Source: Patescibacteria group bacterium
Lineage (GTDB): Bacteria; Patescibacteriota; Patescibacteriia; JBHPGJ01
Length of the DNA: 64,000 bases
NCBI GenBank assembly: GCA_042570545.1
Contig: JBHPGJ010000003.1
Coordinates: 8,214-72,213 of the forward strand
Direction of reading: 5' to 3'
Shown here: positions 1 to 64,000 of the stretch, one piece after another
Layout: every line of letters starts with the position of its first letter
How positions within the stretch are numbered: the stretch's first letter is position 1
Position numbers and translations under genes: made by a program
The notes under the pieces: model-generated
What the model was told of the DNA's origin: nothing
The model's database searches: none
What the model saw: the letters and a program-made list of their open reading frames with translations, nothing else

Positions 1-1812
1 CTGGCTGACCAGGCTGACCATACATAGCTTGACCGATCTTTTGGACTACAGTATTTAATTCATTAGTCGCCGAATCAATAGCAGCTTTATCATCACTATC
101 TTTCACCTTTTTTACCGCTTCAACTTTTTCTTGAATTTCTTTCTTAGTTTTATCATCTACTTTACTGCCGGCATCTTTTAGGGCTTTCTCGGTAGAATAA
201 ATCAAAGTATCGGCATTATTACGAGCATCGATCAGCTCCCGTTTTTTCTTATCCTCAGTAGCGTGGGCTTCGGCATCCTTTTTCATATTATTAACCTCAT
301 CTTCTGACAGGGCCGTTGAGGCTTGTATGGTAATCGTCTGCTCCTTACCAGTACCTTTGTCTTTGGCTTTGACATTGAGGATACCATTGGCATCGATATC
401 AAAGGTAACTTCGATTTGCGGCACACCGCGCGGAGCGGGCGGGATCCCCTCAAGCATGAAACGGCCTAAAGTTTTGTTATCATTGGCCATTTCCCGCTCA
501 CCTTGGAGTACGTGAATCTCTACTGAGGGCTGGTTGTCACCCGCCGTGGAGAATACTTGCTGTTTAGAGGTTGGAATAGTAGTATTGCGCTCAATCAATG
601 GAGTACGCACCCCACCCAACGTTTCTAAGCCCAAGGTCAACGGAGTAACATCAAGTAGTAAGACATCTTTAACATCACCTTGCAACACACCAGCCTGTAC
701 GGCGGCGCCCAGGGCTACTACTTCATCGGGATTGATGCCAACGTGCGGTTTTTTGCCAAAGAATTCTTCAACTTTTTTCTGGACTAGCGGCATTCGTGTC
801 TGTCCGCCTACTAGTAATACTTCATTTACATCTGACGGCTTCATACCAGCATCGTCTAAGGCTTTTTTAACCGGGTCAAAGGTCTTGTCGATCATATCAC
901 CGACTAGTTCTTCTAGCTTAGCTCTAGTTAGGGTCAATTGCATGTGTTTGGGACCATCATCATCAGTGGTGATAAAGGGCTGATTGATTTCTGTTTCCGC
1001 AGTAGTTGATAATTCGTGCTTAGCCTTCTCGGCTGCTTCTTTCAAACGCTGGAGAGCTAGATTGTCTTTAGACAAATCAATACCTTCCTGCTTTTTATAT
1101 TCATCTACTATCCAATCGATCAATACTTTATCCAGATCATCTCCGCCCAGATGAGTATTACCGTTGGTCGCTTTAACTTCGACGGTGTCTTCAGATACTT
1201 CAAGAATTGAAATATCAAATGTGCCACCGCCTAAATCATAGACAGCAATCTTTTCATCTTTTTTCTTGTTAAAGCCATAGGCTAGAGCGGCGGCGGTTGG
1301 TTCATTAATAATGCGTTTAACTTCAAAACCAGCTATCTTTCCGGCGTCTTTGGTAGCTTGACGCTGCGAGTCGTCAAAATAAGCCGGCACGGTGATAACA
1401 GCTTCTTTAATCTCTTCACCAAGTTTTTCCTCGGCATCCGCTTTTAATTTCTGTAATATCATAGCCGAAATTTCTTGCGGTGTATACTCTTTATCCGACA
1501 TTTTTACTTTTACTCCCTCACCCGCTTGATTGATGGTAAAAGGGAAAAGCTTGATATCACGCTGGACTTCATCATCCGAGTGACGTCGGCCGATCAAACG
1601 CTTGAGGGAAAACAAAGTGTTTTCAGCATTTGTTACGGCTTGCCGTTTAGCTAACAATCCAGCTAGACGCTCCCCTTTCTTATTGACGGCTACTATTGAA
1701 GGAGTTGTACGATTACCCTCTTTATTTTCTAAGATCTTAGGCTCACCACCTTCGATTATAGCCATAGCCGAGTTAGTTGTGCCTAGATCTATTCCTAATA
1801 TCTTACCCATAT
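1..1812 (-). CDS. dnaK: Molecular chaperone DnaK (Hsp70). N-terminus is complete and the gene runs off the window start.
   Basis: Reverse-strand translation from ATG at 1812 gives [22 protein letters not shown]...[12 protein letters not shown]...[11 protein letters not shown]...[15 protein letters not shown], the canonical Hsp70 motifs. The ORF is absent from the provided track only because it has no stop within the window. Confidence 0.95.
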
Positions 1813-1847
1813 ATTTGATTAAATTTATTCCTTAATTAATAAATAAT

Positions 1848-2180
1848 TTATTTAATAAAATTATCGATAGCGTTTGGTTCAGTCATTATCTCGTGGATAT
1901 CCATTACATCATCATCAGTAACATCATCAGCGCCGTCTAAGCCGATAATTTCTTCAGCCGATAAGTCGGTAATAACACCAGAAGCTTTAAGACCAAGCGG
2001 ATTCATCGACAAGACGGATACCACTCCTGAGCCGCAGTGCGAGCACTGGATAAATGTTAAGACTTGCTGATCTTTTTCGCCCAGTACTCTGACATTCTGA
2101 AAATTATAGGCAGTACTGCACACCGGACATCGTCCGTTTAATCGCATATTGAAACTGTTTGGATTTTGAAAGCGTTGCAT
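1848..2180 (-). CDS. Small zinc-ribbon protein (CxxC...CxxC) with an acidic C-terminal tail, immediately upstream of dnaK
   Basis: ORF track: 110 aa. Motifs CPVCS and CSHCG are about 25 aa apart, followed by the D/E-rich tail DGADDVTDDDVMDIHEIM. The true start may be the internal MRLNGR. Confidence 0.4.
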   Translation of the reverse strand: MQRFQNPNSFNMRLNGRCPVCSTAYNFQNVRVLGEKDQQVLTFIQCSHCGSGVVSVLSMNPLGLKASGVITDLSAEEIIGLDGADDVTDDDVMDIHEIMTEPNAIDNFIK

Positions 2181-2275
2181 ACGTTATTTAGTTTGACAAA
2201 ATGTTTTAATTATGGTTTACTACCGCTATAAATCGTTCCCGCGGTCTTTAACTTCTCACCGCGAGGGGGTGCACC

Positions 2276-2701
2276 TTGCATTTGAAGATCGCCAACATAT
2301 CAGTTGTCCGCCCCAAGATACGCGTGAAGCTTTTGCTTTGCACCATGGCCATGATCATCCCTGGCCTCGCATTTCTCTACTTCCTCCGGTCTTCTGACCA
2401 TGCTGCCACCTTCATCTTTCACGGGTATCTGATCTGCCTTGCGGGTTACGTTTGCCTTCGGGCTAAGAAAATCACCGCTGAAAACACGTTGGACATACCC
2501 TGGTACGAAAGTACCTATCTCGTAGGAGGTTACATTGCCCTAGTGTTACTGATCATCAACCTGTTGCTGTCTGCAGCCAATCACACTTTGGGTTTTGCCC
2601 TGCTGATCCTGCTGGCCGATGTTTTCTATCTGGCCATCACCATGTTCACCATTTCCTACGCGTTCTATGCGCGTGAAGATCACTTAGCACGGGATACTTA
2701 A
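2276..2701 (+). CDS. Small polytopic membrane protein (about 4 TM) in a GC-rich island. The alternative start at ATG 2345 (MAMIIPGLAF) is more plausible.
   Basis: ORF track: 141 aa. Hydrophobic segments IIPGLAFLYF, YLICLAGYVCL, GGYIALVLLIINLLL and LLILLADVFYLAITMF. GC content is clearly higher than the flanks. Confidence 0.45.
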   Translation: MHLKIANISVVRPKIRVKLLLCTMAMIIPGLAFLYFLRSSDHAATFIFHGYLICLAGYVCLRAKKITAENTLDIPWYESTYLVGGYIALVLLIINLLLSAANHTLGFALLILLADVFYLAITMFTISYAFYAREDHLARDT

Positions 2702-2730
2702 CCCAGCGTCACGATGCGTGCGGCGCCCCA

Positions 2731-2770
2731 GCCTTCATTATGCTTCGGCAGAAGAAGGCTTTATTTTATT
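2731..2770 (+). terminator. Rho-independent terminator after the GC-rich membrane-protein ORF
   Basis: Hairpin gccttc-attatgcttcggcaga-gaaggc followed by tttattttatt. Confidence 0.5.
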
Positions 2771-2790
2771 CGTAGAAAGTACATATTCCT

Positions 2791-2882
2791 GGGGCAGTCG
2801 CGCGGTTATGATTTTTAAACTGGCAATTTTAACCGTGGGACTGCCCCAAGTCTCAAATCATATAGAACAAGTTTGAGAGACT
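2791..2882. other. Two consecutive strong stem-loops between convergent genes, including a 17-bp imperfect stem
   Basis: The first pairs ggggcagtcgcgcggtt (2791-2807) with aaccgtgggactgcccc (2831-2847). The second pairs agtctcaaa (2849-2857) with tttgagagact (2872-2882). Neither is followed by a clean U-tract on either strand. Confidence 0.4.
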
Positions 2883-2888
2883 TGGGAG

Positions 2889-3299
2889 CTATTTATCAAT
2901 CTGGACAGAAATTTTCTTTGGCTTGGCTTCTTCCTTTTTGGGAATAGTGATTTTTAAAACACCATCGGTAAATTTGGCATCGGCCTTGTCGCCGGCAACG
3001 GCTTTGGGCAGCGATACGGCCCGGTAGAATGAACCAGAACGTATCTCTTTGCGGTAGTAGCTTTTCTCATCTACTTCTGATTTTTTCTCCGTTTTTCCGG
3101 AAAGTGTCAGAACGTTGTCTTCGATCTCGATATCAACATCTTCTGGCTTGATACCGGCTAGGGGCGTCTCGACAATGACATTATCATGATCTTCATAGAC
3201 ATCTATGGCCGGAGTAAACGATACCATTTTGTCGGGTACATCGAAGAATTCTTCCATATCGGGCCACATCATACGCGGTGACCTTTTAATAAGTGACAT
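2889..3299 (-). CDS. Small heat-shock protein, Hsp20/alpha-crystallin family
   Basis: 136 aa. Alpha-crystallin domain pattern (AIDVYEDHDNVIVETPLAGIKPEDVDIEIEDNVLTLSGKTE...SGSFYRAVSLP...DGVLKITIPK). Lies inside the hrcA-grpE heat-shock operon. Confidence 0.85.
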   Translation of the reverse strand: MSLIKRSPRMMWPDMEEFFDVPDKMVSFTPAIDVYEDHDNVIVETPLAGIKPEDVDIEIEDNVLTLSGKTEKKSEVDEKSYYRKEIRSGSFYRAVSLPKAVAGDKADAKFTDGVLKITIPKKEEAKPKKISVQIDK

Positions 3300-3300
3300 A

Positions 3301-3834
3301 TTATTTTACACCTCCTTCTTTATTATCTTCTCTTTTCTTTGATTCAGCAGCAACAATGACTTTGGCTGCTTGAATTATGTTTTCTTGCATTTGATAGCCC
3401 GGCTCAACTACTCCGATAATATCATTCGGTTTATGCTTATCTGACGGCCGGTGCTCGACGGCTTCATGAAACCATGGATTAAAATGCTTGGTTTCGACTT
3501 CTTTAATATTTAAATTACTTAACATATCGTCTAGCTGTTTCTTGATAGCAATAATACCCTTGACCCAGTCTTTTTCTTTCTCGTTTTCGGGGATATGTTC
3601 GGCAGCACGTTTAAAATTAGTATGCAGCGGTAGAAAGTCCAAGATCATGGCAACGGTAGCAAATTTAGCCAGTTCTTCTTTTTCTTTTTCTACCTGCTTC
3701 TTATAATTTAGATAATCAGCCTTGGCTCGCTGCCAGCCGGCCAGATATTCATCGGCTTTTTTCTTTAAAGCGGTAAATTCGTTATCACTGGTTGATTGGG
3801 TTTGAACTTCGTCTTCCTTTTTATCTTTGGTCAT
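3301..3834 (-). CDS. grpE: Nucleotide exchange factor GrpE
   Basis: 177 aa with a coiled-coil N-terminus and the GrpE C-terminal domain (DFLPLHTNFKRA...KGIIAIKKQLDDML). Positioned between hrcA and hsp20/dnaK. Confidence 0.8.
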   Translation of the reverse strand: MTKDKKEDEVQTQSTSDNEFTALKKKADEYLAGWQRAKADYLNYKKQVEKEKEELAKFATVAMILDFLPLHTNFKRAAEHIPENEKEKDWVKGIIAIKKQLDDMLSNLNIKEVETKHFNPWFHEAVEHRPSDKHKPNDIIGVVEPGYQMQENIIQAAKVIVAAESKKREDNKEGGVK

Positions 3835-3842
3835 TAATATTT

Positions 3843-4529
3843 TTATAATTTAGTTACTAATTGTTTGGAATAAATAAGTAGAGCGTGGTGATGCTGATAA
3901 TCCTGCCGGATGGGACCAAGAATGCCCATTAATCCGCGTTTGCTTTTGGTAGCTATAAAACCACATTGAACGCCAAAAGGATTTTCTTTACCAATAAATA
4001 CCTCTACCTGGTTATCTATCTTTTCAAACAGCTCTTCCACTACCTCGTCTAAATGATCTATAACATCAGACAGCTCATAAATTATTTCCTGTTGGGCAAA
4101 CTCTGGCTGACGGAATAGATTAGCAATGCCCGTGTAGAAATTATCATTAGGATTGAAGCTGAAGATCACCGTCTGCTTGGACATTATTGCCATTTCTTTG
4201 GCCATTTCTTTTATCGACTGATTGATCTCTGTCCCCCGTTTCAACGCGTCAGCTAATTGTTTTTCCATTGATTTTGCTAATGCCGCTTCCTTCATTCCAG
4301 AATCAAGATAGAATTTCCAGGCTTTTTCTGTCGGTAAACGGCCAGCCGAAGTATGCGGCTGATAAAGATAACCTTGTTTATCCAAATCCATCATTTCGTT
4401 GCGGATGGTAGCTGGAGAAACTTTAACGTTGTACTTATCAACAATCACAGATGAACCAACGGGCTGGGCTTCTCGGATATGTTCGCGAATAATAGTTGTT
4501 AAAAGCTCCTTTTTGCGGTCAGTTAGCAT
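3843..4529 (-). CDS. hrcA: Heat-inducible transcriptional repressor HrcA
   Basis: 228 aa. N-terminal winged helix (LLTTIIREHIREAQPVGSSVIV...SPATIRNEMMDLDKQGYL). A CIRCE operator lies immediately upstream, followed by grpE. Confidence 0.85.
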   Translation of the reverse strand: MLTDRKKELLTTIIREHIREAQPVGSSVIVDKYNVKVSPATIRNEMMDLDKQGYLYQPHTSAGRLPTEKAWKFYLDSGMKEAALAKSMEKQLADALKRGTEINQSIKEMAKEMAIMSKQTVIFSFNPNDNFYTGIANLFRQPEFAQQEIIYELSDVIDHLDEVVEELFEKIDNQVEVFIGKENPFGVQCGFIATKSKRGLMGILGPIRQDYQHHHALLIYSKQLVTKL

Positions 4530-4567
4530 ATTTTTGCCTATGTTTAATACAGCTTATGGCTACTAAT

Positions 4568-4594
4568 TAGCACTCTATCATTGAGAGTGCTAAT
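4568..4594. promoter_or_regulatory. CIRCE operator (HrcA binding site), perfect inverted repeat
   Basis: TTAGCACTC-tatcattga-GAGTGCTAA read directly: a 9-bp inverted repeat with a 9-bp spacer, matching the CIRCE consensus exactly. Confidence 0.9.
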
Positions 4595-4597
4595 GTA

Positions 4598-4626
4598 TTA
4601 TATATACCCATATATTTAGTGTCAAA
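4598..4626 (-). promoter_or_regulatory. Sigma70-type promoter for the hrcA operon, consensus -35 and -10
   Basis: On the minus strand: TTGACA-N17-TATAAT (plus-strand tgtcaa 4621-4626 and attata 4598-4603), immediately followed by CIRCE and about 70 nt before the hrcA start. Confidence 0.7.
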
Positions 4627-4751
4627 TTATTGTATCAGGGTATGAATTATTGAAGAAGAATACCCGTTACCCATAAGTAAATATTTATCATATGCTAGCT
4701 TAAAACCGACCTCCTGATAGACTCCTATCTTAACTAAGGTATATATAATTT

Positions 4752-5663
4752 TTATCCAGCGGTTCCTTGTGATACAGCGTTGAGGACAAAGTCGATAAAT
4801 ATCCAACTTAAAACGACTAATACAATGCCAATGGTAGCATATAACAATGTACTTTTACCAACTCTTATTTTTTCCTGATTACCGCCAGATAAGATCCAGG
4901 TAAAGCCACCCCAGACGAACATAAAGGTTCCAAAAACTCCTAGCACGCCAAGAGCAATACGGATTATATTGGTCATTACGCACTTTATATCATCGCAACC
5001 TGCCGGATTAGGTATGGTGGCCGTCCTAGAAAAAAGATAAGCTGAGGTGCTGGCTTCAGCGGCAGTCATGGGCACGGACAAGCCCGGGACATTGACCCCA
5101 TCACAACCAGAATTAGACATAGTGGACAGGTGGGTATGACCATCGTGGATATCAATATATTTAGCTTTGCCGTGACAGGCACCGCTCGGAAAGATCAGTG
5201 CACGAATGGCAGTGTATAACGCCGGCTCCATAGTTGGATCGTTAGCATTAAAATCAACCGCTTCGGCACCGGTAGTTCCATACCGGCCGCCATAGTGACA
5301 TGAATAAATAGCATGACAGGCGTTCGTTTGACAGGCTACGTCCATCCCGCAATCTCTTATACCGCGGGTGTAGTTGAGAGTGTCAACTTGGGGATCTATC
5401 TGATAAGTATATATTTTATTTGGGTCAATTAATGTCGGGTCGGGAATATTGGTTTGTATACAACCAATAAGACTATTGAGATCGGCTGAATTTTGGGCTG
5501 GGAATGGTACCCCGTACTGCGCCGCCAGCAAACTAGGATCATTACAAACGGCTTGCGCCAGCTTATAGCTGTCACCTTCGGCAGCTATAGTTTCTGTTGG
5601 GACAACAACCAGTGTAATTACAGTTAAAACACCAAACAATATTATTAACTTGATTTTATTCAT
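4752..5663 (-). CDS. Secreted cysteine-rich protein with a C-terminal double-TM anchor. Possibly a VirB2/TrbC-like pilin topology with a large N-terminal domain.
   Basis: 303 aa. N-terminal signal peptide (MNKIKLIILFGVLTVITLVVVP). About 11 Cys and many His in the central domain. The C-terminus carries two hydrophobic helices (ALGVLGVFGTFMFVWGGFTWIL / TLLYATIGIVLVVLSWIFIDFVL) separated by a short basic loop. Confidence 0.55.
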   Translation of the reverse strand: MNKIKLIILFGVLTVITLVVVPTETIAAEGDSYKLAQAVCNDPSLLAAQYGVPFPAQNSADLNSLIGCIQTNIPDPTLIDPNKIYTYQIDPQVDTLNYTRGIRDCGMDVACQTNACHAIYSCHYGGRYGTTGAEAVDFNANDPTMEPALYTAIRALIFPSGACHGKAKYIDIHDGHTHLSTMSNSGCDGVNVPGLSVPMTAAEASTSAYLFSRTATIPNPAGCDDIKCVMTNIIRIALGVLGVFGTFMFVWGGFTWILSGGNQEKIRVGKSTLLYATIGIVLVVLSWIFIDFVLNAVSQGTAG

Positions 5664-5869
5664 ATTAACATTATATCATTTTTTGCTTACTTATTCAGCT
5701 AATAAATAATTGATACTTGCAATATCAAGAAAATTTTAATATTTATTATATTAATTAGAATAACGAGTTTAGTTCAGATACCATTGACAAAACTTAATTT
5801 TTGTAATAAATTCATTGGCTACATTTGAAGTTCGATAACAATTCACTCTTGCCTTAAAGGAGGCTAATT

Positions 5870-6628
5870 ATGAGCACCAGTCGAGTGATTGGTCTGGTGG
5901 TGGCGCTAGTTACGGCCGCTGCCAATTGGTTGGTTTTTTACTGGGTAGCCGTCAAATTTGGTAGCCCGGCGCCTGAGTTCATCGCTTGGATCGTTCTCCT
6001 GTCGGTCGTACTGCATGAGATCGGCCACCTGATCGTACTGGAGGCTAACGGTATCAAGACCTACCTGGTTTTTCTCGTCATCCTCGGTGGTGCCATACCT
6101 GATCCCAAACATAAAGACAAATACCTTGGCCTACCGCATCACACCCTGGCCCAGATATACTTGGCCGGTGTTACCCTGAATCTACTGATGGTGCTGGGCT
6201 CAGTAGTACTGTACTGGCTGGGTGATATCTCAGCTCGAGAGCTTGGCCAGATCACCAACCTCAGCGGCATCATGATCCTCTTCAACCTCTTGCCCATCTG
6301 GATCTTCGACGGTGGACGGTTTGCTAAGATATTCTTTGACAGCTCGCCGGAGGACAAGGATACGGGTTACGTGATCAAATTCACCGCCATCATCGGCGTC
6401 GTCTTCTTCCTTCTGACCCTACTGACGGAGTACAGCTTCATCTTCTCACTGCTGCTGCTCTTCTGGGGGTTGCATTTCCGAGCCAATCACGACGATCCTA
6501 TGGGCAGCCACAGTAAGCAGGCCATGTCTAAGAAACAGCTCAAAGGCTGGGCCTACTACTACGCCGCCCTGATGATACTGGCCGCCTACTTTATGGCCTC
6601 AACTGATAAGTGGTACATCAGCGGCTGA
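5870..6628 (+). CDS. M50 (site-2 protease/SpoIVFB-like) family integral-membrane zinc metalloprotease, encoded on a GC-rich island
   Basis: 252 aa. HEIGH zinc-binding motif in a TM helix (LHEIGHLIVLE) and a second motif NLLPIWIFDGG (the M50 LDG motif). About 6 TM segments. Strong SD aaaggaggctaattATG. GC about 55% against about 38% flanks. Confidence 0.7.
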   Translation: MSTSRVIGLVVALVTAAANWLVFYWVAVKFGSPAPEFIAWIVLLSVVLHEIGHLIVLEANGIKTYLVFLVILGGAIPDPKHKDKYLGLPHHTLAQIYLAGVTLNLLMVLGSVVLYWLGDISARELGQITNLSGIMILFNLLPIWIFDGGRFAKIFFDSSPEDKDTGYVIKFTAIIGVVFFLLTLLTEYSFIFSLLLLFWGLHFRANHDDPMGSHSKQAMSKKQLKGWAYYYAALMILAAYFMASTDKWYISG

Positions 6629-6653
6629 ATAAATTTTGAAAGGAGGACGTACC

Positions 6654-6920
6654 ATGCGTGCACAACCAAAATACAGCAAAGAAGAGTTTGCCGCTATGGA
6701 GCCTCATAAGCATGTCATCGTCGACAGTGGAAATCGGACTTGGATAGTACTGATGAAGTACTCGCAAGGTGACGAGCCACCGTCGTTTCTGATGCGCTGC
6801 ACCGGCCAGAGAGCCCAGCGAATCACCTTGGACGATCAGAAAGGACTGATTGACGATGACGGTCTGCCAATACTCGAACTCAATCATCACACCGCCCGCA
6901 TCAAAGAGGTCGAGGATTAA
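6654..6920 (+). CDS. Small soluble protein of unknown function on the same GC-rich island. Start placed at ATG 6654, not the track start 6636.
   Basis: SD aaaggagga lies 7 nt before ATG 6654 (MRAQPKYSKEEFAAMEPHKHVIVDSG...). The track start at 6636 lies inside the SD. A terminator follows. Confidence 0.5.
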   Translation: MRAQPKYSKEEFAAMEPHKHVIVDSGNRTWIVLMKYSQGDEPPSFLMRCTGQRAQRITLDDQKGLIDDDGLPILELNHHTARIKEVED

Positions 6921-6946
6921 ATCATGTAGCTTTGCACACCCAACCG

Positions 6947-6987
6947 GGAGCAGATCATATCAGGTCTGCTCCTACTTATTTTTATTT
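6947..6987 (+). terminator. Rho-independent terminator ending the GC-rich island
   Basis: ggagcaga-tcatatcagg-tctgctcc (8-bp stem) followed by tacttatttttatttat. Confidence 0.6.
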
Positions 6988-6996
6988 ATATTCCAC

Positions 6997-7704
6997 TTAT
7001 AAATCTAGCAAGGCGCTCCAGCCTTGTCTTGAACGGCTGACCTCAGCCGGAAAAGTACCTTTAAATTTTGACACTCCTTCATGTATCTCGTAGTTCTTCA
7101 TGGTAAAGCCGGGTATTTCATTCATCAGTTCATTGATCTTATCTTCGAAAAATTCCTCCGCCTGTTCTTGATAATTTTCGGGTACGGTAAATATGCCTAA
7201 TTTGGCCTGGTCAATCTCTAGATCAATTGTATTGGTTGCTACTTGATCGACCATCACTTTTACATAAACCGGAGCTTTGATATACCGATTCAACATAGTA
7301 GAAATTTCCAGTCCCCCTTCTATTTTTTTAACTTGAACATCAGAAAAGATCGGGTCATCGCCCTCAAAGCGCTGCAGCCAGGAAGTGATCTCTTCATTAT
7401 TAGTACTAGTATCAACTTCTAATGTGCCGCTGAACAAATCATCAGCCCCGCTGGCATAATCGGCCGGGTCGCCGACAATTTTCATTGGTATCTTTTTCTT
7501 AATACTGGCCAAATCTTCAGCGCTGGTTTCGACACCCAGATCTTTTGGCTTATTCATACCAAAGACGGCCGAGATGCCAGGTATAGAATAAAGGCCAGTA
7601 GCACCAATGCCTATTATCAATACTAACAACACCGCAACAATAATTATAATCGCCAACCTTAAGCGATGTCTTTTTTTGGGGACTTCTTTTTTCTCTTCTT
7701 CCAT
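6997..7704 (-). CDS. Membrane-anchored protein, tandem paralog 2 (Lys-rich N-terminus, single TM, conserved G-L-x-x-I-P-G motif)
   Basis: 235 aa. KKEVPKKRHRLRL, then a TM, then GLYSIPGISAVFGMNKPKDLGVE. Shares architecture and motifs with the adjacent upstream gene. Confidence 0.6.
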   Translation of the reverse strand: MEEEKKEVPKKRHRLRLAIIIIVAVLLVLIIGIGATGLYSIPGISAVFGMNKPKDLGVETSAEDLASIKKKIPMKIVGDPADYASGADDLFSGTLEVDTSTNNEEITSWLQRFEGDDPIFSDVQVKKIEGGLEISTMLNRYIKAPVYVKVMVDQVATNTIDLEIDQAKLGIFTVPENYQEQAEEFFEDKINELMNEIPGFTMKNYEIHEGVSKFKGTFPAEVSRSRQGWSALLDL

Positions 7705-7728
7705 TTATTAAAGATATTAGAATAATGA

Positions 7729-8448
7729 TTACTCTACTAATTCAATTGTCTCTGGATAGGTGCCTTTAAAATCAACGAAGTTATCTTTAAAAATCAGTCG
7801 TTCGATGCTAAAACCTTCCACCAAACTCATACGATCACTTACCAACTCAGTGGCTGCTTCTTCAAATTGCTGGACAAAATTCTGAGGAATTGGTAGGCGA
7901 CCAATCTTGATCTGTTTGACGTCAAAAGACAAGGTCTTGTCCTTTGTCGTGGTAATATCCGATTTTATGTATATGGGCGAACTGATAAATTCATTTAATT
8001 TAAACGAGGCCTCAGCTCCGCCGTCATAAAATCTAACCTGAATACTTTCAAATACACCTGAGTTTTGAAAACGATCATTTACAAATGAAGAAAATTCTTC
8101 TGAAGTAACATCATTGGTGACCGGAACTGAACCGGTATAAACTCTATCAACCTCTAAGGGCGAGGTCGATGGTGGCGTGGGCAACTCTGATAATTTCCAG
8201 GGAGTTTTGGCCAGACCCGACGTGATCGCCTCATCACTTATCTCAACGCCCAGATCTATCGGCTTATGACTGCCGAATAAGTGAGTTAGCCCGGGAATAT
8301 TGAATAACCCGGTATAGCCGATAGCTAACAATGGCAAGATGACAAAAATAAAGAGGATAATTGATATCCATATCCATTTTTTCTTGCTTTTCTTTTTTGG
8401 TTTTTCCTCCTCTGGTTTATCTGGTTTGGATTCTGACTGTTCGTCCAT
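7729..8448 (-). CDS. Membrane-anchored protein, tandem paralog 1
   Basis: 239 aa. KPKKKSKKKW, then a TM, then GLFNIPGLTHLFGSHKPIDLGVE. Same architecture as 6997..7704. Confidence 0.6.
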   Translation of the reverse strand: MDEQSESKPDKPEEEKPKKKSKKKWIWISIILFIFVILPLLAIGYTGLFNIPGLTHLFGSHKPIDLGVEISDEAITSGLAKTPWKLSELPTPPSTSPLEVDRVYTGSVPVTNDVTSEEFSSFVNDRFQNSGVFESIQVRFYDGGAEASFKLNEFISSPIYIKSDITTTKDKTLSFDVKQIKIGRLPIPQNFVQQFEEAATELVSDRMSLVEGFSIERLIFKDNFVDFKGTYPETIELVE

Positions 8449-8521
8449 ATCAATAATTTAATGATAATTACTAGGTCATTCTACTCTAATCCTAACTATT
8501 AAATCAAGCTAGAAATAACTA

Positions 8522-8550
8522 TTGACAAAATATTTTGTGGGTATAGAATA
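8522..8550 (+). promoter_or_regulatory. Sigma70-like promoter driving an orphan GC-rich transcript
   Basis: TTGACA (8522-8527), a 16-nt spacer, then TAGAAT (8544-8549). No annotated CDS lies downstream on the plus strand. Confidence 0.45.
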
Positions 8551-8555
8551 CAGGC

Positions 8556-8868
8556 TCCTAAATCAATCTTGCGTTCTTTTTGGTCTTGTCGGATAGCTTG
8601 TTCTGTTTGCTCTCACACCGCCGTTGATCTGGCTGCCGGTGAACAAGAAAGATGTGCCGGCTAAATTCATAGCTCAGTAGGCAAAAATCCTTAAGGTGAG
8701 CGTTCTCTTACGAACTAGCAGCAAACTCGTCTGGGTTGATGTCGACTCAACTCTCTCCGAGTATAGGGGCAACAGATCGCCCCTTCATGGACGAACCAGC
8801 TAAGCTGCCTTCCCACAAGACCAATGTCTTACGCCTCTCTCTCATCGGACAGAGAGGCTTTATTTTTA
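8556..8868 (+). ncRNA. Candidate structured ncRNA of about 310 nt, unknown class, bounded by a promoter and an intrinsic terminator
   Basis: A 548-bp gap with no ORF of 60 aa or more. GC about 50% in a 38% genome. Terminator gcctctc-tctcatcggaca-gagaggc plus tttattttt at 8833-8867. No convincing SD-led ORF (the best is a 51-aa ORF without an SD). Confidence 0.3.
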
Positions 8869-8996
8869 TATTAAAGGACCCCATATCGCTATGAGGTCCC
8901 TAACTTCTAGTCAGAGATACGGTCAAACCAGCTGATGGATTTTTTCAGTGCTGTTGACAATAGTATCGGGCTCCCGATCGTTGGTTATCATCTACC

Positions 8997-9779
8997 CTAC
9001 TGCATTAATGTATCAATTGCACTCTTAATCTGATCAACTGGCAGGGCTCCCGAAACTGGAACAGTATTGCCATCTTTATCAATCAGTACTGAGTATGGTG
9101 TTCCAGTCCCTCCGGCAGCATTAGCATCAGCTAAGTGCTCATTTACCTTATCGGTATATTTACCACTATCTAAACAAGATTCAAATTCACTTCTATCCAA
9201 ACCAATATCAGCGGCAATTTCTGGAAGCTGCTCAGGCCTCAACCCATTATTAGAAGGTGTAACTTCAAACAATGCATCTACAAACTCCCAAAAACCATCG
9301 TTGCCTCCCAATTCGGCGGCACATTCTGAGGCCTCGGCTTCATTGCGTGCTTTACTGTGCAGTGACTCAAGTGGAAAATGTCGATAAACCCAGGCCACTT
9401 TACCATCATAATCATCAACTACTTGCTGCATAGTTGGGTGGAATCTTTTACAGAATGGACATTCGAGATCAGAAAATTCCACTAATACTACTTCGGCTTT
9501 ATTCAAGTCTCCTTTAACATGATCTTCATCAGTTACCGGCTTAATACTTATCGCACCCTCTGAGGGTAGAGTTGGCTCGGTTGGTATTGTATTTTCATCA
9601 ACTTCAGTTTTTGCACTAGCCACCGATCCGCTACTGTCATCACTCAGCAATATACTTGTGCTTATCACAAACCCAGTTGTTACCGCTAAAAAGATAGCTA
9701 CTAGTAATCCAAAGAAGAAAGATTTTTTCGGACCTAATAAATTTAATATACTTTTTTTTGACTGTTCGTTATTAATCAT
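8997..9779 (-). CDS. DsbA-family thiol:disulfide oxidoreductase (thioredoxin fold), membrane-anchored
   Basis: 260 aa. N-terminal TM, then CPFC active-site motif (EFSDLECPFCKRFHP) and a DsbA-like fold with a cis-Pro region (GTPYSVLID). Overlaps the upstream gene's stop by 8 nt. Confidence 0.8.
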   Translation of the reverse strand: MINNEQSKKSILNLLGPKKSFFFGLLVAIFLAVTTGFVISTSILLSDDSSGSVASAKTEVDENTIPTEPTLPSEGAISIKPVTDEDHVKGDLNKAEVVLVEFSDLECPFCKRFHPTMQQVVDDYDGKVAWVYRHFPLESLHSKARNEAEASECAAELGGNDGFWEFVDALFEVTPSNNGLRPEQLPEIAADIGLDRSEFESCLDSGKYTDKVNEHLADANAAGGTGTPYSVLIDKDGNTVPVSGALPVDQIKSAIDTLMQ

Positions 9780-10722
9780 TATGTTCTTCCTTTAATTTAT
9801 AAGCCTCTGGGCCTAGATCCAAATCAATCTCTGCCCAGATTTTTAATTCTGGAGTTTCATCAAGAGTTGGGTTAGCCAGTATAGACACTGTTTTGAAGAA
9901 TCTGCCACTTGGTTCTTCGTGAAGATTAGGATCAAAACTAACTGTTAGTATGCCCTCATCTCCGGGCAAAAGAGTAGAATTAGATATCTCAGCAGATGTA
10001 CAGGCACAGCTGGCTGGCGTGCCGGTTACATCAATTTTCTCTTCACCATTATAGATAAAGGGAAAATCATATTCGATTATACCAGCACTTTGTTTAATAA
10101 CTCCAAAATCATGTTCCACCTCATTAAACGCAAAATCACCCAAGACTGATTGATAGCTAGATGAAGATTTGGTTTGCTGTTTCTCAAAATCATCAGCATA
10201 CATAACATCACCCGTTGTTTGTAATTCTATAACTGAACCAACGCCAGCATTGCTAGCAGTATAAGTTAGCTGTTTATCCGGCTCGGCACTGGTAGTAAGA
10301 TATACTGAACGCTGAATCGGGCCAACAGCTTGAGGGCCATGAGCCAATGGATCAAAAACTACATGTACTTTAAAGTTATCACCCGGATCAACTACACCGT
10401 TCCAGGTGCTATTGTTATGCATCCCAAATTTTGCAGAAGTAGTTCCATCTGATAATTCCACAAAGGCGGTGGTGCACATACATGAAGTTTCGCCAGTTTT
10501 TATGACTAGTGGTTCGTTAGATTCATTTTTTAGGGTAAAGATGTGATTAACATCACCACCCATTATGTCGATATTTTCCCAATCGTGCGTAACTATAGCA
10601 TTGGCAGCAATGGCCCCTGATGGCCAGGCGATTTCAGCAGCCGGGTTTTTACCGCCAAATATCAATATGGCTGATATTCCAGCAATGATCACGCCACCGA
10701 TAATAAACCATGAAGTTTTCAT
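9772..10722 (-). CDS. Secreted protein with two DUF1573-like domains, each carrying a CxC motif
   Basis: 316 aa with a signal/anchor. The S-C-x-C-T signature occurs twice (GETSCMCTTAFVE; PASCACTSAEIS), each within a beta-rich, roughly 120-aa module. Confidence 0.55.
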   Translation of the reverse strand: MKTSWFIIGGVIIAGISAILIFGGKNPAAEIAWPSGAIAANAIVTHDWENIDIMGGDVNHIFTLKNESNEPLVIKTGETSCMCTTAFVELSDGTTSAKFGMHNNSTWNGVVDPGDNFKVHVVFDPLAHGPQAVGPIQRSVYLTTSAEPDKQLTYTASNAGVGSVIELQTTGDVMYADDFEKQQTKSSSSYQSVLGDFAFNEVEHDFGVIKQSAGIIEYDFPFIYNGEEKIDVTGTPASCACTSAEISNSTLLPGDEGILTVSFDPNLHEEPSGRFFKTVSILANPTLDETPELKIWAEIDLDLGPEAYKLKEEHND

Positions 10723-10772
10723 AAGATAAAAAACGTTAATTGTTTAAACGTATAGTTAAAACTAAATGGTTT

Positions 10773-11114
10773 TTACTCGATTAAAATAGTACTGCCAACA
10801 AGATTAGTCGGCCAAAGTAATATCTTATCTTCTTTCTTAATCCAACTGCTAAAATTATCGGACTTAGTGAATTGTACAAAGCTAGTTGCCAGCAGTGCAA
10901 TCACCGCGCCGACGACAATAGTTATTGCGGTTTTTTGGTATGGACCAGCCAAAACAAGGCAATGCTGCAGACAATTATTGTCTATGCCACAAGCACCAGC
11001 TTGACAGGTAGCTCCAGAATTTACGCTAGCATGTATTGTATTGTGTGGTACAAAGATAAAAACTACGCTTATTACTAATATGGCAAATATTTGTACCGCT
11101 GCTAGCTTTTTCAT
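10773..11114 (-). CDS. Small Cys-rich two-TM protein (CQAGACGIDNNCLQHC between the helices)
   Basis: 113 aa: TM1, then a 4-Cys cluster, then TM2. Sits directly upstream of the DUF1573 and DsbA genes on the same strand. Confidence 0.45.
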   Translation of the reverse strand: MKKLAAVQIFAILVISVVFIFVPHNTIHASVNSGATCQAGACGIDNNCLQHCLVLAGPYQKTAITIVVGAVIALLATSFVQFTKSDNFSSWIKKEDKILLWPTNLVGSTILIE

Positions 11115-11173
11115 AGATTGAGTATAGTATTGATAAATAATATTTTCAACGTATATTATTTATACTTATTTGG

Positions 11174-11866
11174 TTAAAACAATGAATAAACAATTACAGC
11201 CACCCCGCCAATTATACCCAGATAACCTAATATCTTCATTAATCCCGCTGTCCTGGCCAGATCTTTCTCCACTTGTTTCTCAGATTTATAGCTTAGAATA
11301 AAATCACCCTGACCTTTTTGTAGTACCATATTATTTTGATCACCGCCAACATAACCATAAGCATATACCGGACCACCAACTAGCAAAGCCTCTTCTTTTA
11401 CTTTATTCTGATGACCAGCCAGCATATTAACCACTCCCTTAAGTACCGGATTGTTAAGTTCGTCACCGGGACGTACTATTTGTTCGCCTAAAGATTGGGG
11501 TTCAATATTAGCACCCTGCGGATTGACAGCCAATTGTCCGGTGCTGTCCTGGATATAAAACGGCGCACTCTGTTTGTCGGAACTGGTTTTTTCCCAACGG
11601 CGCTGTTCGCGGCCCTGGTTGTCTTGAGTAACCGTTTCGCGCTGCAGTTCATATTCATAGTAAACACAATCGCGCTGGGTAAAGGGAGTTTTTAAAGATT
11701 GATTTGAGCCAACGGTGCCAATAATTTTAACAATTTGTCCGGGCTGGACCTTGTCCACCGTTAACGCCTGAGTTTGCTTAAGACTGGCGTGAGTTTGTTT
11801 TTTTCGTTTAGCCAAAAATATTAATAAGGCTCCTATTGCCATGGCTATTAATCCACCATATAACAT
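11174..11866 (-). CDS. Membrane protein with N- and C-terminal TM helices flanking a beta-rich domain (GIDE-like topology)
   Basis: 230 aa. TM at residues 1-20 and at the C-terminus (ILGYLGIIGGVAVIVYSLF). Confidence 0.45.
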   Translation of the reverse strand: MLYGGLIAMAIGALLIFLAKRKKQTHASLKQTQALTVDKVQPGQIVKIIGTVGSNQSLKTPFTQRDCVYYEYELQRETVTQDNQGREQRRWEKTSSDKQSAPFYIQDSTGQLAVNPQGANIEPQSLGEQIVRPGDELNNPVLKGVVNMLAGHQNKVKEEALLVGGPVYAYGYVGGDQNNMVLQKGQGDFILSYKSEKQVEKDLARTAGLMKILGYLGIIGGVAVIVYSLF

Positions 11867-11868
11867 TG

Positions 11869-12129
11869 TTACTTGCCTTTCTTAGGCTCGGTCAGAGCCT
11901 TAATTATTTTATCTACTACAGTTTCGTCATCATCAACTATCGCTTGAGCAATGCCTGGATCGTTTTTTATCACGTCAGACATTTCTTTGGCATAACGGTC
12001 GAGAAATTCTTCAGCCTTAATGCCGAGATCAGCAATCATTTTTTCCATAACCTGTGCTTCAACACCAATGTAATGCTCCCCACCGTCGCTGGTAACAATC
12101 TCCTCGGGTGTTGGTTTTTCATCTTCCAT
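11869..12129 (-). CDS. Small acidic hypothetical protein
   Basis: 86 aa, translationally coupled to the downstream gene. No recognisable motif. Confidence 0.4.
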   Translation of the reverse strand: MEDEKPTPEEIVTSDGGEHYIGVEAQVMEKMIADLGIKAEEFLDRYAKEMSDVIKNDPGIAQAIVDDDETVVDKIIKALTEPKKGK

Positions 12130-12208
12130 GTGTAAATTATAACTACTTATTGCTATTAATGCAAAATAAAGCTGCCACGTCTGGATGACATGGCAACTGT
12201 AATGATTG

Positions 12209-12784
12209 CTAACGGATCAGCCGGTGATGAGTAAACTTCTCGCGGTCGTTGCGCAGCTGAAGATACAGGTATTGGCCCGGTGGCAACCGGCCGGGATAGC
12301 TAACGACGTATCGTCCACTGCTCATATATTGACCATTCCATGACCAAGTGCGGTTACTGCCGACCACGCCAGCTAAGTAGAGTGATACCTGACCGGGTCG
12401 GTTGATGCTGAAATGGATCAATGATTGACCGGTGCTGATGTCGAAACTGACCGACATGGTGGTCTGTGGCGGACGATAGCGGTAACCTTGGTCGTTATAG
12501 ATCGTCCAGCGGAACGTTCCCCAGCTACGGTGGTGCCGAATCGGGCCTCGATGGTAACGGGGACGTAGTGGCCGGACTATATAGCGATAGCCCACTCGGC
12601 CATTACGATAGACCCGGGGTTGCTCATAGCAGTACTGATCCCGGAACGTGGTTTGCAGGCTGCGAAAGCCTACGCTTTGAGCGTTGGCATCATCGGCCAA
12701 GAAAATACTGGCCACTATGCCGATCAATATGGCAACCGTTCCACCGACTATGACTATTAGCAAAATGAGCGCGAATTTCTTCAC
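12209..12784 (-). CDS. Secreted or anchored Arg/Tyr-rich basic protein on a GC-rich island
   Basis: 191 aa with an N-terminal TM/signal. Repetitive YRxxR and RPxR pattern. GC about 53%. Confidence 0.45.
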   Translation of the reverse strand: MKKFALILLIVIVGGTVAILIGIVASIFLADDANAQSVGFRSLQTTFRDQYCYEQPRVYRNGRVGYRYIVRPLRPRYHRGPIRHHRSWGTFRWTIYNDQGYRYRPPQTTMSVSFDISTGQSLIHFSINRPGQVSLYLAGVVGSNRTWSWNGQYMSSGRYVVSYPGRLPPGQYLYLQLRNDREKFTHHRLIR

Positions 12785-12883
12785 GGTCTCCCTCCTTTAT
12801 GTGCTTAGAGCACGAAAACCGTGTTAACTGCTTATGGCTTACACTAAAACGCTGCTATTGTCAATGCTAGCAGTAGTTATTTA

Positions 12884-13270
12884 TTATTGATCATGATGGT
12901 CGTGTTCATCAGCCTCGGCTTCTTCTTTGGTTTGGTGAACAGTACCATCTTTATGTTCGGGTGGTGAGTAAATAGAATATAGTTTCAGTGGATTGTCAGT
13001 CGAGGTATTTATTATATTGTGATTAGCGCCGGCTGGAACTACTACGGCTGAGTCGTCTTTTATTTCTGTCACCTCACCATCTAAGACGGCCTGACCTTGA
13101 CCGGCTTCAATCCTGATAAATTGATCTAGTTGATGGATCTCTTCGCCAATTTCCTCTTTGGGCTTAAGACTCATCACCACCAGCTGGCTGTGCGAAGCGG
13201 TAAACAACACTTTCCTAAAATTTTCATTTTTAATTGTTTCTTCTTCAATGTTAGTGATATATCCGGACAT
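12884..13270 (-). CDS. Cupin-domain protein (paralog of 62047..62418)
   Basis: 128 aa. LVVMSLKPKEEIGEEIH...G.G...DGE matches the cupin two-motif pattern. About 40% identical to the 62047..62418 product (LVAMSLKPGEDTGEQTH). Confidence 0.65.
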   Translation of the reverse strand: MSGYITNIEEETIKNENFRKVLFTASHSQLVVMSLKPKEEIGEEIHQLDQFIRIEAGQGQAVLDGEVTEIKDDSAVVVPAGANHNIINTSTDNPLKLYSIYSPPEHKDGTVHQTKEEAEADEHDHHDQ

Positions 13271-13271
13271 A

Positions 13272-13754
13272 TTATTCTTTCTCCTTATTAATCTTAAGAA
13301 TATTTCTAGCGCTCAGTCCAGCCACCAGGGCGATTAGGAAGATTGATGCGCCGATAAAGCAAGGTGTAGTGTAGGGATTATTAACCAGCAATCCAGAACA
13401 ACCGATGACTTCATCTGTTTCAGCTGAATAATATTTCCATAATTCATAAATATTAACTGACCAGGCAAAAATTACACTGGCCACAAGCAGCCATATTAGT
13501 TTTTTCTGAGAGGAATATTGATGATCCGATGACTTGTTATAGATTACAGCTGACCAAATAAAGGCTACTAGAAAGGCAAAAGCGCCATAAAAGCATGGCG
13601 TTATCACCGGATTTGGATAGGTACAATCATCTACTTTAAAAATGGTACCTTCTTCGGTAATGAACCGATCAAAGTCCTGATAAACAGTAAACCAAGCGAA
13701 GGCCGTACCGGCCAGTAATACTATCATTTGAATTATTAAAATTGAATTTCTCAT
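13272..13754 (-). CDS. 4-TM membrane protein built from an internal duplication, each repeat carrying a Cys pair in the predicted outward loop
   Basis: 160 aa. Repeat 1 is TM, then DDCTYPNPVITPCFYGAFAFLVAF. Repeat 2 is TM, then GCSGLLVNNPYTTPCFIGASIFLIAL. Basic cytoplasmic loop and tail (QKK; KINKEKE). Confidence 0.55.
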   Translation of the reverse strand: MRNSILIIQMIVLLAGTAFAWFTVYQDFDRFITEEGTIFKVDDCTYPNPVITPCFYGAFAFLVAFIWSAVIYNKSSDHQYSSQKKLIWLLVASVIFAWSVNIYELWKYYSAETDEVIGCSGLLVNNPYTTPCFIGASIFLIALVAGLSARNILKINKEKE

Positions 13755-13918
13755 AAACAGCTCAAAATATGAGTTTCAAGAACTTCTTCACTTAATAATA
13801 ATGCTTTTACATAAAATATTAAAGGGGTATATTTGTTGACACTTATTATATATTATGATTTGATGTTCACAAGTCGCAGTATAAATTTCAGTCTTCAATA
13901 TCCTTTAGGAGGTGGGCC

Positions 13919-14347
13919 ATGTCTGAGAAATGGACGCATTTTGTTGACAAGGATGAGAATGTCGGCACTGATGGCGGAGTAGCCGTTCTCGAAGTCAGTG
14001 ACGAAGTAAGGTCAGACCCCGAAGTTACCGGTATTTTCTTTTCTGGAGAACCCGAACACGGCGTGGAGCTGATCGAGGGCGACTGTGCTCCCGGCGATGT
14101 TGATGTCGACGAACTGATCACCCGACTGATGCCGCACGAGGACGAAATGCTGGAGCTGAACTACGGCGATCCGATTCAGCTCACCGGCACCCTGCTCGGT
14201 ATTGTACAATACGATCGTATCGGCCCGGATTGGTCGGCCATCGAGTACCCCGACAATCGCTTCCTACACCTGCGGCTGACCGATGGTACCGAGGCTTTAG
14301 TGCCAATCACGTTCATTGATCCTGACACCCTACGGGTAGTCATCTGA
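13919..14347 (+). CDS. Highly acidic small protein on a GC-rich island
   Basis: 142 aa. Strong SD aggaggtgggccATG. GC about 55%. A convergent terminator hairpin lies downstream (about 14370-14400). Confidence 0.5.
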   Translation: MSEKWTHFVDKDENVGTDGGVAVLEVSDEVRSDPEVTGIFFSGEPEHGVELIEGDCAPGDVDVDELITRLMPHEDEMLELNYGDPIQLTGTLLGIVQYDRIGPDWSAIEYPDNRFLHLRLTDGTEALVPITFIDPDTLRVVI

Positions 14348-14416
14348 ACGTGTTAGTTCTGCAGCACATAAAAACTCCCCTAACAGGCCATCAGCTTGGA
14401 AGGGGTTTTATTTTAT

Positions 14417-17400
14417 CTATTCACTTATTTCCTCTCTGGGAATATATAAATCTTTTGACACACAAGTTCCATTCTCCTGACATCTCTTATTAGACGAACA
14501 GCCACAAACCTGGCAGTCGTTAATTAACTCATTATCCTCACAGAATAATGGCTTTTTTGACGAACATTCATTGATATAGGTCTTATCCGAACACTGCATT
14601 TTGAAATTACCAGTATGACGATTGTCATGCGAGAAGAGTGGCCAATCATTAATAGAGGGGATTTCCGGCACTCCTAAATCCCACACATAAATAGAACCAC
14701 GTTGCTTAGACCTATCATTAATAAAATCTTTATCGCGATTAGAGGTGGCTACGAGCTCCAATAAATTATCACCGTCAAGATCCACAATCATTGCTGGCGC
14801 GAGAGAATAAGACTCTGTGAGCTTTGGAAAGTCGGCTAATAGAGTGCCATCAAAATTCCAGGCAAAAACACCGCCACCATCATAAATACTACTATAATCA
14901 GTGGTGATAATCTCTGGTTCGCCGTCATTGTCTATATCTGCAGTAACGCTGCCGTATACATCAACCCAGGATGGGTTTTGTGGCCAGTCCTTGGCTATTG
15001 ATCCATCATGCTCAATCACAAATGTTTCAATATTATCATTACTAATTACCACTTCCAGGGTACCGTCTCCTTCAAAATCCGTTAGAGCAGGTGAAGAAAA
15101 GAAGTTGCCACCGCCTTGCAGGGCTGGCCAGCCTGTTAAATCTTGTCCATTTTTATCTAAGGCATAAACACCAAGGTCGTCCATCGTTCCAAATATTATA
15201 TCCGCGTTACCATCATTATCAATATCCCCAACTGCTGGTGAGTTAAATATATTTCCATCAATATCCACTGGCCAGCCGTTTACATATGAACAGTCAGAAT
15301 TAAGAACATTAATTCTTCCTGCAGATCTTTGATAGCCCACTTCTCTTAAGCTGATAATTACAATTTCTAACTCCTGATCTTCATCAAAGTTACCAACTGC
15401 TGGAGTGCCATATTCAACAAACCAATATTGATATGTAAAAGTATCAGTTAAGGTACATGTGGAGACAGGTGATGCATCATTATTAAGAATCTTAATTATA
15501 TTATCTTCTCCTTGTTGATCATGAATAATAACCTCAAGTTGCCCGTCTAGATCCAGATCCGCCATAGCCAGGCCTGTAATCTCTGATTCAAAATCCACTG
15601 GCCATCCTGGCACTTCTGATCCGTCTAAATTATAAGCATGAATTTGAGACGGTGAGGGTGAAAATCCCCAATTTTGAAAATGAACAACTATTTCATCTTT
15701 GCTATCATTATCAATGTCACCGACTACTGGTTTGTGCATATTTCCTCCAAGTAGTTTATCCCCGCTTACCCCGACATCAATCAAACCAATTTCATTTCCT
15801 GAAGCATTGTATATATGTAATTGGGGGGGGCAGTCACCAGCGTAAAATACTATCTCATTTTTACCATCGCCGTTAAAATCACCGACATTACCATCAAGAT
15901 CACCAGCCCATGCTTTACAATCAGCCAGTTCATGATCAATTCGCACAGGCCAACCCATTTTAAAATTATCAAAATATAATACTACCGTCTCCTCAGAATC
16001 GGAGTATATATCATAATTAACCATTAGTCTCAGCTCATATAAACCCTTGCTACCAATAACAGACGTATCCCAATATCCAATAATACTTTCATCAGTGTCA
16101 TCTAGCGTTAATCCAACATTGGACCAGTCGCCATCACTTATACGCCACTCAAGCACTGAATTTATTATATGATGCCCTTTTAAATCGCCTTTTATAACCA
16201 ATTCGTCGCCTATTCTATATATATCGTAATTCAACGGCTCATTAATTTTTACATTACTCACAAATATTGGAATAGTTTGTACAGACGATAAACCGCTCCC
16301 GTTAAAGACTTCGAGCTTCAAAGATATAGTATTATCCGGTGCGACCAAAGTATCAAGGCTGCCTAATGTCCCTCTATCAACCTCTAAAGTACCACTATTT
16401 TCTAGAGTGATGCCCTCGGTATACCACTGAGTTACTTCCTCTGGTTCGCCAACACCCCATGAAAGAGTATAATGGTCAAAGGTTGCTGTTTCCGAGGTGC
16501 CTTTTTTTGCCACACCGCTAATATTGATAGAATCTGTAACTTCATCATAATAAGTCGGGATCATAATACCTGCCAAGGGTTCATCAAATGTTGGCATTTT
16601 AATCGGAGTTTCGGGATCCCCAATCACATTTAGCTCATAAGCAACAAATCGTATATAAGGATCAGACAAATTACCAAAATTCTTAAACTTAGACTGGTAA
16701 TTTGCTTTTGCAATATTAGTAATGCCATCTACTATCATCGTATCAACAAACTGCCGATGAAACCTTTGCGAAGGCCCGTCTGTGGAATCAAATCTACCCC
16801 ACCCAAATCTGGAATTTCCAACAAAAGCAAATGCTCCGTTGTCATCCAGCACAAAATGCTCTGCAATAGAATCAGATTCTGTATAATCTCCCTCGTAATT
16901 CCAGTTGTCAAATGAGGCTGGATAGCATCCCTGAGAATATACCAAGAAATAATCTGTATTGGTCAGTTGATCCAAATCAGTATCTCCGCTGTCACCACAA
17001 TATGATCCTGGCGAATTAAACGGCGCATGACATAATTTCATATTATAAAGCGTACTGGAATGGCCTAAGTGGTTGATAAAATTAACGCCCTGATTCATGA
17101 TTTCGATTAATTCTGTATTAGACCATGAATAAACTTCAGAATCATAAATAGGATCAATTAAATAGTCTTCGTATAATCCATTAGTATTGTAACCATCATG
17201 GTAACCGCCCCATTTGATCTGCTCCATTGTTTCTGTAGCATATTCAGCCACTGTACCAAATCCCAAATGCTCCCCAACTGTTAATGCTTTTTTTAAGTAG
17301 TCAGCATCTGATTGCTCATAAGCAATTGTTTTACTGACGAAGGTCTGAACTTCAGCTGATGAATCAACTGGCGCTCTGCCTATATAAACATCGCCCATCA

Positions 17401-18880
17401 TTGGCAACTCACCGCCGCCAATTCCATCTCCTGGCTCGGCAAATTTGCCATCGCCGTCATAATCAAAATTAGAATAAACCGTACCATAATATATATCACT
17501 TGGGATACCGGCGCTATCGCTTAAACCAAAATCATAAAAAAGTCTTGCTGGAATAATCATATCACCGCTTTCACCACCTACATCTCCACCATCACCATCA
17601 CCACCCAACAAAACGTATTCCGTTGTTGAATTCGCCCAGACATCTCTGATAAAATTCCTGATTCTGGAAGCGTTATCATCATGTCCGGCCACATGGCAAT
17701 AATCATCCCCGAAATAAAAGTTCAATGATCTCATGTAAGCACTGTTGCATTCATAGTCCGGATTAGAGAGAATTGATTCAACCGTAACAACGGTAGAGCT
17801 GATGGGATTATTCGGTCGGCTTGCTTTCCAGTCAGCCAGGGGCTGAAAATCACTAACAAATTCTTCGCTGGTGATAATGACATAATTAAAATCAGACTGC
17901 GCAGTTTGGGAGCTTTCATCACTGCCTGATTCAGTAATTAATTTTTCATAGGCAGGCTCATCAATAGACTTTCCTTTTTTATAAGTATTTAATTTATCAT
18001 AATTATCCACCCTCACTTTTACTTCTTCCTCATCAACGGGCAGCTTTCTAAAAGAGGCCGGCACTTCATATCCTGCAACCTCCTTTGTTTTTACCTCAAA
18101 AGAAATATCCGGATAATATTCAACTATTCTGTCTTTCGGAAAGTACTTAACCGGAAAAATGTTTAAGATCAATATTGAGTAACCCCGAAACTCCTGTATT
18201 GAAGCAATTTCATAATCTTTTACCGGGAATGGCTTGCTGGATTCATAAATCTCCGGATCAGGGGCAGTTCTTACAAATAACTCTGTTTTTAGATTCCCTT
18301 CATCATCCAATAAATACTTTGGCACCTCTCCTCCAAATTTTTTCTTGACAAGTTCAATGTCTGGAGACGGAACAAATTCATCATAAAAAATTAATTCATC
18401 TGAATGTGTGGTACTGACAATCTCATTAATAGCAGGTAGATACGACAGAGGAATCGGCTGTTGAACTGGTTCAATATTAACATTTTTGAACACTTGTTTA
18501 CTTTTTTTACTTATACTAACTGAGTCAACGTCATGTCCTTGCGGTAGCAGGATCCTTTTTGTCATAACTGGCAAACTGGGCTCTCCTAGATTTCCGATTG
18601 GATTCGTTCCTTCAATAGTAACTGAATGAAATCCAAAATCCTTATTATCAATCCTTGGTGTTGGGGCCGATACTTGCAAGGAAAATGTGGGTTTAACAAT
18701 TGATTTAAAAATTCCAATGTCTTTGCCAAATAAACCATAGCTTGCTGCCGCATAAGCAAAAAATCCAACAGAAATTACTAACAGTAAAGCTGTAACAATT
18801 AACGTTTTAGCATTAACATAAATTCCAATATCTGATTTTACTTCGGTTGATATTGATTCTGTTATTTTTTGAGAAGTCAT
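14417..18880 (-). CDS. Giant surface protein: N-terminal signal anchor, propeptide, C25 (gingipain-like) cysteine peptidase domain, a seven-bladed FG-GAP beta-propeller region, and a C-terminal Cys-rich (EGF-like) module
   Basis: 1487 aa. Catalytic His in INHLGHSS and catalytic Cys in VYSQGCYPASF (C25 His/Cys dyad context), plus HVAGHDDNA, YVLLGGDGDGGD and GNSRFGWG. Seven FG-GAP-like Ca-binding repeats: GDFNGDGKNEIV, GDIDNDSKDEIV, ADLDLDGQLEVI, GDIDNDGNADII, TDFEGDGTLEVV, ADIDNDGEPEII and VDLDGDNLLELV. The C-terminus has 10 Cys in about 60 aa. Confidence 0.8.
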   Translation of the reverse strand: MTSQKITESISTEVKSDIGIYVNAKTLIVTALLLVISVGFFAYAAASYGLFGKDIGIFKSIVKPTFSLQVSAPTPRIDNKDFGFHSVTIEGTNPIGNLGEPSLPVMTKRILLPQGHDVDSVSISKKSKQVFKNVNIEPVQQPIPLSYLPAINEIVSTTHSDELIFYDEFVPSPDIELVKKKFGGEVPKYLLDDEGNLKTELFVRTAPDPEIYESSKPFPVKDYEIASIQEFRGYSILILNIFPVKYFPKDRIVEYYPDISFEVKTKEVAGYEVPASFRKLPVDEEEVKVRVDNYDKLNTYKKGKSIDEPAYEKLITESGSDESSQTAQSDFNYVIITSEEFVSDFQPLADWKASRPNNPISSTVVTVESILSNPDYECNSAYMRSLNFYFGDDYCHVAGHDDNASRIRNFIRDVWANSTTEYVLLGGDGDGGDVGGESGDMIIPARLFYDFGLSDSAGIPSDIYYGTVYSNFDYDGDGKFAEPGDGIGGGELPMMGDVYIGRAPVDSSAEVQTFVSKTIAYEQSDADYLKKALTVGEHLGFGTVAEYATETMEQIKWGGYHDGYNTNGLYEDYLIDPIYDSEVYSWSNTELIEIMNQGVNFINHLGHSSTLYNMKLCHAPFNSPGSYCGDSGDTDLDQLTNTDYFLVYSQGCYPASFDNWNYEGDYTESDSIAEHFVLDDNGAFAFVGNSRFGWGRFDSTDGPSQRFHRQFVDTMIVDGITNIAKANYQSKFKNFGNLSDPYIRFVAYELNVIGDPETPIKMPTFDEPLAGIMIPTYYDEVTDSINISGVAKKGTSETATFDHYTLSWGVGEPEEVTQWYTEGITLENSGTLEVDRGTLGSLDTLVAPDNTISLKLEVFNGSGLSSVQTIPIFVSNVKINEPLNYDIYRIGDELVIKGDLKGHHIINSVLEWRISDGDWSNVGLTLDDTDESIIGYWDTSVIGSKGLYELRLMVNYDIYSDSEETVVLYFDNFKMGWPVRIDHELADCKAWAGDLDGNVGDFNGDGKNEIVFYAGDCPPQLHIYNASGNEIGLIDVGVSGDKLLGGNMHKPVVGDIDNDSKDEIVVHFQNWGFSPSPSQIHAYNLDGSEVPGWPVDFESEITGLAMADLDLDGQLEVIIHDQQGEDNIIKILNNDASPVSTCTLTDTFTYQYWFVEYGTPAVGNFDEDQELEIVIISLREVGYQRSAGRINVLNSDCSYVNGWPVDIDGNIFNSPAVGDIDNDGNADIIFGTMDDLGVYALDKNGQDLTGWPALQGGGNFFSSPALTDFEGDGTLEVVISNDNIETFVIEHDGSIAKDWPQNPSWVDVYGSVTADIDNDGEPEIITTDYSSIYDGGGVFAWNFDGTLLADFPKLTESYSLAPAMIVDLDGDNLLELVATSNRDKDFINDRSKQRGSIYVWDLGVPEIPSINDWPLFSHDNRHTGNFKMQCSDKTYINECSSKKPLFCEDNELINDCQVCGCSSNKRCQENGTCVSKDLYIPREEISE

Positions 18881-19069
18881 ATTATTCTAGATTTGAATTT
18901 ATATAATAAAAAAAGCCCCAAAAAGGAGCGTCTTATTTTGAAAATTTACTCTGGACAAAAGCATCATCCATAAAATTTTATTTAATTTCTTTAGATAATC
19001 TTACCTTATCTTGGCTAATTTGTAAATGGAAATACTTGATGCTTATTGGTAAGTGGGGTTTTTATAATT

Positions 19070-19237
19070 CTATTCACAAGGCTCGGTTGGTTCCGGCGCT
19101 GATGGCACGCCGTGCTTGACCCACCGGCCATCCTGACACAGCCAGGTGTCCTCATCCCCGGCAATAAAGCGGATGCCCAGGATAACCACAACAACTATCA
19201 GTACGATCATCACAATTTTTAAGATTTTATTCTTCAT
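19070..19237 (-). CDS. Small (55 aa) membrane peptide, GC-rich, start 6 nt after the SRAP gene stop
   Basis: MKNKILKIVMIVLIVVVVILGIRFIAGDEDTWLCQDGRWVKHGVPSAPEPTEPCE. Below the 60-aa ORF-track cutoff. No SD, but possibly coupled. GC about 55%. Confidence 0.3.
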   Translation of the reverse strand: MKNKILKIVMIVLIVVVVILGIRFIAGDEDTWLCQDGRWVKHGVPSAPEPTEPCE

Positions 19238-19243
19238 AAATAG

Positions 19244-19924
19244 CTACGGTAACCAACTATCTAGTTCAATTGGTTGGATAACTTCGGGCACATCGACCGA
19301 GGGTGAGTTTACCAGATGAGAAACGGGAAACAGTTTCAGTTGCCTCTCCGGGTATGGTTTCAGTAAATTCATTAGATCATCAGTTTTAGCTTCATCATCA
19401 ATCCAATATTGTTCATCTTTCTTGTCGAGCATTACCGGCATGCGATTATGGACAGAAGCTACTAAGGAATTTGAGTTAGTAGTGATGATGGCAAATGAGG
19501 GAATTATTCGGCCTGGTTTGGTCTGATATAATTCCCACAACCCGGCAAAAGCAAAAGGTTCATCGTTTTTTAGGGTAATACGATAAGGTTGCTTACCACC
19601 TGGCCGACCGCGCTGCCATTCAAAAAAACCATCGGCAATTATCAAACATCGCCTTTTTTTAAAAGGTGCGCGAAACGAAGGCTTGGTCAACAAGGTTTCG
19701 GCTCGAGCATTAATGAAACCATCTTGATGTTTATCCCTTTTTAACCATTTGGGTCTAAGTCCCCACAATCCTAGACGTATAGCCTCGGGCTGGTCATTAG
19801 TTATTACCGGCAGTTTCTGTGATGGAGCTGCGTTATAATGATGAAATAGCGGCTCTTGGACCTTGGCCTTAAATCTTTTTTCTAATATGTCATCAGGTGT
19901 AAGAATGGAAAATCGACCGCACAT
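19244..19924 (-). CDS. SOS-response-associated peptidase (SRAP/YedK/HMCES family), an abasic-site processing protein
   Basis: 226 aa starting MCGRFS, with the catalytic Cys2 that follows Met removal. The conserved SRAP core is present (RLGLWGL...NARAET...FFEW). Confidence 0.8.
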   Translation of the reverse strand: MCGRFSILTPDDILEKRFKAKVQEPLFHHYNAAPSQKLPVITNDQPEAIRLGLWGLRPKWLKRDKHQDGFINARAETLLTKPSFRAPFKKRRCLIIADGFFEWQRGRPGGKQPYRITLKNDEPFAFAGLWELYQTKPGRIIPSFAIITTNSNSLVASVHNRMPVMLDKKDEQYWIDDEAKTDDLMNLLKPYPERQLKLFPVSHLVNSPSVDVPEVIQPIELDSWLP

Positions 19925-19955
19925 ATATACAGCATAATTTGAAAATTAAAAAAAA

Positions 19956-20378
19956 TCAAAAACGGGAAGCTGTCTTCCCGTTTTTATCCTGTTGCTTCAG
20001 TCCATGTCGGATAGCCGTGATTATACCGGTGGCTAGCGATACTAACCAAATAATCAGGGCCTTATATCCATACTGTCGGATATAATTAGTACACTTGATT
20101 ATCCGCCATGAGCCGATATGAGAGGCAAAAATCAGATTATGCCCAGCCGCTAGCCCGACTGTTGTCATGGCCAACAAACCAAGCCACCCGACAAAGCCGT
20201 GAAAACTAGTTGGCCCGGCGGCCAACAGGCCCATCTTTATACTAGCCAGCCAGTCAAGGGCCAGGCCGATTACCAAAACCTGAAAATATCGGCGACGGTA
20301 CCAGTGACTAAGTCCGTAAAGACCGTAGCAATATAGCACCAGAACGATTATGACAAGAACGACTGCGTCGTACATCAC
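19956..20378 (-). CDS. Polytopic membrane protein, unknown function
   Basis: 140 aa with about 4 TM. Confidence 0.45.
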   Translation of the reverse strand: MMYDAVVLVIIVLVLYCYGLYGLSHWYRRRYFQVLVIGLALDWLASIKMGLLAAGPTSFHGFVGWLGLLAMTTVGLAAGHNLIFASHIGSWRIIKCTNYIRQYGYKALIIWLVSLATGIITAIRHGLKQQDKNGKTASRF

Positions 20379-20442
20379 GCTACCTCCTTTACGGATGTAT
20401 TTTTGTTTTTTCCCTCTTAATCTACCAAATTAATAATGATGA

Positions 20443-21576
20443 CTATTTCTTGGCCGAAATTATTTCTCGGTATAATTTTTCTAACATGTCGACCACGTTT
20501 TCCCATGAAAATTTTTCTGCCGTCTTGAGTCCTTGGTTAATATACCGTCGCTGACGTTCTTTATCATTTAGCAGATCAACCAAGGCTTGAGCTAGGGCTT
20601 TGGGATTGCGGGGTTGAGTTAAAAATCCGTCCCTATCATGACTAACGACAGCGTTGTAACCCGGAATATTTGAAGCGATTACCGGCTTACCAGCCGCCAT
20701 AGCCTCAATCAATACAATACCAAAACTTTCGGCGCCGGTTGACGGGAAGACACAAATATCGGCCGCCGCATAATATTGCGGCAGTTCTGATTCGGTAGCA
20801 TAACCGGTAAACCTTACTCGATCTTTCAAGCGCGGAAGAACCATGTTCTGATAATAGGTTTTTAAGAAACCACCGCCGACCACGACTAACCTAGCCCTGG
20901 GAATTTTATCAATAACGTGAGGCATAGCGGCTACAATATAACGAATTCCTTTACGGGGAGATAGCCGGCCAATGCTTACTATCAACGGATCATTATTTTG
21001 TCGTATACCCGGCAGTGGTTGGTTGGTCGGATTAAATCTTTTGTTATCTACTCCATTTGGAATGATATGATAATCACCGGGAAAATACTGATTGATAAAT
21101 TCTCTAGCATTTTTAGATACGACTATGTTACCGTCGATTTTTTTATGACTGTTACGCCATAAGCGGCTAAAGTAATCATAAATAATATTGTGTCCAGTGG
21201 CGGTGCTGGTGTGATAGGTACCAACCTTGGGGCAGGTAAAGGTTTTGGTGGCCAACAAAGGCAGGATCGGATCTAGGGGTGTATGTATGTGAACAATGTC
21301 AAATTGTTTATTCTTTTGTATCAGTTGCAGCTTCCTTCTCAAGTGTCGGCCAACTGTAAAATGAGCATAAGAGCCGTTAGCTGGTATGGTCACATTTAAA
21401 CCAAGTCTGATCACATCCAAACCATGATCATGTTCGCTGTCAAACGGTGTATAATTAGCCGTTATTACCGTTACCTGATGGCCTCTATTTTTCAGTTCAT
21501 TAGCCGTATGATAAACATGCTGAGACACCCCACCCCTGACCGGAAAAAAACTTTGTGTGACTATACCAATTTTCAC
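20443..21576 (-). CDS. Glycosyltransferase family 4 (GT-B, group 1)
   Basis: 377 aa. C-terminal GT4 signature (ESFGIVLIEAMAAGKPVIASNIPG) and an E-x7-E context. Confidence 0.8.
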   Translation of the reverse strand: MKIGIVTQSFFPVRGGVSQHVYHTANELKNRGHQVTVITANYTPFDSEHDHGLDVIRLGLNVTIPANGSYAHFTVGRHLRRKLQLIQKNKQFDIVHIHTPLDPILPLLATKTFTCPKVGTYHTSTATGHNIIYDYFSRLWRNSHKKIDGNIVVSKNAREFINQYFPGDYHIIPNGVDNKRFNPTNQPLPGIRQNNDPLIVSIGRLSPRKGIRYIVAAMPHVIDKIPRARLVVVGGGFLKTYYQNMVLPRLKDRVRFTGYATESELPQYYAAADICVFPSTGAESFGIVLIEAMAAGKPVIASNIPGYNAVVSHDRDGFLTQPRNPKALAQALVDLLNDKERQRRYINQGLKTAEKFSWENVVDMLEKLYREIISAKK

Positions 21577-21611
21577 CGACTACTTTATTGCCCGATTAAT
21601 TGCGGGGTAGA

Positions 21612-22154
21612 TTAGAATCCAAGCGGCGTGCTAGCGTCTCCAAATCCGACTGAAAAATTACTTTCGCCAGCATCAACCAAGAAAGCCAAGAAACCAGTAT
21701 CATCGATGGCGCTGTTGGTACCAACAATTTTAAAATCTGACAACGATACTGTCTGTCCGCTGCCGGTCAGTAATTTTGCATCTGTTCTAAGCCAGGAGTT
21801 AATATCTCTTAGATCAGCTGTTGCCAGCCGTTCATAATAAACAACGACATACTTTTGACCGCTGGGTGCCGTATCGCCCCGCCATGAACTATCGTCCAGA
21901 GCTGAGGTGATATTAAAATCAATACCCTTGTGAGAAATAGTTTTGGTAACTTCAATATCGCCGATGTCGGCATTAACATTTAAGTTCACTGTATCGACCG
22001 TTTGTGTATTAGTATTTTTTGGTGTTACGGGTGTGGCGTTTGTAGTAGTTGTGGATGCCTCTTCGTTGTTAAGAAAGAAAAACCAGCCACCAGCGATAAC
22101 CGCCCCCGCCGCGATTAAGACTATGACTACGTATAGTACTATTTTTTTATTCAT
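21612..22154 (-). CDS. Membrane-anchored secreted hypothetical protein. Start taken at MNKKIVLYVV rather than the track start 22313.
   Basis: The in-frame ATG at 22154 gives a signal anchor plus a Thr/Asn-rich linker and a beta-rich domain. The upstream extension has an unusual composition. Confidence 0.45.
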   Translation of the reverse strand: MNKKIVLYVVIVLIAAGAVIAGGWFFFLNNEEASTTTTNATPVTPKNTNTQTVDTVNLNVNADIGDIEVTKTISHKGIDFNITSALDDSSWRGDTAPSGQKYVVVYYERLATADLRDINSWLRTDAKLLTGSGQTVSLSDFKIVGTNSAIDDTGFLAFLVDAGESNFSVGFGDASTPLGF

Positions 22155-22386
22155 TGAGATGTCCTTAAATAATACCCTTAAAGTATAAAAAATATCCGGG
22201 AATAGAGCAAGTTGACAATTATGCCGTTCATTAATACATTTACATTTATCGATGTGCCGCATCGTAAGATGTTGTGTCTCGCTAAGATGCCTCAGACACA
22301 CCAAGTGGGGCACAACATCACCGCCAGGCTCTCCTCTTTCTGTTTCCTTGAGGGCCTGGTTTATCTTGTTTATAGATGTAATAGTG

Positions 22387-22462
22387 TGGTAGCCCCAAGG
22401 GGAATCGAACCCCTGTTTTCAGGATGAGAACCTGATGTCCTGGGCCACTAGACGATGGGGCC
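22387..22462 (-). tRNA. tRNA-Glu (anticodon CUC)
   Basis: Reverse complement: GGCCCCATCGTCTAGTGGCCCAGGACATCAGGTTCTCATCCTGAAAACAGGGGTTCGATTCCCCTTGGGGCTACCA. Cloverleaf with anticodon loop TTCTCAT and an encoded CCA. Confidence 0.85.
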
Positions 22463-22827
22463 AAGTTCGCTGGTATAAAAAAACAGCAAAAGTAGTATAG
22501 GGGTCAGAGTCCCAAAAATCAAGGTTTTGATTACCTTGAAAGTTGGGTCGTAAAACCCTTTGGTAAAGGGTCTAATATATTTGAAATTAGTCGTCGCGCT
22601 GAGCGTAGATGCCAGCCAAGAAAGCAACCATGGCCAGGGTCAAGTAGAAGTATGACGAAAGATAAATCTGTTGGTCCGATATCTCGGTAGCCACACCAAA
22701 CACAGCCATGACAACGCCAAACCAATAATAACTTTTCGCCAAAACGGCCCGATGGAGTCTAAACACTAATTTTCACCTCCTTTTTACTTTTATTTGCTTT
22801 ATTTATCAAAAAAACGCTTGATTAACT

Positions 22828-23847
22828 TCATTTTACCTTTTTTACTACCTTTTCCGCAAGCTCTACTAATCGGGTAGAATATCCCCATTCATTATCATAC
22901 CAGGCAACCACATGGATCAGGTCACCATCAACCACCTCTGTCAAAGACAGGTCAACTATAGCTGAGTGAGGATCACCAATTAGATCGGACGACACTACCG
23001 GTTCGCTGGTCACGGCCAGTAGATGGCTGTAATTTGGATCAGCCGCCTTTTTACTAAAGGCCTCATTGACCTCCTCTTTAGATACCTGGCGACCGACTAA
23101 AACTGTAAAATCCGATAAAGAAACGACGGGGGTGGGCACGCGAACGGCATAACCGTCAAACTTACCGGCTATTTCGGGAATGGTTTCAGTGGTTGAGATT
23201 GCTGCCCCTGAGCTGGTCGGAATGATATTTATCGCCGCGGCTCTGGCCCGTCTTAAATCCTTGTGTGAATTATCCAACAAGTTCTGATCCGAGGTATAAG
23301 AATGGATAGTGGTCATAAAACCCTTTTTAAAACCAAAGGCCCGATTTATTATACCGGCAACCGTGGCCACGCAGTTGGTCGTACATGAGGCATTTGATAC
23401 CAACTTGTCACCCTGATAATTATCTTCATTAACACCAATTACGTAGGTGGGTACATCACCAGTGCCTTTGGGTGGCGCCGATAGTACAACTGCTTTGGCT
23501 CCAGCTTTAAGGTGGGCTTCAGCGGCTCGATCTTTTACAAAAGCACCCGTGCATTCTAATACTACGTCTATTTTTTTATCTGCCCAAGGTAGTTTTTCTG
23601 GTTGGCGCTCATGAGTAACAGAAATCTCGTCCTGACCGATAAGTAGTATGTCTTGATCCAGATCATAATTAACTGCTTCATCATACCGACCGTATACTGA
23701 ATCATACTTTAACAGATTGGCCATGGTGTCGACACTGGAAGTATTATTAATCGCTACCACTTCAATATTTTTATTTTTACGGGCGATGCGAAGTGCAATG
23801 CGTCCTACGCGCCCAAAGCCATTTATTGCAATACGTGTTTTTTTCAT
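22828..23847 (-). CDS. gap: Glyceraldehyde-3-phosphate dehydrogenase
   Basis: 339 aa. INGFGRVGR NAD-binding motif and ASCTTNC active site. Confidence 0.92.
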   Translation of the reverse strand: MKKTRIAINGFGRVGRIALRIARKNKNIEVVAINNTSSVDTMANLLKYDSVYGRYDEAVNYDLDQDILLIGQDEISVTHERQPEKLPWADKKIDVVLECTGAFVKDRAAEAHLKAGAKAVVLSAPPKGTGDVPTYVIGVNEDNYQGDKLVSNASCTTNCVATVAGIINRAFGFKKGFMTTIHSYTSDQNLLDNSHKDLRRARAAAINIIPTSSGAAISTTETIPEIAGKFDGYAVRVPTPVVSLSDFTVLVGRQVSKEEVNEAFSKKAADPNYSHLLAVTSEPVVSSDLIGDPHSAIVDLSLTEVVDGDLIHVVAWYDNEWGYSTRLVELAEKVVKKVK

Positions 23848-23861
23848 AAGATTAAACTTAA

Positions 23862-24647
23862 TTATGAAGCGGATATATTATTAATAATGTTTAAAAAGGT
23901 TTTTGGCTCACGACTGGCCGTACCGACTAAAACGCCATGGATATATTCGCGATCAACATAATTGGCCACATTCTCAGGAGTAACACTACCGCCATAAATA
24001 ATGGTAAAATTTTCTTGGACTACATTTTGCGGATATATATCAATAAGTGCTTGGGTAATGACGGTAGCAATTTCCTTAGCTTGATCGGGATCACAGGGCT
24101 GGCCAGGATATATCGACCACACAGGCTCATAACATATTTTTAAATGTTGTCTTTTGGTTGGTGGTGGTATATAACGCAAAGCTTTCTTAACCTGATCGGT
24201 TATAACCATATGCTGCACTCCTTGACGCCTTTCTTCAGCTGTTTCGCCGACACAAAGCAACGGTGTAAGCTGATGTCTAATAGCGGCAGCAACTTTTTTA
24301 TCAATCATTTCGTCGGTCTCACCGACATTTTGCCGTCTTTCTGAATGGCCAATGATCACGTGTGTCACCCCGACTTCTTTCAGCATTTCCGGTGCTATTT
24401 CACCGGTATAATTTCCCGGATCTTCCCAAAAAACATTTTGCGCTCCTAATTTTATGGATGAGTCCTTTATTATTTCACCGACAGATATTAATGATAAATA
24501 GGGTGGGCAGACAATCACCTCCGGTGAGGTTAGGGTTTCTAAACCAGACTTAATATCTTCGGCCAGTTTCACACTTTCTTCTATAAGTGTGTTCATCTTC
24601 CAATTAGCTACCACATATGTTTTTTTATCTGATAGTTTAACGGTCAT
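23862..24647 (-). CDS. tpiA: Triosephosphate isomerase
   Basis: 261 aa. VANWKMN, IIGHSERR and IYGGSV motifs. Confidence 0.9.
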   Translation of the reverse strand: MTVKLSDKKTYVVANWKMNTLIEESVKLAEDIKSGLETLTSPEVIVCPPYLSLISVGEIIKDSSIKLGAQNVFWEDPGNYTGEIAPEMLKEVGVTHVIIGHSERRQNVGETDEMIDKKVAAAIRHQLTPLLCVGETAEERRQGVQHMVITDQVKKALRYIPPPTKRQHLKICYEPVWSIYPGQPCDPDQAKEIATVITQALIDIYPQNVVQENFTIIYGGSVTPENVANYVDREYIHGVLVGTASREPKTFLNIINNISAS

Positions 24648-24650
24648 AAA

Positions 24651-25145
24651 TTATGATAATAAAGCACTTAAACCTATAGTGGTTATTGTAACAATTATTG
24701 AAGCAATTAACACACCCACTGAAATTAAAGCCAAGGCTAGTTTCCTTGGTACACCAAACACAAAGGCGGCTACTGTCCCCGTCCAGCCACCAGTGATCGG
24801 CAATGGTATAGCCACAAAGGCTATCAAGGCCAATGCACCCCAGCGTTCAAAGCGAGATATATTTTTACGTCGGGTCCTGGTAAACAGCCAGTGGAAGAAT
24901 TTATCCATCATCCGGCTATGTCGTCGCAACCAACGTGATATTGGCTCGAGTAGCCATATTAAAAATACCACCGGAATTAAATTGCCAACTATAGACAAAA
25001 TAACCACATCTAACCAAGGTAAAGAAAACACTTCTAACCCTATGGGAATAGCTGCCCTCAGCTCGGCAATCGGTAAAGTGGCGATTAACAATACGGCTAA
25101 TTCGTGAGGAATATTTTGAAATAAATTGGCATAATCAATGCCCAT
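24651..25145 (-). CDS. Small integral membrane protein (COG2426-like; putative small exporter family)
   Basis: 164 aa, 4 TM. PIAELRAAIPIGL motif. Confidence 0.4.
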   Translation of the reverse strand: MGIDYANLFQNIPHELAVLLIATLPIAELRAAIPIGLEVFSLPWLDVVILSIVGNLIPVVFLIWLLEPISRWLRRHSRMMDKFFHWLFTRTRRKNISRFERWGALALIAFVAIPLPITGGWTGTVAAFVFGVPRKLALALISVGVLIASIIVTITTIGLSALLS

Positions 25146-25147
25146 TT

Positions 25148-25726
25148 TTATTTGACTTGCTTATCAGTCTGTTCGTCCTGATTAGGATTTAATTCTTGCT
25201 CTAATAATTGATCCAATACTTCGCTGCTTGATAATTTGTCATAATTGGGTAATTCGCTTGTTGAAGTTACGCCAAGGTGCCTCAGAAAATCAAAAGTAAC
25301 TTGATACATAGTAGTGTGGCTTTGCTTATTTTCCTCAGCATCAATAAGTCCCTTAATCAATAAATTTCGTAGTATCAATGCACAATTTACTCCCCTGATG
25401 ATGTCTAATTCGGCTTTAGTTATCGGTCCGCGATAGGCTATTATGGTCAATGTTTCTAGGGCTGGACGAGTTAGTTCACCTGAAATCTCAGATTTAATAT
25501 AATCGGCAACCAGCTTTCCATTATCGGGGTGAGTTGCCAGCTGAAATTTATTACCGATACGAAGCAATTGAATACCCCGTTCGCCTTCATTAAGGATTTT
25601 TTCCAGCTCATCTAGGGCTGATGTTGTATCGGTAACATTAGCACTAATTAAATCAGCAATATTTTTTGCCGTTAACGGCTTAGTAGCAACGAATAATATG
25701 CTTTCTACTTTGGTTATTAGTTTCAC
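25148..25726 (-). CDS. scpB: Segregation and condensation protein B
   Basis: 192 aa. Tandem winged-helix pattern (VESILFVATKPLTAKNIADL...TLTIIAYRGPITKAELDIIRGV). Confidence 0.8.
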   Translation of the reverse strand: MKLITKVESILFVATKPLTAKNIADLISANVTDTTSALDELEKILNEGERGIQLLRIGNKFQLATHPDNGKLVADYIKSEISGELTRPALETLTIIAYRGPITKAELDIIRGVNCALILRNLLIKGLIDAEENKQSHTTMYQVTFDFLRHLGVTSTSELPNYDKLSSSEVLDQLLEQELNPNQDEQTDKQVK

Positions 25727-26433
25727 TATATTGGCCTTTCTTCTTCTTTTTGAATTTCAATTTCATTGAACATGTCTTTTTGTACGACGGCCACCGATCT
25801 TTGCTTGACCAGTTCTAGCAGGGCTAAAAATGTGATAATCACGTCCATTTTGGATTTGGTAGTTTTTAATAAGGTACTGAAATTCACAAATGACTGATCA
25901 AATATTAAATTTTTTATTTGATTTATTTTTTCTTCAATATTCACTGTCCGCATAACCGCCTCTGGTGGTGGCGCCAAGTAAGGCTCTACTTCAGATATTA
26001 CATTTTTAAAAACCTCAGCTAGATCAGCCAACTTCAGTTTCTTTGGCGGATTAAACACTGGCTCGATCAAAATGCTGGTTTCCCGATAATAGCTGTATCG
26101 CTTGGTGGCAATTTGTCCTTGTATTTCTTTAGACGCATCTAGAAACGCCTTATACATCTTCAGCTGCTGTTCCAGTCGATATCCCTCGTCCTCCGCTTCT
26201 TTCTCCAGTTGGGGTAATAAAGATTTGGATTTTATCAATAGAAGCTTAGCCGCAACGACCAAGAAATCAGATAATTCCTCTGGATTTGCATCTTCCGCCT
26301 GTCGTAGAAGACTAATATATTGATCGGTTACCGCCGCTAATGATATCTGACTTATTTCCAGCTCTCTATCTTCTATCAAATTTAGCAACAGATCCAGCGG
26401 TCCTTCGAAATGTTGTATTTTTATTTTACGCAA
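25726..26433 (-). CDS. scpA: Segregation and condensation protein A
   Basis: 235 aa. FEGPLDLLLNLIEDRELEISQISLAAVTDQY kleisin N-terminus. Start overlaps the scpB stop. Confidence 0.8.
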   Translation of the reverse strand: MRKIKIQHFEGPLDLLLNLIEDRELEISQISLAAVTDQYISLLRQAEDANPEELSDFLVVAAKLLLIKSKSLLPQLEKEAEDEGYRLEQQLKMYKAFLDASKEIQGQIATKRYSYYRETSILIEPVFNPPKKLKLADLAEVFKNVISEVEPYLAPPPEAVMRTVNIEEKINQIKNLIFDQSFVNFSTLLKTTKSKMDVIITFLALLELVKQRSVAVVQKDMFNEIEIQKEEERPI

Positions 26434-26439
26434 TTATTT

Positions 26440-26997
26440 TTACTTTTTCTTAGGTTTACTTTTTCTGGGTTTAGTTTTTGCTCTTTTCTTAACTACTTTC
26501 TTTTTAGCCGGTCTAGCCTGCAATTTTAATCCCGAAGATTCTCCAATTGAACCAATTACCGGCTGTTCGGATTTTAGATAATCTTTAATTTTAATCCGTA
26601 GTGATTCGGTAAAACTGCCAGCGCCAAACAAGGCCTGAGCCGATTTGGTCAATGACCTGTCTATTATCACTTGAACTTTGTGTAGTGTGCCAAAGGGTGT
26701 AATAGCTCCAGGTTTAACATTAAATTTAGTTTTCATCTCCCCCTCTCGAGCGATCGAAACTTTTTTGGCCTTTAATAATTTTTTAAGCTTAGCCATATCC
26801 AGCTTTTGTTTAGCCGGCAACACGACTAACTTGTACTCTTTATCAACTTTTACTAAAAGCGTCTTGGCAATATCGTTAAGTTTTATTTTTAATGTTTGAG
26901 CTAGATCATAGGCAGTAAAAACCGTACGATGAGTTACAGCTTCGTAGGGTACTTTTAACTTTTTAAGATGGTTGATTACGTTTTTGGGTATAGACAT
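26440..26997 (-). CDS. YbaK/ProX-type aminoacyl-tRNA deacylase domain protein with a Lys-rich C-terminal tail
   Basis: 185 aa. The YbaK fold pattern is recognisable (KTLLVKVDKEYKLVVLP...LKKLLKAKKVSIA...TPFGTL...VIID). Tail KKKVVKKRAKTKPRKSKPKKK. Confidence 0.6.
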   Translation of the reverse strand: MSIPKNVINHLKKLKVPYEAVTHRTVFTAYDLAQTLKIKLNDIAKTLLVKVDKEYKLVVLPAKQKLDMAKLKKLLKAKKVSIAREGEMKTKFNVKPGAITPFGTLHKVQVIIDRSLTKSAQALFGAGSFTESLRIKIKDYLKSEQPVIGSIGESSGLKLQARPAKKKVVKKRAKTKPRKSKPKKK

Positions 26998-26998
26998 A

Positions 26999-27535
26999 TT
27001 ATTCGTCAGAATTATTATCTTTAGTTTTTGGTAAGTTTTTCTCGGAGAAGCGTCGCTGGACTAATACAACCAGAAAAGCAAAGACGACCGCAGTAAATCC
27101 AATAATCACATAAAATCCGGCTTCCGAGTAATAACGAAACAGCATTAAGGTTATCTCGACAAATAACCGGATCGTCATATACAGCAAGAATAAGAAATAT
27201 GAACGAATCATTATTTTCTGATGGGCCGGTAAACGACGATGACCAGTCATGTAATAAATAAGCTGCATAATAAAGAGCAATGGTACCACCAGGGCGATAT
27301 GAAACACCAAGCGATTGGCTTCATAGGCGGCTGGTTCGCAGCCTGGTCCGGCTGCTTCAACATTAACTAACCTGGTGATAATTATCTCATCATGACAAAA
27401 AGAATACTGGGGATTAAAGAATTTATCTAGATCACCCCAGGCACGCTCACCCAGTAATACTAATAGAATTACAAAAATAATAGCGTAAAATATACTCCAG
27501 GCCGAATATTTTTCTTTTTTTTGTTCAGTTGCCAT
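26999..27535 (-). CDS. Polytopic membrane protein, unknown function
   Basis: 178 aa, about 4 TM. Confidence 0.45.
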   Translation of the reverse strand: MATEQKKEKYSAWSIFYAIIFVILLVLLGERAWGDLDKFFNPQYSFCHDEIIITRLVNVEAAGPGCEPAAYEANRLVFHIALVVPLLFIMQLIYYMTGHRRLPAHQKIMIRSYFLFLLYMTIRLFVEITLMLFRYYSEAGFYVIIGFTAVVFAFLVVLVQRRFSEKNLPKTKDNNSDE

Positions 27536-27867
27536 TATTTTACTTTATTATTACGTTTTTTCTTAAAAGATGCCAGCGGTAGTTGCTGTTGCTCTCCTTG
27601 TAGTTTGCGAGCCATCTGCTTGCCCTTGGTGGTCAACCTGACTGATTCAATATACCATTTATGAGGCGTCCGACGACCATAGCCGACGGCTAGCTCATGG
27701 TCGATCAGCCTTTCAATACTGCGGGTCACAATATTTTGTTGATCTTTTGATTTTGGCTTTTGTTTTTGGTCGGTGTAAAAATCTTGGAATTCTAATCGTA
27801 GTATTTGTTTTATTGGCCGTCGGTAGCTCTGGAGTAGAATGTAGCGCTGCAGTTTTGATAGACGCAT
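27535..27867 (-). CDS. Small basic hypothetical protein
   Basis: 110 aa, Lys/Arg-rich. Overlapping start and stop with both neighbours. Confidence 0.4.
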   Translation of the reverse strand: MRLSKLQRYILLQSYRRPIKQILRLEFQDFYTDQKQKPKSKDQQNIVTRSIERLIDHELAVGYGRRTPHKWYIESVRLTTKGKQMARKLQGEQQQLPLASFKKKRNNKVK

Positions 27868-29270
27868 TACTTCTTCTTTTTAATCTCGAGATGAAGTTCC
27901 GCCAATTGTTCGGGGGTGACTTCGGTTGGTGCTCCCATCAAGGGATCACTGACGTCATTACTGAGTGGGAAGGCGATAACCTCGCGAATATTCTTCTCCC
28001 CAGCAAATATCGATACCAATCGGTCAATACCTGGAGCAATACCGCCATGAGGTGGTACACCATACGTAAAAGCGGTTAATAAATGTTCAAAATCTTTTTT
28101 ATGTTTTTCGGTAAAACCGATACAATCAAAAACCTTGCTTTGTATCTCGGGATCATGTATACGAATGCTACCACCGCCAACCTCTTGTCCATTTAGAACC
28201 ATATCATGCTGCTGGCCGCGAGCCTGACCGGGATCAGTATCCAGTAAAGGTATATCCTCAGTTTTTGGCGCCGTAAACATATGATGACTGGGTGCCCACT
28301 TCTCACCGGCGCCGTAAAAATAATCATCGGCCGATTGTTTCGTGAACAGCGGAAAATCAGTAATCCAGGCAAAGGCTAGCTCGTTTGGATCTTTCTTATC
28401 CTTTCTCAAGTCAGGGGAATCGGTACTATATTTATCCATCGCTTCTTTATAGGTCAGTCGGGGCCAGGGTTGGGTGGTAATTTTTTTATCTGGGAAAAGT
28501 TCTTTGACTAAACTTGAAAAAAGTTTTTCTGTGATTTGTAATATATCATCTTGTTCGACAAAACTCATTTCCAAATCCAATTGATAAAACTCTCCCGGTG
28601 ACCGATCGGCCCGCGCATCTTCATCGCGAAAGCAAGGAGCAATCTGATAATATCTTTCAAAACCGGCTACCATCAATAACTGCTTATACTGCTGGGGACT
28701 TTGTGGTAAGGCAAAAAATTTACCAGGATGTACCCGTGATGGCACCAAATAATCCCGTGCCCCCTCGGGAGTTGATTTTGTTAGTATCGGAGTTTGAATC
28801 TCAACAAAATCATTATTATTAAGATATTCACGGATATAGCGAATAACACTGGCCCGTACTCTCAGGTTGCGAGCCATCCGCTTGTGACGCAAATCTAGAT
28901 AACGATATTTTAAGCGTAAATCATCACTAGCTTGCCGATCTTCATTAACTATTTCAAAGGGAGGAGTTTTGGCCCGGCTTAATATTACTAACTCGGTTGC
29001 CGAAATCTCAACCTGTCCGGTAGACACATCTTTATTCACATTTTTAGATTGGCGTTCTACCACCTGGCCAGTTACTTGAATAACAAATTCTGGTCTAAGT
29101 TTTTGGGCTTCTTTAATCGGAGCATCAAACACTACTTGAACTAAACCAGATCGATCACGCAGATCAATAAATACGATTTGTCCCATCCGCCTGACTCGAT
29201 GCACCCAGCCGGCTAGATTAACTGTCTTATCTACTAATTTAGTTGTTTGGCTGGTTAATATCCTGTTCAT
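27867..29270 (-). CDS. aspS: Aspartate--tRNA ligase, short bacterial-type (no GAD insertion domain)
   Basis: 467 aa. N-terminal OB fold (NLAGWVHRVRRMGQIVFIDLRDRSG), class II motif 2 CFRDEDARADRSPGEFYQLDLEMSF (compare E. coli AspRS [23 protein letters not shown]), and motif 3 GGIAPGIDRLV. Confidence 0.85.
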   Translation of the reverse strand: MNRILTSQTTKLVDKTVNLAGWVHRVRRMGQIVFIDLRDRSGLVQVVFDAPIKEAQKLRPEFVIQVTGQVVERQSKNVNKDVSTGQVEISATELVILSRAKTPPFEIVNEDRQASDDLRLKYRYLDLRHKRMARNLRVRASVIRYIREYLNNNDFVEIQTPILTKSTPEGARDYLVPSRVHPGKFFALPQSPQQYKQLLMVAGFERYYQIAPCFRDEDARADRSPGEFYQLDLEMSFVEQDDILQITEKLFSSLVKELFPDKKITTQPWPRLTYKEAMDKYSTDSPDLRKDKKDPNELAFAWITDFPLFTKQSADDYFYGAGEKWAPSHHMFTAPKTEDIPLLDTDPGQARGQQHDMVLNGQEVGGGSIRIHDPEIQSKVFDCIGFTEKHKKDFEHLLTAFTYGVPPHGGIAPGIDRLVSIFAGEKNIREVIAFPLSNDVSDPLMGAPTEVTPEQLAELHLEIKKKK

Positions 29271-29715
29271 TTGTTATTGGTTCCAGATTTAAAAATAATT
29301 CTTGAGTAGAAAATAAATTAACAGCAATTAGACCGCTCCATTCTTCGGTATTTTCCGGCTGTATCGTATATTGGCCATGTGGCAATTTAATTACTGCCGT
29401 GCCGACAGAATTTGTTCTTACGGTAGTTGATATCAAATTTCGACTGATAGGTTGTCCATATTCCTCAATCAATAAATTCTCGTTGGCTACCGCCGTTAAA
29501 TCACCTGCCGACCTGACCCTGACAACTAATTCATATTGAGCCAGTGGATTGGTGACTGAATCTTCGGTCGGCGAAGAAGAAAGTAAATTAATATAATAAA
29601 CTGCGTAATAACCGATACCGGTTAGTAATATCAATGACAATACAACCAAAGCTATGCGCAGAATAACAATATTTGTAGATAAATCTGGTTCTATTAGCGG
29701 TTCGGGTTTAACCAT
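29239..29715 (-). CDS. Membrane-anchored hypothetical protein. Likely start at MVKPEPL (29715), and it overlaps the aspS start by 32 nt.
   Basis: The track ORF 29239..29790 overlaps asnS by 72 nt, whereas the internal ATG removes that overlap. Single TM (IVILRIALVVLSLILLTGIGYYAVYYI). Confidence 0.4.
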   Translation of the reverse strand: MVKPEPLIEPDLSTNIVILRIALVVLSLILLTGIGYYAVYYINLLSSSPTEDSVTNPLAQYELVVRVRSAGDLTAVANENLLIEEYGQPISRNLISTTVRTNSVGTAVIKLPHGQYTIQPENTEEWSGLIAVNLFSTQELFLNLEPITNEQDINQPNN

Positions 29716-29717
29716 GG

Positions 29718-31010
29718 TTATGGACGTAAACGATTCAGCATCCGAGGGAAGGGAATAGTTTCTCTGATATGCGTAATCTTGCCCAGCCAAGCGACTACTC
29801 TTTCTAACCCCACGCCAAATCCAGAATGTGGAAATGTACCGTACTTACGCAAATCAAGATACCATTCATATTCTTTCTGGGGCAGTTTGAATTCCCTTAA
29901 TTTCTTAACTAACAGATTATAATCGCTAATTCGCTCTGAGCCACCAATTATTTCACCATAGCCCTCGGGGGCGATCAGATCGGCATTAAGAACTAGTTTT
30001 TCATTCTCGGGATCAGGTTGCATATAAAAGGCTTTTATAGCGGCCGGATACTTGGTGATAAATACGGGCTGATCATATTCCTGACTGATTGTAGTTTCAT
30101 CTTCAGCGCCTAGGTCACTACCCCATTTAATATTGGAGCCTTTCTGCTGTAAAGTCTTAATTGCTTCATCATAGGTCAAGCGCGGAAAAGGAGTTCTAAT
30201 TTTTTTCAAAGATTCTGGATCGCGTTCTAGTATTTTTAATTCATCCAGCGATTCATCTAATACACTTTTTATAACCGAAACGATGAGATTTTCTTGAATT
30301 TGTAAATTTTCTTCATGTTCGACAAAAGCCGCTTCCGCATCAAGCATCCAAAACTCGGCTAAGTGTCGTCGAGTCTTTGATTTCTCGGCTCGAAATGTGG
30401 GTCCAAAATCATATACCCTGCCCAGAGCTGCTGCTGTGGCTTCGATATAAAGCTGTCCCGTCTGGGCCAAATATGCGGTTTCACCGTGAAACTCGGTTTT
30501 AAATAAGGTGGTCGTCCCTTCAGCAGCAGTAGGAGTGAGAATTGGTGAATCGGTTAATACAAAACCATTTTCTTTCATGTATGATCTCAGGGCCCAGACG
30601 ATCTGGTCACGCAGCTTCAAGGCTGCTCTCTGCCGACTTGAACGAAGCCAAATATGCCGGTGGTCCATTAGAAACTGGGTACCGTGGGCTTTCTTGGCAA
30701 TGGGATAATCATCAGCGATCTGTATAATTTCAACATTCTTTCCAGTTAACTCAAATCCAGAAGGCGATCTCTTTTCCTGTTTTACTTCTCCAGTAATTAT
30801 GACCGATGATTCAATGGTTATTTTTTCCAGTGTTTTAAAAGTATCATCACTGACAGCTTTTTGTTCAACTACGACTTGTATCACTCCTGTACCATCTCTG
30901 ATTTGCAGAAAAAATATTTTCCCACTTGAACGGATGTTAAATACCCAGCCTTTTAAATGAATGGTCTGTCCGATATATTTACCGATATCTTTTATATATG
31001 CTACTGACAT
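29718..31010 (-). CDS. asnS: Asparagine--tRNA ligase
   Basis: 430 aa. Motif 2 FRAEKSKTRRHLAEFWMLDAE matches the AsnRS signature (compare E. coli RHLAEFWMLEPE). Motif 3 GFGVGLERVV. Confidence 0.85.
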   Translation of the reverse strand: MSVAYIKDIGKYIGQTIHLKGWVFNIRSSGKIFFLQIRDGTGVIQVVVEQKAVSDDTFKTLEKITIESSVIITGEVKQEKRSPSGFELTGKNVEIIQIADDYPIAKKAHGTQFLMDHRHIWLRSSRQRAALKLRDQIVWALRSYMKENGFVLTDSPILTPTAAEGTTTLFKTEFHGETAYLAQTGQLYIEATAAALGRVYDFGPTFRAEKSKTRRHLAEFWMLDAEAAFVEHEENLQIQENLIVSVIKSVLDESLDELKILERDPESLKKIRTPFPRLTYDEAIKTLQQKGSNIKWGSDLGAEDETTISQEYDQPVFITKYPAAIKAFYMQPDPENEKLVLNADLIAPEGYGEIIGGSERISDYNLLVKKLREFKLPQKEYEWYLDLRKYGTFPHSGFGVGLERVVAWLGKITHIRETIPFPRMLNRLRP

Positions 31011-31095
31011 TTAGTCTAAGTATAATTAAACCATACCGACATTAGTCTGGATAATCCATGTTCATGTAAACACAGATTATTATACCATTTTTCAC

Positions 31096-31668
31096 TCATC
31101 TGTCAACGAACTTTTTATAATATATTTTCTTATTTAGAACTGTTACCACTATTACAATAGCTAATAATCCCCACCATAAATCATCAGCGGTGTCTAAAAG
31201 ATTAGTAATCCTATTGGTATTGAACAATATATCACCAACGTATTCGGTAATCTCATATAATACTGTAAGTAGCATGGCTGATGATATTACTATAAAATTA
31301 TGCCAAAATTTGGATAAATTTAATTCTCCTTTTTGTTGAAAACCAGCGAAGATATACACAAATATAGCTGCCACCATAGCCGGACCAACCACGTGTACCA
31401 ATTGATCCCACCAGCCATAGCGACCATAAAGGTGAGCAAAATTACCGGCGGCATCAAACCATATGCCAGCAGCTACTAACAGCCAAAGCCAGCTTGGTAG
31501 ATGAGTGTTTCTTTTTTTAAAATAAGAATTAATACCCAAATACAAAAGCACTCCTATAACATTGGTACTGATAAGCGCTAACTTTCTCTCCAGATTGTCA
31601 TAATCCAAAAACAGCTCTAAAAATAGTAGCACCACTAAAGAAAATAAACTAAAAGTTCTAATTCCCAT
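31096..31668 (-). CDS. Polytopic membrane protein, unknown function
   Basis: 190 aa, about 5 TM. Start overlaps the ATPase gene stop. Confidence 0.45.
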   Translation of the reverse strand: MGIRTFSLFSLVVLLFLELFLDYDNLERKLALISTNVIGVLLYLGINSYFKKRNTHLPSWLWLLVAAGIWFDAAGNFAHLYGRYGWWDQLVHVVGPAMVAAIFVYIFAGFQQKGELNLSKFWHNFIVISSAMLLTVLYEITEYVGDILFNTNRITNLLDTADDLWWGLLAIVIVVTVLNKKIYYKKFVDR

Positions 31669-34345
31669 GTTGATGGCTTAAGCGGCGACGATAAAAAACT
31701 TTAATTAACTCAATCATCATTATCACAATAACCGCCGAGATAATTACCAATATCCACTCATTCAATCCAATTGATACAATTTGAAATACATTCTGTAGTG
31801 CCGGTAGATACAAAGCCAGTAACTGCATTATCAAACCTATGCCAATGGCAAATATCAACCAGCGGTTATTAAATGTTTTTAACGAGAATATCGAGTGTCT
31901 AAGCGATTTCACACTAAAGGCAAATAATAATGTATCAATTCCCAGCGCGGCAAAAGCTACGCTTCGAGCCAAGGCGGCATCACCGGTACTGTGCCAGTAA
32001 AACCAGAATAGGCCTAAGGTGATAAGGGCAGTGATAAGACTGACCGATATAATTAACATTCTCATCTGAGGGGAAATAATTGACTCCGAAGCCGGCCGTG
32101 GTGGCACCTTCATGCTTTCCACCTCTTCCGGTTCAACGGTCAAGGCAATGTGAGGAAAGCCATCAGTAATAAGATTAATCCACAAGATCTGGGCAGCTAT
32201 AAGCGGGAGGGGAAAATCTTTAATCCATATACTGATAATCAAGCTGGTTCCAATTAAGATTACTTGAGTGAAGCTATCAGCAATTAAATACGTTACCAGT
32301 TTCCTCATATTATCAAAAATAACCCGCCCTTGGCGGATAGCCGATACTATCGATTTAAAATTATTATCCATCAATACCATACTGGCCGTCTCTTTGGCTA
32401 CAGCCGTACCCGAACCTAGAGCCACTCCGATATCAGCTGAGCGCAGGGCTGGGGCATCGTTAACACCATCACCAGTCATAGCTACTACCTCTCCTCTGGC
32501 CTGCAGGGCATCGACAATGCGTAATTTATCACGCGGTGATACCCGGGCGTAAACAGAAACTTTTTCTACTCGCTCAACTAGATCGTGATCGGATAAAGCC
32601 TTTAATTCATCACCATCTAATATATTCTGACTTTCATTGGGTAGGCCCAGTTCGCCGGCGATAGCCTTAGCTGTATTGTGATGATCGCCGGTAATCATGG
32701 CTACTTTAACACCGGCTTGTTTTACGCTTTCTATGGTTTCATTAACCGATGCCCGCAATGGATCTTTAATAATTACAAAACCAGTGAATATTAATGGTGT
32801 TTCTAAAATGTTAAGATCATGAAAAGCATTTACTTTTGGTCCGACTGAACTATAAGCCAGAGCCAACAAACGTAGTCCTTTGCCGCTTAATTGATCAAAT
32901 TTATGCCTTAATTTGTCTCGGTGGTCTTTACTTAATCCTTTTACCTTATCACCATCTAAATAGCGGTCAGACATATTAAGTATGTTTTCCGGTGCTCCTT
33001 TAGCCAATAATTGGCGGTGTTTTTTTTCAGCCCGATGCAGTGTCATCATATATTTTCGTTCGGAGCTGAAAGGTATGGTATCCAATCGCGGCATTTCCTT
33101 ATCTAAACGTGATTTGCGAAAACCTAATTTATTACCAGCGGCCAACAAGGCTCGTTCCGTGGGATTGCCGATCACCTTCCAGTCTTTTAATTCAGCATCT
33201 TCATTTTCAATAAAAGCATCATTGCAGAGCATGCCGATCTTTAATAACTGAACAACATGTTCAGGATGTTTGCTTTCAGCCGATATTTTATCAGTATCAT
33301 ATTCGTTATCACTAGCAATGATTCCTACTACGTGCATTTGGCCCTCGGTTAGAGTTCCAGTCTTATCAGTGCAAATAATAGTAGTAGAACCTAGTGTTTC
33401 GGCAGCTAATAATCTTCTTGTTAAGGCTTTCTTTTTTAACATCCGCTGCATGCCAATTGTTAAAATAACAGTAATGCCGATGACTAACCCCTCGGGTACC
33501 GCCGCTACCGCTACTGCTACAGCGGTGGTAAACATTTGTACCACATCTTTGTTGGCAATCACCCCAATTGAAAAAATTAAGATACTTATGGCCAGTACTA
33601 TATAACTTAAAGTTTTACCTAAGTTTTGTAACTGTTTTTGCAGAGGCGTAGATTCTTCCTTGGTCGCTTTTACCAGTTCAGCAATTTTTCCAATTTCTGT
33701 TTTATTTTTAGTACTAACAACTACCGCTCGGCCTTCACCGCGGGCAACGGTAGTCCCCATAAACACCATGTTAGCCTGGTCACCGACGCCTTTATCTTCA
33801 GATATTTCTGACTCAATTTTTTCTACTGGAAATGATTCTCCGGTCAAGGCCGCTTCGTTTGTATAAAGCGATACCGACTTAATGACCCGGCAGTCAGCGG
33901 GGATGTGATCACCGGTACGTAAAACCACAATATCACCGACCACAACATAAGTAGAATCTATTTGATGTTCTTTACCATCACGTAAAACCACTGACTTGTA
34001 AGTAACCGCTTCACGAAGTTTATCTAATGACCTTTCGGCCCTATATTCTTGTAGCCAACCGACGACAACATTGATAATAACCGCTACGGCTATAATCCAG
34101 CCATCGACAAAATCGCCCAAGGCAAAGCTAATAGTGCTGGCTGCTACTAGGATCAGAACCATAGCCGATCTAAATTGATTAAAGAATATCTTTAAACCAG
34201 GCAAGGGCGGGGCCTTAGGCAGGATATTCTTACCTTGCTGAGTTAATCTTTTTTTAGCTTCTTCAACAGTCAGTCCATCGGCTATACTCTTAACTTTCTT
34301 TAGTACTGAATCAACTTTCTGTTGATACCACTTTTTACTAGGCAT
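31658..34345 (-). CDS. P-type ATPase, type IIA-like cation (Ca2+/Mg2+) transporter
   Basis: 895 aa. TGES actuator motif (LTGES), phosphorylation motif CTDKTGTLT, MITGDHHNTA, and hinge GDGVNDAPAL. About 10 TM. Confidence 0.9.
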   Translation of the reverse strand: MPSKKWYQQKVDSVLKKVKSIADGLTVEEAKKRLTQQGKNILPKAPPLPGLKIFFNQFRSAMVLILVAASTISFALGDFVDGWIIAVAVIINVVVGWLQEYRAERSLDKLREAVTYKSVVLRDGKEHQIDSTYVVVGDIVVLRTGDHIPADCRVIKSVSLYTNEAALTGESFPVEKIESEISEDKGVGDQANMVFMGTTVARGEGRAVVVSTKNKTEIGKIAELVKATKEESTPLQKQLQNLGKTLSYIVLAISILIFSIGVIANKDVVQMFTTAVAVAVAAVPEGLVIGITVILTIGMQRMLKKKALTRRLLAAETLGSTTIICTDKTGTLTEGQMHVVGIIASDNEYDTDKISAESKHPEHVVQLLKIGMLCNDAFIENEDAELKDWKVIGNPTERALLAAGNKLGFRKSRLDKEMPRLDTIPFSSERKYMMTLHRAEKKHRQLLAKGAPENILNMSDRYLDGDKVKGLSKDHRDKLRHKFDQLSGKGLRLLALAYSSVGPKVNAFHDLNILETPLIFTGFVIIKDPLRASVNETIESVKQAGVKVAMITGDHHNTAKAIAGELGLPNESQNILDGDELKALSDHDLVERVEKVSVYARVSPRDKLRIVDALQARGEVVAMTGDGVNDAPALRSADIGVALGSGTAVAKETASMVLMDNNFKSIVSAIRQGRVIFDNMRKLVTYLIADSFTQVILIGTSLIISIWIKDFPLPLIAAQILWINLITDGFPHIALTVEPEEVESMKVPPRPASESIISPQMRMLIISVSLITALITLGLFWFYWHSTGDAALARSVAFAALGIDTLLFAFSVKSLRHSIFSLKTFNNRWLIFAIGIGLIMQLLALYLPALQNVFQIVSIGLNEWILVIISAVIVIMMIELIKVFYRRRLSHQHGN

Positions 34346-34443
34346 ATATGTATTTTACCACAGTAACTTTCTATAATGAAAAGCAGAGCCGGAAATCATA
34401 GAAAATGATAAGCTCTGCTTTGTTGTGGCTATAAATTGGTCGG

Positions 34444-34788
34444 TCACTGGCTTGCATGGTGGGGGTCCTTTCCGTCAGAGGTCGGCTTTGAAATTACCTC
34501 TATAGTGAGGGGGTCAAGGTAATCTGACAGCGAACTGCCGAAAACGTCAGCCAAGCCGTTAAGCCGGGCGTAAAGCAATTGCCGTATTTGCCGGCGAGTG
34601 GGTTTGTCAAAATTGCCCTCCAGAGCAATATGACATCCTTGACGACAGTTTTCGTTTACCTTGCCGCATATAGTCGGGGCCAGACCGAGCAAATCCTGCA
34701 GAACAAAACGAGCGATGAAAAAGACAATGTTGCCGTAAATGCTTCTGATCAGCTGGCTTTGCCCAGTAACGGTATATTCAATATCCAT
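34444..34788 (-). CDS. Small hypothetical protein on a GC-rich island (about 115 aa from ATG 34788; a TTG four codons upstream is also possible)
   Basis: SD aggaggtga upstream. CGKVNENCRQGCH Cys/His cluster. GC about 52%. A terminator hairpin (aagcagagc...gctctgctt) lies downstream at 34386-34426. Confidence 0.4.
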   Translation of the reverse strand: MDIEYTVTGQSQLIRSIYGNIVFFIARFVLQDLLGLAPTICGKVNENCRQGCHIALEGNFDKPTRRQIRQLLYARLNGLADVFGSSLSDYLDPLTIEVISKPTSDGKDPHHASQ

Positions 34789-34955
34789 TTTCTTGATCAA
34801 CGAAATCACCTCCTTAATCAGGACTGTAAAAACTAGTGAGCACCAATTTATAAATGAACAGCAAAACGTTTGTTTTTGCTGTTCATTTTTGAGCTTAAGC
34901 ATTATAACAAAACGGCAAAATTAATACCAATTCAACATACATAGAGAGGTAGAAT

Positions 34956-36647
34956 CTAATTCTTTTTTGCTTTAGCAACTAACATTATCAATAGTACCAA
35001 TACCACCGCTACCAGCAAAGTTGTTAGCCATATTTTTGCACCTAGACCAAATTTAGTGCTGTCTTCCGTAGCTGTGGTAGCGGTAGTGGTGGCTGCAGGA
35101 ATATTTGTAGTAGTAACATTAAAATTAATTGCTTCACTTTGACTTATATTATCACCTTTGGTATCGATGATTTTTATCTGCACCTTATGTTCTCCCGGTT
35201 CTAATGGGCCAGGTAGGGTGTATGACCAGTCACCATCACCATTACTGAACGTGGTAGCAATCAATGTCTCCTGGCTAGCTATCGATAAAATTACAGTTGC
35301 ATTCGGTTGAGTTGTGCCACTGAATTTTATGGCTTCATCATCAGTAAATTGTAGCGTTGTTCCGGTTTTGGCGGTAATGACTTCCCCGGCTTCAATAAAT
35401 TCCATAATACTTACATTTCCCAGTACAGAGGTTAGGCCTGCCGTCGGGGCTTCAACTGGAATATTTTCTTGAAGCCAAGCAGACAAACGATCAATTGGCG
35501 TAGAGTGGTCAATATGAAACTGCATTTCCGTACAGCGGGGATAGCGGTTCCAGTATTGATTATAAGTAGTATAGACCTGTTCTAGGTACTGATCATCAGA
35601 ATTATTAGGGGTTAATTTAGATGATAATCTGATGGTATCATCACCGGCGGTGGTAGTAGATATTTTACAGCCAAATTTTTCAGTCAGAGCCTCACTGTTC
35701 AGCCACTCGACAAGTCGTTCAATTGGCGTAGAGTGGTCATAATGAAATTGCATTTCCGTACAACGAGGATATCGATTCCAAACACCATAATAAGCATTAT
35801 ATACCCGTTTAAAGTATGTATCGATATCACTACCAGTAGTAAACTCTTTATTAATTCGTATAGTATTTTCATCAGCGCCGGATATGCTAAAGGCACAGCC
35901 ATAAGCACTGGTTACTGCGTTATCTGCTATGGCTATCTGTCCTGAAGCCAGGGTAGTAAATGTTAATATATCAGAAGTAACATCAGCATCAGCATCAAGT
36001 ACGCCATATAATTCACGATAGCTGTCGGATACTGAAGCTGTGAACCTTATATAATATGTAGTCGAGGGATTTAGGGGTTCAATTTTTCGTACATGTACTA
36101 GGCCACCAGCCCCTGCGCGCCCACCTCCCAGGCTGTATACTTCGTTGGGTAATGTATCGGAAACAGTACCGTAGTTGTATTTAATTATTCCCTCTTTGGA
36201 TAAATTTACGTTAATAAAGGCTGACGTATCGGTTATGCCATCTATCTCAATATTATCTACGGCGATACCACGTTTGGTTGTGCTAAATGTATTTTCACCT
36301 GACACGGTTTGATTATCAGCCCCGTCTATCGCAGTTACTTGATAATAATAAGCAGTATCATATTCAAGACCGGTCAACACCGCCACCACCCGGTTGCTTC
36401 CCTGCACATTACCGGTAATGGTTTCAGTGTAATTTCCTAGTGAAGTACCATATTTTATATTGCCGGTTATTGGCTCGGTTGACCGCCAATCGATAGAATA
36501 ACTAACCTTTTCAGCTTCTTGATTAAGATGGGCGCTTATATATATGATTGGTGGCGCATCGGGATCTTGGGCATCAACCGTACTATGTAAAAAAAGAAAC
36601 CCCATTAATAAAACTACCATATATATTAAGGTTGATAACTTTTTCAT
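34956..36647 (-). CDS. Surface protein: signal peptide, fibronectin type III-like domain, two internal repeats, Ig-like C-terminal region, C-terminal TM and basic tail
   Basis: 563 aa. An FN3-like stretch (LTGLEYDTAYYYQVTAIDGADN). A duplicated roughly 60-aa module (YFKRVYNAYYGVWNRYPRCTEMQFHYDHSTPIERLVEWL / YLEQVYTTYNQYWNRYPRCTEMQFHIDHSTPIDRLSAWL). C-terminus LTTLLVAVVLVLLIMLVAKAKKN. Confidence 0.6.
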   Translation of the reverse strand: MKKLSTLIYMVVLLMGFLFLHSTVDAQDPDAPPIIYISAHLNQEAEKVSYSIDWRSTEPITGNIKYGTSLGNYTETITGNVQGSNRVVAVLTGLEYDTAYYYQVTAIDGADNQTVSGENTFSTTKRGIAVDNIEIDGITDTSAFINVNLSKEGIIKYNYGTVSDTLPNEVYSLGGGRAGAGGLVHVRKIEPLNPSTTYYIRFTASVSDSYRELYGVLDADADVTSDILTFTTLASGQIAIADNAVTSAYGCAFSISGADENTIRINKEFTTGSDIDTYFKRVYNAYYGVWNRYPRCTEMQFHYDHSTPIERLVEWLNSEALTEKFGCKISTTTAGDDTIRLSSKLTPNNSDDQYLEQVYTTYNQYWNRYPRCTEMQFHIDHSTPIDRLSAWLQENIPVEAPTAGLTSVLGNVSIMEFIEAGEVITAKTGTTLQFTDDEAIKFSGTTQPNATVILSIASQETLIATTFSNGDGDWSYTLPGPLEPGEHKVQIKIIDTKGDNISQSEAINFNVTTTNIPAATTTATTATEDSTKFGLGAKIWLTTLLVAVVLVLLIMLVAKAKKN

Positions 36648-36707
36648 ATATATAAATTAATATTCAGATAATATTATACTAACAAAAAGTACCATATATT
36701 TATATAG

Positions 36708-36783
36708 TGGTAGGCGCAGAGGGTCTCGAACCCCCGACACCCTGCTTAAAAGGCAGGTGCTCTACCAACTGAGCTATGCGCCC
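36708..36783 (-). tRNA. tRNA-Lys (anticodon UUU)
   Basis: Reverse complement: GGGCGCATAGCTCAGTTGGTAGAGCACCTGCCTTTTAAGCAGGGTGTCGGGGGTTCGAGACCCTCTGCGCCTACCA. Anticodon loop CTTTTAA. CCA encoded. Confidence 0.85.
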
Positions 36784-36951
36784 ACACAAACCACCTGCCA
36801 CAGAATAACAAAATATGGTTGAAATGACAAGATTATTTAAAAACAGTCTTCCCGTTGTGGATAACAGCAGTGGATTTATTGTGCAATTTAGAGGGTTGCT
36901 TAAGGCAAGTTAAAGGGTTAGAATACGTAGGCCTAACCTACAAAATAATAT

Positions 36952-38328
36952 ATGGCTAAGACAAAAACAGTAAATATTAAGGAAGAAAGGTTACCACCAC
37001 AGAATATTGAAGCTGAACAATCAGTTTTGGGTTCCCTTCTGATCGATCAAGAATCAATCGTAAAAGTGGCCGATATTATTCGTCCGGACGATTTCTACAA
37101 AGAGGTTCATCGCGATATCATGGAATCGATGATCGATATTTATGAAAGACGAGAACCAATCGATGTTCTGTCGTTGTCCAATCGATTGAAAGAAAAAAAT
37201 AAATTAAAGGACATCGGTGGTCGTGGATATCTAGCCGAACTGGCTAATCGCGTTCCGACAGCCAGTAATATAGTGCACTACGCCATGATCGTACAGCGCA
37301 AGTCTACTTTGAGGCGCTTACTATCAGCCGCAACGGATATCGTAAGTTTGGGCTATAGCGAGGTTGATGATGTGGAGAAGGTGCTAGATCAAGCCGAGCA
37401 ATCATTGTTTGATGTATCACAAAGGTACTTACGGCAAAATTTCGTGCCAATAAAAAGCGTATTATCTGAAGCTTTTGATCGTATTGATGAATTGCACCGA
37501 GAGAGCGGAAAACTAAGAGGTGCCCCGACCGGTTTTGCCGACATTGATTCGATCTTAGCCGGTTTACAAAAATCCGATCTGATCGTAATCGCTGCCCGTC
37601 CATCGGTAGGTAAAACCACCCTAGCCCTGGACATGGCACGCCATGTCGCCGTTGAAAGTAAGCTGCCGGTAGGCATTTTCAGTTTGGAAATGTCCAAAGA
37701 ACAATTGATTGATCGTTTATTATGTACGCAAGCTAATGTTGAGCTATGGAAAATGAGGACTGGCCGTTTAACGGACGAAGAAGAATTCTCTCGCATCGGC
37801 CATGCTATGGGCATATTATCCGAAGCACCAATTTTTATTGATGATTCTGCTATCACCTCGGTAATGGAAATGCGCACCAAGGCTCGTCGTCTTCAATCTG
37901 AACACGGATTGGGTTTAATGATTGTTGACTATCTACAGCTGATGGAAGGCCGATCGACTACCGAAAACCGAGTTCAACAAGTAGCCGAAATCACTCGAGC
38001 GCTTAAGGGTATTGCCAAAGAACTAAACGTACCAGTACTGGCTTTATCACAATTGTCCCGATCAACCGAAGCCCGAACACCGCCCATCCCTAAGTTGGCT
38101 GATTTACGAGAATCAGGTTCGATTGAGCAAGATGCTGACGTGGTACTATTTATCTATCGTGAAGCTATGTATAATAAAGATGTCGAAAGACCAAACGTAG
38201 CCGAAATTCACATAGCTAAACACCGTAATGGTCCTACCGGTAAAGTTGAATTATATTTTGATGAAAATCGAGTTAGCTTCCGTGATTTAGAACGAGAACA
38301 AGAACCAGAACCAGTAACCCCATTTTAA
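36952..38328 (+). CDS. dnaB: Replicative DNA helicase DnaB
   Basis: 458 aa. N-terminal domain (PPQNIEAEQSVLGSLL), Walker A AARPSVGKTT, and the RecA-like C-terminal domain (IVDYLQLM, SQLSR). Confidence 0.92.
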   Translation: MAKTKTVNIKEERLPPQNIEAEQSVLGSLLIDQESIVKVADIIRPDDFYKEVHRDIMESMIDIYERREPIDVLSLSNRLKEKNKLKDIGGRGYLAELANRVPTASNIVHYAMIVQRKSTLRRLLSAATDIVSLGYSEVDDVEKVLDQAEQSLFDVSQRYLRQNFVPIKSVLSEAFDRIDELHRESGKLRGAPTGFADIDSILAGLQKSDLIVIAARPSVGKTTLALDMARHVAVESKLPVGIFSLEMSKEQLIDRLLCTQANVELWKMRTGRLTDEEEFSRIGHAMGILSEAPIFIDDSAITSVMEMRTKARRLQSEHGLGLMIVDYLQLMEGRSTTENRVQQVAEITRALKGIAKELNVPVLALSQLSRSTEARTPPIPKLADLRESGSIEQDADVVLFIYREAMYNKDVERPNVAEIHIAKHRNGPTGKVELYFDENRVSFRDLEREQEPEPVTPF

Positions 38329-38332
38329 TAAT

Positions 38333-38632
38333 ATGTTTGATAAACTAAAACAACTAAAAGAGCTAAGGGACCAGGCCAAGGATCTAAAAAGTAAACTGGC
38401 CGAGATTACTGTCTCAGCCCAAGCTGAAGATGATAAGATCACCGTGGTAATGAACGGCAATCAGGAGATCGTGTCTGTTGATATTGATGCTTCTTTACTA
38501 ATACCTGATCAGAAAGAAAAGGTACAAAAGGGACTTATTGAAGCAATCAATCAGGCAAGCAAAAAGGCCAAGTCAGAAATGGCTAAGCAGTTTCAGCAGG
38601 GTAATTTCCAAATGCCAAATTTCGGGTCTTAA
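38333..38632 (+). CDS. ybaB: Nucleoid-associated protein YbaB/EbfC
   Basis: 99 aa with the YbaB family pattern (KLKQLKELRDQAKDLKSKLAE...ITVVMNGNQEIVSVDID). Classic ybaB-recR pairing. Confidence 0.8.
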   Translation: MFDKLKQLKELRDQAKDLKSKLAEITVSAQAEDDKITVVMNGNQEIVSVDIDASLLIPDQKEKVQKGLIEAINQASKKAKSEMAKQFQQGNFQMPNFGS

Positions 38633-39235
38633 ATGAAAGAAGCAAAACCGGCGATCATAGCTGATTTAATTGAACGCTTTAGTCAATTGCCCGGTGTCGG
38701 CCGAAAAACGGCTGAGCGCTATGTTTATTACCTCATAAATCAGACTCCGGAGGTTATAAGAGAGTTAGCTGATAAAATTGCTGACTTACCAAAAAGCATC
38801 ACTAAATGTGAATCGTGTAATCGGATTGCTGAAGATAGTCCCTGCAATATCTGCCATGACAGTCAGCGAGATAAATCTATAATCTGCGTGGTGGCCGAAT
38901 CTCAGGACCTAGCACCGATTGAGAGCTCAAAGCATTACCGGGGTCAATATCATGTCTTGGGGGGTGTTTTAAATCCGCTTGAGGGCATCACTCCCGATAA
39001 ATTAACTATCAAAGCTCTTTTACAGCGATTAGAAAAAAACGGTGTAAAAGAGATAATATTAGCTTTAAATCCTGACATTGAAGGCGAATCAACGGCCTTA
39101 CAACTGGCGAAAACATTAAAAAACAAACCAGTTAAAGTAACTCGCTTAGCTCGTGGACTGCCGATGGGTTCTGATTTGGCTTACGCCGATGAAGTAACTC
39201 TATCGAATGCCATCAAAGGGCGGCAAGAAGTGTAA
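38633..39235 (+). CDS. recR: Recombination protein RecR
   Basis: 200 aa. HhH (LPGVGRKTAERYVYYL), C4 zinc finger (CESCNRIAEDSPCNIC) and Toprim domain. Confidence 0.9.
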   Translation: MKEAKPAIIADLIERFSQLPGVGRKTAERYVYYLINQTPEVIRELADKIADLPKSITKCESCNRIAEDSPCNICHDSQRDKSIICVVAESQDLAPIESSKHYRGQYHVLGGVLNPLEGITPDKLTIKALLQRLEKNGVKEIILALNPDIEGESTALQLAKTLKNKPVKVTRLARGLPMGSDLAYADEVTLSNAIKGRQEV

Positions 39236-39250
39236 GACCTTCCACTGTAA

Positions 39251-39565
39251 TTACTTCTTAGTAATGGCTGTAATTTTTACTTTGCTTAGTTTTTGCCGAT
39301 GCCCCTGCTTGCGTCGATAACGAGTTTTATTCTTATATTTCCTGACTATTACTTTTTTGGCCTTAGTTTGCTGTTCCAACTTTCCGGTTACTTTGGCGCC
39401 TGTAATATTGGGCTGACCAATAGTAACGTTATCTTTATCAGAAATAAGCAACACTTTATTAAACACTACCTCGGCGCCTTCCTTCTTGGGTAGTTTTTCA
39501 ACAGCCAAAACTTGTCCCTTTTCCACTTTATATTGTTTTCCGCCAGTTTTAATTATGGCAAACAT
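39251..39565 (-). CDS. rplU: 50S ribosomal protein L21
   Basis: 104 aa. MFAIIKTGGKQYKVEKGQVL. Confidence 0.85.
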   Translation of the reverse strand: MFAIIKTGGKQYKVEKGQVLAVEKLPKKEGAEVVFNKVLLISDKDNVTIGQPNITGAKVTGKLEQQTKAKKVIVRKYKNKTRYRRKQGHRQKLSKVKITAITKK

Positions 39566-39604
39566 AAAATTTAATCACTAAGTTTATTGATGAGTAGTAT
39601 AGAG

Positions 39605-40105
39605 TCAGTTGGTAAACTTGTCAATATTATCTATATTCACCAGTTGATCAATTTCCATCGCGTTTTGTGTGGCTGTGCCTCCAATAAATTCCAAGACCAT
39701 TTTAGCCTCACTGACTGGATAATAAGTAACTGGATTTTCCTCTTCCGTTGGCCTAGCCTCTTTCTTAATATCAACTATTCTGTTGTTTTCAATCCAGATT
39801 ATATCAAGGGGAACATTAGTATCTTTCATCCAGAAACCCCAATTCTTGCTTTCGGAGAAGATAAACAGCATGCCGGTATTATTTCGTAGTGAATCACGTC
39901 CGGACAACCCCTTGGCCCGTTGTGAATCAGTATTAGCTACTTCAACATCATAAGTTAAATCATTGATTGTCACCTGAGTAGTACGGCCAATTACTTGATG
40001 GTAGCGAAAAGTTATTTGGGACATCAAATTATCGCCGCCCATGACAAAGGCTATCGGCGCTAAAAATATTATCAATATTATCACTAATATCAGTCCGCGG
40101 TTCAT
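39605..40105 (-). CDS. DUF192 (COG1430) family protein, membrane-anchored
   Basis: 166 aa. MLFIFSESKNWGFWMKDTNVPLDIIWI matches the DUF192 conserved core. Confidence 0.55.
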   Translation of the reverse strand: MNRGLILVIILIIFLAPIAFVMGGDNLMSQITFRYHQVIGRTTQVTINDLTYDVEVANTDSQRAKGLSGRDSLRNNTGMLFIFSESKNWGFWMKDTNVPLDIIWIENNRIVDIKKEARPTEEENPVTYYPVSEAKMVLEFIGGTATQNAMEIDQLVNIDNIDKFTN

Positions 40106-40189
40106 CAGTTAAAGTGTAACTGATTATTCATATCCCGACCAGTATCCAAAAGCCCCCCGTTTTAGCGGAGGGCTTAATTTCAACAATAC

Positions 40190-42562
40190 TTAGTTAGACT
40201 TTTTTCGTCGAAAGGCTAACTTTTTTGGTCTGACAAGCACAATTCCTACTGCCACCAACAGCAGTCCACTGACAAACATCAGATAATCTTTAAACTGGAT
40301 TCCCGTGTCAGCCAGCGCACCCAATACTTCAGGTACGCGAATTTCCAATGAAGCTGTGTCTTGTACTTCATCGTGATTATCGGCCCAGGTGACAGCAATA
40401 TTGTCATAGGTGCCAGCTGTCTGATTACTTTTGATAGTTACCTCATAATTCGTTTCCGTACTCTTTCCCGGCTGTAGGTCACCCAGCTCCCATTCTTGCG
40501 TATCCTTACCATCACTATAAGTAAAACCAGCCGGTAGTGTATCCATCAACATGGTGTTCAGGGCAGCCCCTTCGCCTACGTTGGCTACGGTAATGGTATA
40601 CTGTACCGTATCTCCGGGATTAGCAAATTCTTGGCCAACTTCCTTAACTATTTCTAGCACTGGTTCAGTTACCTCACCTAATACTTGTGGCACATTTACC
40701 ACCACTAGGGCATTATCGGAAGCAATTTTCTGCTTTACTATTGTCAAGGTTGGCTGGGCAGCCGTAACAGAGAAATTAGCCGGAACTAATGTCTTTTCTT
40801 CAACCACTCCTTCTTCACCATAAACGGTACCGAATATTGTGACTTCATTTAGCAGCTCATCACCATCCTGAACTTCCTCAGATACGGTTACCGTTATTGT
40901 TTCTGAACCAGTAACTACTGGGGTATGCGGTCCGATATATGTCCAGGTTACAGTATGCTTTTGGGCATCATAGGTTGCTGTTCCGGTGGCGCCAGCGAAA
41001 GCGACTTCGGCTGGTAAAGTATCTACTACTACAACTTCATCAACATTCATAACACCAGTTAATTCCCAATCAATGGTATAAGTCACCGTATCGTCTGGCT
41101 CAACCTCGGTCGAATCAGCTGATTTGGTGATATTAACATCGAAGTCTGGCTGGTTACCAAAGTTACACATTTGACGTGGTACAAATTCACGACTAATTGT
41201 TGCTACTTGAGGTGATAAACAGGTGCTTTCACCTTCTGGCAATATTATGGTGTGACAGTTGTTATTCGCCGGGTGTGTTTGTTTATAGCTATCTTGCTGT
41301 ACTTCACATATATCATATGTACCAGCTGGTAAATTGAACTGGTAATTTCCATTCACATCTGTTTGGGTACTAGCCACTAACGAAGTTTCTTGTCGAGCTT
41401 CAATTGTCCAATTTTCAAGTTTTGGTTCACAGTCTGGTTCTATAACTTCGTCAACATTAATAGATGTAGATTCACAATCTCTTTCACCATTGCCATTAAT
41501 ATCGTGCCACTTATACCCATGAACCGGATAGGTTTCTTGAACATTCCATGAGACACAATAATATGCTTCGTCTGCATTTGGTCTGCTTATCCATTCAAGG
41601 TTGTCATAATTTTTTACGTCATTATTACAGTAGAATTCAGCCGTATAATGATTGCTATTACTTGTGCCAGTGAAAGGAATATATCCGTCCTGCCATACTT
41701 CTCTAAACCAGAAAGTTTCAGTTTGATCATTCTCAATTTGATCGAGGTCAAGTTCAACCATGGTCATTCCGTTGCTATCGGTTGGGCCAAATGTACTCCA
41801 GAGACCACTTGCTTCACCCGTATTATCACCAGGGTTATAATCAGGATGACTAGTAGATACGTTTATGCGCCACTGGAAGTCCCAGCCAGCTGCGAATTCA
41901 CAACTATCGTGTCCATCCACCCAAACTTGAGCAGTATTTGCGTCGATTATAAAAGATCCGCCCTTGTGGCGATCAGGCAGTTCAGATTCATCAGTACAAA
42001 CTATTTTGTGTGCCACTATTGTTACTGGACCAAGTGGTTCCTCAATAATTTCAACAATGCTTCTGGTCTCGCATGAGTAACCTTTTCCATAAAGTGACTC
42101 CAGAATTGCAAAATCAACATCATCCACTATCCCATTACCATCAAAATCGCCACTTAAATCACTGCCGGCCTGTGCGATGCTAAACATTGACAGATCGATC
42201 AGATCCACCACCCCGTCGCCATTCATGTCCGGACAAGCAGGTACTTGATCAAAGCTATTATACCAATCGGCACATGAAAAACTGGCTGATGGATACACGC
42301 TCTCAAACATTGCAAAATCAATATCATCGACCGTGCCACTGCCGTCAAAATCACCCGACGGATGGTTATCGTTGTGTGCGATACCAAACATCGAGAAATC
42401 TACCAAATCAATTACCCCATCAGAATTCATGTCCGGACAAGGTAGCACCCCCGATTCGGCTACAGCCGGTCTTATCATTGTCCCAATTAGAGACATATTA
42501 ATTACCGTGATTGCCATGATAAAAACATGGAATCCCCGGCTAAATGTATGTTTGTTAAACAT
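40190..42562 (-). CDS. Surface protein: signal/TM, two tandem N-terminal dockerin-type modules, Cys-containing central domain, DUF11-like repeat region, C-terminal LAXTG-type sorting signal
   Basis: 790 aa. Dockerin Ca-binding repeats DMNSDGVIDLVD / DFDGSGTVDDID and DMNGDGVVDLID / DFDGNGIVDDVD. DUF11-like beta-repeats (ITKSADSTEVEPDDTVTYTIDW; ITVANVGEGAAL). C-terminus LADTG, then a hydrophobic stretch (IQFKDYLMFVSGLLLVAVGIVLV), then RPKKLAFRRKKSN. A terminator hairpin lies downstream (40150-40185). Confidence 0.65.
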   Translation of the reverse strand: MFNKHTFSRGFHVFIMAITVINMSLIGTMIRPAVAESGVLPCPDMNSDGVIDLVDFSMFGIAHNDNHPSGDFDGSGTVDDIDFAMFESVYPSASFSCADWYNSFDQVPACPDMNGDGVVDLIDLSMFSIAQAGSDLSGDFDGNGIVDDVDFAILESLYGKGYSCETRSIVEIIEEPLGPVTIVAHKIVCTDESELPDRHKGGSFIIDANTAQVWVDGHDSCEFAAGWDFQWRINVSTSHPDYNPGDNTGEASGLWSTFGPTDSNGMTMVELDLDQIENDQTETFWFREVWQDGYIPFTGTSNSNHYTAEFYCNNDVKNYDNLEWISRPNADEAYYCVSWNVQETYPVHGYKWHDINGNGERDCESTSINVDEVIEPDCEPKLENWTIEARQETSLVASTQTDVNGNYQFNLPAGTYDICEVQQDSYKQTHPANNNCHTIILPEGESTCLSPQVATISREFVPRQMCNFGNQPDFDVNITKSADSTEVEPDDTVTYTIDWELTGVMNVDEVVVVDTLPAEVAFAGATGTATYDAQKHTVTWTYIGPHTPVVTGSETITVTVSEEVQDGDELLNEVTIFGTVYGEEGVVEEKTLVPANFSVTAAQPTLTIVKQKIASDNALVVVNVPQVLGEVTEPVLEIVKEVGQEFANPGDTVQYTITVANVGEGAALNTMLMDTLPAGFTYSDGKDTQEWELGDLQPGKSTETNYEVTIKSNQTAGTYDNIAVTWADNHDEVQDTASLEIRVPEVLGALADTGIQFKDYLMFVSGLLLVAVGIVLVRPKKLAFRRKKSN

Positions 42563-42692
42563 AGTAAAAAATTCCCTTCTAATTATAGTTAAGTGAATTA
42601 TCCAATTTTATTCTCATTTAAAGATTTTTGCCTTTTGGGCATCAGCTTTAGTTAATAAAACTTAAATTATTATTAAATGCTTGTCAAGTTAA

Positions 42693-43808
42693 TTAGTATT
42701 GGTTGAGTTTGGGATGTTTTATCCTATATACAAATACTAAACTAGCACCCAAAATGACCATAATAAAAGCCAACAATCCAAGGGTCCAATATTTGTTCAC
42801 TCCGGTCAGAAATAGCCCGGCCAGACCAAAAACAGATGATAGAAACAATAAAAATGTAACTGATTTGCGGTGAGACAAACCAACGTCTAATAAACGGAAA
42901 TGTAGGTGTTTTTTATCTCCTTTAAACGGTGAACGTCTTTCAATGATAACTCTTCTGATAATTACCCACACCACATCCAATATCGGTATTCCCATAACTA
43001 ACAAAGCAGTTGCTATTTTGCTGCCCGCGATGATAGACAATATGCCCAGCATAAATCCAATAAATACGCTTCCCCCTTCACCCAGAAAGATCTTGGCCGG
43101 GTGCCAGTTAAAAAATAAAAAACCCAGACAAGCACCAAGCAGAATAGCTGACAGCAGGGCCGTGCCGGGCTGTATAACGTCTGACCGTAATGAGATAATG
43201 AATATTACTAACGATCCAATGGCGCCCAGACCGGCGGTCAGACCATCAAGTCCATCTAGGAACTTAGTAGTATACATCATACCTAATAACCAGAAGAGAG
43301 CAAAAATATCGGCCCACAGAGTAACTTGAAATATGGTCTGGCCAATAGTTAAAACATCAATATTAAATTGATCTAAATTTATCACCCCGCCAAAGGGATT
43401 GGATATAAAATCAATGCCGATGCCGGCAGCGACAATCGCCAAACTAGCCAACAGTGGCCAAATAATCTGTTTGGCAGCTTTTAAATGATAGCGGTCATCA
43501 AGCCAGCCACCGATCATTAATAAGCCACCGCCAATAATGATGCCGACTATATATTTCCAAGGCATGCCATCCCCTATTAACCGGTTAGAGAAAAAGGCTA
43601 CGGCCAGCATGCTAATCACCACGCTTAAATAAACTGCCAAGCCGCCTAACAGTGGACGTGGGATTTGATGTATTTTTCTTTCTGGTGCTGATTCAGGATA
43701 ATCTATTGTCCCCCAGCGAAAGGCTAATCTCTTTACTACAAGCGTAGCCACTACAGTCAAAGCCAGACTGATGATAAAAGCTATAATATACCAGGAATAT
43801 TTATCCAT
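42693..43808 (-). CDS. MraY/WecA-family polyprenyl-phosphate N-acetylhexosamine-1-phosphate transferase (GT4 integral-membrane enzyme)
   Basis: 371 aa, about 10 TM. The signature is TKFLDGLDGLTAGL, with cytoplasmic-loop Asp residues (GGWLDDRYHL). Confidence 0.7.
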   Translation of the reverse strand: MDKYSWYIIAFIISLALTVVATLVVKRLAFRWGTIDYPESAPERKIHQIPRPLLGGLAVYLSVVISMLAVAFFSNRLIGDGMPWKYIVGIIIGGGLLMIGGWLDDRYHLKAAKQIIWPLLASLAIVAAGIGIDFISNPFGGVINLDQFNIDVLTIGQTIFQVTLWADIFALFWLLGMMYTTKFLDGLDGLTAGLGAIGSLVIFIISLRSDVIQPGTALLSAILLGACLGFLFFNWHPAKIFLGEGGSVFIGFMLGILSIIAGSKIATALLVMGIPILDVVWVIIRRVIIERRSPFKGDKKHLHFRLLDVGLSHRKSVTFLLFLSSVFGLAGLFLTGVNKYWTLGLLAFIMVILGASLVFVYRIKHPKLNQY

Positions 43809-44205
43809 TTATTCGTCGAAAATCAATATAATCATCCAGAAGGATTTTAGCCGCTTGGGAATCAATATTTTCTTTAGATTTATCTGGGGTTATTTTTCTA
43901 GCCGCTACGGTGGATAATCTTTCATCCCAAAATTCAATTGGCACATCGATTTGCAGGGCCAGCAGTTTGGTAAAATCTTTTACTCTAATCGTTTGTTCGG
44001 TCTCCTGGCCATTCAGACCTATCGGCAAGCCAATTACTATCAACTCGGCTTTTTCTTCTTTGACTAGTTTTATCAAAGCTTGAATAGAGTCATTATCATC
44101 TTTGACATTTATAACCGGCCGAACAAAAGCTTGCTGTTTACTTTCATCAGTAGCGGCCACGCCGAGTCGTTTTTCTCCATAATCAATTGCAATGTATCGG
44201 CTCAT
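43801..44205 (-). CDS. ruvX: Putative pre-16S rRNA nuclease/Holliday junction resolvase RuvX (YqgF)
   Basis: 134 aa. IAIDYGEKRLGVA...IVIGLPIGLNGQ...DERLSTVAA. Confidence 0.8.
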   Translation of the reverse strand: MSRYIAIDYGEKRLGVAATDESKQQAFVRPVINVKDDNDSIQALIKLVKEEKAELIVIGLPIGLNGQETEQTIRVKDFTKLLALQIDVPIEFWDERLSTVAARKITPDKSKENIDSQAAKILLDDYIDFRRING

Positions 44206-44206
44206 A

Positions 44207-44959
44207 TTATTTCGTTAATATTTGTGGTCCTTTAGAAGTTATTGCCACTGTACGCTCAATATGAGCAGCTAATTTATGATCAGTGGTTTCTACGGTCCAG
44301 CCATCAGAGTGGGTAAATACACGCCAGTTGCCTTCAGTTATCATTGGTTCGATAGCTATGACCATGCCGGTTTTTAATTTAGGACTTGGGCCGCTTGATA
44401 TAAAGTTGGGCACAGACGGCTCTTCGTGTAAATTACGACCAATGCCGTGCCCCACCAATTGGCGGACTACACCAAAACCCGCTTCCTCGACTTTTTGCTG
44501 AACAGCTCGACTTATATCCCTTACTTCGTTACCAGCGACAGCTTTAGTAATACCAGCTTCTAAACCAGCCCGAGTAATATCTATTAACTTATGTCCAACA
44601 TCATTATCAGTCTGGCCCTTGATGAATGATTCAGCCATATCCAAATAAAATCCTTGATAGCCTATGCCAATATCTAAACTTATTAAATGACCATCTTCTA
44701 TGGTTTTTTTCTCGGCGGGAATGCCGTGCACCACCTCGCTGTCAACGGATATACAAACGGACGCCGGATAATTACGATAACCTTTAAAGGCCGGCTTAAC
44801 TTGAACATCGGCCATATACTCTTCGGCCTTTTCGTTGATATCAGACATCTGTTTCATCCCATTTTTTATATCGGCAATTAATTGCTTCATAATCTTAGCC
44901 AAAATCTGGCCACCTTGTGACATAGTATCGATTTCCAACTCCGTCCTAATCGGAATCAT
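44207..44959 (-). CDS. map: Methionine aminopeptidase type I
   Basis: 250 aa. Metal ligands in context (VHGIP, DIGI, HGIG, EPM). Confidence 0.9.
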   Translation of the reverse strand: MIPIRTELEIDTMSQGGQILAKIMKQLIADIKNGMKQMSDINEKAEEYMADVQVKPAFKGYRNYPASVCISVDSEVVHGIPAEKKTIEDGHLISLDIGIGYQGFYLDMAESFIKGQTDNDVGHKLIDITRAGLEAGITKAVAGNEVRDISRAVQQKVEEAGFGVVRQLVGHGIGRNLHEEPSVPNFISSGPSPKLKTGMVIAIEPMITEGNWRVFTHSDGWTVETTDHKLAAHIERTVAITSKGPQILTK

Positions 44960-45610
44960 TTATTCGTTACGAGATAATAAATCAGCTATTAATTTTGCTA
45001 CCTCAGCAATCGCCGGAGTACCATCAACGGATATTAATTTACCTTGATCCTGATAATATTTAATGAGCGGCATAGTGGTTCGATGGTAAATCTGTAACCT
45101 TTGTTTAACAGCTTCCGGTTTATCATCGTCACGATGTATTAAATTATGTCCGCAATTATCGCATTGCTCGTCAAATTTTGGCGGTTTTATCTTCATACTA
45201 AAAGTTGCGCCACATTGTGAACATATCAGACGACTGCTTATTCTCTCTATAGCGCTCTGGTCAGTAAGTGTTAGCTCGATGACTTTATCTGGAGATGATA
45301 ATTTATCCAGAAATTCAGCTTGATTTTTATTCCGGGGATAACCATCCAGAATATAACCATGACTGGCATCTGGTTTTGCCAATCGTTCCGCCAGCATGGC
45401 ATTCGTTATTTCGTCTGACACTAGCTGACCGTTGGTAATTAAAATCTCGGCTTTTTTGCCCAGATCAGTTTTTTGTTCAATATTGGCGCGAAAAATTTCT
45501 CCCGTTGAAACATTAGGGACCTTTAACTGGTCAGCCAGTAATTCTGCCTGCGTTCCCTTACCCGATCCCTGGGGTCCGATTATGACAATGCGCTTAAAAT
45601 CTTTTATCAT
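44960..45610 (-). CDS. adk: Adenylate kinase with zinc-binding LID
   Basis: 216 aa. GPQGSGKGTQ P-loop. CSQCGATFS...CDNCGHNL four-Cys LID. Confidence 0.92.
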   Translation of the reverse strand: MIKDFKRIVIIGPQGSGKGTQAELLADQLKVPNVSTGEIFRANIEQKTDLGKKAEILITNGQLVSDEITNAMLAERLAKPDASHGYILDGYPRNKNQAEFLDKLSSPDKVIELTLTDQSAIERISSRLICSQCGATFSMKIKPPKFDEQCDNCGHNLIHRDDDKPEAVKQRLQIYHRTTMPLIKYYQDQGKLISVDGTPAIAEVAKLIADLLSRNE

Positions 45611-45622
45611 AAGTCAAATAAT

Positions 45623-46897
45623 TTATAAGCCTTCATAATCGCGCATGACCAATTGAGCGTCAATTTGTTTGACCGTCTCAATAACTACGCTGACTACAAT
45701 GAGTAGCGAGGTACCGCCTAGTACCAAAGTCTGTATACCAGTGGCTGCCTGAGCGATATTTGGCAATACGGCGATGACACCCAAAAACAAGGCGCCGGCT
45801 AATATTATGCGATTAGAAACATAGTTCAGATACTCGGCAGTCATTCGGCCCGGCCGTATTCCGGGTATAAAGCCCCCTTGTTTTTGCAGATTCTCAGATA
45901 TTTGATCAGGGTGAAAAATTATGGTTGTGTAAAAATAAGTAAATGCCACTACCAAAACAAAGTAAAAAATTCCGTATATCAAACCAGCTTGCATATGGTC
46001 TAATATCCATTGCGCTACGTTGGCGATGATGGAATTTTCAGAATTTACAAAAAATTGAGCAACTATTGGCGGCAATAATACCAATGAGATGGCAAAGATA
46101 ATTGGAATAACGCCAGCTTGGTTAACGCGCATGGGTAAATGGCTGGTGGTCCCGCCAAAAACTCTATTACCACGGATACGACGAGCATAAGTTACTGGTA
46201 TTTTTCGCTGACCTTCATTTATTAATACCACACCGGCTATAGTGACAACTGCCAAGATGACAAATATTCCAACGTTTATTGCCTGGCTGCTGTCAAATAC
46301 GGCAACCGTTTGTTGGGCCTGTAGAGGTAAGCCAGCCACGATACCAGCAAAAATTAATAATGATATACCATTGCCAATTTTCTTCTCTGATATCAGTTCA
46401 CCTAGCCACATCAAGAACACGCTGCCAGCTGTTATGGTTAACATAGCCAATAATAGTTCAATGGTGGACATATCTGGAATTATCCCTTGGCCTTGTTGCC
46501 GTAAGATGGTTATCGTACCGTAGGATTGTAAAATAGCCATTGGTACAGTGAGCATGCGTGTCCACTGATTTATTTTTTGTCGACCAGCCTCGCCTTCTTT
46601 GTTTAATTCTTCTAGTTTGGGAATAATCATGGTCAGCAACTGCATAATAATGGAAGCAGTGATGTAGGGACCCACGCCTATCATAACGATGGAGAAATTT
46701 TCTAAAGCACCTCCAGAAAAAATATTAAGCAGTCCTAACAGTTGGTTTGAACCAAAGAATTCACGTAAGGCATCATGATTTACACCAGGAATTGGTATGT
46801 GAGCAGCAATACGAAAAATCACCAGTATCCACAATACGTAGAGGATCTTGTTACGTAATTCTTTAACACGCCATAATTGTGAAATTTTTTTCCACAT
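45623..46897 (-). CDS. secY: Preprotein translocase subunit SecY
   Basis: 424 aa, 10 TM, with conserved SecY plug and hinge regions. Canonical position after rplO. Confidence 0.92.
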
Positions 46898-46901
46898 AAT
46901 A

Positions 46902-47393
46902 TTACTTCTTATTTTTTGCGGCTATTTTTTTCTTGGTTGATACTATAAGTATTGTGCGTCCACCAGCTGCCTTAATAGCCTTATCGGCTTGCTGGCTAAA
47001 ACCATGGGCCTTTATAGTAAAAGCTCTTTTTAATTTCACCTGACCAACAACTTTAACACCTCGTCTAGTTGATCTTATTAAACTATTTTCTTTCAATACT
47101 TTTAGGTCAATGACTTTATCAAAATCTGGTAAAAGTATATCTATTTTAGCAATGTTTACGGTTTGTTTAGCTGGCGCCATGCTGGAAAAACCGCGACGTT
47201 TTGGAACCCGAGAAATTAAATGTTTAAGACTTCGTCGAAGATTTCCTTGACGACCGCCTGATCTTGATCGCTGTCCTTTTAAGCCCCGTCCAGCATAGTT
47301 GCCTCGACGACTAGAACTACCACGACCTGATCGCTGTTTTTTGGACTGATGACGTTTACTTAGTCCGCCTAGTGATAATTCTTTAGGTGCCAT
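46902..47393 (-). CDS. rplO: 50S ribosomal protein L15
   Basis: 163 aa, Gly/Arg-rich N-terminus. The start overlaps the rpsE stop and there is no L30 gene between them. Confidence 0.85.
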
Positions 47394-47947
47394 TATTTAT
47401 CATCGCTATTAATTTCTTCGGTTTTTTCTATTTTCTTTTCTGATTTGTCGTCTGCAACTTTCTTTGGTGGCATCAATGATGATAAGCCTTGGATGGTGGC
47501 TCGGGCATTGTTTAGTTTATTGTTTGATCCCAACATCTTGGATACAATATTCTTAATACCAACAAGTTCCATAATCATTCTGACCGAGCTACCAGCGATT
47601 ACACCCCGGCCTTTTGAGGCTGGTTTTAATAAAACAACAGCCGCGCCAAACTTACTTTTTATCTCATGAGGAATGGTTTCATTTACAATCGGCACGGTGA
47701 CCAATGTCTTCTTAGCCGCTGTGACCGCTTTGTTGATAGCGCCGCTGACGTCAGCTCCTTTTTTAACAGCGAAACCAACACGACCCTTGCCGTCGCCAAC
47801 GATGACACTGGCTCGGAAGCGCATGCGTTTACCCCCGGCTACTACTCGAGTAACACGTGCGATATCAACTATCTTCTGGTCAAATTCAGACTTTACGGCT
47901 GGTCGATGGGTTCTGTGCATTGGGCCTGATTGTTTTTTAGGTGTCAT
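47393..47947 (-). CDS. rpsE: 30S ribosomal protein S5 (extended termini)
   Basis: 184 aa. S5 dsRBD and C-terminal domains (VTRVVAGGKRMRFRASVIVGDGKGRVGFAVKKG). Confidence 0.9.
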   Translation of the reverse strand: MTPKKQSGPMHRTHRPAVKSEFDQKIVDIARVTRVVAGGKRMRFRASVIVGDGKGRVGFAVKKGADVSGAINKAVTAAKKTLVTVPIVNETIPHEIKSKFGAAVVLLKPASKGRGVIAGSSVRMIMELVGIKNIVSKMLGSNNKLNNARATIQGLSSLMPPKKVADDKSEKKIEKTEEINSDDK

Positions 47948-47955
47948 AATATTTT

Positions 47956-48309
47956 TTAAAAAATTAGTCCATTCTTTCGTGCTGCTTCGGCAACTTCTTT
48001 TACTCGTCCATGATAAGCGTAGCCTCGTCGATCAAATACGACTTTTTTTACCTTGGCAGCAATGGCCTTTTTGGCAATTAGTTCACCGACAGCTGTGGCT
48101 ACTTTTACTGGAGACTGTTTTTGTCTACTAATTTCTCGGCTGGTGGCCGTAACAATAGTTTTACCGATTTTATCATCAATCACCTGCACACTTATTCCTT
48201 TATTTGATCGATAGACCACTAACCTAGGCCTAGCATCTTTACTCACTATTTTACTCTTAGTTCGTCGGGTGCGTAATTTGGTTCTTAATTGTTTGTTGAT
48301 CTTGGTCAT
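47956..48309 (-). CDS. rplR: 50S ribosomal protein L18
   Basis: 117 aa. RLVVYRSNKGISVQVIDD. Confidence 0.9.
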   Translation of the reverse strand: MTKINKQLRTKLRTRRTKSKIVSKDARPRLVVYRSNKGISVQVIDDKIGKTIVTATSREISRQKQSPVKVATAVGELIAKKAIAAKVKKVVFDRRGYAYHGRVKEVAEAARKNGLIF

Positions 48310-48314
48310 AATAA

Positions 48315-48869
48315 TTATCCTGCTCCAGCTGCGGTTTTCACCACTTTACCTGCCTTGCGCCGGATTACTTCATCAACGTATTTAATACCTTTACCTTTAT
48401 ATGGTTCTGGTTTTCGGATGGCTCTGATCTGGGCGGAAACCTCGCCAACTTGTTGTTTATCTATACCTGAAATAATTATTATATTCTTCTCGACCTTAGC
48501 CGTTATACCTTCCGGCAGCTTAAACTCAACCGGGTGAGAAAAGCCTACATTCAACTCTAATATCTGTCCTTTTGCCACAGCCTTGTAACCGACTCCATTA
48601 ATTTCTAACTTCTTTTCATATCCATCGGTTACGCCAGTGATGCTATTGGCAATTAGCATGCGCGATAGCCCCCAGAGTGAGCGATCAAATTTATTATTAT
48701 TATCCTTTACTGTCACTGTCATAGTCTTATCATCTTTATCTACTTTTACATGATGATGAAGCTTAACTTTCAATTCTCCTTTTGGTCCTTTAACCGTAAT
48801 TAATGAAGCGGACACTTCGACGGTCACTTTATCGGGTATAGCAATTTGTTTTTTACCTATTCTAGACAT
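48315..48869 (-). CDS. rplF: 50S ribosomal protein L6
   Basis: 184 aa. MSRIGKKQIAIPDKVTVE. Confidence 0.9.
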   Translation of the reverse strand: MSRIGKKQIAIPDKVTVEVSASLITVKGPKGELKVKLHHHVKVDKDDKTMTVTVKDNNNKFDRSLWGLSRMLIANSITGVTDGYEKKLEINGVGYKAVAKGQILELNVGFSHPVEFKLPEGITAKVEKNIIIISGIDKQQVGEVSAQIRAIRKPEPYKGKGIKYVDEVIRRKAGKVVKTAAGAG

Positions 48870-48874
48870 AATAT

Positions 48875-49267
48875 TTAATACACTTCAAATAGAACTTCTC
48901 CGCCAAGGTGTTTTTTTCGAGCATCGCGATTGGTCATTAAGCCACGTGAGGTCGACAGGACAGCCATGCCATAATTATTTAAGACAATTGGCAGATTTAG
49001 CCGATCGACATAGACCCTTCTTCCTGGTTTAGAAATTCGCTTAATGTGTTTAATTGACGGTTGTCCATCGTCTCCGTATTTTAATTTGATCAACATTACT
49101 TCATATTTTCTATCTTGGGTTCTTTCATAGCTATCTATCCAACCTTCAGTTTTCAGTATCTTAAGCACTTCTTCTTTAAGTTTTGAGTAAGGCACAGATA
49201 CATCGGCCTTATTGGCCATGTAGGCATTTCGTATTCTCGTTAATAAATCTGCAATTGTATCAGTCAT
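48875..49267 (-). CDS. rpsH: 30S ribosomal protein S8
   Basis: 130 aa. TDTIADLLTRIRNA. Confidence 0.9.
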   Translation of the reverse strand: MTDTIADLLTRIRNAYMANKADVSVPYSKLKEEVLKILKTEGWIDSYERTQDRKYEVMLIKLKYGDDGQPSIKHIKRISKPGRRVYVDRLNLPIVLNNYGMAVLSTSRGLMTNRDARKKHLGGEVLFEVY

Positions 49268-49278
49268 AATTAAATTAT

Positions 49279-49464
49279 TTACCAGCTTGATTTAGTGATC
49301 CCCGGCACTTCTCCTTTGTTAGCCAATTCTCTAAAGCAGATGCGGCAAAGATTGAATTTACGCATATATCCTCTTGCTCTTCCGCATCGCCAGCATCGTC
49401 TAACTATTCGCGTTGAATATTTAGGTCTTTTCGCTGATTTAATGATTTGTGATTTTTTAGCCAT
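49279..49464 (-). CDS. rpsZ: 30S ribosomal protein S14 type Z (zinc-binding)
   Basis: 61 aa. [23 protein letters not shown]. Confidence 0.9.
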
Positions 49465-49465
49465 A

Positions 49466-50020
49466 TTATTTATTGTTACTCTGCAGGGGAAATCCTAATG
49501 ACCTTAACAAAGCTTCTCCTTGAGTTGGATCACTAGCACTGGTTACTAAAGTTACTTGCAAGCCATGTAATTGCTCCACTTCATCAGATTTTATTTCGGG
49601 AAATACTATATGCTCCTTAAAGCCAATTGTATAACTTCCACTTTTGCCAAAACTCTTCATGGGCAGCCCCTGAAAATCACGTACTCTGGGCAGGGCCACG
49701 TTTACTAAGCGTTCTATAAAATCATACATTCTTTTACCTCTCAAAGTTACCTTCATACCAACAGGCATACCTTGTCGAAGTTTGAAACTGGCGATCGATT
49801 TCTTGGCAGTGGTTATTACTGGTTTTTGTCCGGTTATTCTTTCTAGTGTACTGGTAACTGTCTTCATAAATTTTTCATCACGCTGGGTATTCTTAATCCG
49901 AGCATTAATTACTACATATTTTACTCGCGGTACTGCTAAATGATTTTTTATCGATAACTCAGCTGCTAGTTTAGGTATGATATTTTTTTGAAATGTTTGA
50001 GCTAGGGCCATATTATCCAA
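49466..50020 (-). CDS. rplE: 50S ribosomal protein L5
   Basis: 184 aa. Canonical position and L5 motifs. Confidence 0.9.
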
Positions 50021-50321
50021 TCACTTGTTTGCATTTCTTACAAACTCGTTCCTTTTTTTTATTAATTACTTGATGTCCGACACGGGTTGGTTTATTACAT
50101 TTGGGACATACCAATTGAACATTAGAAAGATCCATGGGCGCATTGTACTTTACTACTTGGCCTTTCTCATTCTCTCTTCGTGCCCGTACATTCTTCAAGG
50201 CAACATTGAGCCCATCAATCACTATTCGCCCATTTTTTGGCAATACTTGTAAAACCTTACCCTGTTTGCCTCGGTCCTTGCCATAAATTATTTTAACATT
50301 GTCATCTTTGCGAATATTCAT
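50013..50321 (-). CDS. rplX: 50S ribosomal protein L24 with a C-terminal CxxC...CxxC zinc-ribbon extension
   Basis: 102 aa. KOW domain (KDDNVKIIYGKDRGKQGKV), then CPKCNKPTRVGH...RVCKKCKQ. Confidence 0.88.
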   Translation of the reverse strand: MNIRKDDNVKIIYGKDRGKQGKVLQVLPKNGRIVIDGLNVALKNVRARRENEKGQVVKYNAPMDLSNVQLVCPKCNKPTRVGHQVINKKKERVCKKCKQVIG

Positions 50322-50322
50322 C

Positions 50323-50694
50323 TTATAAAACCTCCGGTGCTAATGAAGCGATTTTATTATAACCGCGATTTTTTATTTCCCTGGCAATAGGTCCAAAAAT
50401 TCTGGTTCCCTTAGGATCTTTTGATTCCTTATCAATAATCACCGCCGCATTATCATCAAAGCGTATGGCAGAACCATCACGTCGGGATAATTCTTTACGT
50501 TGTCTGACGATGACTGCTCGGACTACATCACCTTTTTTGACCATACTATAGGGGGCAGCTTCTTTAACTGAGGCTGTAATTACATCGCCAATTCGAGCAT
50601 ATCTTCGTTTATAGCCACCTAATACTTTAATGCACATAATCTTCTTAGCGCCGGTGTTATCAGCTAAAGTTATCATACTGCGAGGTTGAATCAT
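50323..50694 (-). CDS. rplN: 50S ribosomal protein L14
   Basis: 123 aa. [27 protein letters not shown]. Confidence 0.92.
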
Positions 50695-50963
50695 TAACTT
50701 TTCTCCTTCATATTTACAGTTTGTTCAAGTCGCCATTTTTTACCCTTTGACAAGGGACGCGATGCAATTATCGTTACCGTTTGACCGACTTGGGCACTAT
50801 TGGCTGGATCATGTACTTTATATTTCTTACTAACTTTATATTGGCGACTATATTTTGCGTGCCAGCGAACACGGTCAACCTTAACTACAATAGTTTTGTC
50901 CATTTTTGTTGAAACAACCGTACCGGTTAGTTTTCTTATAATTTTTTTATCAGTAGTCGTCAT
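50694..50963 (-). CDS. rpsQ: 30S ribosomal protein S17
   Basis: 89 aa. [18 protein letters not shown]. Confidence 0.9.
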
Positions 50964-51163
50964 TACTTTGAATGTTTTTTAGCTAATTGATTTAAACGAG
51001 TGAGTATCTGAGCAATTTCCTGACGCAACTCTCTAACCGTCCTAACGTCTTTTAATTGATCATTTGATACCTTGAAGCGAGCTTCACGAAGATCTTCTCT
51101 CTTCTGCGCTAACAATCGCTGTAGTTCGGTCTCCTGCTTGTTTTCTATCTCTTTAAACTTCAT
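50963..51163 (-). CDS. rpmC: 50S ribosomal protein L29
   Basis: 66 aa, helical. Position between rplP and rpsQ. Confidence 0.85.
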   Translation of the reverse strand: MKFKEIENKQETELQRLLAQKREDLREARFKVSNDQLKDVRTVRELRQEIAQILTRLNQLAKKHSK

Positions 51164-51582
51164 TATTTATTCTCCGGCGGTAATATAATCTTAGTTTTTA
51201 CCGGTAATTTATATGAAGCTAATCTTAATGCTTCTCGAGCCATGTCGCGTTCGACGCCATCGATTTCCAGCATTATTACACCTGGCTTCACAACCGCTAC
51301 ATAATGATCAACGGCTCCCTTGCCCCCGCCCATTCTCACTTCATTACCTTTTATAGTTACCGGTTTGTCAGGAAAAATCCTGACCCATAACTTGCCACCA
51401 CGTTGTAATTTTCTGGTGATTGTTCGACGAGCGGCTTCGATTTGTCGAGCTGTTATCCAGGAACCAGTTAAGGCTTTAAGGCCATAACGACCAAAGTTGA
51501 TGTTAACCTTATCGCTAGCCTTGCCGGTTACTTTACCGCCGCGCATTACTTTCCGGTGTTTTACTTTTCGTGGAGTAAGCAT
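51163..51582 (-). CDS. rplP: 50S ribosomal protein L16
   Basis: 139 aa. [16 protein letters not shown]. Confidence 0.92.
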
Positions 51583-51586
51583 TTAA

Positions 51587-52276
51587 TTATTTATCCTGAA
51601 TATTTGCATCATCATTAATTTTTTTTACTTCGACTGGTTGATTAAAAATTTCTCCTTTGTAAATCCAGATTTTTACACCGATAGTTCCGTAAGTGGTATT
51701 TGCTTGGCCGCGTGCATAATCAATATCGGCGCGTAAAGTTTGTAACGGGATACTGCCTTCGGCCAGGTGTTCGGTACGAGCAATCTCGGCACCATTCAAA
51801 CGCCCAGCGACCTGTACTCTAACTCCCTTGGCTCCAGCCCGACGTACCTGATTAATTGTCTGCTTCATAACTCGTCGAAACGGCATACGTCTTTCTAGTT
51901 GCTCAATCATTCCGCGTAATACTATTTGAGCATTCATATCTGGTTTATCAACTTCTTGAATATTCAGACGTAAATTTAATTTAACCTTTCCCATCATGAT
52001 TTTCTTAAGTTCAGATTTTAATTCCTCAGCTCCCTGTCCGCCACGTCCAATAACTATGCCCGGTTTAGATGTAAATATAGTAACGGTTATGGTATTGGCC
52101 GATCGTTCAATTTCGACGTCAGCCACGCCAGCATCCTTAAGTTTTACCTTGATATACTTTCTTAGTTGAACATCTTGGCGCAGTAACTTACTGTAATCTT
52201 TACGTGAAAACCATTTTGAGTCCCAAGTTTTATTGATCCCTAGACGGAATACTTTTGGATGTACTTTTCGGCCCAT
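51587..52276 (-). CDS. rpsC: 30S ribosomal protein S3
   Basis: 229 aa. MGRKVHPKVFRLGI; KH domain. Confidence 0.92.
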   Translation of the reverse strand: MGRKVHPKVFRLGINKTWDSKWFSRKDYSKLLRQDVQLRKYIKVKLKDAGVADVEIERSANTITVTIFTSKPGIVIGRGGQGAEELKSELKKIMMGKVKLNLRLNIQEVDKPDMNAQIVLRGMIEQLERRMPFRRVMKQTINQVRRAGAKGVRVQVAGRLNGAEIARTEHLAEGSIPLQTLRADIDYARGQANTTYGTIGVKIWIYKGEIFNQPVEVKKINDDANIQDK

Positions 52277-52693
52277 TTATTTTTTCACTTTCTTACCAAC
52301 TAATGAGGTTTTATCGGCTTTGATTGTCGTTTTCGTGGTATCGGCTTTTTTCTTGGCTTTTTTAATTTCGGCCACCGTAATAGACAAGTGGGTTGATCTT
52401 TTTCTTATTTCAGTTGCACGACCATACGCTCGAGGCTTGAATCGTTTCAGTGTTGGTCCTTCATCGGCCGTTATTGTTTTAATAAATAAATTATTTTTAT
52501 CAAGCTTTTTGTCGTTGACGGCACTGGCCACGGCGGATGATAATAGCTTGTTAATAAAATGAGCAGCCCGTTTAGTAGTAAACTTAAGCCGGGCGTCTGC
52601 TTGATCGACTTTTAAACCACGTATTTCATTAATTACCAGCCGTACCTTCCGTGGTGCAATTCTTACGTATTTTGATTTAACCGTAACCGTCAT
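52277..52693 (-). CDS. rplV: 50S ribosomal protein L22 (Lys-rich C-terminal extension)
   Basis: 138 aa. KYVRIAPRKVRLV. Confidence 0.9.
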   Translation of the reverse strand: MTVTVKSKYVRIAPRKVRLVINEIRGLKVDQADARLKFTTKRAAHFINKLLSSAVASAVNDKKLDKNNLFIKTITADEGPTLKRFKPRAYGRATEIRKRSTHLSITVAEIKKAKKKADTTKTTIKADKTSLVGKKVKK

Positions 52694-52697
52694 TTAA

Positions 52698-53039
52698 TTA
52701 TTTTTCCTTCTCTGCGCTTTCTGCTTCACGCTTAGTAGCATCTTTGGCAGCCTGAGCAGCCTCGGCTTCTTGTTCTTTTTGAATACGACCACCATGACGT
52801 ACAAATTTTCTAGTCGGTGCAAATTCGCCTAAGCTATGCCCAACCATATTTTCAACAATAAATACTGGGGTATGGGTCTTGCCGTTATGAACACCAATAT
52901 TGAAACCAACCATCTCCGGCGTAATAACTGAAGAACGCGACCAGGTTTTAATGACTACTTTATCACCTTTTTTAACTTTAGCTATTTTTTTCAATAACCT
53001 TTCGTCAACGAAGGGACCCTTTTTTAGACTTCTAGACAT
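52698..53039 (-). CDS. rpsS: 30S ribosomal protein S19 (acidic/Lys C-terminal extension)
   Basis: 113 aa. [12 protein letters not shown]...[11 protein letters not shown]. Confidence 0.9.
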
Positions 53040-53042
53040 AAA

Positions 53043-53876
53043 TTATTTTTTTCGCCGTTTTACAATTAACTTATTAGATTTCTTATTCTTTTTACGGGTT
53101 ATAACGCCAAGAGCAGTTTTGCCCCATGGGGTTTTAGGATTTTTCATACCAATCGGTGAGCCGCCTTCCCCGCCACCATGTGGATGATCAACTGGATTCA
53201 TGGCTTTACCACGAACTGTTGGTCTTATGCCCCGCCAGCGATTTTTTCCGGCTTTACCTTTTTTAATATTACCTTGATCTAAATTACCAACTTGCCCAAT
53301 AGTCGCCATGCTTGATTTTTGAATCAACCTTATTTCGCCAGAAGGCAGTTTTAATTGGGCAAAGCGCCCCTCGATAGCCATTAACGAAGCTGCCGCACCA
53401 GCCGAGCGAACTATTGTTCCGCCCCGTCCAGGTTCTAATTCAATATTATATACTCCTAGGCCAACTGGAATATTTTCCAGCGGTAACCTATTACCAGGCT
53501 CAATCGGAGCCTCTTTTTTTGATGACATCACCGAGACACCGACTTTCAATGACTTGGGAGCTAAGATATATGACTTCTCACCATCCTGGTATTGTATTAA
53601 GGCAATATTTGAGGTGCGATTTGGGTCATATTCTATACTAATCACTTTAGCGGGAGCATCATATTTAAATCTTTTAAAATCAACTAAACGATAATGTTTT
53701 TTGGAACCACCGCCACGGTGTCTGACAGTTATTCGGCCCTGATTGCTACGGCCGGCGTTTTTCTTTTTTACTACCAACAATGATTTCTCGGGTTTGTTTT
53801 TGGTAATATCGGTCATTATCTGCCGGCTGGCATGTCTTTGTCCTGGACTAGTTGGTTTAACTTTAACTACGGGCAT
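53043..53876 (-). CDS. rplB: 50S ribosomal protein L2
   Basis: 277 aa. [19 protein letters not shown]. Confidence 0.92.
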
Positions 53877-53881
53877 ATAAT

Positions 53882-54388
53882 TTATGATTCAAATACTTCA
53901 ATTGTTTTTCCTTCAGGCAGGGTAACGACGGCCTTTTTCCAGTTTTTCGTCACGCCGACACTGCGACCATAGCGTACGGCTTTACCTGATTGGTGCATAA
54001 TATTAACTTTGGTGGGTAAAATTCCATAGAGGTCGTTAATGGCTCTTTTAACCATATCTCGGTTGGCATTGGGATGAACTTCAAAGGCATATCGTCCTGG
54101 ATGGCTTGACATTTTTTCAGTAATCAATGGTCGGACCAAAACCTTGGGAGCAAATAGCGGTGTTCGGCTACTCTTTTTCTTAGCACTAGTATCTGATTCT
54201 TTCTTTTTACTATCAGCTTTATTGTCATCAGTATCTTTCACATCCTTTTTTTTACCACTGTCGACAGCCGAACCGACGGACATAAACCGTTTTTTCATAT
54301 TATCTTTATCGCCAACAGCATGCATGGGCTTAGCTGTTTTCTTTTTCTTCTGGCCGTATATACTTTTAAATTTATCTAGCAGTCCCAT
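53882..54388 (-). CDS. rplW: 50S ribosomal protein L23 with a roughly 75-aa Lys-rich N-terminal extension
   Basis: 168 aa. The L23 core starts near [12 protein letters not shown]. The N-terminal 75 aa are K/D/S-rich. Confidence 0.8.
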
Positions 54389-54391
54389 AAA

Positions 54392-55108
54392 TTATTTTTT
54401 AGTAACTTTCTTAACTGCTTTAACTTTCTTAACCGTCTTTTTGGTGGTAATTTTAACTGCTGGTTTTGGTGAAATCTTTATTTTATTAAAGGTGTTTTTT
54501 ATAACATCAAGAGATGGTTTTGGCAAGAGAAGATAATTGTGATTAATAACATCGACCACATTTAGACTATCAGCTAAAATAGTTTTAACCTTTTTCAAAT
54601 TATTTGTTGCCCGGACCATCTTTACGTCTGCTTTAGGTAAGATTGTCAGTATTGAACGTTTCTCAATCGGCAATTTATCAATAATATTATTAAAACTTTT
54701 TGTTTTAGCTTCTGCTAGATCTAATTTATCCAAGACTATAACTTTGTTATTACCGGCCTTGTCTGACAGTGCCATAGCCAAGGCTTTTTGCTTTACTTTT
54801 TTGTTAATATTTTTTGAAAAATTTGTTACATTTCGCGGCCCAAATGTTTTACCGCCACCTTTCCACAATGGTGAGCGTATTGAGCCATGTCGGGCGCGTC
54901 CCGTACCTTTTTGTCGCCAGGGTTTACGTCCGCCACCACGTACTTCACTTCTGGTTTTTACATGTGCTAACGGTTGCCGATTATTTGCTTGCTGGCTAAC
55001 AACAGCTAATTTTACTACCTCTTTTTTGATATCAGCTTCAAAAATACTTGGTAAATTAGTTTCGCCAATTTTATCTCCCTGTTGGTTGTAAACTGTTACT
55101 TTTATCAT
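54392..55108 (-). CDS. rplD: 50S ribosomal protein L4 (Lys-rich C-terminal extension)
   Basis: 238 aa, with the L4 core and tail KITTKKTVKKVKAVKKVTKK. Confidence 0.88.
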   Translation of the reverse strand: MIKVTVYNQQGDKIGETNLPSIFEADIKKEVVKLAVVSQQANNRQPLAHVKTRSEVRGGGRKPWRQKGTGRARHGSIRSPLWKGGGKTFGPRNVTNFSKNINKKVKQKALAMALSDKAGNNKVIVLDKLDLAEAKTKSFNNIIDKLPIEKRSILTILPKADVKMVRATNNLKKVKTILADSLNVVDVINHNYLLLPKPSLDVIKNTFNKIKISPKPAVKITTKKTVKKVKAVKKVTKK

Positions 55109-55824
55109 TATTTTTTAACCTTTGTATCAGTTTTAGGAGCGTCTTTTTTATTATCAGATACTGGCTTTGGGTCAATTTCTTTTTCCGTCGTCATTTTAGC
55201 TGCTAATTCCATATCACCAGGTCCCTTAATTAATAATAGGCCATTTCGCGGTCCAGGTACGGCGCCTTTTATGTAAATTAGATTTTTTTCTTCGTCAACT
55301 TTAGCAACAGACAATCCGTGTATTGATGATTGACTGGCACCAAATTGACCAGGATTTTTTTTACCTTTAAACACATGTGCTGGTCCAGTAGCGCCACTCG
55401 ATCCAGGCATACGGAGCTGATCTTTTGTACCATGACTCGCCGGTGCACCATGGAAACCATGTCGCTTAACTACTCCAGTAAAACCTCGTCCTTTAGTTGT
55501 CCCAGTGACCTGTACGCTGTCAGTTGGCTGAAAATTAGCTACGCTGATTACTTGGCCAATTTTATATTTTGATACATCATCAACTCTAAACTCCCTTAAT
55601 TTACGACTTGGCTTACGCCCCTTCAAAATGCCAGTTAGTGGTTTGCTTAATTTTTTTCTTTCACCAGCACCGCCAATCTGAACAGCGTTATAACCGTCTT
55701 TGTCCTTGGTCTTGACTGCGGTTACTTCGCAGGGAAGAGCAGTCACAGCAGTAACCGGGACGACAGTACCGTCATCATTAAACAACCTTGTCATTTCCTT
55801 TTTTGTACCGATAATGAATTTCAT
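55108..55824 (-). CDS. rplC: 50S ribosomal protein L3 (C-terminal extension)
   Basis: 238 aa. MKFIIGTKKEMTRLF...GKGFTGVVKRHGF. Confidence 0.92.
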   Translation of the reverse strand: MKFIIGTKKEMTRLFNDDGTVVPVTAVTALPCEVTAVKTKDKDGYNAVQIGGAGERKKLSKPLTGILKGRKPSRKLREFRVDDVSKYKIGQVISVANFQPTDSVQVTGTTKGRGFTGVVKRHGFHGAPASHGTKDQLRMPGSSGATGPAHVFKGKKNPGQFGASQSSIHGLSVAKVDEEKNLIYIKGAVPGPRNGLLLIKGPGDMELAAKMTTEKEIDPKPVSDNKKDAPKTDTKVKK

Positions 55825-55835
55825 ATATTTATCTC

Positions 55836-55951
55836 AAAAACCGATGAGCCGGGAACTTACCACATTAGCACATCGGTTTTATAAACCTTGCTACTGGTGG
55901 CAAATTGTTATCTGTAGATTAACTGCTGTTCCCGGGTATTGTCATCTACAG
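55836..55951 (-). promoter_or_regulatory. Structured intergenic element between rpsJ and rplC: two stem-loops with mutually complementary loop sequences, and a weak terminator-like configuration
   Basis: Hairpin A is ctgtagat...atctacag (55912-55951) with loop gttcccggg. Hairpin B is aaaaccgatg...catcggtttt (55837-55880) with loop gccgggaac. The loops are exact reverse complements of each other. On the transcribed (minus) strand, hairpin B is followed by uuuuugag. Confidence 0.35.
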
Positions 55952-55975
55952 AACCGATCGCCTAATATTTACTTT

Positions 55976-56323
55976 TTACATTTTAATTTCTATGTCCACA
56001 CCGGCTGGTAAACTCAAGTTCATCAATGAATCAACTGTCTTGGCGGTGGGATTCAATATATCGATCAATCTTTTATGAATCCGCATCTCATACTGCTCAC
56101 GTGAGTCTTTATGAACGAAAGACGCGCGTTGAACGGTATATTTATTCTTTTCCGTTGGCAAAGGCACTGGACCACGGATAGTAGCACCGCTACTAACCGC
56201 TGTTTCCATAATAGTGCGAGTGGATTGATCTATTATTTTATGATCAAAGGCTCGAATTTTAATACGTATCCGTTGCTGTCCTTCCTCAAGCTCTGGAGTA
56301 GTTGATTTTTTTTTCTGTACCAT
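55976..56323 (-). CDS. rpsJ: 30S ribosomal protein S10
   Basis: 115 aa. [17 protein letters not shown]...RGPVPLPT. Confidence 0.9.
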
Positions 56324-56360
56324 GATGATTGAATGAACGAGCCTTAGTTATAATGATTAA

Positions 56361-57545
56361 TTACTTGCTTATTTTTGTTACTACGCCAGCACCAACAGTT
56401 TTACCACCCTCACGAAGAGCAAAGCGTTGCTTCTCTTCCAGAGCTACTGCTTTAGCTAGTTTAACTTTCACCGATAGAGTATCACCAGGCATAACCATTT
56501 CCGTACCTTCGGGCAATTCTACAGCACCGGTAACGTCAGTGGTACGAATATAAAACTGAGGTTTGTAACCTTTAAAGAATGGGGTGTGGCGTCCACCTTC
56601 TTCTTTGGTAAGCACATATACTTCGGCTTCAAATTCAGTGTGAGGCGTTACTGCCCCTGGTTTAGCAATTACTTGCCCACGCTCTACTTCTTCCTTCTTA
56701 GTGCCACGGAGTAACAAGCCAGCATTATCTCCGGCTCGACCTTCATCCAATTCTTTATTAAACATCTCGACTCCGGTAACAACAGTTTTTTGAGTATCGC
56801 GCAATCCGACTAATTCTACTTCTTCATTTACTTTAACAATTCCTCTTTCAATCCTACCGGTAACGACTGTTCCGCGACCCTCAATTGAGAATACGTCCTC
56901 TACCGGCATTAAGAAATCTTTATCAACTGGTCGTTTTGGTTCAGGAATGTATTCATCAATCTTATCCATCAATTCGGTGATTGCTTTCTTTGATTCCTCG
57001 TCTCCTTCAAGCGCCTTGAGCGCTGAGCCCTTGATGATGGGAACTTCGTCCCCTGGAAATTCATACTTTTTAAGTAAATCACGAATTTCTACCTCGACCA
57101 GATCAATCAGTTCTTTGTCGTCTACCTGATCAGTTTTGTTTAAAAATACTACGATAGCCGGGACACCTACCTGACGAGCAAGTAGAATATGCTCGCGGGT
57201 TTGAGGCATCGGACCATCAGCAGCGGACACGACAAGGATTGCGCCGTCCATTTGGGCCGCGCCGGTTATCATATTTTTTACATAGTCTGCGTGCCCGGGA
57301 CAATCAACGTGAGCATAGTGTCGCTTTGCCGTTTCGTACTCAACGTGGGCGGTAGCGATAGTAATACCTCGTTCTTTTTCTTCTGGGGCGCTATCAATCT
57401 CTTCAACGGTTTTGCTCTGAGCAGTATTGCCTGATTCAGCTAGAATTTTAAGTATAGCCGCTGTTAACGTGGTTTTGCCATGGTCTACGTGACCAATAGT
57501 ACCAATGTTAACGTGTGGTTTAGATCGATCAAATTTTTCTGCCAT
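56361..57545 (-). CDS. tuf: Elongation factor Tu
   Basis: 394 aa. [18 protein letters not shown] and NKTD G-motifs. Confidence 0.96.
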
Positions 57546-57739
57546 TTTCTTATTAATATTTAATTATTATTAATCTAAATTTAAGTTTAGGTTCTGGTAA
57601 AAATATAAACTTTTTTCAATAAATGCAATCTGGAGTATAGCAGGAGACCTCAATATTTGCAAGATTTTGCTAAAGTTGGTAAATATCTTATGGCGAGGTA
57701 ATAATTCATTCTCATATATTTGCTAACCCTAGCCAATTA

Positions 57740-59842
57740 CTAGCTTTTTACCTTTTCTTTGCCGCTTTCGCCAATAATTTCTTCAAGAATATTTTTAGGA
57801 ACTATTGAAAAATGAGAAAATTCCATAGAATAAGATCCTCGACCCTGAGTTAAAGAGCGTATGGTTGTAGAATAACCAAACATACTGGCCAAAGGCACTT
57901 CAGCATCAATTACTTTTATCTGGCCACGATCTTTCATTTCGTTAATAATTGATCGCTTGGAATTAAGATCACCCATGACATCACCCATAAATTGTTCCGT
58001 AGTTATTACTTCCACTTTCATTATTGGTTCTAATAATACTGGTGTACCCTTCTTAACCGCTGACTTGAAGGCCATAGAACCGGCAATTTTAAAAGCTTCT
58101 TCTGAAGAATCAACTTCGTGAAATGATCCGTCATATACCGTCACCTTCACATCAATAACCGGATAGCCGGCAATAACACCGTTGTCCATGGCAGCTTGTA
58201 TGCCCTTATTGATAGCGGGAATGTATTCCTTGGGAATAGCTCCACCCTTAATCTTATCTTCAAACTCATAACCACTGCCTCTTTCTTTGGGCTCAACTCG
58301 AAGCCAACAATGTCCGTATTGTCCACGGCCACCGCTTTGTCGAATATATTTGCCTTCTGCTTCGGCCACTTTACGAATCGTTTCTTTGTAGGCCACTTGT
58401 GGTTTACCAACATTAGCTTCGACTTTGAATTCTCTTTTTAATCGATCAACAATTATTTCTAAATGCAGCTCGCCCATACCAGAAATCAAAGTCTGGCCAG
58501 TTTCTTCATCGGTATTAACCTTAAAGGTCGGATCCTCTTCGGTAAGGTTACCAAGAGCCAGGCCGAGCTTTTCTTGATCAGCCTTGGTCTTTGGTTCAAT
58601 AGCCACCGAGATTACCGGATCTGGAAATTCGATCGATTCAAGAAGTATAAGATTATCTTCATCACAAAGAGTATTACCGGTAGAAGTCTTCTTTAATCCC
58701 ACGGCGGCAGCAATGTCACCAGCCGAAACAGATTTTACTTCTTCACGGTGATTTGCATGTAGTTTTACTATTCGGCCAATCCGCTCTTTGGTCTCGGTAC
58801 TACTATTATAAACGTATGAACCGGCCTCTACTGTACCGGAATACACTCTAAAGAAGGCCAACTTACCAACATATGGATCAGCAGCAATTTTAAATGCTAG
58901 AGCAGCAAAGGATGCTTGGGGATCCGTTGGCCGTTCTAGCTCTTTATCAGTCTTAGGATCAATGCCTTTTACCGGCGGTACATCAAGCGGTGATGGTAAA
59001 TAATCATTTACGGCATCCATTAAAAATTGAATGCCCTTATTCTTTAAGGCTGAACCGGTAAGTACTGGTACGAACTCGTTAGCTATACAGGCTTTACGCA
59101 TTGTCTTTTTTAATTCCTCTATAGTTAGTTCTTGGCCGTCAATATATTTGTTTAATAACTCTTCGTCATTTTCAGCAACGGCCTCCATCAGCTTATGGCG
59201 ATATTCTTTTACTTTTTCTTTCATATCGTCAGGGATCGGTTTTTCCACCCACTCTTTACCCATTTCATCAGTAAATTCATAAGCTTTTTGTTCAACTAAA
59301 TCAATCACTCCGGTAAATGTTTCGGCGGCACCGATGGGTAATTGCACAGGATGAGCTTTTTTGGTTAACCGATCATGAATGCTATCTAAATCAAAATAAA
59401 AATCGGCACCAGTTCGGTCCATCTTATTGATAAAGCAAATTCGTGGAACATCGAACTTATCAGCTTGGTGCCAGACTGTTTCCGACTGTGGTTCTACTCC
59501 AGCTACACCGTCAAATATGACCACACCACCATCAAGGACACGCAAACTGCGTTGAACTTCGACCGTAAAGTCAATATGACCCGGAGTATCAATAATATTT
59601 ATTCGATGATCTTTCCAAAAACAAGTAGTAGCGGCAGCCGTAATGGTGATTCCCCGCTCCTGCTCTTGCTCCATCCAATCCATTTCTGCTTCACCCTCAT
59701 GAACCTCACCAATTTTATGTTTTTTACCAGTATAATAAAGTACCCGCTCGGTCACGGTGGTTTTACCGGCGTCAATATGCGCAATGATACCAATATTTCT
59801 GGTCTTTTCTAAATTGAAATCTAGTGTATTTTCTTCGCTCAT
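57740..59842 (-). CDS. fusA: Elongation factor G
   Basis: 700 aa. [17 protein letters not shown] and NKMD G-motifs, plus domains II-V. Confidence 0.96.
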
Positions 59843-59888
59843 ATATAAAGTATAAAAAAGTTCCCGGGGACCGGGAGACGATTAGTCA

Positions 59889-60353
59889 TTAGGCAAAGTG
59901 GGCAAAGGCCCTATTTGATTCAGCCATTCGGTGCACGTCTTCTCGTTTTTTCATTGCTTCGCCTTCTTTTTTCTTGGCAGCCATAATTTCATTAGCTAGT
60001 TTTTGCGACATTGATCCGCCTTTCTTATTTCTGGCAGCACCAATCAACCAGCGCAAGGCTAGTGTAGTTTTTCGTTCACCACGTACTTCTACCGGTACTT
60101 GATAATTTGCACCACCGATACGGCGAGATTTAACTTCCAGGATTGGAGTAACGTTTTTGATAGCCTCTTCAAATATCTCAACTGGATTATTCTTATTATT
60201 GGCAGCCGCTTTATCTAAGGCATCATACACTATTCTTTGAGCCAGGCTTTTTTTGCCCCGGCGCATAACCTGATTGATAAACTTTTGTATCAACAAGGAA
60301 TTATATTTTGGGTCGGCAACTGGAATTCTTTTTTGAGCTGATTTACCGCGCAT
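59889..60353 (-). CDS. rpsG: 30S ribosomal protein S7
   Basis: 154 aa. Canonical position and S7 motifs. Confidence 0.9.
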   Translation of the reverse strand: MRGKSAQKRIPVADPKYNSLLIQKFINQVMRRGKKSLAQRIVYDALDKAAANNKNNPVEIFEEAIKNVTPILEVKSRRIGGANYQVPVEVRGERKTTLALRWLIGAARNKKGGSMSQKLANEIMAAKKKEGEAMKKREDVHRMAESNRAFAHFA

Positions 60354-60775
60354 TATTTACTCTTCTCCTTTTTAGTACCATAATGCGACCGCCGCTGTTT
60401 CCGCTCGGTCACACCTTGAGTATCGTATACTCCTCGGACAACATGATACCTTACTCCTGGTAGATCTTTTACTCGGCCGCCACGAATCATTACGATTGAG
60501 TGTTCCTGCAAATTATGACCAATGCCGGGAATATAAGCAGTAACTTCCATTCCGTTTGAAAGCCTAACTCTGGCAATTTTTCTTAGTGCTGAGTTTGGTT
60601 TTTTGGGAGTGGTAGTGGTTACTTTGACACACACTCCGCGCTTAAATGGACTGCCCTTAGGCAGCTTAGAACGTTTTCGCTTAACGGCGTTTAGTACTGT
60701 CTCCAAGGCTGGAGTTTTTGACTTACGCTTCTGTGTTCTGCGCCCATTTCTTACTAACTGATTAACTGTTGGCAT
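60353..60775 (-). CDS. rpsL: 30S ribosomal protein S12 (Lys-rich C-terminal extension)
   Basis: 140 aa. [13 protein letters not shown]...[18 protein letters not shown]17-TAATTT promoter lies upstream at about 60838-60866 on the minus strand. Confidence 0.92.
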
Positions 60776-60890
60776 TAAATTGTATCGTTGAGATATTCTT
60801 AAAGTTAATTAAATCGAGATGATTTACACCATCGCAACAGAGCAAAATTACCACAAGGCTAGTCTAGTGTCAACCCCGTTACTCGAGGTT

Positions 60891-61526
60891 TTATATCCAA
60901 CCAAAAATTCTAAATACTAAATTAAACACCCATTGGAACATGCCTGACAGTATTCCGATATTTCCTATGTAATCAATAATAATTATAAATAATAGCAGTT
61001 GTGGCCCCAGACGTTCTAAGGTCATACGGAAATTATTAGCCGGACCCAGGAAAGTAAATAATACTTTAGAACCATCAAGAGGATAAATTGGAATCAAATT
61101 AAAGACCATCAACACAATATTGATCAGCACCAGAGTAAATAAAAACTGAATCAATAAATTATCAAATGGCAGCCGCCCGCTAAAAAATGATAAGGCCAGG
61201 CCGAATATAATAATCGATATTAAATTCATAGCTGGTCCAGCCAGGCCAACAAGCATTGATCCGTATTTCTTATTTTTAAGGTTATAGGGATTGTAAGGAG
61301 TTGGTTTGCCCCAACCAAAAAAACCAGTAAGTAGTATCACTATGGTCCCCATAAAGTCCAAATGAGATAAGGGATTTAATGTCAATCGTCCCATACTTTT
61401 AGCCGTATTATCTCCTTGAAGATAGCCAGCCAGGGCATGGCCAAACTCATGAATAGTTATTCCATAGACTAGCGCCAGAAATCTTATGAGAAATAAGGCG
61501 GGATCAGAAAATAAAAGGTTAAACAT
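60891..61526 (-). CDS. M50 (site-2 protease-like) family membrane metalloprotease, native-composition copy
   Basis: 211 aa. HEFGH in TM helix 1 (GITIHEFGHALAG) and NLIPIYPLDGSKV. Confidence 0.7.
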   Translation of the reverse strand: MFNLLFSDPALFLIRFLALVYGITIHEFGHALAGYLQGDNTAKSMGRLTLNPLSHLDFMGTIVILLTGFFGWGKPTPYNPYNLKNKKYGSMLVGLAGPAMNLISIIIFGLALSFFSGRLPFDNLLIQFLFTLVLINIVLMVFNLIPIYPLDGSKVLFTFLGPANNFRMTLERLGPQLLLFIIIIDYIGNIGILSGMFQWVFNLVFRIFGWI

Positions 61527-61595
61527 AATTGCTTGTCAAAATTGATTTTTATGATATACTGCTTGATAAGTCTTATATATAAGCTTTGATTTTTA

Positions 61596-61799
61596 ATGGC
61601 TCAAGTTTGCGAAGTATGTGGCCGACGGAAGCAGAAAGCTATATCCCGCAGCCACTCTAATATCGCCACAAAAAGGTATCAGCATTTAAATTTACAAACT
61701 ATCAATATTGATGGGCGAACTGTACGTGGCTGCACTCAGTGTATAAAGAATCATACCAAGAGTCTTAGCCAAAGCGGCAAACAAAATAAAAAGAATTAA
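61596..61799 (+). CDS. rpmB: 50S ribosomal protein L28 (zinc-ribbon form)
   Basis: 67 aa. CEVCGRRKQKAISRSHSNIATKR...NLQ...CTQC. Confidence 0.8.
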   Translation: MAQVCEVCGRRKQKAISRSHSNIATKRYQHLNLQTINIDGRTVRGCTQCIKNHTKSLSQSGKQNKKN

Positions 61800-61821
61800 T
61801 AACATTGTAACTAATTATTAA

Positions 61822-61856
61822 TAAAAAGACTAGCCGAGCTAGCCTTTTTTGTTTGC
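61822..61856. terminator. Bidirectional intrinsic terminator between the convergent rpmB and cupin genes
   Basis: aaaaagactagccgagctagcctttttt: a palindromic GC stem flanked by an A-run and a T-run. Confidence 0.5.
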
Positions 61857-62046
61857 CCGCCAAAACAAAGAACTGATAGTCAATTATATGACAGCGGGCA
61901 TGAGCTAGTTCTGGATCATTGGATTTCACCATTTTTCCACTCCTAGCTACAACCTTGCTTTTGAGGACACCGAAAATTTAAAAACATAACCGTTATCTGT
62001 CAACCACGGGCACAGCCAAGTTGAACTTGGGTAGTAAATATTATAA

Positions 62047-62418
62047 TTACTTTTTCTTTTCTTCTGATTTGCTTTTCTGTACTAAGCTGTCTTCATATTT
62101 TGGCGGAGCATATACAACTAAAAATTTTAGCGGTTCACTGCCCTCGGCCTTGAAGCGGTACCGAGAACCAGTTGTTATAACTGCGTCATCGCCGGCAGCC
62201 ACTTCAAAGGTATCATTATCTATATGACCGTTACCTTCGCCAGCGACAAAAAAGAAGGCCACGCCGCCATCATGAGTTTGCTCACCAGTGTCTTCTCCTG
62301 GTTTTAAGCTCATAGCCACTAGCTGTATATATTTGCCAGTAGTTATTACCTGACGATAGTTTTCGTTCACCATCGCTGTTTCTAGCATTGATCCGTGGTA
62401 GGCCATAGTTATCCTCAA
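62047..62418 (-). CDS. Cupin-domain protein (paralog of 12884..13270)
   Basis: 123 aa. LVAMSLKPGEDTGEQTHDGGVAFFFVAGEG. Confidence 0.65.
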   Translation of the reverse strand: MRITMAYHGSMLETAMVNENYRQVITTGKYIQLVAMSLKPGEDTGEQTHDGGVAFFFVAGEGNGHIDNDTFEVAAGDDAVITTGSRYRFKAEGSEPLKFLVVYAPPKYEDSLVQKSKSEEKKK

Positions 62419-62519
62419 CCTTATTTCTTACATAATTATTATAGCAAATTAAAAATACAAGACAATAATGATTGCGAATAAACAGAAAACTTATTATACT
62501 ACACCGTGCATTATATATA

Positions 62520-62596
62520 CGGGGTGTAGCGCAGTTGGCTAGCGCGTACGCATGGGGTGCGTGAGGTCGCGGGTTCGAGTCCCGCCACCCCGACCA
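62520..62596 (+). tRNA. tRNA-Pro (anticodon GGG)
   Basis: CGGGGTGTAGCGCAGTTGGCTAGCGCGTACGCATGGGGTGCGTGAGGTCGCGGGTTCGAGTCCCGCCACCCCGACCA. Anticodon loop ATGGGGT. CCA encoded. Confidence 0.85.
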
Positions 62597-62601
62597 AACA
62601 A

Positions 62602-63066
62602 ATGTCACGAATAACAACATTATTAATAATACACAGGGGCGATTACATTCTTTTAGGTTATAAAAAAATCGGTTTTGGTGAAGGCCGATGGAACGGTTTT
62701 GGTGGCAAAGTAGAAGACGGTGAGGATATACAATCAGCGGCCGTCCGAGAAGTTGAGGAAGAGGCGGGCATCACTCCGGTAGGTATTAAGAAAAGGGGTT
62801 TTATCCGATTTTCGTTTGCTGACGATCCGTTGGTGCTTGATATGCATATTTTTAGTGCCAATGACCTTCGGGGCACGATCAAAGAATCAAACGAAATGAT
62901 ACCACGTTGGTTTCACATGAAAAAGGTCCCTTATGAAACAATGTGGCCAGACGATCAACATTGGCTGCCAATTTTTTTACAAGGTAAAAACCTTAAGGGT
63001 CGTTTCCATTTTAAAGACAAGAACCAGATATTACATCACAAACTAGACATTGTTGATATTGTTTAA
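62602..63066 (+). CDS. NUDIX hydrolase (MutT-like). Start at ATG 62602, not the track start 62557, which lies inside the tRNA.
   Basis: Nudix box GGKVEDGEDIQSAAVREVEEEAGI. Confidence 0.8.
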   Translation: MSRITTLLIIHRGDYILLGYKKIGFGEGRWNGFGGKVEDGEDIQSAAVREVEEEAGITPVGIKKRGFIRFSFADDPLVLDMHIFSANDLRGTIKESNEMIPRWFHMKKVPYETMWPDDQHWLPIFLQGKNLKGRFHFKDKNQILHHKLDIVDIV

Positions 63067-63068
63067 AT

Positions 63069-64000
63069 AATTATGAAAAAAATATTACTAATTTTAATAA
63101 TCGCGATTATCATCAGTATTTTGGTATGGTGGGATATTAAAAGCGACAATCCAACTAAAGACAATAATAATAATTTAACCATAGCGGCTAGCATTTATCC
63201 TCTAGCTTATTTTGCTAATGAAGTAGCCGGCAATTTGCCTACCATACATGGAGGTCTAGCCACTGTCCAGGTAGTAACTCCAAATGGCGTTGATCCACAC
63301 GGCTATGAACCGTCGCCAAAGGATATTAGTAGTATATATGAAGCTGACTTATTCATTCTTAATGGCGCTGGCCAAACCCCCTGGGCAGAAGAAATGATAG
63401 ATGAACTGCGAGATAGGAGCGTTGTAGTCTTAAATATGGCAACATATGCCGAGAATATTTGGTTTGAAGATAGAGATATAAGCGCCACTGGAAATGAAGA
63501 AGATGAGCACACAGAGGCGAACGGTAATTTAAACCCTCATTTTTGGCTAGATTTAGAACTGGCACAACTGCAGGTGGAATTAATCAAAGACAGGTTGAGC
63601 GAATTAGATCCTGAAAATAGTGACCAGTACAATAATAATGCCAATAGATTTATTACCGTATTACAGGCTCTTGATGAAAGATACAAAGTTAAGTTATCTA
63701 CTTGTGCCAACCGTAATATCATAGTTTCACATAAAGCCTTTGCCTATCCAGCAGAACGGTATGGCATTAATGTAATTTCTATCGCTGGTATTTCACCAGT
63801 TCAGGAGCCTACCCCGCAGCGTATGGCCGAGTTAATTAATATCACTAAGGAAAAGAATATTAATTACATCTTTTTTGAGACCTTATCCAGTCCGGCTCTA
63901 TCGGAGACCATCGCCAATGAAACGGGAGCCCAGACACTCGTGCTCAATACAATTGGTGGGCTCACTCAAGATGACTGGGTCCGAGGAGTGGATTATATTT
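63069..64000 (+). CDS. Metal (Zn/Mn) ABC transporter substrate-binding protein, ZnuA/TroA-like (partial; runs off the window end)
   Basis: Translation MKKILLILIIAIIISILV...AASIYPLAYFANEVAG...NGVDPHGYEPSPKDI...His/Asp/Glu-rich loop (EEDEHTEANGNLNPHFWLD)...HKAFAY. No stop before position 64000. Confidence 0.75.

Follow-up and report, generated by a model that had tools for sequence, protein, structure and literature searches.

An ordinary CIRCE heat-shock operon of a Patescibacteria bacterium with an old antisense passenger gene between hsp20 and dnaK: a candidate noncontiguous operon

Stem-loops located between cistrons stabilize the upstream part of a polycistronic mRNA, as exemplified by the REP elements of malEFG and by the puf operon. 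In Bacillus, the mRNA of the dnaK operon is processed in segments after transcription (Homuth 1999, cited in PMC3446304). A further type of arrangement, the noncontiguous operon, is represented by menE-menC-MW1733-ytkD-MW1731 of Staphylococcus aureus (Saenz-Lahoya 2019, as reviewed in PMC7154746; atlas, PMC11034616), and according to the atlas such operons are not computationally predictable.

The locus described here lies in a 64,000-nt stretch of DNA (hereafter the window) from a Patescibacteria metagenome-assembled genome (GCA_042570545.1, contig JBHPGJ010000003.1, positions 8,214-72,213, forward strand), and it shares features with each of these systems. As in noncontiguous operons, a coding gene on the opposite strand (2276-2701) is placed among co-directional, functionally linked genes, the whole set is preceded by a single evident promoter, and the embedded gene has a promoter of its own. 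Unlike the S. aureus example, the operon is a CIRCE/HrcA heat-shock operon of Patescibacteria, a strong one-way terminator closes the embedded gene, two large hairpins accompany it on the operon side, and co-transcription and reciprocal repression, whether by colliding polymerases or by RNase III cutting the duplex, are putative. With the hrcA-grpE-dnaK-dnaJ operons of Bacillota it shares a consensus promoter with a perfect CIRCE, hrcA, grpE, and dnaK at the end, as well as structured intercistronic RNA, which could give segments of the transcript different stabilities. It differs from them in having hsp20 and a zinc-ribbon gene between grpE and dnaK, an embedded antisense gene, and stem-loops that follow hsp20 rather than lying between hrcA and grpE. 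Finally, like the stem-loops of malEFG and puf, a stable, GC-rich hairpin without a U-tract stands directly after a stop codon, and its position is conserved and its sequence variable; unlike the malEFG REP, it is not a dispersed repeat, it is absent from two relatives (L001 and L002), and its role as a stabilizer is putative.

Layout of the operon and of the embedded cassette

The operon is read on the minus strand in the order promoter and CIRCE, hrcA, grpE, hsp20, a 708-bp gap (2888 to 2181), zinc-ribbon ORF and dnaK. The features of the locus are as follows.

4597-4625, minus strand: operon promoter, TTGACA-17-TATAAT, 12/12 consensus matches
4567-4593, no strand assigned: CIRCE, TTAGCACTC-N9-GAGTGCTAA, 0 mismatches, just downstream of the operon promoter
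3843-4529, minus strand: hrcA (PF01628)
3301-3834, minus strand: grpE (PF01025)
2889-3299, minus strand: hsp20, alpha-crystallin family (PF00011), with a strong AGGAGG ribosome-binding site
2845-2886, minus strand: hairpin 1 (CCCAAGTCTC / GAGACTTGGG), 10-bp perfect stem, -17.5 kcal/mol, z -4.9
2788-2850, minus strand: hairpin 2; its segment 2790-2848 has about 22 pairs, -36.3 kcal/mol, z -7.3, with 0 of 200 shuffles as good
2730-2771, plus strand: intrinsic terminator of the cassette, stem 2730-2760 and T-run 2761-2771, -13.7 kcal/mol, z -2.6
2276-2701, plus strand: small membrane-protein gene, 141 aa from TTG 2276 (139 aa from TTG 2282 in the annotation of ACFL04_00930)
2263-2269, plus strand: ribosome-binding site of the membrane-protein gene, GAGGGGG (AAGGAG equivalent in relatives)
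2193-2221, plus strand: cassette promoter, TTGACA (2193-2198), 17-nt spacer ending in TGG, TTTACT (2216-2221), abutting the zinc-ribbon ATG
1848-2180, minus strand: zinc-ribbon ORF, CPVC...CSHC and an acidic tail, without a ribosome-binding site
2-1810, minus strand: dnaK, truncated at the window edge, 85% identity to the DnaK (Hsp70) of L001

The zinc-ribbon and membrane-protein ORFs correspond to NCBI ACFL04_00925 and ACFL04_00930, respectively, on a 91-kb contig. A perfect inverted repeat next to the promoter, and hrcA together with grpE and dnaK, place the locus among CIRCE/HrcA operons, and a perfect promoter-adjacent CIRCE was also present in relatives and outgroups. When 15 loci were searched, one CIRCE was found in 13 of the 15 sequences; L015 had two, both just upstream of hrcA, and the sequence of L008 is too short to include the element. 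In the 64 kb of the window there was no second CIRCE within 3 mismatches, and the operon strand held no consensus promoter from 4596 to 1700 (sigma-70 consensus, from which Patescibacteria promoters may differ). Directly upstream of the CIRCE promoter (4752-5663, minus strand) lies a gene for a 303-aa protein that has a type IV secretion pilin domain (PF18895) at its C-terminus.

Within the gap, the segment of about 2193-2771 on the plus strand forms a cassette, in which a promoter of the sigma-70 type and a ribosome-binding site precede a fast-evolving gene for a four-helix membrane protein, and a one-way intrinsic terminator follows it. The -35 box and the spacing of its promoter are invariant in the four relatives that carry a counterpart (L002, L003, L008 and L089). 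At its other end, the terminator stem is followed by TTTATTTTATT, with equivalents of 7-8 U in L002 and L003; because the operon strand reads 2730-2771 as an A-run and then a hairpin, this terminator works in one direction, and in the window, L002 and L003 the U-run occurs on the cassette strand alone. The encoded protein has four predicted helices (AlphaFold model of low confidence, pLDDT 57.7) and matched nothing in Pfam, NCBIfam or PHROGs above cut-offs. A word search of 5.8 billion sequences and a HMMER search of 1.8 billion sequences returned only the protein itself, and a profile built from the membrane proteins of the relatives matched only those relatives; on these searches, the family appears confined to this one locus in related genomes. 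An RNA thermometer in the 5' leaders of the gene was considered and rejected, the leaders folding no better than shuffles (z -1.5 to +1.0) with no common structure.

The membrane-protein ORF is also unusual in composition, with GC1/2/3 of.49/.36/.63, compared with GC3 values of 0.36-0.47 in its neighbours and 0.365 as the median of the window. The GC3 of its orthologues is likewise raised (0.72, 0.74 and 0.70, and about 0.69 over the 26 codons available from the low-GC L089), indicating that the anomaly, which persists even where the host has about 40% GC, is a property of the gene and not a mark of recent arrival. Other GC3-rich ORFs (0.52-0.70; window GC3 0.38) occur at 5870-6628, 6636-6920 and 13919-14347 on the plus strand and at 12209-12784 and 19956-20378 on the minus strand; apart from an M50-like match at 5870-6628 they have no Pfam match. 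A number of them are hydrophobic, a number are encoded on the minority strand, and they are possibly accessory genes composed like the membrane-protein gene.

An earlier note on this DNA had described a heat-shock operon interrupted by a four-TM mini-protein on the opposite strand, a terminator belonging to the latter at 2731-2770, two further stem-loops at 2791-2847 and 2849-2882, and a GC content of about 55%. These features are largely real: an opposite-strand ORF (2276 or 2282 to 2701, with four long helices modelled) does separate hsp20 from the zinc-ribbon ORF and dnaK, the terminator was recovered as a stem with a T-run, the fold of the larger hairpin was confirmed, and the lack of a CIRCE or obvious promoter in front of dnaK agrees with the single CIRCE and the promoter scan above. 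The GC content was too high and the last hairpin misplaced, since 2200-2885 measured 48.4% GC (window mean 40.9%; 97.8th percentile, with two GC-richer stretches at 5791-7056 and 11941-12976) and the hairpin was found at 2845-2886.

The hairpins downstream of hsp20

Hairpin 1 begins 2 nt past the hsp20 stop codon, has no U-tract and shares CCCA with hairpin 2. No other 66-nt fold of the window is as stable as hairpin 2 (window mean -10.0, sd 4.6, next best -27.7). Read on the operon strand, neither 2845-2886 nor 2788-2850 has the form of an intrinsic terminator: AGGAAUAUGUACUUUCUACG follows without a U-run, and both were absent from our terminator scan. Canonical stem-plus-U terminators do occur in this genome.

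Related structures are found at the same position in relatives. The base of hairpin 2, CTTGGGG...CCCCAGG, is kept in L003 and L007 and its apical part is variable; overall, the post-hsp20 hairpins of these two loci have the same CCCAAG / CTTGGGGC / CCCCAGG bases with unrelated apices, and L007 has them without an antisense gene. The motif CCCAAG / CTTGGGGC / CCCCAGG occurs once in the 64 kb and, within 861 kb of related loci, at the orthologous site alone. In four outgroup loci (L009, L054, L014 and L012) a very stable hairpin stands at or just after the hsp20 stop (z -4.7 to -6.7), again with no U-run, followed by an A-rich leader and then by the succeeding gene (dnaK in the case of L054 and L014). 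The hairpins are missing in L001 and L002 and are thus dispensable, and every combination of hairpins and ORF, each present or absent, is represented among the loci.

Two observations bear on the strand from which the hairpins are read. The basal U.G wobble falls on the operon strand in all three copies (window, L003 and L007), and the L003 hairpin folds with z -5.3 on the operon strand compared with -1.3 on the other; this evidence mildly favours the operon RNA as the carrier. Covariation is underpowered, with three distinct sequences only, whose apices are unalignable. Operons of this kind repeatedly have a stable hairpin after hsp20, and the comparison indicates that the hairpins of the window are the operon's own module, older than the insertion of the cassette. 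Judged by analogy, their most likely role in the operon mRNA is that of a stabilizer of a 3' end or segment or of a weak attenuator, and they do not look like a full terminator. Two stable hairpins were also seen between the zinc-ribbon gene and dnaK of L008 (916-1013), one of which ends in GGGTTGGGGC and resembles the post-hsp20 hairpins.

Origin and age of the cassette

Six homologues of the zinc-ribbon protein (63-72% identity) define the close relatives of this locus, all of whose contigs carry the same operon where they are long enough, and no further relatives of the protein were found in GTDB genomes and JGI metagenomes. The protein belongs to no Pfam family. Its gene is located just upstream of the gene in the dnaK position in every relative and follows hsp20 wherever the contig reaches, and a homologue of about 30% identity is present in the outgroup locus L009 (6918-7265); the protein may be a lineage-specific partner of DnaK. 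On the short contig of L089, the gene past the zinc-ribbon ORF (541-687) begins MKKNRDIDSGTTNLS..., unlike a normal DnaK N-terminus. The junction between hsp20 and the zinc-ribbon gene takes the following forms in the relatives.

L001: 9-bp gap, without an insert
L007: 155-bp gap, without an ORF
L002, L003-L006 and L008: 138-aa opposite-strand ORF in the same slot
L089: N-terminus of such an ORF, MNEVAKSNCNRIPRIRILLLFTAFVI, compared with ...NISVVRPKIRVKLLLCTMAMII in the window

The HrcA and zinc-ribbon proteins of the cassette-bearing relatives (L002, L003, L008 and L089) are about 57-66% identical to those of the window. The membrane proteins of L002, L003 and L008 share 45-48% pairwise identity, and the window protein matches those of the relatives weakly and collinearly (17-20% identity by MAFFT; BLASTP E 0.02-0.03; hhalign against the high-GC relatives, E 0.0012 and probability 19%). 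At the DNA level the cassettes have in common a promoter block that abuts the zinc-ribbon ATG (TTGACA-17(TGn)-TTAAGT / TTAAAT / TTTACT), and they also align at the ribosome-binding site, at a block encoding the first transmembrane helix (about 70% identity) and at the A-run flank of the terminator. These shared DNA features, together with the collinear protein match, indicate that the cassette ORFs are orthologues of one fast-evolving gene, and the locus thus defines a small membrane-protein family tied to one chromosomal slot.

Outgroup loci were recovered with an HrcA profile. Since the direct neighbour of hsp20 is a distant zinc-ribbon gene, followed by dnaK, in L009 and dnaK itself in L011, L013, L014 and L054, with no antisense gene at the hsp20/dnaK junction of any of these five loci, the cassette is a derived insertion. 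Other small, unrelated ORFs were seen at this junction in the outgroups L010 (3215-4294) and L012 (6885-7220), and the junction seems to accept passenger genes repeatedly. A 13-nt inverted repeat (2228-2240/2884-2896) was considered as the mark of a mobile element; it overlaps the hsp20 stop, is 1 of 24 short matches and was judged to be due to chance.

Trees gave a firm high-GC clade of L007, L002, L003 and L008 and a looser grouping of the window, L001 and L089. Both groups include carriers of the cassette, which is absent from L001 and from L007. That L007 retains both hairpins, as well as AATAAAGC repeats matching the terminator boundary of the window (GAATAAAATAAAGCC), suggests a deletion in that locus. 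The simplest reading of these sequences is one old gain of the cassette followed by one or two losses, with parsimony between gain and loss indecisive because the branching of the window, L001 and L089 is weakly supported; the cassette may also have spread among the relatives by recombination.

The earlier note had taken the three stem-loops and the gene as one insertion and had held that conservation of the arrangement across a lineage would speak against its being recent. Insertion is upheld in the evolutionary sense, given the contiguous outgroups, and the three stem-loops are not one unit, since one is the terminator of the cassette and the other two, present in the insert-free L007, belong to the operon. 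The presence of the cassette in four relatives and its absence from two answers the point about conservation in part. Recent acquisition of a GC-rich island by horizontal transfer, in which foreign DNA landed lately and broke the operon, would explain the GC3 of the ORF and the GC rank of 2200-2885, the lack of relatives of the membrane protein elsewhere, and the absence of the gene from L001, which has the most similar zinc-ribbon protein. However, the same cassette stands at the same site in L002, L003, L008 and L089, its GC3 is high in every orthologue including that of the low-GC L089, no mobility genes, integrase, tRNA or flanking direct repeats were found, and phage and plasmid collections gave zero matches. 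Recency is thus largely refuted by synteny, and we regard it as highly improbable. Equally implausible, in our judgment, are other identities for the two operon-side hairpins, namely a riboswitch or RNA thermometer acting on the genes downstream, a gene for a small RNA, or a dispersed palindromic repeat of the REP or MITE type. The heat-shock context, the strong structure on both strands and the similar G/C-tract hairpins at another junction in L008, between the zinc-ribbon gene and dnaK, are compatible with such identities, but a fold of -17 to -36 kcal/mol is too stable to melt at heat shock and the next start codon is more than 600 nt away, which argues against a thermometer. Rfam (gathering threshold; E<=5) gave only miRNA-like matches to generic hairpins, well under the threshold, no promoter or terminator frames the hairpins, and the single copy in the window, with none off the orthologous site in the related loci, is at odds with the many copies of a REP or MITE family.

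Transcription of dnaK

Given a sole promoter that is linked to CIRCE, no conserved internal promoter in any of the 15 loci, a cassette terminator that works one way and a zinc-ribbon gene without a ribosome-binding site, read-through is the likeliest route to dnaK. We propose that transcription starting at the CIRCE promoter would read through an antisense spacer of about 700 nt into the zinc-ribbon gene and dnaK, and that the operon transcript and the membrane-protein mRNA would overlap and may interfere mutually. On balance, the sequence comparisons make it somewhat probable that two independent modules meet at the hsp20/dnaK junction and that dnaK is expressed by read-through in the manner of a noncontiguous operon. 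The spacer RNA on the operon strand has a G/C ratio of 1.03-1.20 (G at least equal to C), as do the neighbouring genes, which fits an anti-Rho idea and is non-discriminating. A leaderless or divergent promoter for the zinc-ribbon gene was considered and set aside, as no conserved candidate was found and the conserved block upstream of the ATG is the promoter of the opposite strand.

Even with no U-tract behind it, a hairpin of -36 kcal/mol could cause transcription to pause or end. DnaK is normally required in larger amounts than HrcA or GrpE, and this high requirement is a poor fit with expression by read-through alone over two hairpins and an antisense gene. A serious rival, which we consider possible and on the unlikely side, is that the operon is split: the hairpins would end the CIRCE-controlled hrcA-grpE-hsp20 transcript, and the zinc-ribbon gene and dnaK would be expressed, uncoupled from HrcA, from an unrecognised promoter located antisense to the membrane-protein gene, within the 95-bp divergent region or in the zinc-ribbon gene itself. 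The extreme stability of hairpin 2 is in keeping with such a split, and chaperone stoichiometry favours a dedicated promoter for dnaK. The operon strand does have weak promoter-like sites, at 2580, 2379 and 2130, the last of which (a weak -35-like hexamer, 16 nt, and TATAAT) recurs in four relatives. However, the 2130 site lies within the coding sequence of the zinc-ribbon gene; of six loci scanned, five have its TATAAT and L001 has CAGAAT in that place, and TATAAT recurs because conserved Tyr-Asn codons of the zinc-ribbon gene lie there; we therefore rejected it as an internal promoter, keeping as a minor possibility that it could drive a dnaK-only transcript. Moreover, no operon-strand promoter common to the relatives was found in the gap, and the hairpins lack the U-tract that terminators of this genome use. 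In the outgroups, finally, the hairpins stand 30-45 nt before dnaK with no second CIRCE or promoter match, indicating that read-through is needed there.

If read-through does hold, an embedded antisense gene would influence the main chaperone gene of an uncultured bacterium with a reduced genome, and the idea of the noncontiguous operon would extend to the dnaK operon and to Patescibacteria. Failing that, the locus would be a normal CIRCE operon whose antisense passenger gene is specific to the lineage. A doubtful but specific elaboration is a switch, in which strong transcription from the CIRCE promoter with HrcA inactivated would cross the antisense of the membrane-protein gene and silence it and, in unstressed cells, the promoter of that gene, whose -35 box is perfect, would throttle read-through into dnaK, the C-rich third codon positions, found in hosts of low and of high GC, then reflecting selection on a 600-nt untranslated antisense spacer. 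Such a switch, if true, would be the first described in a dnaK operon and in Patescibacteria.

Starts of the zinc-ribbon gene and of dnaK without ribosome-binding sites were seen in the window (2181-2192), L007 (1960-1999), L008 (965-1013) and L003 (6352-6387). Several of them have ACTTACTAC-type repeats or ACCTATG in front, and together these features suggest that translation of the two genes may be initiated in a different way.

Follow-up and report, generated by a model that had tools for sequence, protein, structure and literature searches.

Two adjacent genes in a Patescibacteria genome, encoding a 252-aa membrane protease of the M50 family and an 88-aa soluble protein, probably constitute a laterally acquired operon (positions 5870 to 6920) that came from a GC-richer donor of the same phylum, with the protease as an accessory enzyme and the 88-aa protein as an unrelated neighbour and not its partner. 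Direction and source of the transfer are inferred. Both open reading frames (ORFs) are co-oriented on the plus strand of the window, the 64,000-nucleotide stretch of one contig that we analysed, and the sequence and ORF list place them exactly where an earlier reading made from the letters alone (the sequence-only reading) had put them (Table 1). NCBI lists the same two proteins as ACFL04_00955 and ACFL04_00960 of a Patescibacteria group bacterium MAG, and exact copies of them are found on a single contig only. This is an ordinary case, in which the known M50 family gains a member on a small acquired island.

The island is flanked by two minus-strand genes, a pilin-like gene at 4752–5663 (PF18895) and a gene at 6997–7704; a metagenome scan with the flanking 235-aa protein, meant to reveal an empty site, returned only 5 loci at 44–52% identity, none of them with neighbours in common with the window, and no empty site came to light. 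Most of the expression signals named in the sequence-only reading were recovered. A strong Shine-Dalgarno sequence stands before each gene (AAAGGAGG in the case of the M50 gene), and the intrinsic terminator folds into a hairpin of -19.9 kcal/mol (z = -4.1) that none of 200 shuffled sequences equalled in stability. The proposed promoter is present as a match to 10 of the 12 consensus positions, but a consensus scan found 9 matches of this quality against 10.0 expected in shuffled sequence; because such matches are no commoner than in shuffles, the site is only a plausible, unproven promoter. The 88-aa gene begins after an intergenic gap of 25 nt, and co-transcription with the M50 gene is therefore likely, a conclusion with which its own Shine-Dalgarno sequence and the one terminator agree.

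Table 1. Features of the island and its comparators, with their composition. Ranks are among 72 ORFs of the window; for CAI, rank 1 is the lowest value.
Feature	Position	Strand	GC	GC3 (rank)	CAI (rank)	Basis
AT-rich spacer between divergent pilin-like gene and M50 gene	5664–5869	+	16–26%			sequence, GC profile
Promoter-like site TTGACA-17-TAAATT	5784–5812	+				10/12 consensus match
Shine-Dalgarno sequence AAAGGAGG of M50 gene	5856–5863	+				direct reading of sequence
M50/site-2-protease family gene, 252 aa	5870–6628	+	0.530	0.696 (1/72)	0.484 (1/72)	Pfam PF02163, motifs, fold
Shine-Dalgarno sequence AGGAGG of 88-aa gene, 7 nt before ATG	6641–6646	+				direct reading of sequence
88-aa soluble protein gene	6654–6920	+	0.509	0.573 (5)	0.572 (7)	five-member family; predicted small mostly-beta barrel (SH3/Tudor-like)
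Intrinsic terminator: 11-bp stem, 6-nt loop (6946–6973), T-rich tail	6946–6987	+				pattern scan, RNA fold
Native M50 paralogue, 211 aa, comparator	60891–61526	-	0.362	0.340	0.655 (16/72)	PF02163, 53 bits
ORFs of the window, mean (standard deviation)			about 0.41	0.375 (0.084)	0.677 (0.054)	

The compositional anomaly of the M50 gene is the strongest in the window. GC3 and CAI were computed per gene over 72 non-overlapping ORFs, with the r-protein/EF block as CAI reference; in this check, which the sequence-only reading had proposed, the M50 gene proved unlike its neighbours and extreme on both measures (z = +3.8 for GC3 and -3.6 for CAI). For comparison, 65 ORFs stay below a GC3 of 0.5, and these have a mean of 0.352 and a standard deviation of 0.043. 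GC1 and GC2 are ordinary, and the shift in composition therefore lies at synonymous sites. Taken together, the two genes have a GC content of ~52% against 40.9% for the whole window, so that the island is indeed GC-rich, although the figure of 55% given in the sequence-only reading was too high. The borders stand out in a profile of 100-nt steps: GC is 16–26% at 5650–5849, rises to 50–57% over most of 5850–6949 with a dip to 44–46% at the junction of the two genes, and is ~40% beyond the terminator.

The first gene of the island is an M50/site-2 protease family member with intact motifs, and its sequence and model make protease activity a reasonable expectation. It matches PF02163 at 40.5 bits (cut-off 27.2, E = 2.6e-10), and the catalytic features of the family are in place: firstly, a HEIGH motif at about residues 48–53, invariant in 11 sequences, lies inside a predicted helix (35–59); secondly, a later motif, NLLPIWIFDGG, contributes N139-LL-P142-IWIF-D147-G148, so that of the HEIGH and LDG motifs in the sequence-only reading the former stands while the latter reads FDG; thirdly, H49, E50, H53, N139, P142, D147 and G148 are invariant in the subfamily alignment, with H49, H53 and D147 as probable zinc ligands and E50 as the probable catalytic residue. 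The AF2 model (pLDDT 87.6) contains ~7 long helices, with a beta-hairpin after the HExxH helix, and its C-terminus is a loop followed by a transmembrane helix.

Among PDB sequences the subfamily profile matches only SpoIVFB (E = 7e-8) and MjS2P (1.6e-5), and the only Foldseek matches in the PDB with E below 0.01 are 3b4r, 8vjm and 8vjl (probability 1.00). The island protein has in common with M. jannaschii S2P (PDB 3B4R) and the core of B. subtilis SpoIVFB (8VJL/8VJM) the HExxH in a transmembrane helix, the NxxPxxxxDG in a later helix and the membrane-reentrant beta-hairpin after the HExxH helix, but identity is only 16–21% and the TM-score 0.40–0.46. Unlike these two proteins, it has in addition a conserved loop, DDPxGS, and a helix at the C-terminus; the hallmarks of the subfamily are an N-terminal VTAxxNW helix and a WGLxF-x-A-xx-DDPxGS loop that precedes the extra C-terminal helix. 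Between two subfamily members dN/dS is 0.037, and the subfamily is therefore under purifying selection.

Other characterized site-2 proteases differ from the island protein in domains and surroundings. Pfam detects neither a PDZ nor a CBS domain in it, whereas SpoIVFB has a CBS domain, and none of the elements that accompany the SpoIVFB-type group III enzymes (a pro-sigmaK-like substrate and the partners BofA and SpoIVFA) occurs near it. The group I enzymes RseP and RasP share with it the catalytic family and the general mechanism of intramembrane cleavage, but they bear one or two PDZ domains between the catalytic helices, and TIGR00054 reaches only 12.1 bits against a cut-off of 147.55; they also act in anti-sigma cascades, whereas no sigma or anti-sigma gene adjoins the island M50, in agreement with the sequence-only reading as to sigma factors. 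The RiPP-maturing M50 proteases (YydH/LiaK, NF058609; daptide HExxH, NF041824) are likewise small and can adjoin short ORFs, but NF058609 gives 12.6 bits on the island protein, far below its cut-off of 225, and RiPP-protease models give 22.2 bits against a cut-off of 300 on the native paralogue. The precursor peptide, rSAM enzyme and transporter of RiPP systems are missing near the island M50, and the 88-aa protein is, in its model, a folded domain, unlike a RiPP leader-core peptide.

The window encodes a second M50 protease of host-like composition (GC ~36%), as the sequence-only reading had stated. With only 21% identity to the island copy, it represents an old, separate lineage and not a recent duplicate.

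The 88-aa protein belongs to a family of its own. It has no match in Pfam, NCBIfam, PHROGs or PADLOC, none in the plasmid collection, and a word-indexed search returned only the protein itself. An exhaustive HMMER search of 1.84 billion representatives yielded four relatives of 82–108 aa (30–38% identity, E = 2e-6 to 1e-5) that align with it over its full length. From the alignment of these five sequences AF2 predicted a small mostly-beta barrel (pLDDT 91.2, pTM 0.81), a generic fold in which no transmembrane or hydrophobic segment is found. The relatives occur in unrelated contexts, such as beside an M23 peptidase and a 90-aa ORF, with a VTT/DedA-like gene, or after a PhdYeFM-type antitoxin pair, and each is GC-richer than its own flanks.

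The M50 subfamily is rare and scattered. Only 10 clusters represent it among 5.8 billion proteins, with a best non-self identity of 51%, and 185,579 species-representative genomes hold 8 loci at 37–49% identity in differing contexts. These 8 genomes are labelled Candidatus Microgenomatus, Saccharibacteria or 'Patescibacteria group bacterium', and two just 'bacterium'. The two Saccharibacteria-labelled copies are 36% identical to each other, whereas Saccharibacteria and Microgenomatus copies reach 55%. The neighbourhood changes at nearly every locus, with the exception of three (L004, L009 and L013) that share a syntenic His_Phos – M50 – MraZ order. At L001/L002 the M50 gene lies beside N6_N4 methyltransferase, DUF559 and HATPase_c_3 genes, at L008 beside MazE-like, T5orf172, N6_N4 methyltransferase and GmrSD genes, and elsewhere beside an ABC transporter (L014), a DUF5674 gene (L011) or a transaldolase (L016).

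These data suggest acquisition: an atypical GC3 and CAI within sharp borders is combined with a rare, scattered and context-free subfamily. Composition, rarity and scatter thus uphold the horizontal acquisition proposed in the sequence-only reading, but the second half of the case, a taxonomic origin different from that of the host, was not borne out, the relatives being of the host's own phylum. Because all identifiable relatives are Patescibacteria, the transfer would have been intra-phylum and not from a distant donor, with the proviso that the searches for the subfamily were word-indexed and pattern-based and that members outside Patescibacteria could have escaped them. A recent transfer cannot be traced, because the closest donor-side sequence is only 51% identical. 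No integrase, transposase or other mobility gene is present at the island and nothing convincing was seen in the way of flanking direct or inverted repeats or att sites; the nearest tRNA is >15 kb away, and Rfam finds nothing in or near the island.

The GC3 of the M50 gene relative to its surroundings differs among the loci of the subfamily. An ORF-based count placed it above the median of its neighbours at 10 of the 11 loci, but a recalculation with called genes showed this count to be inflated. Three loci (L001, L007 and L008) have mosaic flanks in which the M50 gene matches the GC-rich side, and the upstream flanking gene of L008 reaches a GC3 of 0.62; these GC-rich flanks are plausibly donor-type backgrounds. 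L014, which comes from an independent study, has an isolated single-gene spike like that of the window (0.58 versus 0.28–0.44), the excess is smaller in L011, L013, L015 and L016, and there is none in L004 and L009. The host-like GC3 of the syntenic trio L004/L009/L013 is as expected from long residence. In the most economical reading, the subfamily would be at home in GC-richer Patescibacteria and would have been passed to AT-richer ones, this genome included, its composition drifting to the host value in lineages where it has long resided.

The main alternative is vertical inheritance of a native M50 gene, in which the GC-richness of the synonymous sites would stem from a bias peculiar to the family, such as mRNA or translation selection on a polytopic membrane protein. 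A GC3 at or above that of the neighbours in most loci examined would fit this, as would the deep, star-like divergence among members, the lack of mobility hallmarks and the restriction of the relatives to one phylum. Nevertheless we regard it as unlikely. The adjoining, unrelated 88-aa gene is GC-rich as well, and a regional cause (the island) is therefore favoured over a cause specific to the gene family; the native paralogue and other membrane proteins of the window have a normal GC3; and the host-like trio indicates that an intrinsic bias is not required. Moreover, the subfamily is extremely patchy at 8 of 185,579 species representatives, and five further GC3-outlier ORFs in the window are all orphans without a Pfam match.

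The sequence-only reading had also called this M50 copy specialised and the pair reminiscent of regulated-proteolysis modules. In a functional regulated-proteolysis or maturation unit the M50 protease would have the 88-aa protein as its substrate, adaptor or inhibitor, much as SpoIVFB acts on soluble pro-sigmaK or as in the RiPP-maturing M50 enzymes. Several features would suit such a unit, including the tight operon layout (a short gap and a Shine-Dalgarno sequence before the second gene), the common terminator and the atypical composition of both genes. In 3 other contexts, too (L004/L009, L007 and L015), a co-oriented gene begins 16–32 nt past the M50 stop, and the best sequence-profile match is to SpoIVFB, whose substrate is not a transmembrane protein. 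However, the synteny check was negative in both directions: with HMMs of both families and six-frame translations of the fetched loci (contexts of 4 M50 homologues, 8 genome loci and the 4 relatives of the 88-aa protein), a relative of the 88-aa protein was found near other M50 genes in 0 of about 9 distinct contexts, and an M50 near other members of the 88-aa family in 0 of 4. The pairing is therefore unique to the window among the fetched loci, and a conserved partnership, for which adjacency would have to recur, was rejected. The small genes after the M50, 125 aa long in L004/L009 and 103 aa long in L007, are mutually unrelated, and a common origin of small downstream genes was likewise rejected, the L004 125-aa, L007 103-aa and L017 90-aa proteins giving hhalign probabilities <1% against the 88-aa profile. 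The M50 genes of L001 and L008 are monocistronic, each with a terminator of its own directly after it. Because the pairing is unique, the downstream genes elsewhere are unrelated and the M50 gene can stand by itself, the module is not supported. Further points against it are the generic beta-barrel fold of the 88-aa protein, which lacks a hydrophobic segment, the low score of the RiPP-protease model, and surroundings that lack sigma and anti-sigma factors, an rSAM enzyme and a RiPP precursor; we consider a functional module quite improbable.

Defence-type neighbourhoods at L001/L002 and L008, together with contexts and small downstream genes that vary from locus to locus, raise the idea of a nomadic cassette for immunity or defence that consists of the M50 gene alone and is directed, for example, against a membrane-targeting peptide toxin or a phage; this would account for its mobility. 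It seems to us very unlikely. PADLOC and PHROGs gave no match, and IMG/VR contains no relative of the M50 subfamily. Plasmids yield only distant generic M50 proteins, mostly from rhizobia, which align over roughly half of their length at <=35% identity, and the phage collection only one, at 29% identity, in a 635-kb uncultured phage. The defence genes at L008 and L001 are lower in GC3 than the M50 gene, which suggests separate insertions beside it, and its other neighbours include housekeeping genes (ABC transporter, transaldolase, MraZ). An extended form, which we hold to be a long shot, would make the subfamily with its DDPxGS loop and extra helix a self-contained, often exchanged membrane-immunity cassette and the downstream 88-, 103- and 125-aa genes its interchangeable specificity or regulatory partners; if this were true, the M50 protease might, for example, destroy toxins or phage proteins as they insert into the membrane.

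An assembly or binning artefact, that is, a chimeric join in the contig, can be put aside as hardly credible: the sequence stems from a MAG and one contig alone has the identical proteins, but the segment lies within a contig of 91 kb, begins exactly at a start codon after a host-like AT-rich spacer with its Shine-Dalgarno sequence, ends at a terminator that abuts the stop of the next gene, and has a counterpart in the same kind of single-gene spike at L014, from an independent study.

Under the preferred reading, lateral acquisition from within the phylum, a GC-richer Patescibacterium would have been the donor of a ~1.05-kb two-gene segment that entered a 41%-GC Patescibacteria genome. The product of the first gene would be a minimal M50 protease whose substrates, encoded elsewhere, are cut in their transmembrane segments or membrane-associated peptides; it would add to the membrane proteolysis carried out by the native M50 as an accessory enzyme. 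The second gene would encode a cytoplasmic beta-barrel of a separate, equally rare family, which either arrived on the same segment or was trapped beside the first gene, and would be co-transcribed with it yet not be a conserved partner. Transfers of individual genes in Patescibacteria are mostly intra-phylum (PMC12455944), and the island resembles the small islands described there in being a short atypical segment with relatives in other Patescibacteria; it differs from those transfers in having no integrase or prophage features.

Beyond annotation these results matter little: they describe one clean acquired segment of ~1 kb, free of a mobility gene, in an ultra-small Patescibacteria genome, and the exchange, most likely within the phylum, agrees with published surveys. 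They also define a rare M50 subfamily with intact motifs, extras of its own and purifying selection, which is scattered over lineages and has so far been seen only in Patescibacteria-type contigs. Foreign DNA is usually AT-rich. In this window every strong GC3 outlier except the M50 gene is an orphan, which may point to an accessory gene pool that is rich in GC and hence to the opposite bias.

Per-ORF composition revealed that, besides the island (the M50 protease gene and its 88-aa neighbor), five more ORFs in the window have a GC3 of 0.51–0.63 as compared to 0.35 for the core; a Pfam search matched none of these five. With the island genes counted, five of the seven GC3 outliers lie within the first 15 kb of the window. 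These data suggest that this genome, with its GC of 41%, has a variable region and a pool of GC-rich orphan or accessory genes.

The loci L001 (Microgenomatus) and L008, which carry M50-subfamily relatives of the island gene, display a compositional contrast of their own: blocks encoding R-M, GmrSD, T5orf172 and DUF559 proteins have a GC3 of 0.36–0.48, while adjoining genes reach 0.6–0.8. These blocks look like AT-rich defence islands inserted next to the M50 gene.

Downstream of the island, two tandem paralogues share a common architecture: a short, basic N-terminus, a single transmembrane anchor and then an extracytoplasmic domain. Relatives with 44–52% identity are found on five metagenome contigs, with no synteny in common. 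On the other side, the gene divergent from the island encodes a Cys-rich, pilin-like protein with an N-terminal signal/anchor.

In L017, a MAG locus with a relative of the 88-aa protein, a 90-aa ORF of similar GC3 (0.56) begins 35 nt after that family member, to which it has no detectable relatedness.

Elsewhere in the window, the C25 product is a surface protease, very large given the reduced genome, and a membrane protein carries a GIDE domain, a domain named as an E3 ubiquitin ligase.

Coordinates of features in the window and in related loci
Feature	Location	Strand	Detail
GC3 outlier ORF	2276-2701	+	no Pfam match
GC3 outlier ORF	12209-12784	-	no Pfam match
GC3 outlier ORF	13919-14347	+	no Pfam match
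GC3 outlier ORF	19956-20378	-	no Pfam match
GC3 outlier ORF	34444-34902	-	no Pfam match
Tandem paralogue 1	6997-7704	-	pair identity about 33%
Tandem paralogue 2	7729-8448	-	pair identity about 33%
303-aa protein	4752-5663	-	C-terminal T4SS_pilin domain (PF18895)
230-aa membrane protein	11174-11866	-	GIDE domain (PF12483, E = 1e-16)
1487-aa protein	14417-18880	-	C25 (gingipain-like) peptidase domain, its propeptide, FG-GAP repeats
L001 GC3 contrast	917-5412 vs 5464-12090		
L008 GC3 contrast	2064-5837		
L017 88-aa-family member and second ORF	6001-6273 and 6309-6581

Follow-up and report, generated by a model that had tools for sequence, protein, structure and literature searches.

A predicted small noncoding transcription unit in an ORF-free gap of a Patescibacteria genome

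Organization and base composition of the locus

The DNA analyzed here (the window, a 64,000-nucleotide stretch of a Patescibacteria group bacterium contig) is compactly organized, with 92% coding and a median spacer of 42 bp on a permissive ORF map, and is interrupted at positions 8449 to 8996 by a 548-bp gap that is the longest ORF-free stretch of the window when a dubious 52-aa ORF is left out. The first-pass annotation had described it as an intergenic gap in a tightly packed genome, and this holds; the second-longest spacer is 304 bp and houses a tRNA-Lys gene. To the left of the gap is a divergently transcribed gene coding for a 239-aa protein with paralogs in a neighboring tandem family, and to the right is a convergent operon coding for a DsbA-like protein. 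There is no plus-strand gene downstream of the unit described below that would be available for regulation, no gene for RNA binding or RNA processing was found near the locus, and no flanking direct repeats, as an insertion footprint, were found around the gap.

The body of the gap is GC rich, with 50.2% GC over 8580 to 8824 and 48.4% over 8556 to 8832, whereas the larger spacers of the window are mostly 23 to 31% and the neighboring segment 8449 to 8555 is 26%; spacer DNA without function thus evidently drifts toward AT richness here. The first-pass figure of about 50% GC for the body stands, but the background of about 38% given with it was too low, as the window has 40.9%. Coding regions at 5870 to 6900 and 12209 to 12784 match the body in GC richness. 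The latter is also strongly folding, and was considered as a hidden RNA and rejected, being a real gene with an AGGAGG sequence, a membrane helix, and its own terminator. An ORF-poor stretch at 983 to 1847 was similarly set aside, as it lies antisense to a gene that continues past the window edge.

Promoters, terminators, and predicted transcript limits

The signals that bear on transcription of the gap, together with one short sequence match considered further below, are as follows.

8478 to 8507, minus strand: candidate promoter of the divergent 239-aa gene, TTGATT-18-TAGAAT; weak (9/12 consensus matches) and only putatively assigned to this gene
8522 to 8549, plus strand: sigma-70-type promoter, TTGACA-16 nt-TAGAAT; 11/12 matches, predicted start near 8554 to 8557
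8556 to 8868, plus strand: predicted noncoding transcript of about 313 nt, with the 5' end placed from the -10 box and the 3' end from the U-run
8787 to 8796, plus strand: ATGGACGAAC, a perfect match to the opening 10 nt of the divergent 239-aa gene; heads a 35-aa ORF running through the terminator
8833 to 8868, plus strand: intrinsic terminator, an 8-bp G+C-rich stem with 2 inner pairs, then UUUAUUUUUA
8872 to 8900, minus strand: probable terminator of the convergent DsbA operon, outside the RNA unit; 12-bp stem with G.U pairs, then UUUAAUAU

The promoter and the terminator are where the first-pass annotation had placed them (8522 to 8549 and 8833 to 8867), and both are borne out. Sites with at least 11 of 12 consensus matches number six in the 64 kb against 2.6 expected, and both 12/12 sites of the window sit in spacers just upstream of genes, which indicates that the organism uses such promoters. 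The promoter is correctly oriented and about 290 nt upstream of the terminator, whose stem (8833-8840/8851-8858, GCCUCUCU/AGAGAGGC) forms with a pair probability of 0.97 and is followed by UUUAUUUUU, the U-run being on the plus strand only. The candidate promoter of the 239-aa gene lies back to back with that of the RNA unit.

Two further small hairpins had been reported at 8877 to 8900 and 8966 to 8979, and both exist. However, the former is far better formed on the minus strand (12 bp, -17.6 kcal/mol, z of -4.3), its plus-strand stem having mismatches, and it most likely terminates the convergent DsbA operon; the latter, at 8965 to 8978, is weak (-5.7 kcal/mol, z of -1.3). A minus-strand terminator separate from that of the RNA unit, and back to back with it, is the layout expected for two convergent genes. 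Together with the GC content and the lack of coding signal described next, these start and stop signals support 8556 to 8868 as a predicted independent plus-strand noncoding transcription unit.

Coding potential

The first-pass statement that the unit contains no ORF of substance is upheld by codon scores and protein searches. The best six-frame codon score is -14.8, compared with -13.5 ± 5.6 for shuffled sequences, and is below all 133 coding windows; every frame has three to seven stops. There are plus-strand ORFs of 31, 35, and 52 aa and minus-strand ORFs of 32 to 45 aa, with none above 52 aa, and the longest crosses the terminator to a stop beyond it at 8894. Searching the gap translated in six frames against 5.8 billion proteins (clusters) gave no match at an E value of 10 or below, and no Pfam match was found for its small ORFs. 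A 51-aa ORF searched against 1.8 billion representatives gave two matches only (E values of 1e-11 and 5e-5), and both were rejected as artefacts of repeat summation, in which the same matches, of at most 4.5 bits, are added up 16 and 12 times over along tandem-repeat proteins; the single repeat units have E values of 2e4 and 1.5e5.

A missed small-protein gene (one of the 31- to 52-aa ORFs, on either strand) is scarcely credible in light of these data, and the start codons of the small ORFs, mostly TTG or GTG, also speak against it. ORFs are nonetheless present on both strands, and a ribosome-binding site is a poor guide in this organism. The first-pass annotation had noted that there is no Shine-Dalgarno (SD)-led ORF and that the best, of 51 aa, has no ribosome-binding site; the argument from the missing site is weak, since only about one-quarter of the window genes have an SD sequence.

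Predicted fold of the unit

Single-sequence folding predicts the following elements, all on the plus strand.

8556 to 8579: 5' tail, predicted single stranded, UCCUAAAUCAAUCUUGCGUUCUUU; unpaired probability above 0.7 for 8556-8572 and 8575-8579
8580 to 8602: predicted 5' strand of the closing helix, a 10-bp perfect segment UUGGUCUUGU, then GGA, UAGCUU, and GUU; pair probabilities of 0.97, 0.98, 0.84, and 0.39
8605 to 8726: predicted domain A, closed by helix 8605-8613/8717-8726; probabilities of 0.59 to 0.99
8620-8633, 8635-8661, 8672-8701, and 8702-8715: predicted hairpins enclosed by the domain A helix
8670 to 8681: tRNA D-arm-like string TAGCTCAGTAGG, lone and without a T-arm partner, within domain A
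8727 to 8794: predicted domain B, closed by helix 8727-8732/8789-8794; probabilities of 0.69 to 0.98
8733-8748, 8750-8762, and 8765-8784 (AGGGGC/GCCCCU): predicted hairpins enclosed by the domain B helix
8798 to 8824: predicted 3' strand of the closing helix, …AAGCUG…UCC…ACAAGACCAA, partner of 8580-8602

The first-pass annotation had proposed a structured RNA, and folding energies do not bear this out for the body. The z-score of the whole unit is -4.2 and owes much to the terminator, whereas the body alone has a z-score of -2.65, ordinary for a genome with a mean of -0.45 (standard deviation, 1.34), in which more than 15 of 510 folding windows, mostly coding, fold better; the two strands of the unit are about equally stable. 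The closing helix is the only fold feature that appears unusual, and moderately so: its -31.3 kcal/mol compares with -20.2 ± 3.7 for shuffled sequences, 4 of 1,000 shuffles are as good, and 2.9% of same-geometry placements in the genome equal it.

Comparison with known RNA classes

The Rfam scan recommended at the outset was run in gathering mode on the window and in permissive mode on 8400 to 9050, 8570 to 8835, and the whole window, and returned only noise (PhotoRC-I, CrcZ, toga_FSE, CC2171, and mir-21, all at 8 to 14 bits), giving the unit no Rfam identity. The first-pass view that it is not a transfer-messenger RNA (tmRNA), RNase P RNA, or signal recognition particle (SRP) RNA agrees with the ARAGORN, Rfam, and P4 motif searches. 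ARAGORN, at its default and at an 80% threshold and with permuted forms included, found no tRNA, tmRNA, or tag reading frame, and the unit contains no T-loop motif. It thus resembles tmRNA in its size and in being a stand-alone gene with a (here predicted) promoter and terminator, but differs in having no tRNA-like domain or tag reading frame.

The 5' strand of the P4 helix of RNase P RNA carries the CR-I motif AGGAAAGUCCGG, as in Escherichia coli M1 RNA. This is absent from 8449 to 8996 at up to three mismatches, and its window-wide count of 34 against 39 expected is at chance level; the 3' strand (CR-V) motif ACAGAANNCGGCUUA is absent from the gap at up to three mismatches without indels. 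By eye, GGAUAGCUU (from 8591) and ACGAACCAGCUAAGC (from 8791) are faintly like the two P4 strands, but the latter resembles the CR-V motif only when two deletions are allowed, and between the closing helix (8580-8589) and the CR-I-like string there is only CGGA (4 nt), leaving no room for P2 and P3. Neither RF00010 nor RF00011 scored above about 11 bits, in a scan whose scores reach down to only about that value. RNase P RNA was rejected on the absence of the P4 motifs and an architecture with no space for P2/P3. The unit shares with bacterial RNase P RNAs, including the diverged forms of candidate phyla radiation (CPR) bacteria, a similar size, a P1-like closing helix, GC richness, and a phylum in which such genes are often missed: 10 of 35 CPR genomes had no RNase P RNA at normal thresholds and yielded one only at a 5-bit cutoff (Lui et al. 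2021, PMC8172020). These diverged RNAs have lost peripheral helices but keep many conserved features (PMC8172020), whereas the CR-I and CR-V/P4 motifs are missing here.

None of the SRP models reached the listing threshold for the gap, and AGGUGAGC...AGCAGC at 8693 to 8720 resembles SRP domain IV by eye only, as the flanking helix does not form. Both 6S RNA and Ms1 RNA, the latter of about 300 nt, are encoded by stand-alone genes and have a long closing helix that joins the 5' end to the 3' end, as is predicted here. The unit, however, is about 1.5 times the usual 6S length and lacks an extended rod with a central bubble; a 6S-type single rod was rejected, at -64.4 kcal/mol compared with -84.5 kcal/mol for the branched minimum free energy fold, and RF00013 (6S) gave no match to the unit. 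No report of 6S RNA in Patescibacteria was found in the literature searched.

Taken as a group, an overdiverged housekeeping RNA (RNase P RNA, a 6S/Ms1-type RNA polymerase-binding RNA, tmRNA, or SRP RNA) is very improbable. The size, the unit's own promoter and terminator, and the closing helix would fit, no RNA of this group is detected at any other place in the 64 kb, and RNase P RNA requires the 5-bit cutoff in about one-quarter of circularized CPR genomes (PMC8172020). The motif and architecture results, the negative ARAGORN and SRP searches, and a rod 20 kcal/mol worse than the branched fold all oppose it, and the window covers little of the genome, such that these RNAs may lie elsewhere.

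Another kind of gene that standard tools miss in this phylum is the tRNA gene split by a group I intron, which in Patescibacteria is about 300 nt (Nakagawa et al. 2026, PMC13011429); some of these introns escape both RF00028 and ARAGORN (PMC13011429). The length of the unit, its absence from annotation, and the D-arm-like string at 8670 to 8681 are reminiscent of such genes, but there are no tRNA exons and no match to an intron core. ARAGORN found no intron-split tRNA gene with introns of up to 600 to 1,000 nt at 80 to 90% thresholds, neither strand has a T-arm or acceptor pair, and the D-arm-like string is in the middle of the unit rather than about 10 nt from its 5' end. RF00028 gave no match to the unit, although divergent patescibacterial introns are reported to escape this model (PMC13011429). 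A tRNA gene with a divergent intron of this type, or a free-standing intron, is close to refuted.

A trans-acting small RNA that pairs with mRNAs through its 5' tail or loops is a quite improbable alternative. The approximately 24 unpaired 5' nucleotides include CUCCU, which could pair with SD sequences, and a 3' intrinsic terminator is typical of this class; against it, the SD sequences that such pairing would target are present in only about one-quarter of the genes here, about 310 nt is long for the class, and duplexes with 64 translation-initiation regions are no better than those of shuffled RNA (best duplex of -62.2 compared with -64.5 ± 4.8 for the full RNA, and -21.1 compared with -21.2 ± 2.0 for the seed, with targets from the 64 kb only). 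Antisense pairing and action in cis are less likely than action in trans through protein binding, as there is no downstream plus-strand gene and no excess complementarity to the translation starts of the window. Repeated loop motifs of the CsrB type are absent from the unit.

The Breaker-lab pipeline has reportedly produced many candidates with their own promoter and terminator, and is said to require a conserved structure in several representatives before a motif is accepted, whereas the unit described here is a single sequence that offers no covariation. Orphan GC-rich intergenic noncoding RNA candidates from length-versus-GC screens share the signature seen here, a long, GC-rich, ORF-free spacer in a compact, AT-rich genome (PMC6429828, PMC8632094, PMC11109978).

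Search for relatives and possible origins of the segment

Searches with nhmmer and blastn of 28 loci, 24 of which, including two from the closest relative genome, adjoin homologs of the two flanking genes, found no RNA homolog. Homologs of the left flanking 239-aa protein have 55 to 64% identity (loci L004-L008) and those of the right flanking DsbA-like protein have 42 to 65% identity (loci L001-L003, L009-L011, and L016-L028), and these loci have no gene order in common with the window and no comparable gap. The large gaps that they do contain were rejected as counterparts, being AT-rich missed ORFs, tRNA clusters, or unrelated units. A metagenome scan for the closing-helix strands, with the pattern CGGATAGCT-N(182-212)-AACCAGCTAAGC, gave four matches, which were rejected because this is about the number estimated by chance and their similarity is confined to the pattern. 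Viral contigs scanned with two exact blocks gave no match, nor did blastn against phage and plasmid collections. With no homolog from any of these searches, there is no sign of selection on sequence or structure.

This result raises the prospect that the segment is a nonfunctional leftover of an ORFan or foreign gene that has decayed, or of a partial, inverted copy of the neighboring tandem family. The promoter would then be there by chance or have lost its gene, and the hairpins would do no more than stop convergent transcription. We regard this as unlikely, although it carries real weight, because in addition to the lack of homologs the folding z-score of the body is ordinary and the other segments of 50 to 60% GC in the window are coding and look acquired. 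The copy of ATGGACGAAC at 8787 also corresponds to the start of the 239-aa gene, and the ORF that it heads is weakly similar to paralog N termini. The statistics for this similarity are marginal: the BLASTP E value against the paralogs is about 1, the local score of 30 against a 235-aa paralog is equaled by 26 of 2,000 shuffles, and the 2.2 bits against the family hidden Markov model are equaled by 20 of 500 shuffles. Descent of the unit from a third paralog of the flanking family was rejected on these values, and the 10-nt match is possibly a relic of a paralog N terminus, or chance.

Several observations argue against leftover DNA of any origin. The marginal paralog resemblance spans at most 8787 to 8894 and leaves 8580 to 8786 unexplained; the codon signal is at the shuffle level, with no protein match in any frame; and the promoter is of a rare quality and is oriented toward a strong and strand-specific terminator. 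Moreover, inert GC-rich DNA would probably not persist in a genome whose spacers are otherwise compact and AT rich.

DISCUSSION

The locus combines a near-consensus promoter, a terminator predicted about 310 nt downstream, and a GC-rich segment without coding signal between them, and on balance it is a credible orphan candidate, probably a small, independently transcribed noncoding RNA gene that is lineage restricted as far as can be seen. In the predicted fold, the RNA would leave about 24 nt single stranded at its 5' end. Its two ends would then pair, 8580-8602 with 8798-8824, to form a closing helix of about 22 bp around two hairpin-rich domains, and the terminator hairpin would follow. Such an RNA may act in trans as a stable molecule, binding a protein through its hairpin-rich body as a decoy or scaffold in the manner of 6S, Ms1, CsrB, and Y RNAs, and we hold these mechanistic steps with low confidence; protein binding is a guess reached by elimination. 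A more specific and rather improbable reading is that this is the first-seen member of a structured RNA class of the Patescibacteria lineage, with relatives that are too diverged or lie elsewhere, and that it may stand in for a housekeeping regulator, such as a branched RNA polymerase-binding RNA of the 6S/Ms1 type.

Apart from rRNA, tRNA, and diverged RNase P RNA, almost nothing is known, to our knowledge, of noncoding RNAs in Patescibacteria. Their genomes are very small, and a noncoding locus of about 550 bp with strong expression signals is thus unlikely to be kept for nothing. At present the case is built on one sequence from one metagenome-assembled genome, and it is a lead rather than a discovery. 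Should transcription of the unit and its conservation in relatives be borne out, it would represent a lineage-specific RNA of bacteria that have lost most of their regulatory proteins.

Genomic context of the 8449-8996 gap

The window comes from a metagenome-assembled genome at NCBI under the label Patescibacteria group bacterium (a flanking protein has 100% identity to ACFL04_00970). On a deliberately permissive ORF map (at least 45 aa), the window is 92% coding with a median spacer of 42 bp. The 548-bp gap is as unusual as the first-pass annotation had proposed: with a dubious 52-aa ORF set aside, it is by far the longest ORF-free stretch in the window, and the next longest (304 bp) contains a tRNA-Lys. 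The gap and its flanks are organized as follows.

7729-8448, minus strand: 239-aa lineage-specific membrane-anchored protein (left flank)
8522-8549, plus strand: promoter TTGACA-16-TAGAAT, 11/12 matches
8580-8602 with 8798-8824, plus strand: closing helix of the predicted fold, a perfect 10-bp UUGGUCUUGU/ACAAGACCAA plus 3, 6, and 3 pairs
8833-8840/8851-8858, plus strand: intrinsic terminator, stem GCCUCUCU/AGAGAGGC of 8 perfect pairs, then UUUAUUUUU
8877-8900, minus strand: probable terminator of the DsbA operon, 12-bp stem that includes G.U pairs, then UUUAAUAU (-17.6 kcal/mol, z -4.3)
8997-9779, minus strand: DsbA-like thioredoxin-fold protein (right flank)

The promoter and the plus-strand terminator were both called correctly at first pass. 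Promoter sites with at least 11/12 matches occur six times in the 64 kb, against 2.6 expected from shuffles, and both 12/12 sites are in spacers just upstream of genes, indicating that the host uses consensus promoters of the TTGACA/TAGAAT type. The 8877-8900 hairpin had been assigned to the same unit, but it is on the opposite strand and, with a 12-bp stem followed by UUUAAUAU, is most likely the terminator of the DsbA operon. Two strand-specific terminators thus stand back to back in the gap, as do two putative promoters, an arrangement typical of a real gene set between two neighbors.

Between its ends, the unit is GC rich (50.2% at 8580-8824), and the contrast with the adjoining spacer (26% at 8449-8555) and the larger spacers (mostly 23 to 31%) is stronger than originally stated, although the background is 40.9% for the window and not 38%. 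GC content alone does not prove an RNA gene, since coding regions at 5870-6900 and 12209-12784 are equally GC rich.

The gap is non-coding

Scored by codon-usage log odds (training set, 33 long genes of the window), the best of the six frames in the region reaches -14.8, compared with -13.5 ± 5.6 for shuffles of the region; all 133 real coding windows score higher (mean +18). Each frame contains 3 to 7 stops, and the longest ORF (8736/8739-8894, 52/51 aa) crosses the terminator and stops beyond it. Six-frame translations of the whole gap, joined as one query, have no protein homologs at E ≤10 among 5.8 billion protein clusters. With the 51-aa ORF as query, exhaustive HMMER searching of 1.8 billion representatives returns two tandem-repeat proteins whose scores are sums over 16 and 12 copies of one match of ≤4.5 bits; both are artifacts, as single repeat units match at E of 2e4 and 1.5e5. 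A coding gap is rejected on these grounds. The earlier argument from a missing ribosome-binding site is weak, because only about one-quarter of the genes in the window have a recognizable Shine-Dalgarno sequence. Such sequences precede ∼23 to 27% of 64 gene starts, little more than the 15% at random positions, a count that wrong start coordinates for some genes may lower, and translation initiation in the window seems largely Shine-Dalgarno independent.

The unit matches no described RNA family

Rfam release 15 at gathering thresholds identifies only three tRNAs in the window, and permissive searches of the gap, the RNA body alone, and the whole window give only 8- to 14-bit noise. ARAGORN, with introns allowed and thresholds lowered, finds no tmRNA or tRNA in the gap. 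The otherwise attractive idea that the unit is one of the recently described intron-split tRNA genes of Patescibacteria, which are ∼300 nt and escape annotation (PMC13011429), is all but ruled out by the ARAGORN result and by the sole tRNA-like feature of the gap being a lone D-arm-like TAGCTCAGTAGG (8670-8681) without a T-arm.

RNase P RNA was the most serious alternative among described RNAs. Among 35 circular CPR genomes, 10 appeared to be without it until RF00010 was applied at a 5-bit cut-off (Lui et al., PMC8172020). That cut-off is below the scores displayed by the permissive Rfam runs, and the invariant P4 strands were therefore tested directly. Neither AGGAAAGTCCGG nor ACAGAANNCGGCTTA is in the gap at ≤3 mismatches, with window-wide counts at chance, and the closing helix and a faintly CR-I-like string are just four bases apart, so that P2 and P3 cannot exist. 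RNase P RNA is rejected accordingly, and the by-eye exclusion of both it and tmRNA stands. A rod of the 6S or Ms1 type is also rejected; at -64.4 kcal/mol, a single rod falls 20 kcal/mol short of the branched minimum-energy fold (-84.5 kcal/mol).

Predicted folding and a possible paralog relic

The whole unit has a folding z of -4.2, much of it due to the terminator. The body (8580-8829) has a z of -2.65 (genome 250-nt windows average -0.45, SD 1.34) and, of the 510 windows, more than 15 have a better fold, most of them within genes; its minus strand folds as well as its plus strand. Only the predicted closing helix stands out, bracketing the GC-rich body exactly at -31.3 kcal/mol, compared with -20.2 ± 3.7 in shuffled arms (4 of 1,000 as good); at the same geometry, 2.9% of placements across the genome match its energy. 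The helix is suggestive but not decisive, and the folding results do not establish the RNA as structured.

A different reading is that the gap body is leftover DNA. The ATGGACGAAC at 8787-8796 is identical to the opening ten bases of the divergent 239-aa gene, and a 35-aa ORF from 8787 aligns ungapped from Met-1 with the N terminus of its 235-aa paralog (8/20 identical; 26 of 2,000 shuffles as good; BLASTP E about 1). Against an HMM of eight family N termini, this ORF scores 2.2 bits (20 of 500 shuffles as good). With such marginal statistics, the last 100 nt could at most be what remains of a partial, inverted copy from this tandem family, and such a copy cannot account for the GC-rich 8580-8786. 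We consider leftover DNA fairly unlikely, though likelier than any of the other alternatives.

The tandem paralogs (6997-7704 and 7729-8448, both minus strand) belong to a lineage-specific family with a Lys-rich N terminus, one membrane helix, and a conserved ...GYTGLFxIPGL...KPxDLGVE... domain, and have no Pfam match. Among 5.8 billion protein clusters, there are seven clear relatives (55 to 100% identity) and a distant one (28%), always in different gene contexts.

Conservation

The nearest relatives of the left flanking protein share 55 to 64% identity, and those of the DsbA-like protein ≤60% along the full length (up to 65% within the conserved domain); the species and genus are thus sampled only once in ∼15 billion proteins. 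The 24 loci fetched around homologs of the flanking proteins, two of them from GCA_041740595.1, the closest relative genome, do not keep the gene order on either side of the gap and have no gap comparable to it, and neither nhmmer nor sensitive blastn finds an RNA homolog in them. As these loci are only small parts of the relatives' genomes, this absence is weak evidence. A metagenome pattern scan for both closing-helix strands with a flexible gap gives four loci without similarity beyond the pattern, about the number estimated for chance, and viral contigs, phage genomes, and plasmids contain no homolog. These searches give no sign of selection on the structure or sequence of the unit.

Three fetched loci have features of their own. 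L006 (JGI 3300033145, 446-kb contig) contains an orphan unit at 1139-1395, with TTGACA-17-TACGAT and an upstream TG, ∼200 nt that may hold a small ORF, and a terminator that has a 9-bp stem and a long T-run; the unit has no similarity to the window RNA. L024 (GCA_041740595.1, JBGSLO010000015.1, 6100-7180) has a minus-strand tRNA cluster (Met, Met, Leu) with two GC-rich segments of ∼200 bp between the tRNA-Met genes, each opening with ACTTGGTTGCCGGGGTGGGATT, a direct repeat of the tRNA-Met 3' end; these look like att-type duplications left by integration into a tRNA gene, or unrecognized tRNA-like RNAs. L011 (GCA_043802545.1, 9024-9164) has a cobalamin riboswitch (31.8 bits, barely reaching the Rfam gathering score of 31.5) upstream of a DUF4430 gene.

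Other features of the window

The GC-rich genes at 5870-6900 and 12209-12784 (50 to 62% GC in a 41% GC genome) are possibly acquired DNA. The latter (minus strand) codes for an Arg/Tyr-rich protein of 191 aa that has a membrane helix and no Pfam match; the gene has a strong AGGAGG, a GTG start, and its own 12-bp-stem terminator at 12170-12198. Sub-threshold Rfam matches at 34796-34936 (rli52, 32.5 bits; TD-2, 30.2 bits) overlie a long palindrome where two minus-strand genes meet (ACAGCAAAACGTTTGTTTTTGCTGT, 34858-34882) and are probably just a hairpin. A 1,487-aa protein (14417-18880, minus strand) has a gingipain-like Peptidase_C25 domain, its propeptide, and FG-GAP repeats, and is a large surface protease given the small size of the genome. 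The long minus-strand gene running off the left edge (1-1847), where the listed plus-strand ORFs are antisense, is probably dnaK, as hrcA (3843-4529), grpE (3301-3834), and an Hsp20 gene (2889-3299) are just upstream on the same strand.

Candidate function

A cis-regulatory leader is excluded, since no plus-strand gene follows the terminator. Complementarity of the RNA to 64 translation-initiation regions in the window shows no excess over shuffles, and there are no RNA-associated protein genes nearby, the neighbors coding for envelope, secreted, and heat-shock proteins. By elimination, and with little positive support, we favor a stable RNA that would act in trans, binding a protein via its hairpin-rich body, as the best guess. 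The first-pass observation is thus upheld and somewhat refined, and its interpretation holds in part, as a credible independent non-coding transcription unit of ∼313 nt outside described families, from which we lean slightly toward a discrete functional RNA being made, and we rate it as a new orphan among stand-alone bacterial ncRNA genes.

Follow-up and report, generated by a model that had tools for sequence, protein, structure and literature searches.

We found that three adjacent genes of a Patescibacteria group bacterium probably form the core of a copper-homeostasis neighbourhood that is widespread in Patescibacteria (the candidate phyla radiation, CPR). The genes encode a small membrane protein, a protein with two DUF1573 domains and a DsbA-like oxidoreductase, and together their products would constitute an extracytoplasmic, Scs-like module for Cu(I) binding and thiol maintenance. 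Because the module of relatives sits inside copper-detoxification clusters, its most likely task is copper handling and not the folding of Cys-rich surface proteins. The features on which the analysis draws lie in the window, by which we mean the whole 64,000-nt (64-kb) stretch of DNA that was analysed:

8997..9779, minus strand: membrane-anchored DsbA-like thiol:disulfide oxidoreductase, 260 aa (Pfam; N-terminal TM anchor)
9096-9110, minus strand: G-T-G-T-P cis-Pro loop of DsbA (G-T-P at residues 226-228)
9450-9461, minus strand: CPFC, residues 107-110 of DsbA
9772..9779, minus strand: 8-nt stop/start overlap between the DUF1573 and DsbA genes, ATGATTAA
9772..10722, minus strand: membrane-anchored tandem DUF1573 Ig-like protein, 316 aa (Pfam PF07610)
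9814..10149, minus strand: DUF1573 domain 2, residues ~192-303, with CxC and DPxxH motifs
9910-9936, minus strand: F-D-P-N-L-H268-E-E270-P, domain 2
9997-10011, minus strand: S238-C239-A-C241-T242, domain 2
10198..10617, minus strand: DUF1573 domain 1, residues ~36-175, with CxC and Met/His motifs
10333-10356, minus strand: F-D-P-L-A-H128-G-P, domain 1
10417-10428, minus strand: F-G-M101-H102, domain 1
10471-10485, minus strand: S80-C81-M82-C83-T84, domain 1 (motif scan)
10773..11114, minus strand: small membrane protein, 113 aa (ORF listing; hydropathy)
10959..11006, minus strand: Cys cluster of the small protein, C37-x4-C42-x5-C48-L-Q-H51-C52 (CQAGACGIDNNCLQHC), with the core C48-x-x-H-C52
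11121..11149, minus strand: sigma-70-like promoter match TTGAAA-17-TATACT, directly upstream of the small gene
12170-12198, minus strand: strong terminator-like hairpin

The initial annotation had described three co-directional, overlapping or tightly spaced genes, among them a secreted protein with two S-C-x-C-T-bearing DUF1573 modules, whose stop overlaps the start of a membrane-anchored DsbA with a CPFC site by 8 nt. Each of these points held: the ORF listing places all three genes on the minus strand, with a 50-nt gap between the small gene and the DUF1573 gene, and the overlap, the CPFC site and both DUF1573 motifs (SCMCT 80-84, SCACT 238-242) are present. The 8-nt stop/start overlap implies that the DUF1573 and DsbA genes are translationally coupled. 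The hairpin at 12170-12198 divides the upstream genes from the three-gene set, and the promoter match marks a possible operon start; this candidate is weak, since a promoter and terminator scan found such matches in the region no more often than the shuffled expectation (chance level). The arrangement itself is beyond chance, because 118-120 of 120 homologs retain the CxC cysteines and relatives show the same gene order.

The tandem DUF1573 protein matched PF07610 over two stretches (92.9 bits, E=1.3e-26; gathering cutoff 26.1). Residues 1-26 form an N-terminal anchor, and the four CxC residues are its sole cysteines. Homologs numbered 182, all of them annotated to candidate-phyla-radiation lineages, and 62 of 120 were lipoproteins. 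Within these 120, domain 1 retained C81 in 118, C83 and H128 in 119 each, M101 in 110 and M82 in 104, and in domain 2 the residues C239, C241, H268 and E270 were each present in every homolog. The CxC is clearly a functional site and no incidental feature. An AF2 model (pLDDT 88.9) consists of two beta-sandwiches and places each S-C-x-C-T motif between consecutive strands, in the C-C' turn of the Ig-like sandwich (strands 72-79 and 84-89 in domain 1; 230-234 and 242-246 in domain 2). From the model, the conserved loops of domain 2 (210-214, 236-242 and 264-273) would correspond to the A-B, C-C' and E-F loops, and the conserved loops would sit at one pole of each 7-strand Ig domain. The thiol motifs of all three proteins are predicted to face outward.

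Sequence searches of the PDB with the DUF1573 protein and with a 26-sequence profile gave no significant solved relative (best 2qsv, E=0.32). Fold searches likewise ranked 2qsv first, followed by generic ASH/PapD-like Ig domains, and returned no metallochaperone, which counts against the copper reading. The protein is related to the OS_HP2 (seleno)protein family NF041425 and is not a member of it (47.8 bits, cutoff 100); an in-frame UGA is absent, and a Cys occupies the Sec position. Selenoprotein forms of DUF1573 in which UGC replaces CGC have been published (PMC9312934, PMC13188914), and the existence of these forms argues that the first Cys of the CxC is chemically active.

The small protein has hydrophobic segments at residues 1-31 (N-terminal signal/TM) and 61-84 (second TM), and is predicted to expose a Cys/His ectodomain between them, followed by a cytoplasmic tail. 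Single-sequence searches of 5.8e9 and 1.8e9 proteins returned no homolog besides itself, so homologs were collected by position; in 9 of 10 close relatives one is encoded directly ahead of the DUF1573 gene. The four cysteines noted earlier in this two-TM protein are present (Cys37/42/48/52), but conservation is confined to C48-x-x-H-C52, as C37 and C42 are absent in some relatives. In an alignment of 14 positional homologs C48 and E113, the C-terminal Glu (...TVxLLE), were invariant, and the His and Cys of the motif were kept in the close clade. None of 14 members scanned reached the threshold of a Pfam family or matched DUF2946 at E<=1. Published rules for CutF-like proteins (PMC8456105) are a length below 170 aa, no Pfam domain, an N-terminal signal peptide, a central CXXXC, a C-terminal PP and a copper-gene neighbour. 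The small protein shows the first four, with C48-L-Q-H51-C52 as the CXXXC; the window copy reads L-W-P-T in place of PP and has no copper-gene neighbour in the 64-kb window. PP is found in relatives L005 (both copies), L007, L086 and L087, and copper-gene neighbours in L005, L085 and L086. By motif, the small protein thus appears CutF-like.

The DsbA-like protein matched Thioredoxin_4 (PF13462; 75.8 bits, E=5.7e-21) and DSBA (PF01323; 63.1 bits, E=4e-17), and has the thioredoxin fold with helical insertion, the CxxC and the cis-Pro loop of the family, along with a second Cys pair (C153/C202). Its closest solved chain is 4n30_A (E=1.2e-20, residues 88-258), which shares the CPFC and the second Cys pair; the ScsC structures 6nen, 6mhh, 4xvw and 4gxz matched over the active-site region only (E=2.5e-6 to 5.4e-4). 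The cluster DsbAs of relatives have CPFC in 26 of 33 cases and G-T-P in all. Partners of these DsbAs include CcdA, directly after DsbA in L005 and L085, a cytochrome-b-like protein (L006, L007, L086) and a 185-aa CxxC membrane protein paired with DsbA in at least 11 loci. DsbB, VKOR and CcdA were not found among 20 selected window ORFs (Pfam/NCBIfam), and seeds of CcdA, the cytochrome-b-like protein and the 185-aa protein (TM185) had no phmmer match among all window ORFs of at least 40 aa. A 4-TM, 4-Cys protein at 13272-13754 was considered as the DsbA partner and rejected: family members occur throughout CPR and keep every Cys, yet the genes that adjoin them in other genomes have no relation to DsbA.

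The case for copper comes from the surroundings of the module in relatives. We gathered loci by homology to the DUF1573 protein alone, which yielded 82 non-redundant loci from different species, and recorded neighbours within 8 kb. CsoR, a copper P1B-ATPase (CopA/CopB signatures) or a multicopper oxidase was present in 70 of the 82 loci (85%). Gene by gene, CsoR was found in 53 loci, a P1B-ATPase in 51, rhodanese in 30, DUF302 in 28, a DsbD/CcdA-like protein in 19 and a multicopper oxidase in 17; the first examples, from precomputed Pfam annotation, had the order csoR-small ORF-2xDUF1573-copA-MCO. Thirty-four of the ATPases are of P1B-1 type (CPC, NX6YNX4P and MXXSS) and 11 of P1B-3 type (CPH and MSXST). 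The Cu(I) C-H-C fingerprint was present in 38 of 54 CsoR-type regulators; the other 16 have C-H-H instead, which counts against the copper reading. Canonical CsoR operators (ATACCCC-N3-GGGGTAT and variants) lie upstream of csoR in most of these loci. An independent metagenome set had cop genes on 16 of 28 contigs, most of them short. The proposed linkage of DsbA with DUF1573 was borne out by this neighbourhood survey: 30 of the 82 loci have DsbA within 8 kb, 15 of them as the immediate neighbour, and 9 of 10 close relatives have it too. The nearest informative relatives, L019 and L093 (58% identity), have no cop genes within 7-8 kb, which also counts against the copper reading; L093 is a DsbA-rich island with four DsbA-like genes around the DUF1573 gene.

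Domain fusions are of three kinds. The two DUF1573 domains are joined to a rhodanese in 35 of 120 homologs, with the rhodanese loop C-R-S-G-x-x-S intact; the window protein and its close clade do not have this fusion. In locus L046 DUF1573 is fused to a cupredoxin/Cu-oxidase domain, and in L002 (7646-9172) and L087 (3023-4264) to a CxxC middle domain and a DsbD-like TM domain, the L087 fusion exceeding the DsbD_TM cutoff. The frequency of the rhodanese fusion is not accounted for by a simple copper-chaperone model.

The window copy is a detached three-gene remnant (small protein, DUF1573 protein and DsbA) without regulator or pump, and the copper claim therefore rests on the relatives. We found no csoR, copA/B, multicopper oxidase or DUF302 gene and no CsoR operator-like palindrome in the 64-kb window, and its sole P-type ATPase (31658-34345) is P2-type. 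A CsoR-regulated copper operon, comprising csoR, a Cu P1B-ATPase and an operator, is absent from the window and present in most relatives' loci. The flanking membrane and surface proteins have 0-1 Cys each, and no relative links the module to Cys-rich surface proteins; the earlier suggestion that the system serves many such proteins nearby is thus not supported.

How such a module might operate can be outlined as follows. The tandem DUF1573 protein would bind Cu(I) through the CxC pair and the invariant His of 'DPxxH' in each Ig-like domain, giving a Cys2His-type site as in CsoR and Sco, to which Met82 and Met101 would add in domain 1. It would capture surface copper and, in relatives, either hand it to the multicopper oxidase or hold copper exported by CopA/CopB. 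The DsbA-like enzyme would act in the manner of ScsC, repairing envelope thiols or disulfides mis-oxidised by copper, setting the redox state of the CxC, or both; its likely partner in relatives would be the CcdA/DsbD-like membrane protein or the 185-aa CxxC membrane protein. The small protein may serve as a membrane-tethered, CutF-like copper relay through its C-x-x-H-C ectodomain. The gene structure, the motifs with their conservation, the synteny statistics and the domain fusions are direct observations; that copper is bound, which way electrons flow, and that the window copy, lying away from csoR and copA, still takes part in copper handling are inferences.

The initial annotation had left the choice between a disulfide relay and metal handling, and the evidence (70/82 loci, CsoR operators, cupredoxin fusions) favours the metal branch, specifically copper. 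The CxC may also have a redox role, as DUF1573 is fused to a DsbD-like membrane domain as well. If redox were the whole of it, the CxC pairs would be redox-active disulfides on an Ig-like scaffold, functionally like DsbD-alpha/ScsB-alpha or a CGC 'mini-PDI', electrons would pass between a membrane partner, DsbA and envelope substrates, and copper would be the stress and not the ligand. This version, which we consider rather unlikely, draws on the fusions of L002 and L087, which recall the alpha-beta-gamma logic of DsbD, on the proximity of DsbA in 30 of 82 loci, some with direct adjacency, and its translational coupling in the window, on CcdA directly following DsbA in two loci, on the four DsbA-like genes of L093 in a setting without cop genes, and on Sec-for-Cys variants, which are typical of redox sites. 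CXC peptides are PDI mimics, and Erv2 and Mia40 use CxC shuttles. A relay leaves unexplained, however, the invariant His/Glu beside each CxC, the C-M-C and Met101 of domain 1, the cupredoxin fusions and the 85% of loci in copper clusters with CsoR operators, and the window contains no set of Cys-rich substrates. The relay and copper models overlap and are not mutually exclusive, because ScsB and ScsC themselves bind Cu(I).

The rhodanese domains raise a different prospect, in which the CxC carries persulfide or polysulfide (or selenium) from the fused rhodanese, with a CsoR-family regulator resembling CstR as the sensor of persulfide. Some members of the CsoR family sense persulfide, and reactive sulfur species have reportedly been linked with copper stress; 35 of 120 homologs contain a fused rhodanese with an intact loop, 30 of 82 loci encode a rhodanese, and a Sec variant exists. 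Sulfur trafficking is nonetheless very improbable, given that the regulators keep their His (38 C-H-C, 16 C-H-H), that the partner transporters are Cu-type P1B ATPases co-occurring with multicopper oxidases and cupredoxins, that no rhodanese is fused in the window protein or its close clade, and that the sulfur-oxidation genes SQR, PDO and TusA were not seen among Pfam-annotated neighbours in relatives. We find it scarcely credible that nothing specific is at work, with a housekeeping DsbA lying by chance beside a structural Ig-like surface protein whose CxC is a structural disulfide or metal site. Conserved gene order and translational coupling, a CxC+His invariant across 120 homologs and a Sec substitution that speaks for chemistry at the first Cys all stand against chance, and repeated independent rhodanese, cupredoxin and DsbD-like fusions in an 85% copper context would be unexpected for a passive protein, even though local copper genes and CsoR operators are missing from the window and the fold is of the generic ASH/PapD-like Ig type.

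The DUF1573 domain family is large and lacks an assigned function; in the literature searched it is mentioned only in lists, and a link to copper is absent. The copper clusters in 70 of 82 loci, the three kinds of fusion and the invariant CxC+His therefore provide a testable assignment, Cu(I) binding or a thiol relay. They also indicate that CPR/Patescibacteria, usually called metabolically minimal, keep a multi-component surface copper/thiol defence, and they offer candidates for the missing DsbA partners in organisms without DsbB or VKOR and a rationale for selenocysteine (UGC) DUF1573 forms. A wider reading, which we put forward tentatively as a realistic possibility, is that the DUF1573 CxC domains, which have natural selenocysteine variants, are Ig-like modules of a hitherto unrecognised class that would bind Cu(I) outside the cytoplasm at a Cys2His site. 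In CPR, and possibly in many Bacteroidota/Planctomycetota DUF1573 proteins, these would link copper export (CopA/CopB) to oxidation (multicopper oxidase/cupredoxin) and would be held reduced by a branch of a dedicated DsbA with a DsbD-like or novel CxxC membrane protein. If the Cu(I)-module reading is true, ultra-small CPR cells bear an elaborate surface copper/thiol defence built from largely uncharacterised families: DUF1573, the CutF-like protein, DUF302, a PCYCGC-like protein and the 185-aa CxxC membrane protein.

Several known systems resemble the module in part. Cox11 (CtaG)/Sco, the copper chaperones of cytochrome oxidase, combine a membrane-anchored Ig-like beta-sandwich and a C-x-C (CFCF) Cu(I) site with a thioredoxin-fold partner; the Sco site is Cys2His. 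The DUF1573 protein is likewise an anchored Ig-like sandwich with C-x-C beside a thioredoxin-fold partner, but it has no sequence relationship to them and falls outside the Cox11/CtaG fold and sequence family, its fold being ASH/PapD-like. Cytochrome oxidase genes were absent among the Pfam-annotated neighbours of relatives; in the window, the Pfam scans covered selected ORFs. DsbD-alpha and ScsB-alpha are Ig-like extracytoplasmic redox domains with a C-x5-C pair under a cap loop. They share with DUF1573 an Ig-like extracytoplasmic domain with a Cys pair and, through the relatives' fusions, the association with DsbD-type TM and CxxC domains. The DUF1573 CxC, in contrast, lies in a beta-turn, no sequence similarity was detected, and the window protein stands alone as a tandem, with no TM conduit for electrons.

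The suppressor of copper sensitivity (Scs) proteins, ScsABCD of Salmonella and ScsB/ScsC of Caulobacter and Proteus (PMC10907172, PMC8900818), provide a precedent for a Cu-induced pair of DsbA-like and DsbD-like proteins, and ScsB and ScsC bind Cu(I) (PMC10907172). As in Scs, an envelope-facing DsbA-like oxidoreductase is encoded with a small Cys-containing membrane protein; in the relatives alone, the likeness extends to a DsbD/CcdA-like membrane reductant transporter, a copper-responsive context and an Ig-like thiol domain fused to a DsbD-type TM domain, as in ScsB-alpha. The differences are that the window DsbA is not an ScsC ortholog (ScsC E=2.5e-6 to 5e-4 versus 1.2e-20 for 4n30_A), that relatives are regulated by CsoR and Scs by CpxR, that the proteins here are tethered to the membrane of a monoderm CPR host, that the tandem CxC DUF1573 protein has no counterpart in scsABCD, and that ScsA has CX2C and a peroxidase-like signature where the small protein has C-x-x-H-C.

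CutF, a copper-oxidase maturation factor related to DUF2946 and encoded in the cutFOG operon of Rhodobacter capsulatus, carries C69XXH72C73, and CutF-like proteins have been defined in Proteobacteria only (PMC8456105). The small protein is similarly small (~113-118 aa), secreted or membrane-bound, free of Pfam domains and poorly conserved in sequence, with a central C-x-x-H-C; in relatives only, it also shares the C-terminal PP and the copper neighbourhoods, some beside multicopper oxidases. Unlike CutF, it has a second hydrophobic segment between motif and C-terminus and an invariant C-terminal Glu, DUF2946 is unmatched, and the window copy has W-P instead of PP in a window without multicopper oxidase. 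The relatives' clusters also resemble the Gram-positive csoR-copZ-copA and copB-mco operons, represented by M. tuberculosis CsoR (PMC4801387) and S. aureus copB-mco (PMC6191537), in clustering a C-H-C CsoR, GC-tract inverted-repeat operators, P1B-1/P1B-3 ATPases and multicopper oxidase; they differ from the Gram-positive operons in additionally encoding tandem CxC proteins of the DUF1573 family, DsbA, DsbD-like proteins, rhodanese and DUF302.

The ORF listing, Pfam matches and Cys positions bore out the initial annotation's description of three co-directional ORFs, their motifs and an 8-nt overlap:

10773-11114, minus strand: small protein gene, 113 aa
9772-10722, minus strand: DUF1573 protein gene, 316 aa
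8997-9779, minus strand: DsbA gene, 260 aa

The small gene is separated from the DUF1573 gene by 50 nt, and the DUF1573 and DsbA ORFs share 8 nt (ATGATTAA). The small protein carries Cys 37, 42, 48 and 52 (CQAGACGIDNNCLQHC), flanked by hydrophobic segments (1-31 and 61-84). Pfam identified two PF07610 (DUF1573) stretches in the 316-aa protein (E=1.3e-26), whose four Cys all lie inside SCMCT (80-84) and SCACT (238-242), with an N-terminal anchor ahead. The third product matched Thioredoxin_4 (E=5.7e-21) and DSBA (E=4e-17); it has an N-terminal TM anchor and CPFC at 107-110, with G-T-P in its cis-Pro loop and a further Cys pair at 153/202. The gene that immediately precedes the operon, 11174-11866 (minus strand), encodes a two-TM protein with a GIDE domain (PF12483, E=1e-16); the 59 nt between them hold the only promoter-like match, sigma-70-like, at 11121-11149 ahead of the small gene, promoter matches overall being at chance frequency, and a strong hairpin (12170-12198) ends the upstream unit. 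Just downstream of the DsbA gene lie tandem paralogs of 235 and 239 aa (6997-7704 and 7729-8448, both minus strand; mutual match ~127 bits), membrane-anchored and without Cys or a Pfam family. The flanking surface proteins have 0-1 Cys, which contradicts the earlier claim that this region encodes many Cys-rich surface proteins.

Among relatives, the DUF1573 gene is mostly found in copper operons. This was so in all of the first three loci with precomputed Pfam, which share the order csoR (PF02583), small unannotated ORF, 2xDUF1573 with or without rhodanese, DUF302, copA (HMA + E1-E2 ATPase by Pfam) and multicopper oxidase. Using conserved DUF1573-protein peptides only, we retrieved 80 loci, one per GTDB species; all ORFs were annotated with phmmer seeds, and 82 non-redundant loci (L-numbers below) were counted. 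CsoR, a copper ATPase or a multicopper oxidase lay within 8 kb in 70 of the 82, where a ~1-Mb genome with one copA would be expected to place it in a 16-kb window about 2% of the time by chance. By gene, CsoR was present in 53 loci, P1B-ATPase in 51, multicopper oxidase in 17, DUF302 in 28, rhodanese in 30 and DsbA in 30 (directly adjacent on the same strand in 15), with a DsbD/CcdA-like membrane protein in 19 and canonical CcdA in 7 more. An independent metagenome scan found cop genes on 16 of 28 contigs, mostly short.

The ATPases carried CPC, NX6YNX4P and MXXSS in 34 cases and CPH and MSXST in 11, signatures by which we take them to be P1B-1 and P1B-3, respectively. Regulators showed the Cu(I) C-H-C fingerprint in 38/54 and C-H-H in 16/54, the latter pairing mostly with CPH ATPases, and textbook CsoR operators precede csoR in most loci (e.g. 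ATACCCCCTAGGGGTAT or TACCTATACTGGGTATAGGTA). The C-H-H csoR genes (L063, L064, L070, L075-L083), mostly found with CopB-type P1B-3 ATPases, keep canonical ATACCCC-N3-GGGGTAT operators. Domain fusions link DUF1573 to copper/thiol chemistry: it is joined to a Cu-oxidase/cupredoxin domain (L046 6335-7825), to a CxxC middle domain and a DsbD-like TM domain (L002 7646-9172; the L087 variant is above the DsbD_TM cutoff), and, as 2xDUF1573, to rhodanese. Copper resistance operons themselves are well known; the recurrent recruitment into them of DUF1573 CxC domains and other unannotated Cys proteins appears to be new, and a search of an 8-million-paper library found DUF1573/PF07610 in four papers, in tables only. 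Other Cys proteins also occur in these loci. L086 encodes, between csoR and copZ-copA, a 463-aa protein with a cytoplasmic HMA, DsbD_2 TM and outer cupredoxin domain (524-1915). Downstream of the DUF1573 gene, L005 (8904-9834 and 9846-10292) and L006 (6223-7668) have a conserved trio of a ~210-aa PCYCGC-like protein (MISCEYCCG...ACGCAH), which recurs in 12 loci, a protein of 84-90 aa whose last residues are ...PKMVGGC, and a rhodanese anchored in the membrane.

Searched against 5.8 billion proteins, the tandem DUF1573 protein, a bona fide PF07610 member below the OS_HP2 cutoff, gave 182 homologs. Those with an organism name among the matches listed were all from the candidate phyla radiation (CPR; Patescibacteria, Peregrinibacteria, Gracilibacteria, Doudnabacteria and others), except one labelled Pacearchaeota. 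A rhodanese domain at the C-terminus is found in about one third. When 120 of the 182 were aligned, 118-120 retained C81, C83, H128, C239, C241, H268 and E270, 104 retained M82 and 110 retained M101; the rhodanese C-R-S-G-x-x-S loop was intact in 35, and a lipoprotein box in 62 places the family outside the cytoplasm. Two seven-stranded beta-sandwiches make up the AF2 model (mean pLDDT 88.9); in them each CxC lies in a turn between consecutive strands (72-79/84-89 and 230-234/242-246) and 'DPxxH' falls within the loop that follows the next long strand. The A-B, C-C' and E-F loops of the s-type Ig topology lie at one pole; by topology, the conserved domain 2 loops 210-214, 236-242 and 264-273 correspond to these and are predicted to share that pole. 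PDB fold searches returned generic ASH/PapD-like Ig domains only (top 2qsv), and PDB sequence searches no solved relative.

The TM-anchored clade closest to our protein comprises the window, L093, L019, L005, L006, L007, L017, L085, L086 and L087. In nine of these ten, an ORF of ~102-128 residues immediately precedes the DUF1573 gene (for L017, listed at 160 aa, an internal start giving ~128 aa was used for alignment) and encodes a signal/TM segment, C-x-x-H-C, a second TM, often W-x-P-P-x-Y-x-F, and an invariant C-terminal Glu. The 4-Cys cluster previously noted in the small protein is real in the window; relatives keep only C48-x-x-H-C52. The small protein has no Pfam family and single-sequence searches with it find nothing, which is accounted for by its rapid evolution. 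DsbA is in the cluster in 9/10 loci, adjacent to DUF1573 in the window, L019, L017, L086 and L093, so the proposed linkage to DsbA does not fail for lack of synteny; cluster DsbAs have CPFC in 26/33 and G-T-P in all 33. In three close relatives (L006 8376-9737, L007 8462-9511, L086 6644-7918) the gene next after that for DsbA encodes a membrane protein like the cytochrome b N-terminal domain, whose outer N-terminus is His-rich and which may serve DsbA as electron sink or source. In at least 11 species the gene directly downstream of the cluster DsbA encodes a four-TM protein of ~185 aa that belongs to no Pfam family and carries G-C-x-x-C-G within the membrane as well as a conserved C-terminal Cys (L093 7954-8511, L080 9627-10181; also L039, L055, L063, L068, L070, L077, L079, L081, L083 and L119); absent from the window, it is a candidate DsbB/VKOR-analogous DsbA partner in CPR bacteria.

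Seven of the ten clade loci have copper genes; the fetched flanks of the window, L019 and L093 have none. The 64 kb of the window contain no csoR, copA/B, multicopper oxidase, DUF302, CcdA, cytochrome-b-like or 185-aa CxxC protein and no CsoR-operator-like palindrome, and its P-type ATPase (31658-34345) is P2-type. Because of this, the copper role of the window copy, a detached remnant of the module, rests on orthology and on the retention of every invariant residue. Two further window genes are of separate interest. A 160-aa four-TM protein (13272-13754, minus strand) has two Cys pairs in its loops, C44/C54 and C119/C132, with T-P-C-F at the end of each; its CPR-only family (at least 69 proteins, four Cys invariant, no Pfam domain) adjoins a cupin in the window and L088 and has no link to DsbA elsewhere. 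A 1487-aa protein (14417-18880, minus strand) combines a gingipain-type Peptidase_C25 domain, its propeptide and FG-GAP repeats; a large protease at the cell surface is not usual in CPR genomes.

The model best supported by genomic context is that the tandem DUF1573 protein is probably a surface-tethered Cu(I) binder, with DsbA in an Scs-like role and a CutF-like small protein. Each domain would bind Cu(I) through a Cys2His-type site, as used by CsoR and Sco, with Met82 and Met101 assisting in domain 1. The task of the coupled DsbA-like enzyme would be to undo mis-oxidation caused by copper or to set the redox state of the CxC thiols. This model assigns no part to the frequent rhodanese and DUF302 partners. 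A model in which DUF1573 would act purely in a thiol-disulfide relay, much as DsbD-alpha does, overlaps with Cu(I) binding and draws on the DsbD-like fusions and on L093, the closest relative (58% identity), whose DsbA-rich island holds four DsbA-like genes, Lgt and the 185-aa CxxC protein; it leaves the invariant His/Glu/Met, the cupredoxin fusions and the copper context unexplained, and we regard it as rather unlikely. The Cu-type regulators, pumps and oxidases are at odds with sulfur or selenium trafficking through the rhodanese, which seems very improbable. DUF1573 selenoprotein forms have UGC where Cys forms have CGC, and Sec is also listed in HMA-type metal sites of that selenoproteome, so that Sec at the first Cys suits metal binding and redox alike (PMC9312934, PMC13188914). 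As the Sec forms show, that Cys is chemically active; a passive structural protein next to a housekeeping DsbA is hardly credible. The Cu(I)-binding model offers a solid, testable lead, drawn from genomic context, to the function of a large DUF and to the biology of the CPR envelope.

The role of the window's DsbA may be likened to that of Scs, a documented pair of DsbA-like and DsbD-like proteins that are induced by copper and bind Cu(I) (PMC10907172). Orthology to ScsC itself was rejected: the window protein is an ordinary member of the DsbA family, and its closest solved chain is 4n30_A (E=1.2e-20), which has the same CPFC and second Cys pair. The small protein is comparable to CutF, a protein of 118 aa that is exported by Sec; the multicopper oxidase CutO requires the C69-x-x-H72-C73 motif and the C-terminal prolines of CutF in order to mature (PMC8456105). 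The small protein shares the C-x-x-H-C, and four of six CutF-like features are found in the window; the other two, PP and a copper neighbour, are both present in relatives.
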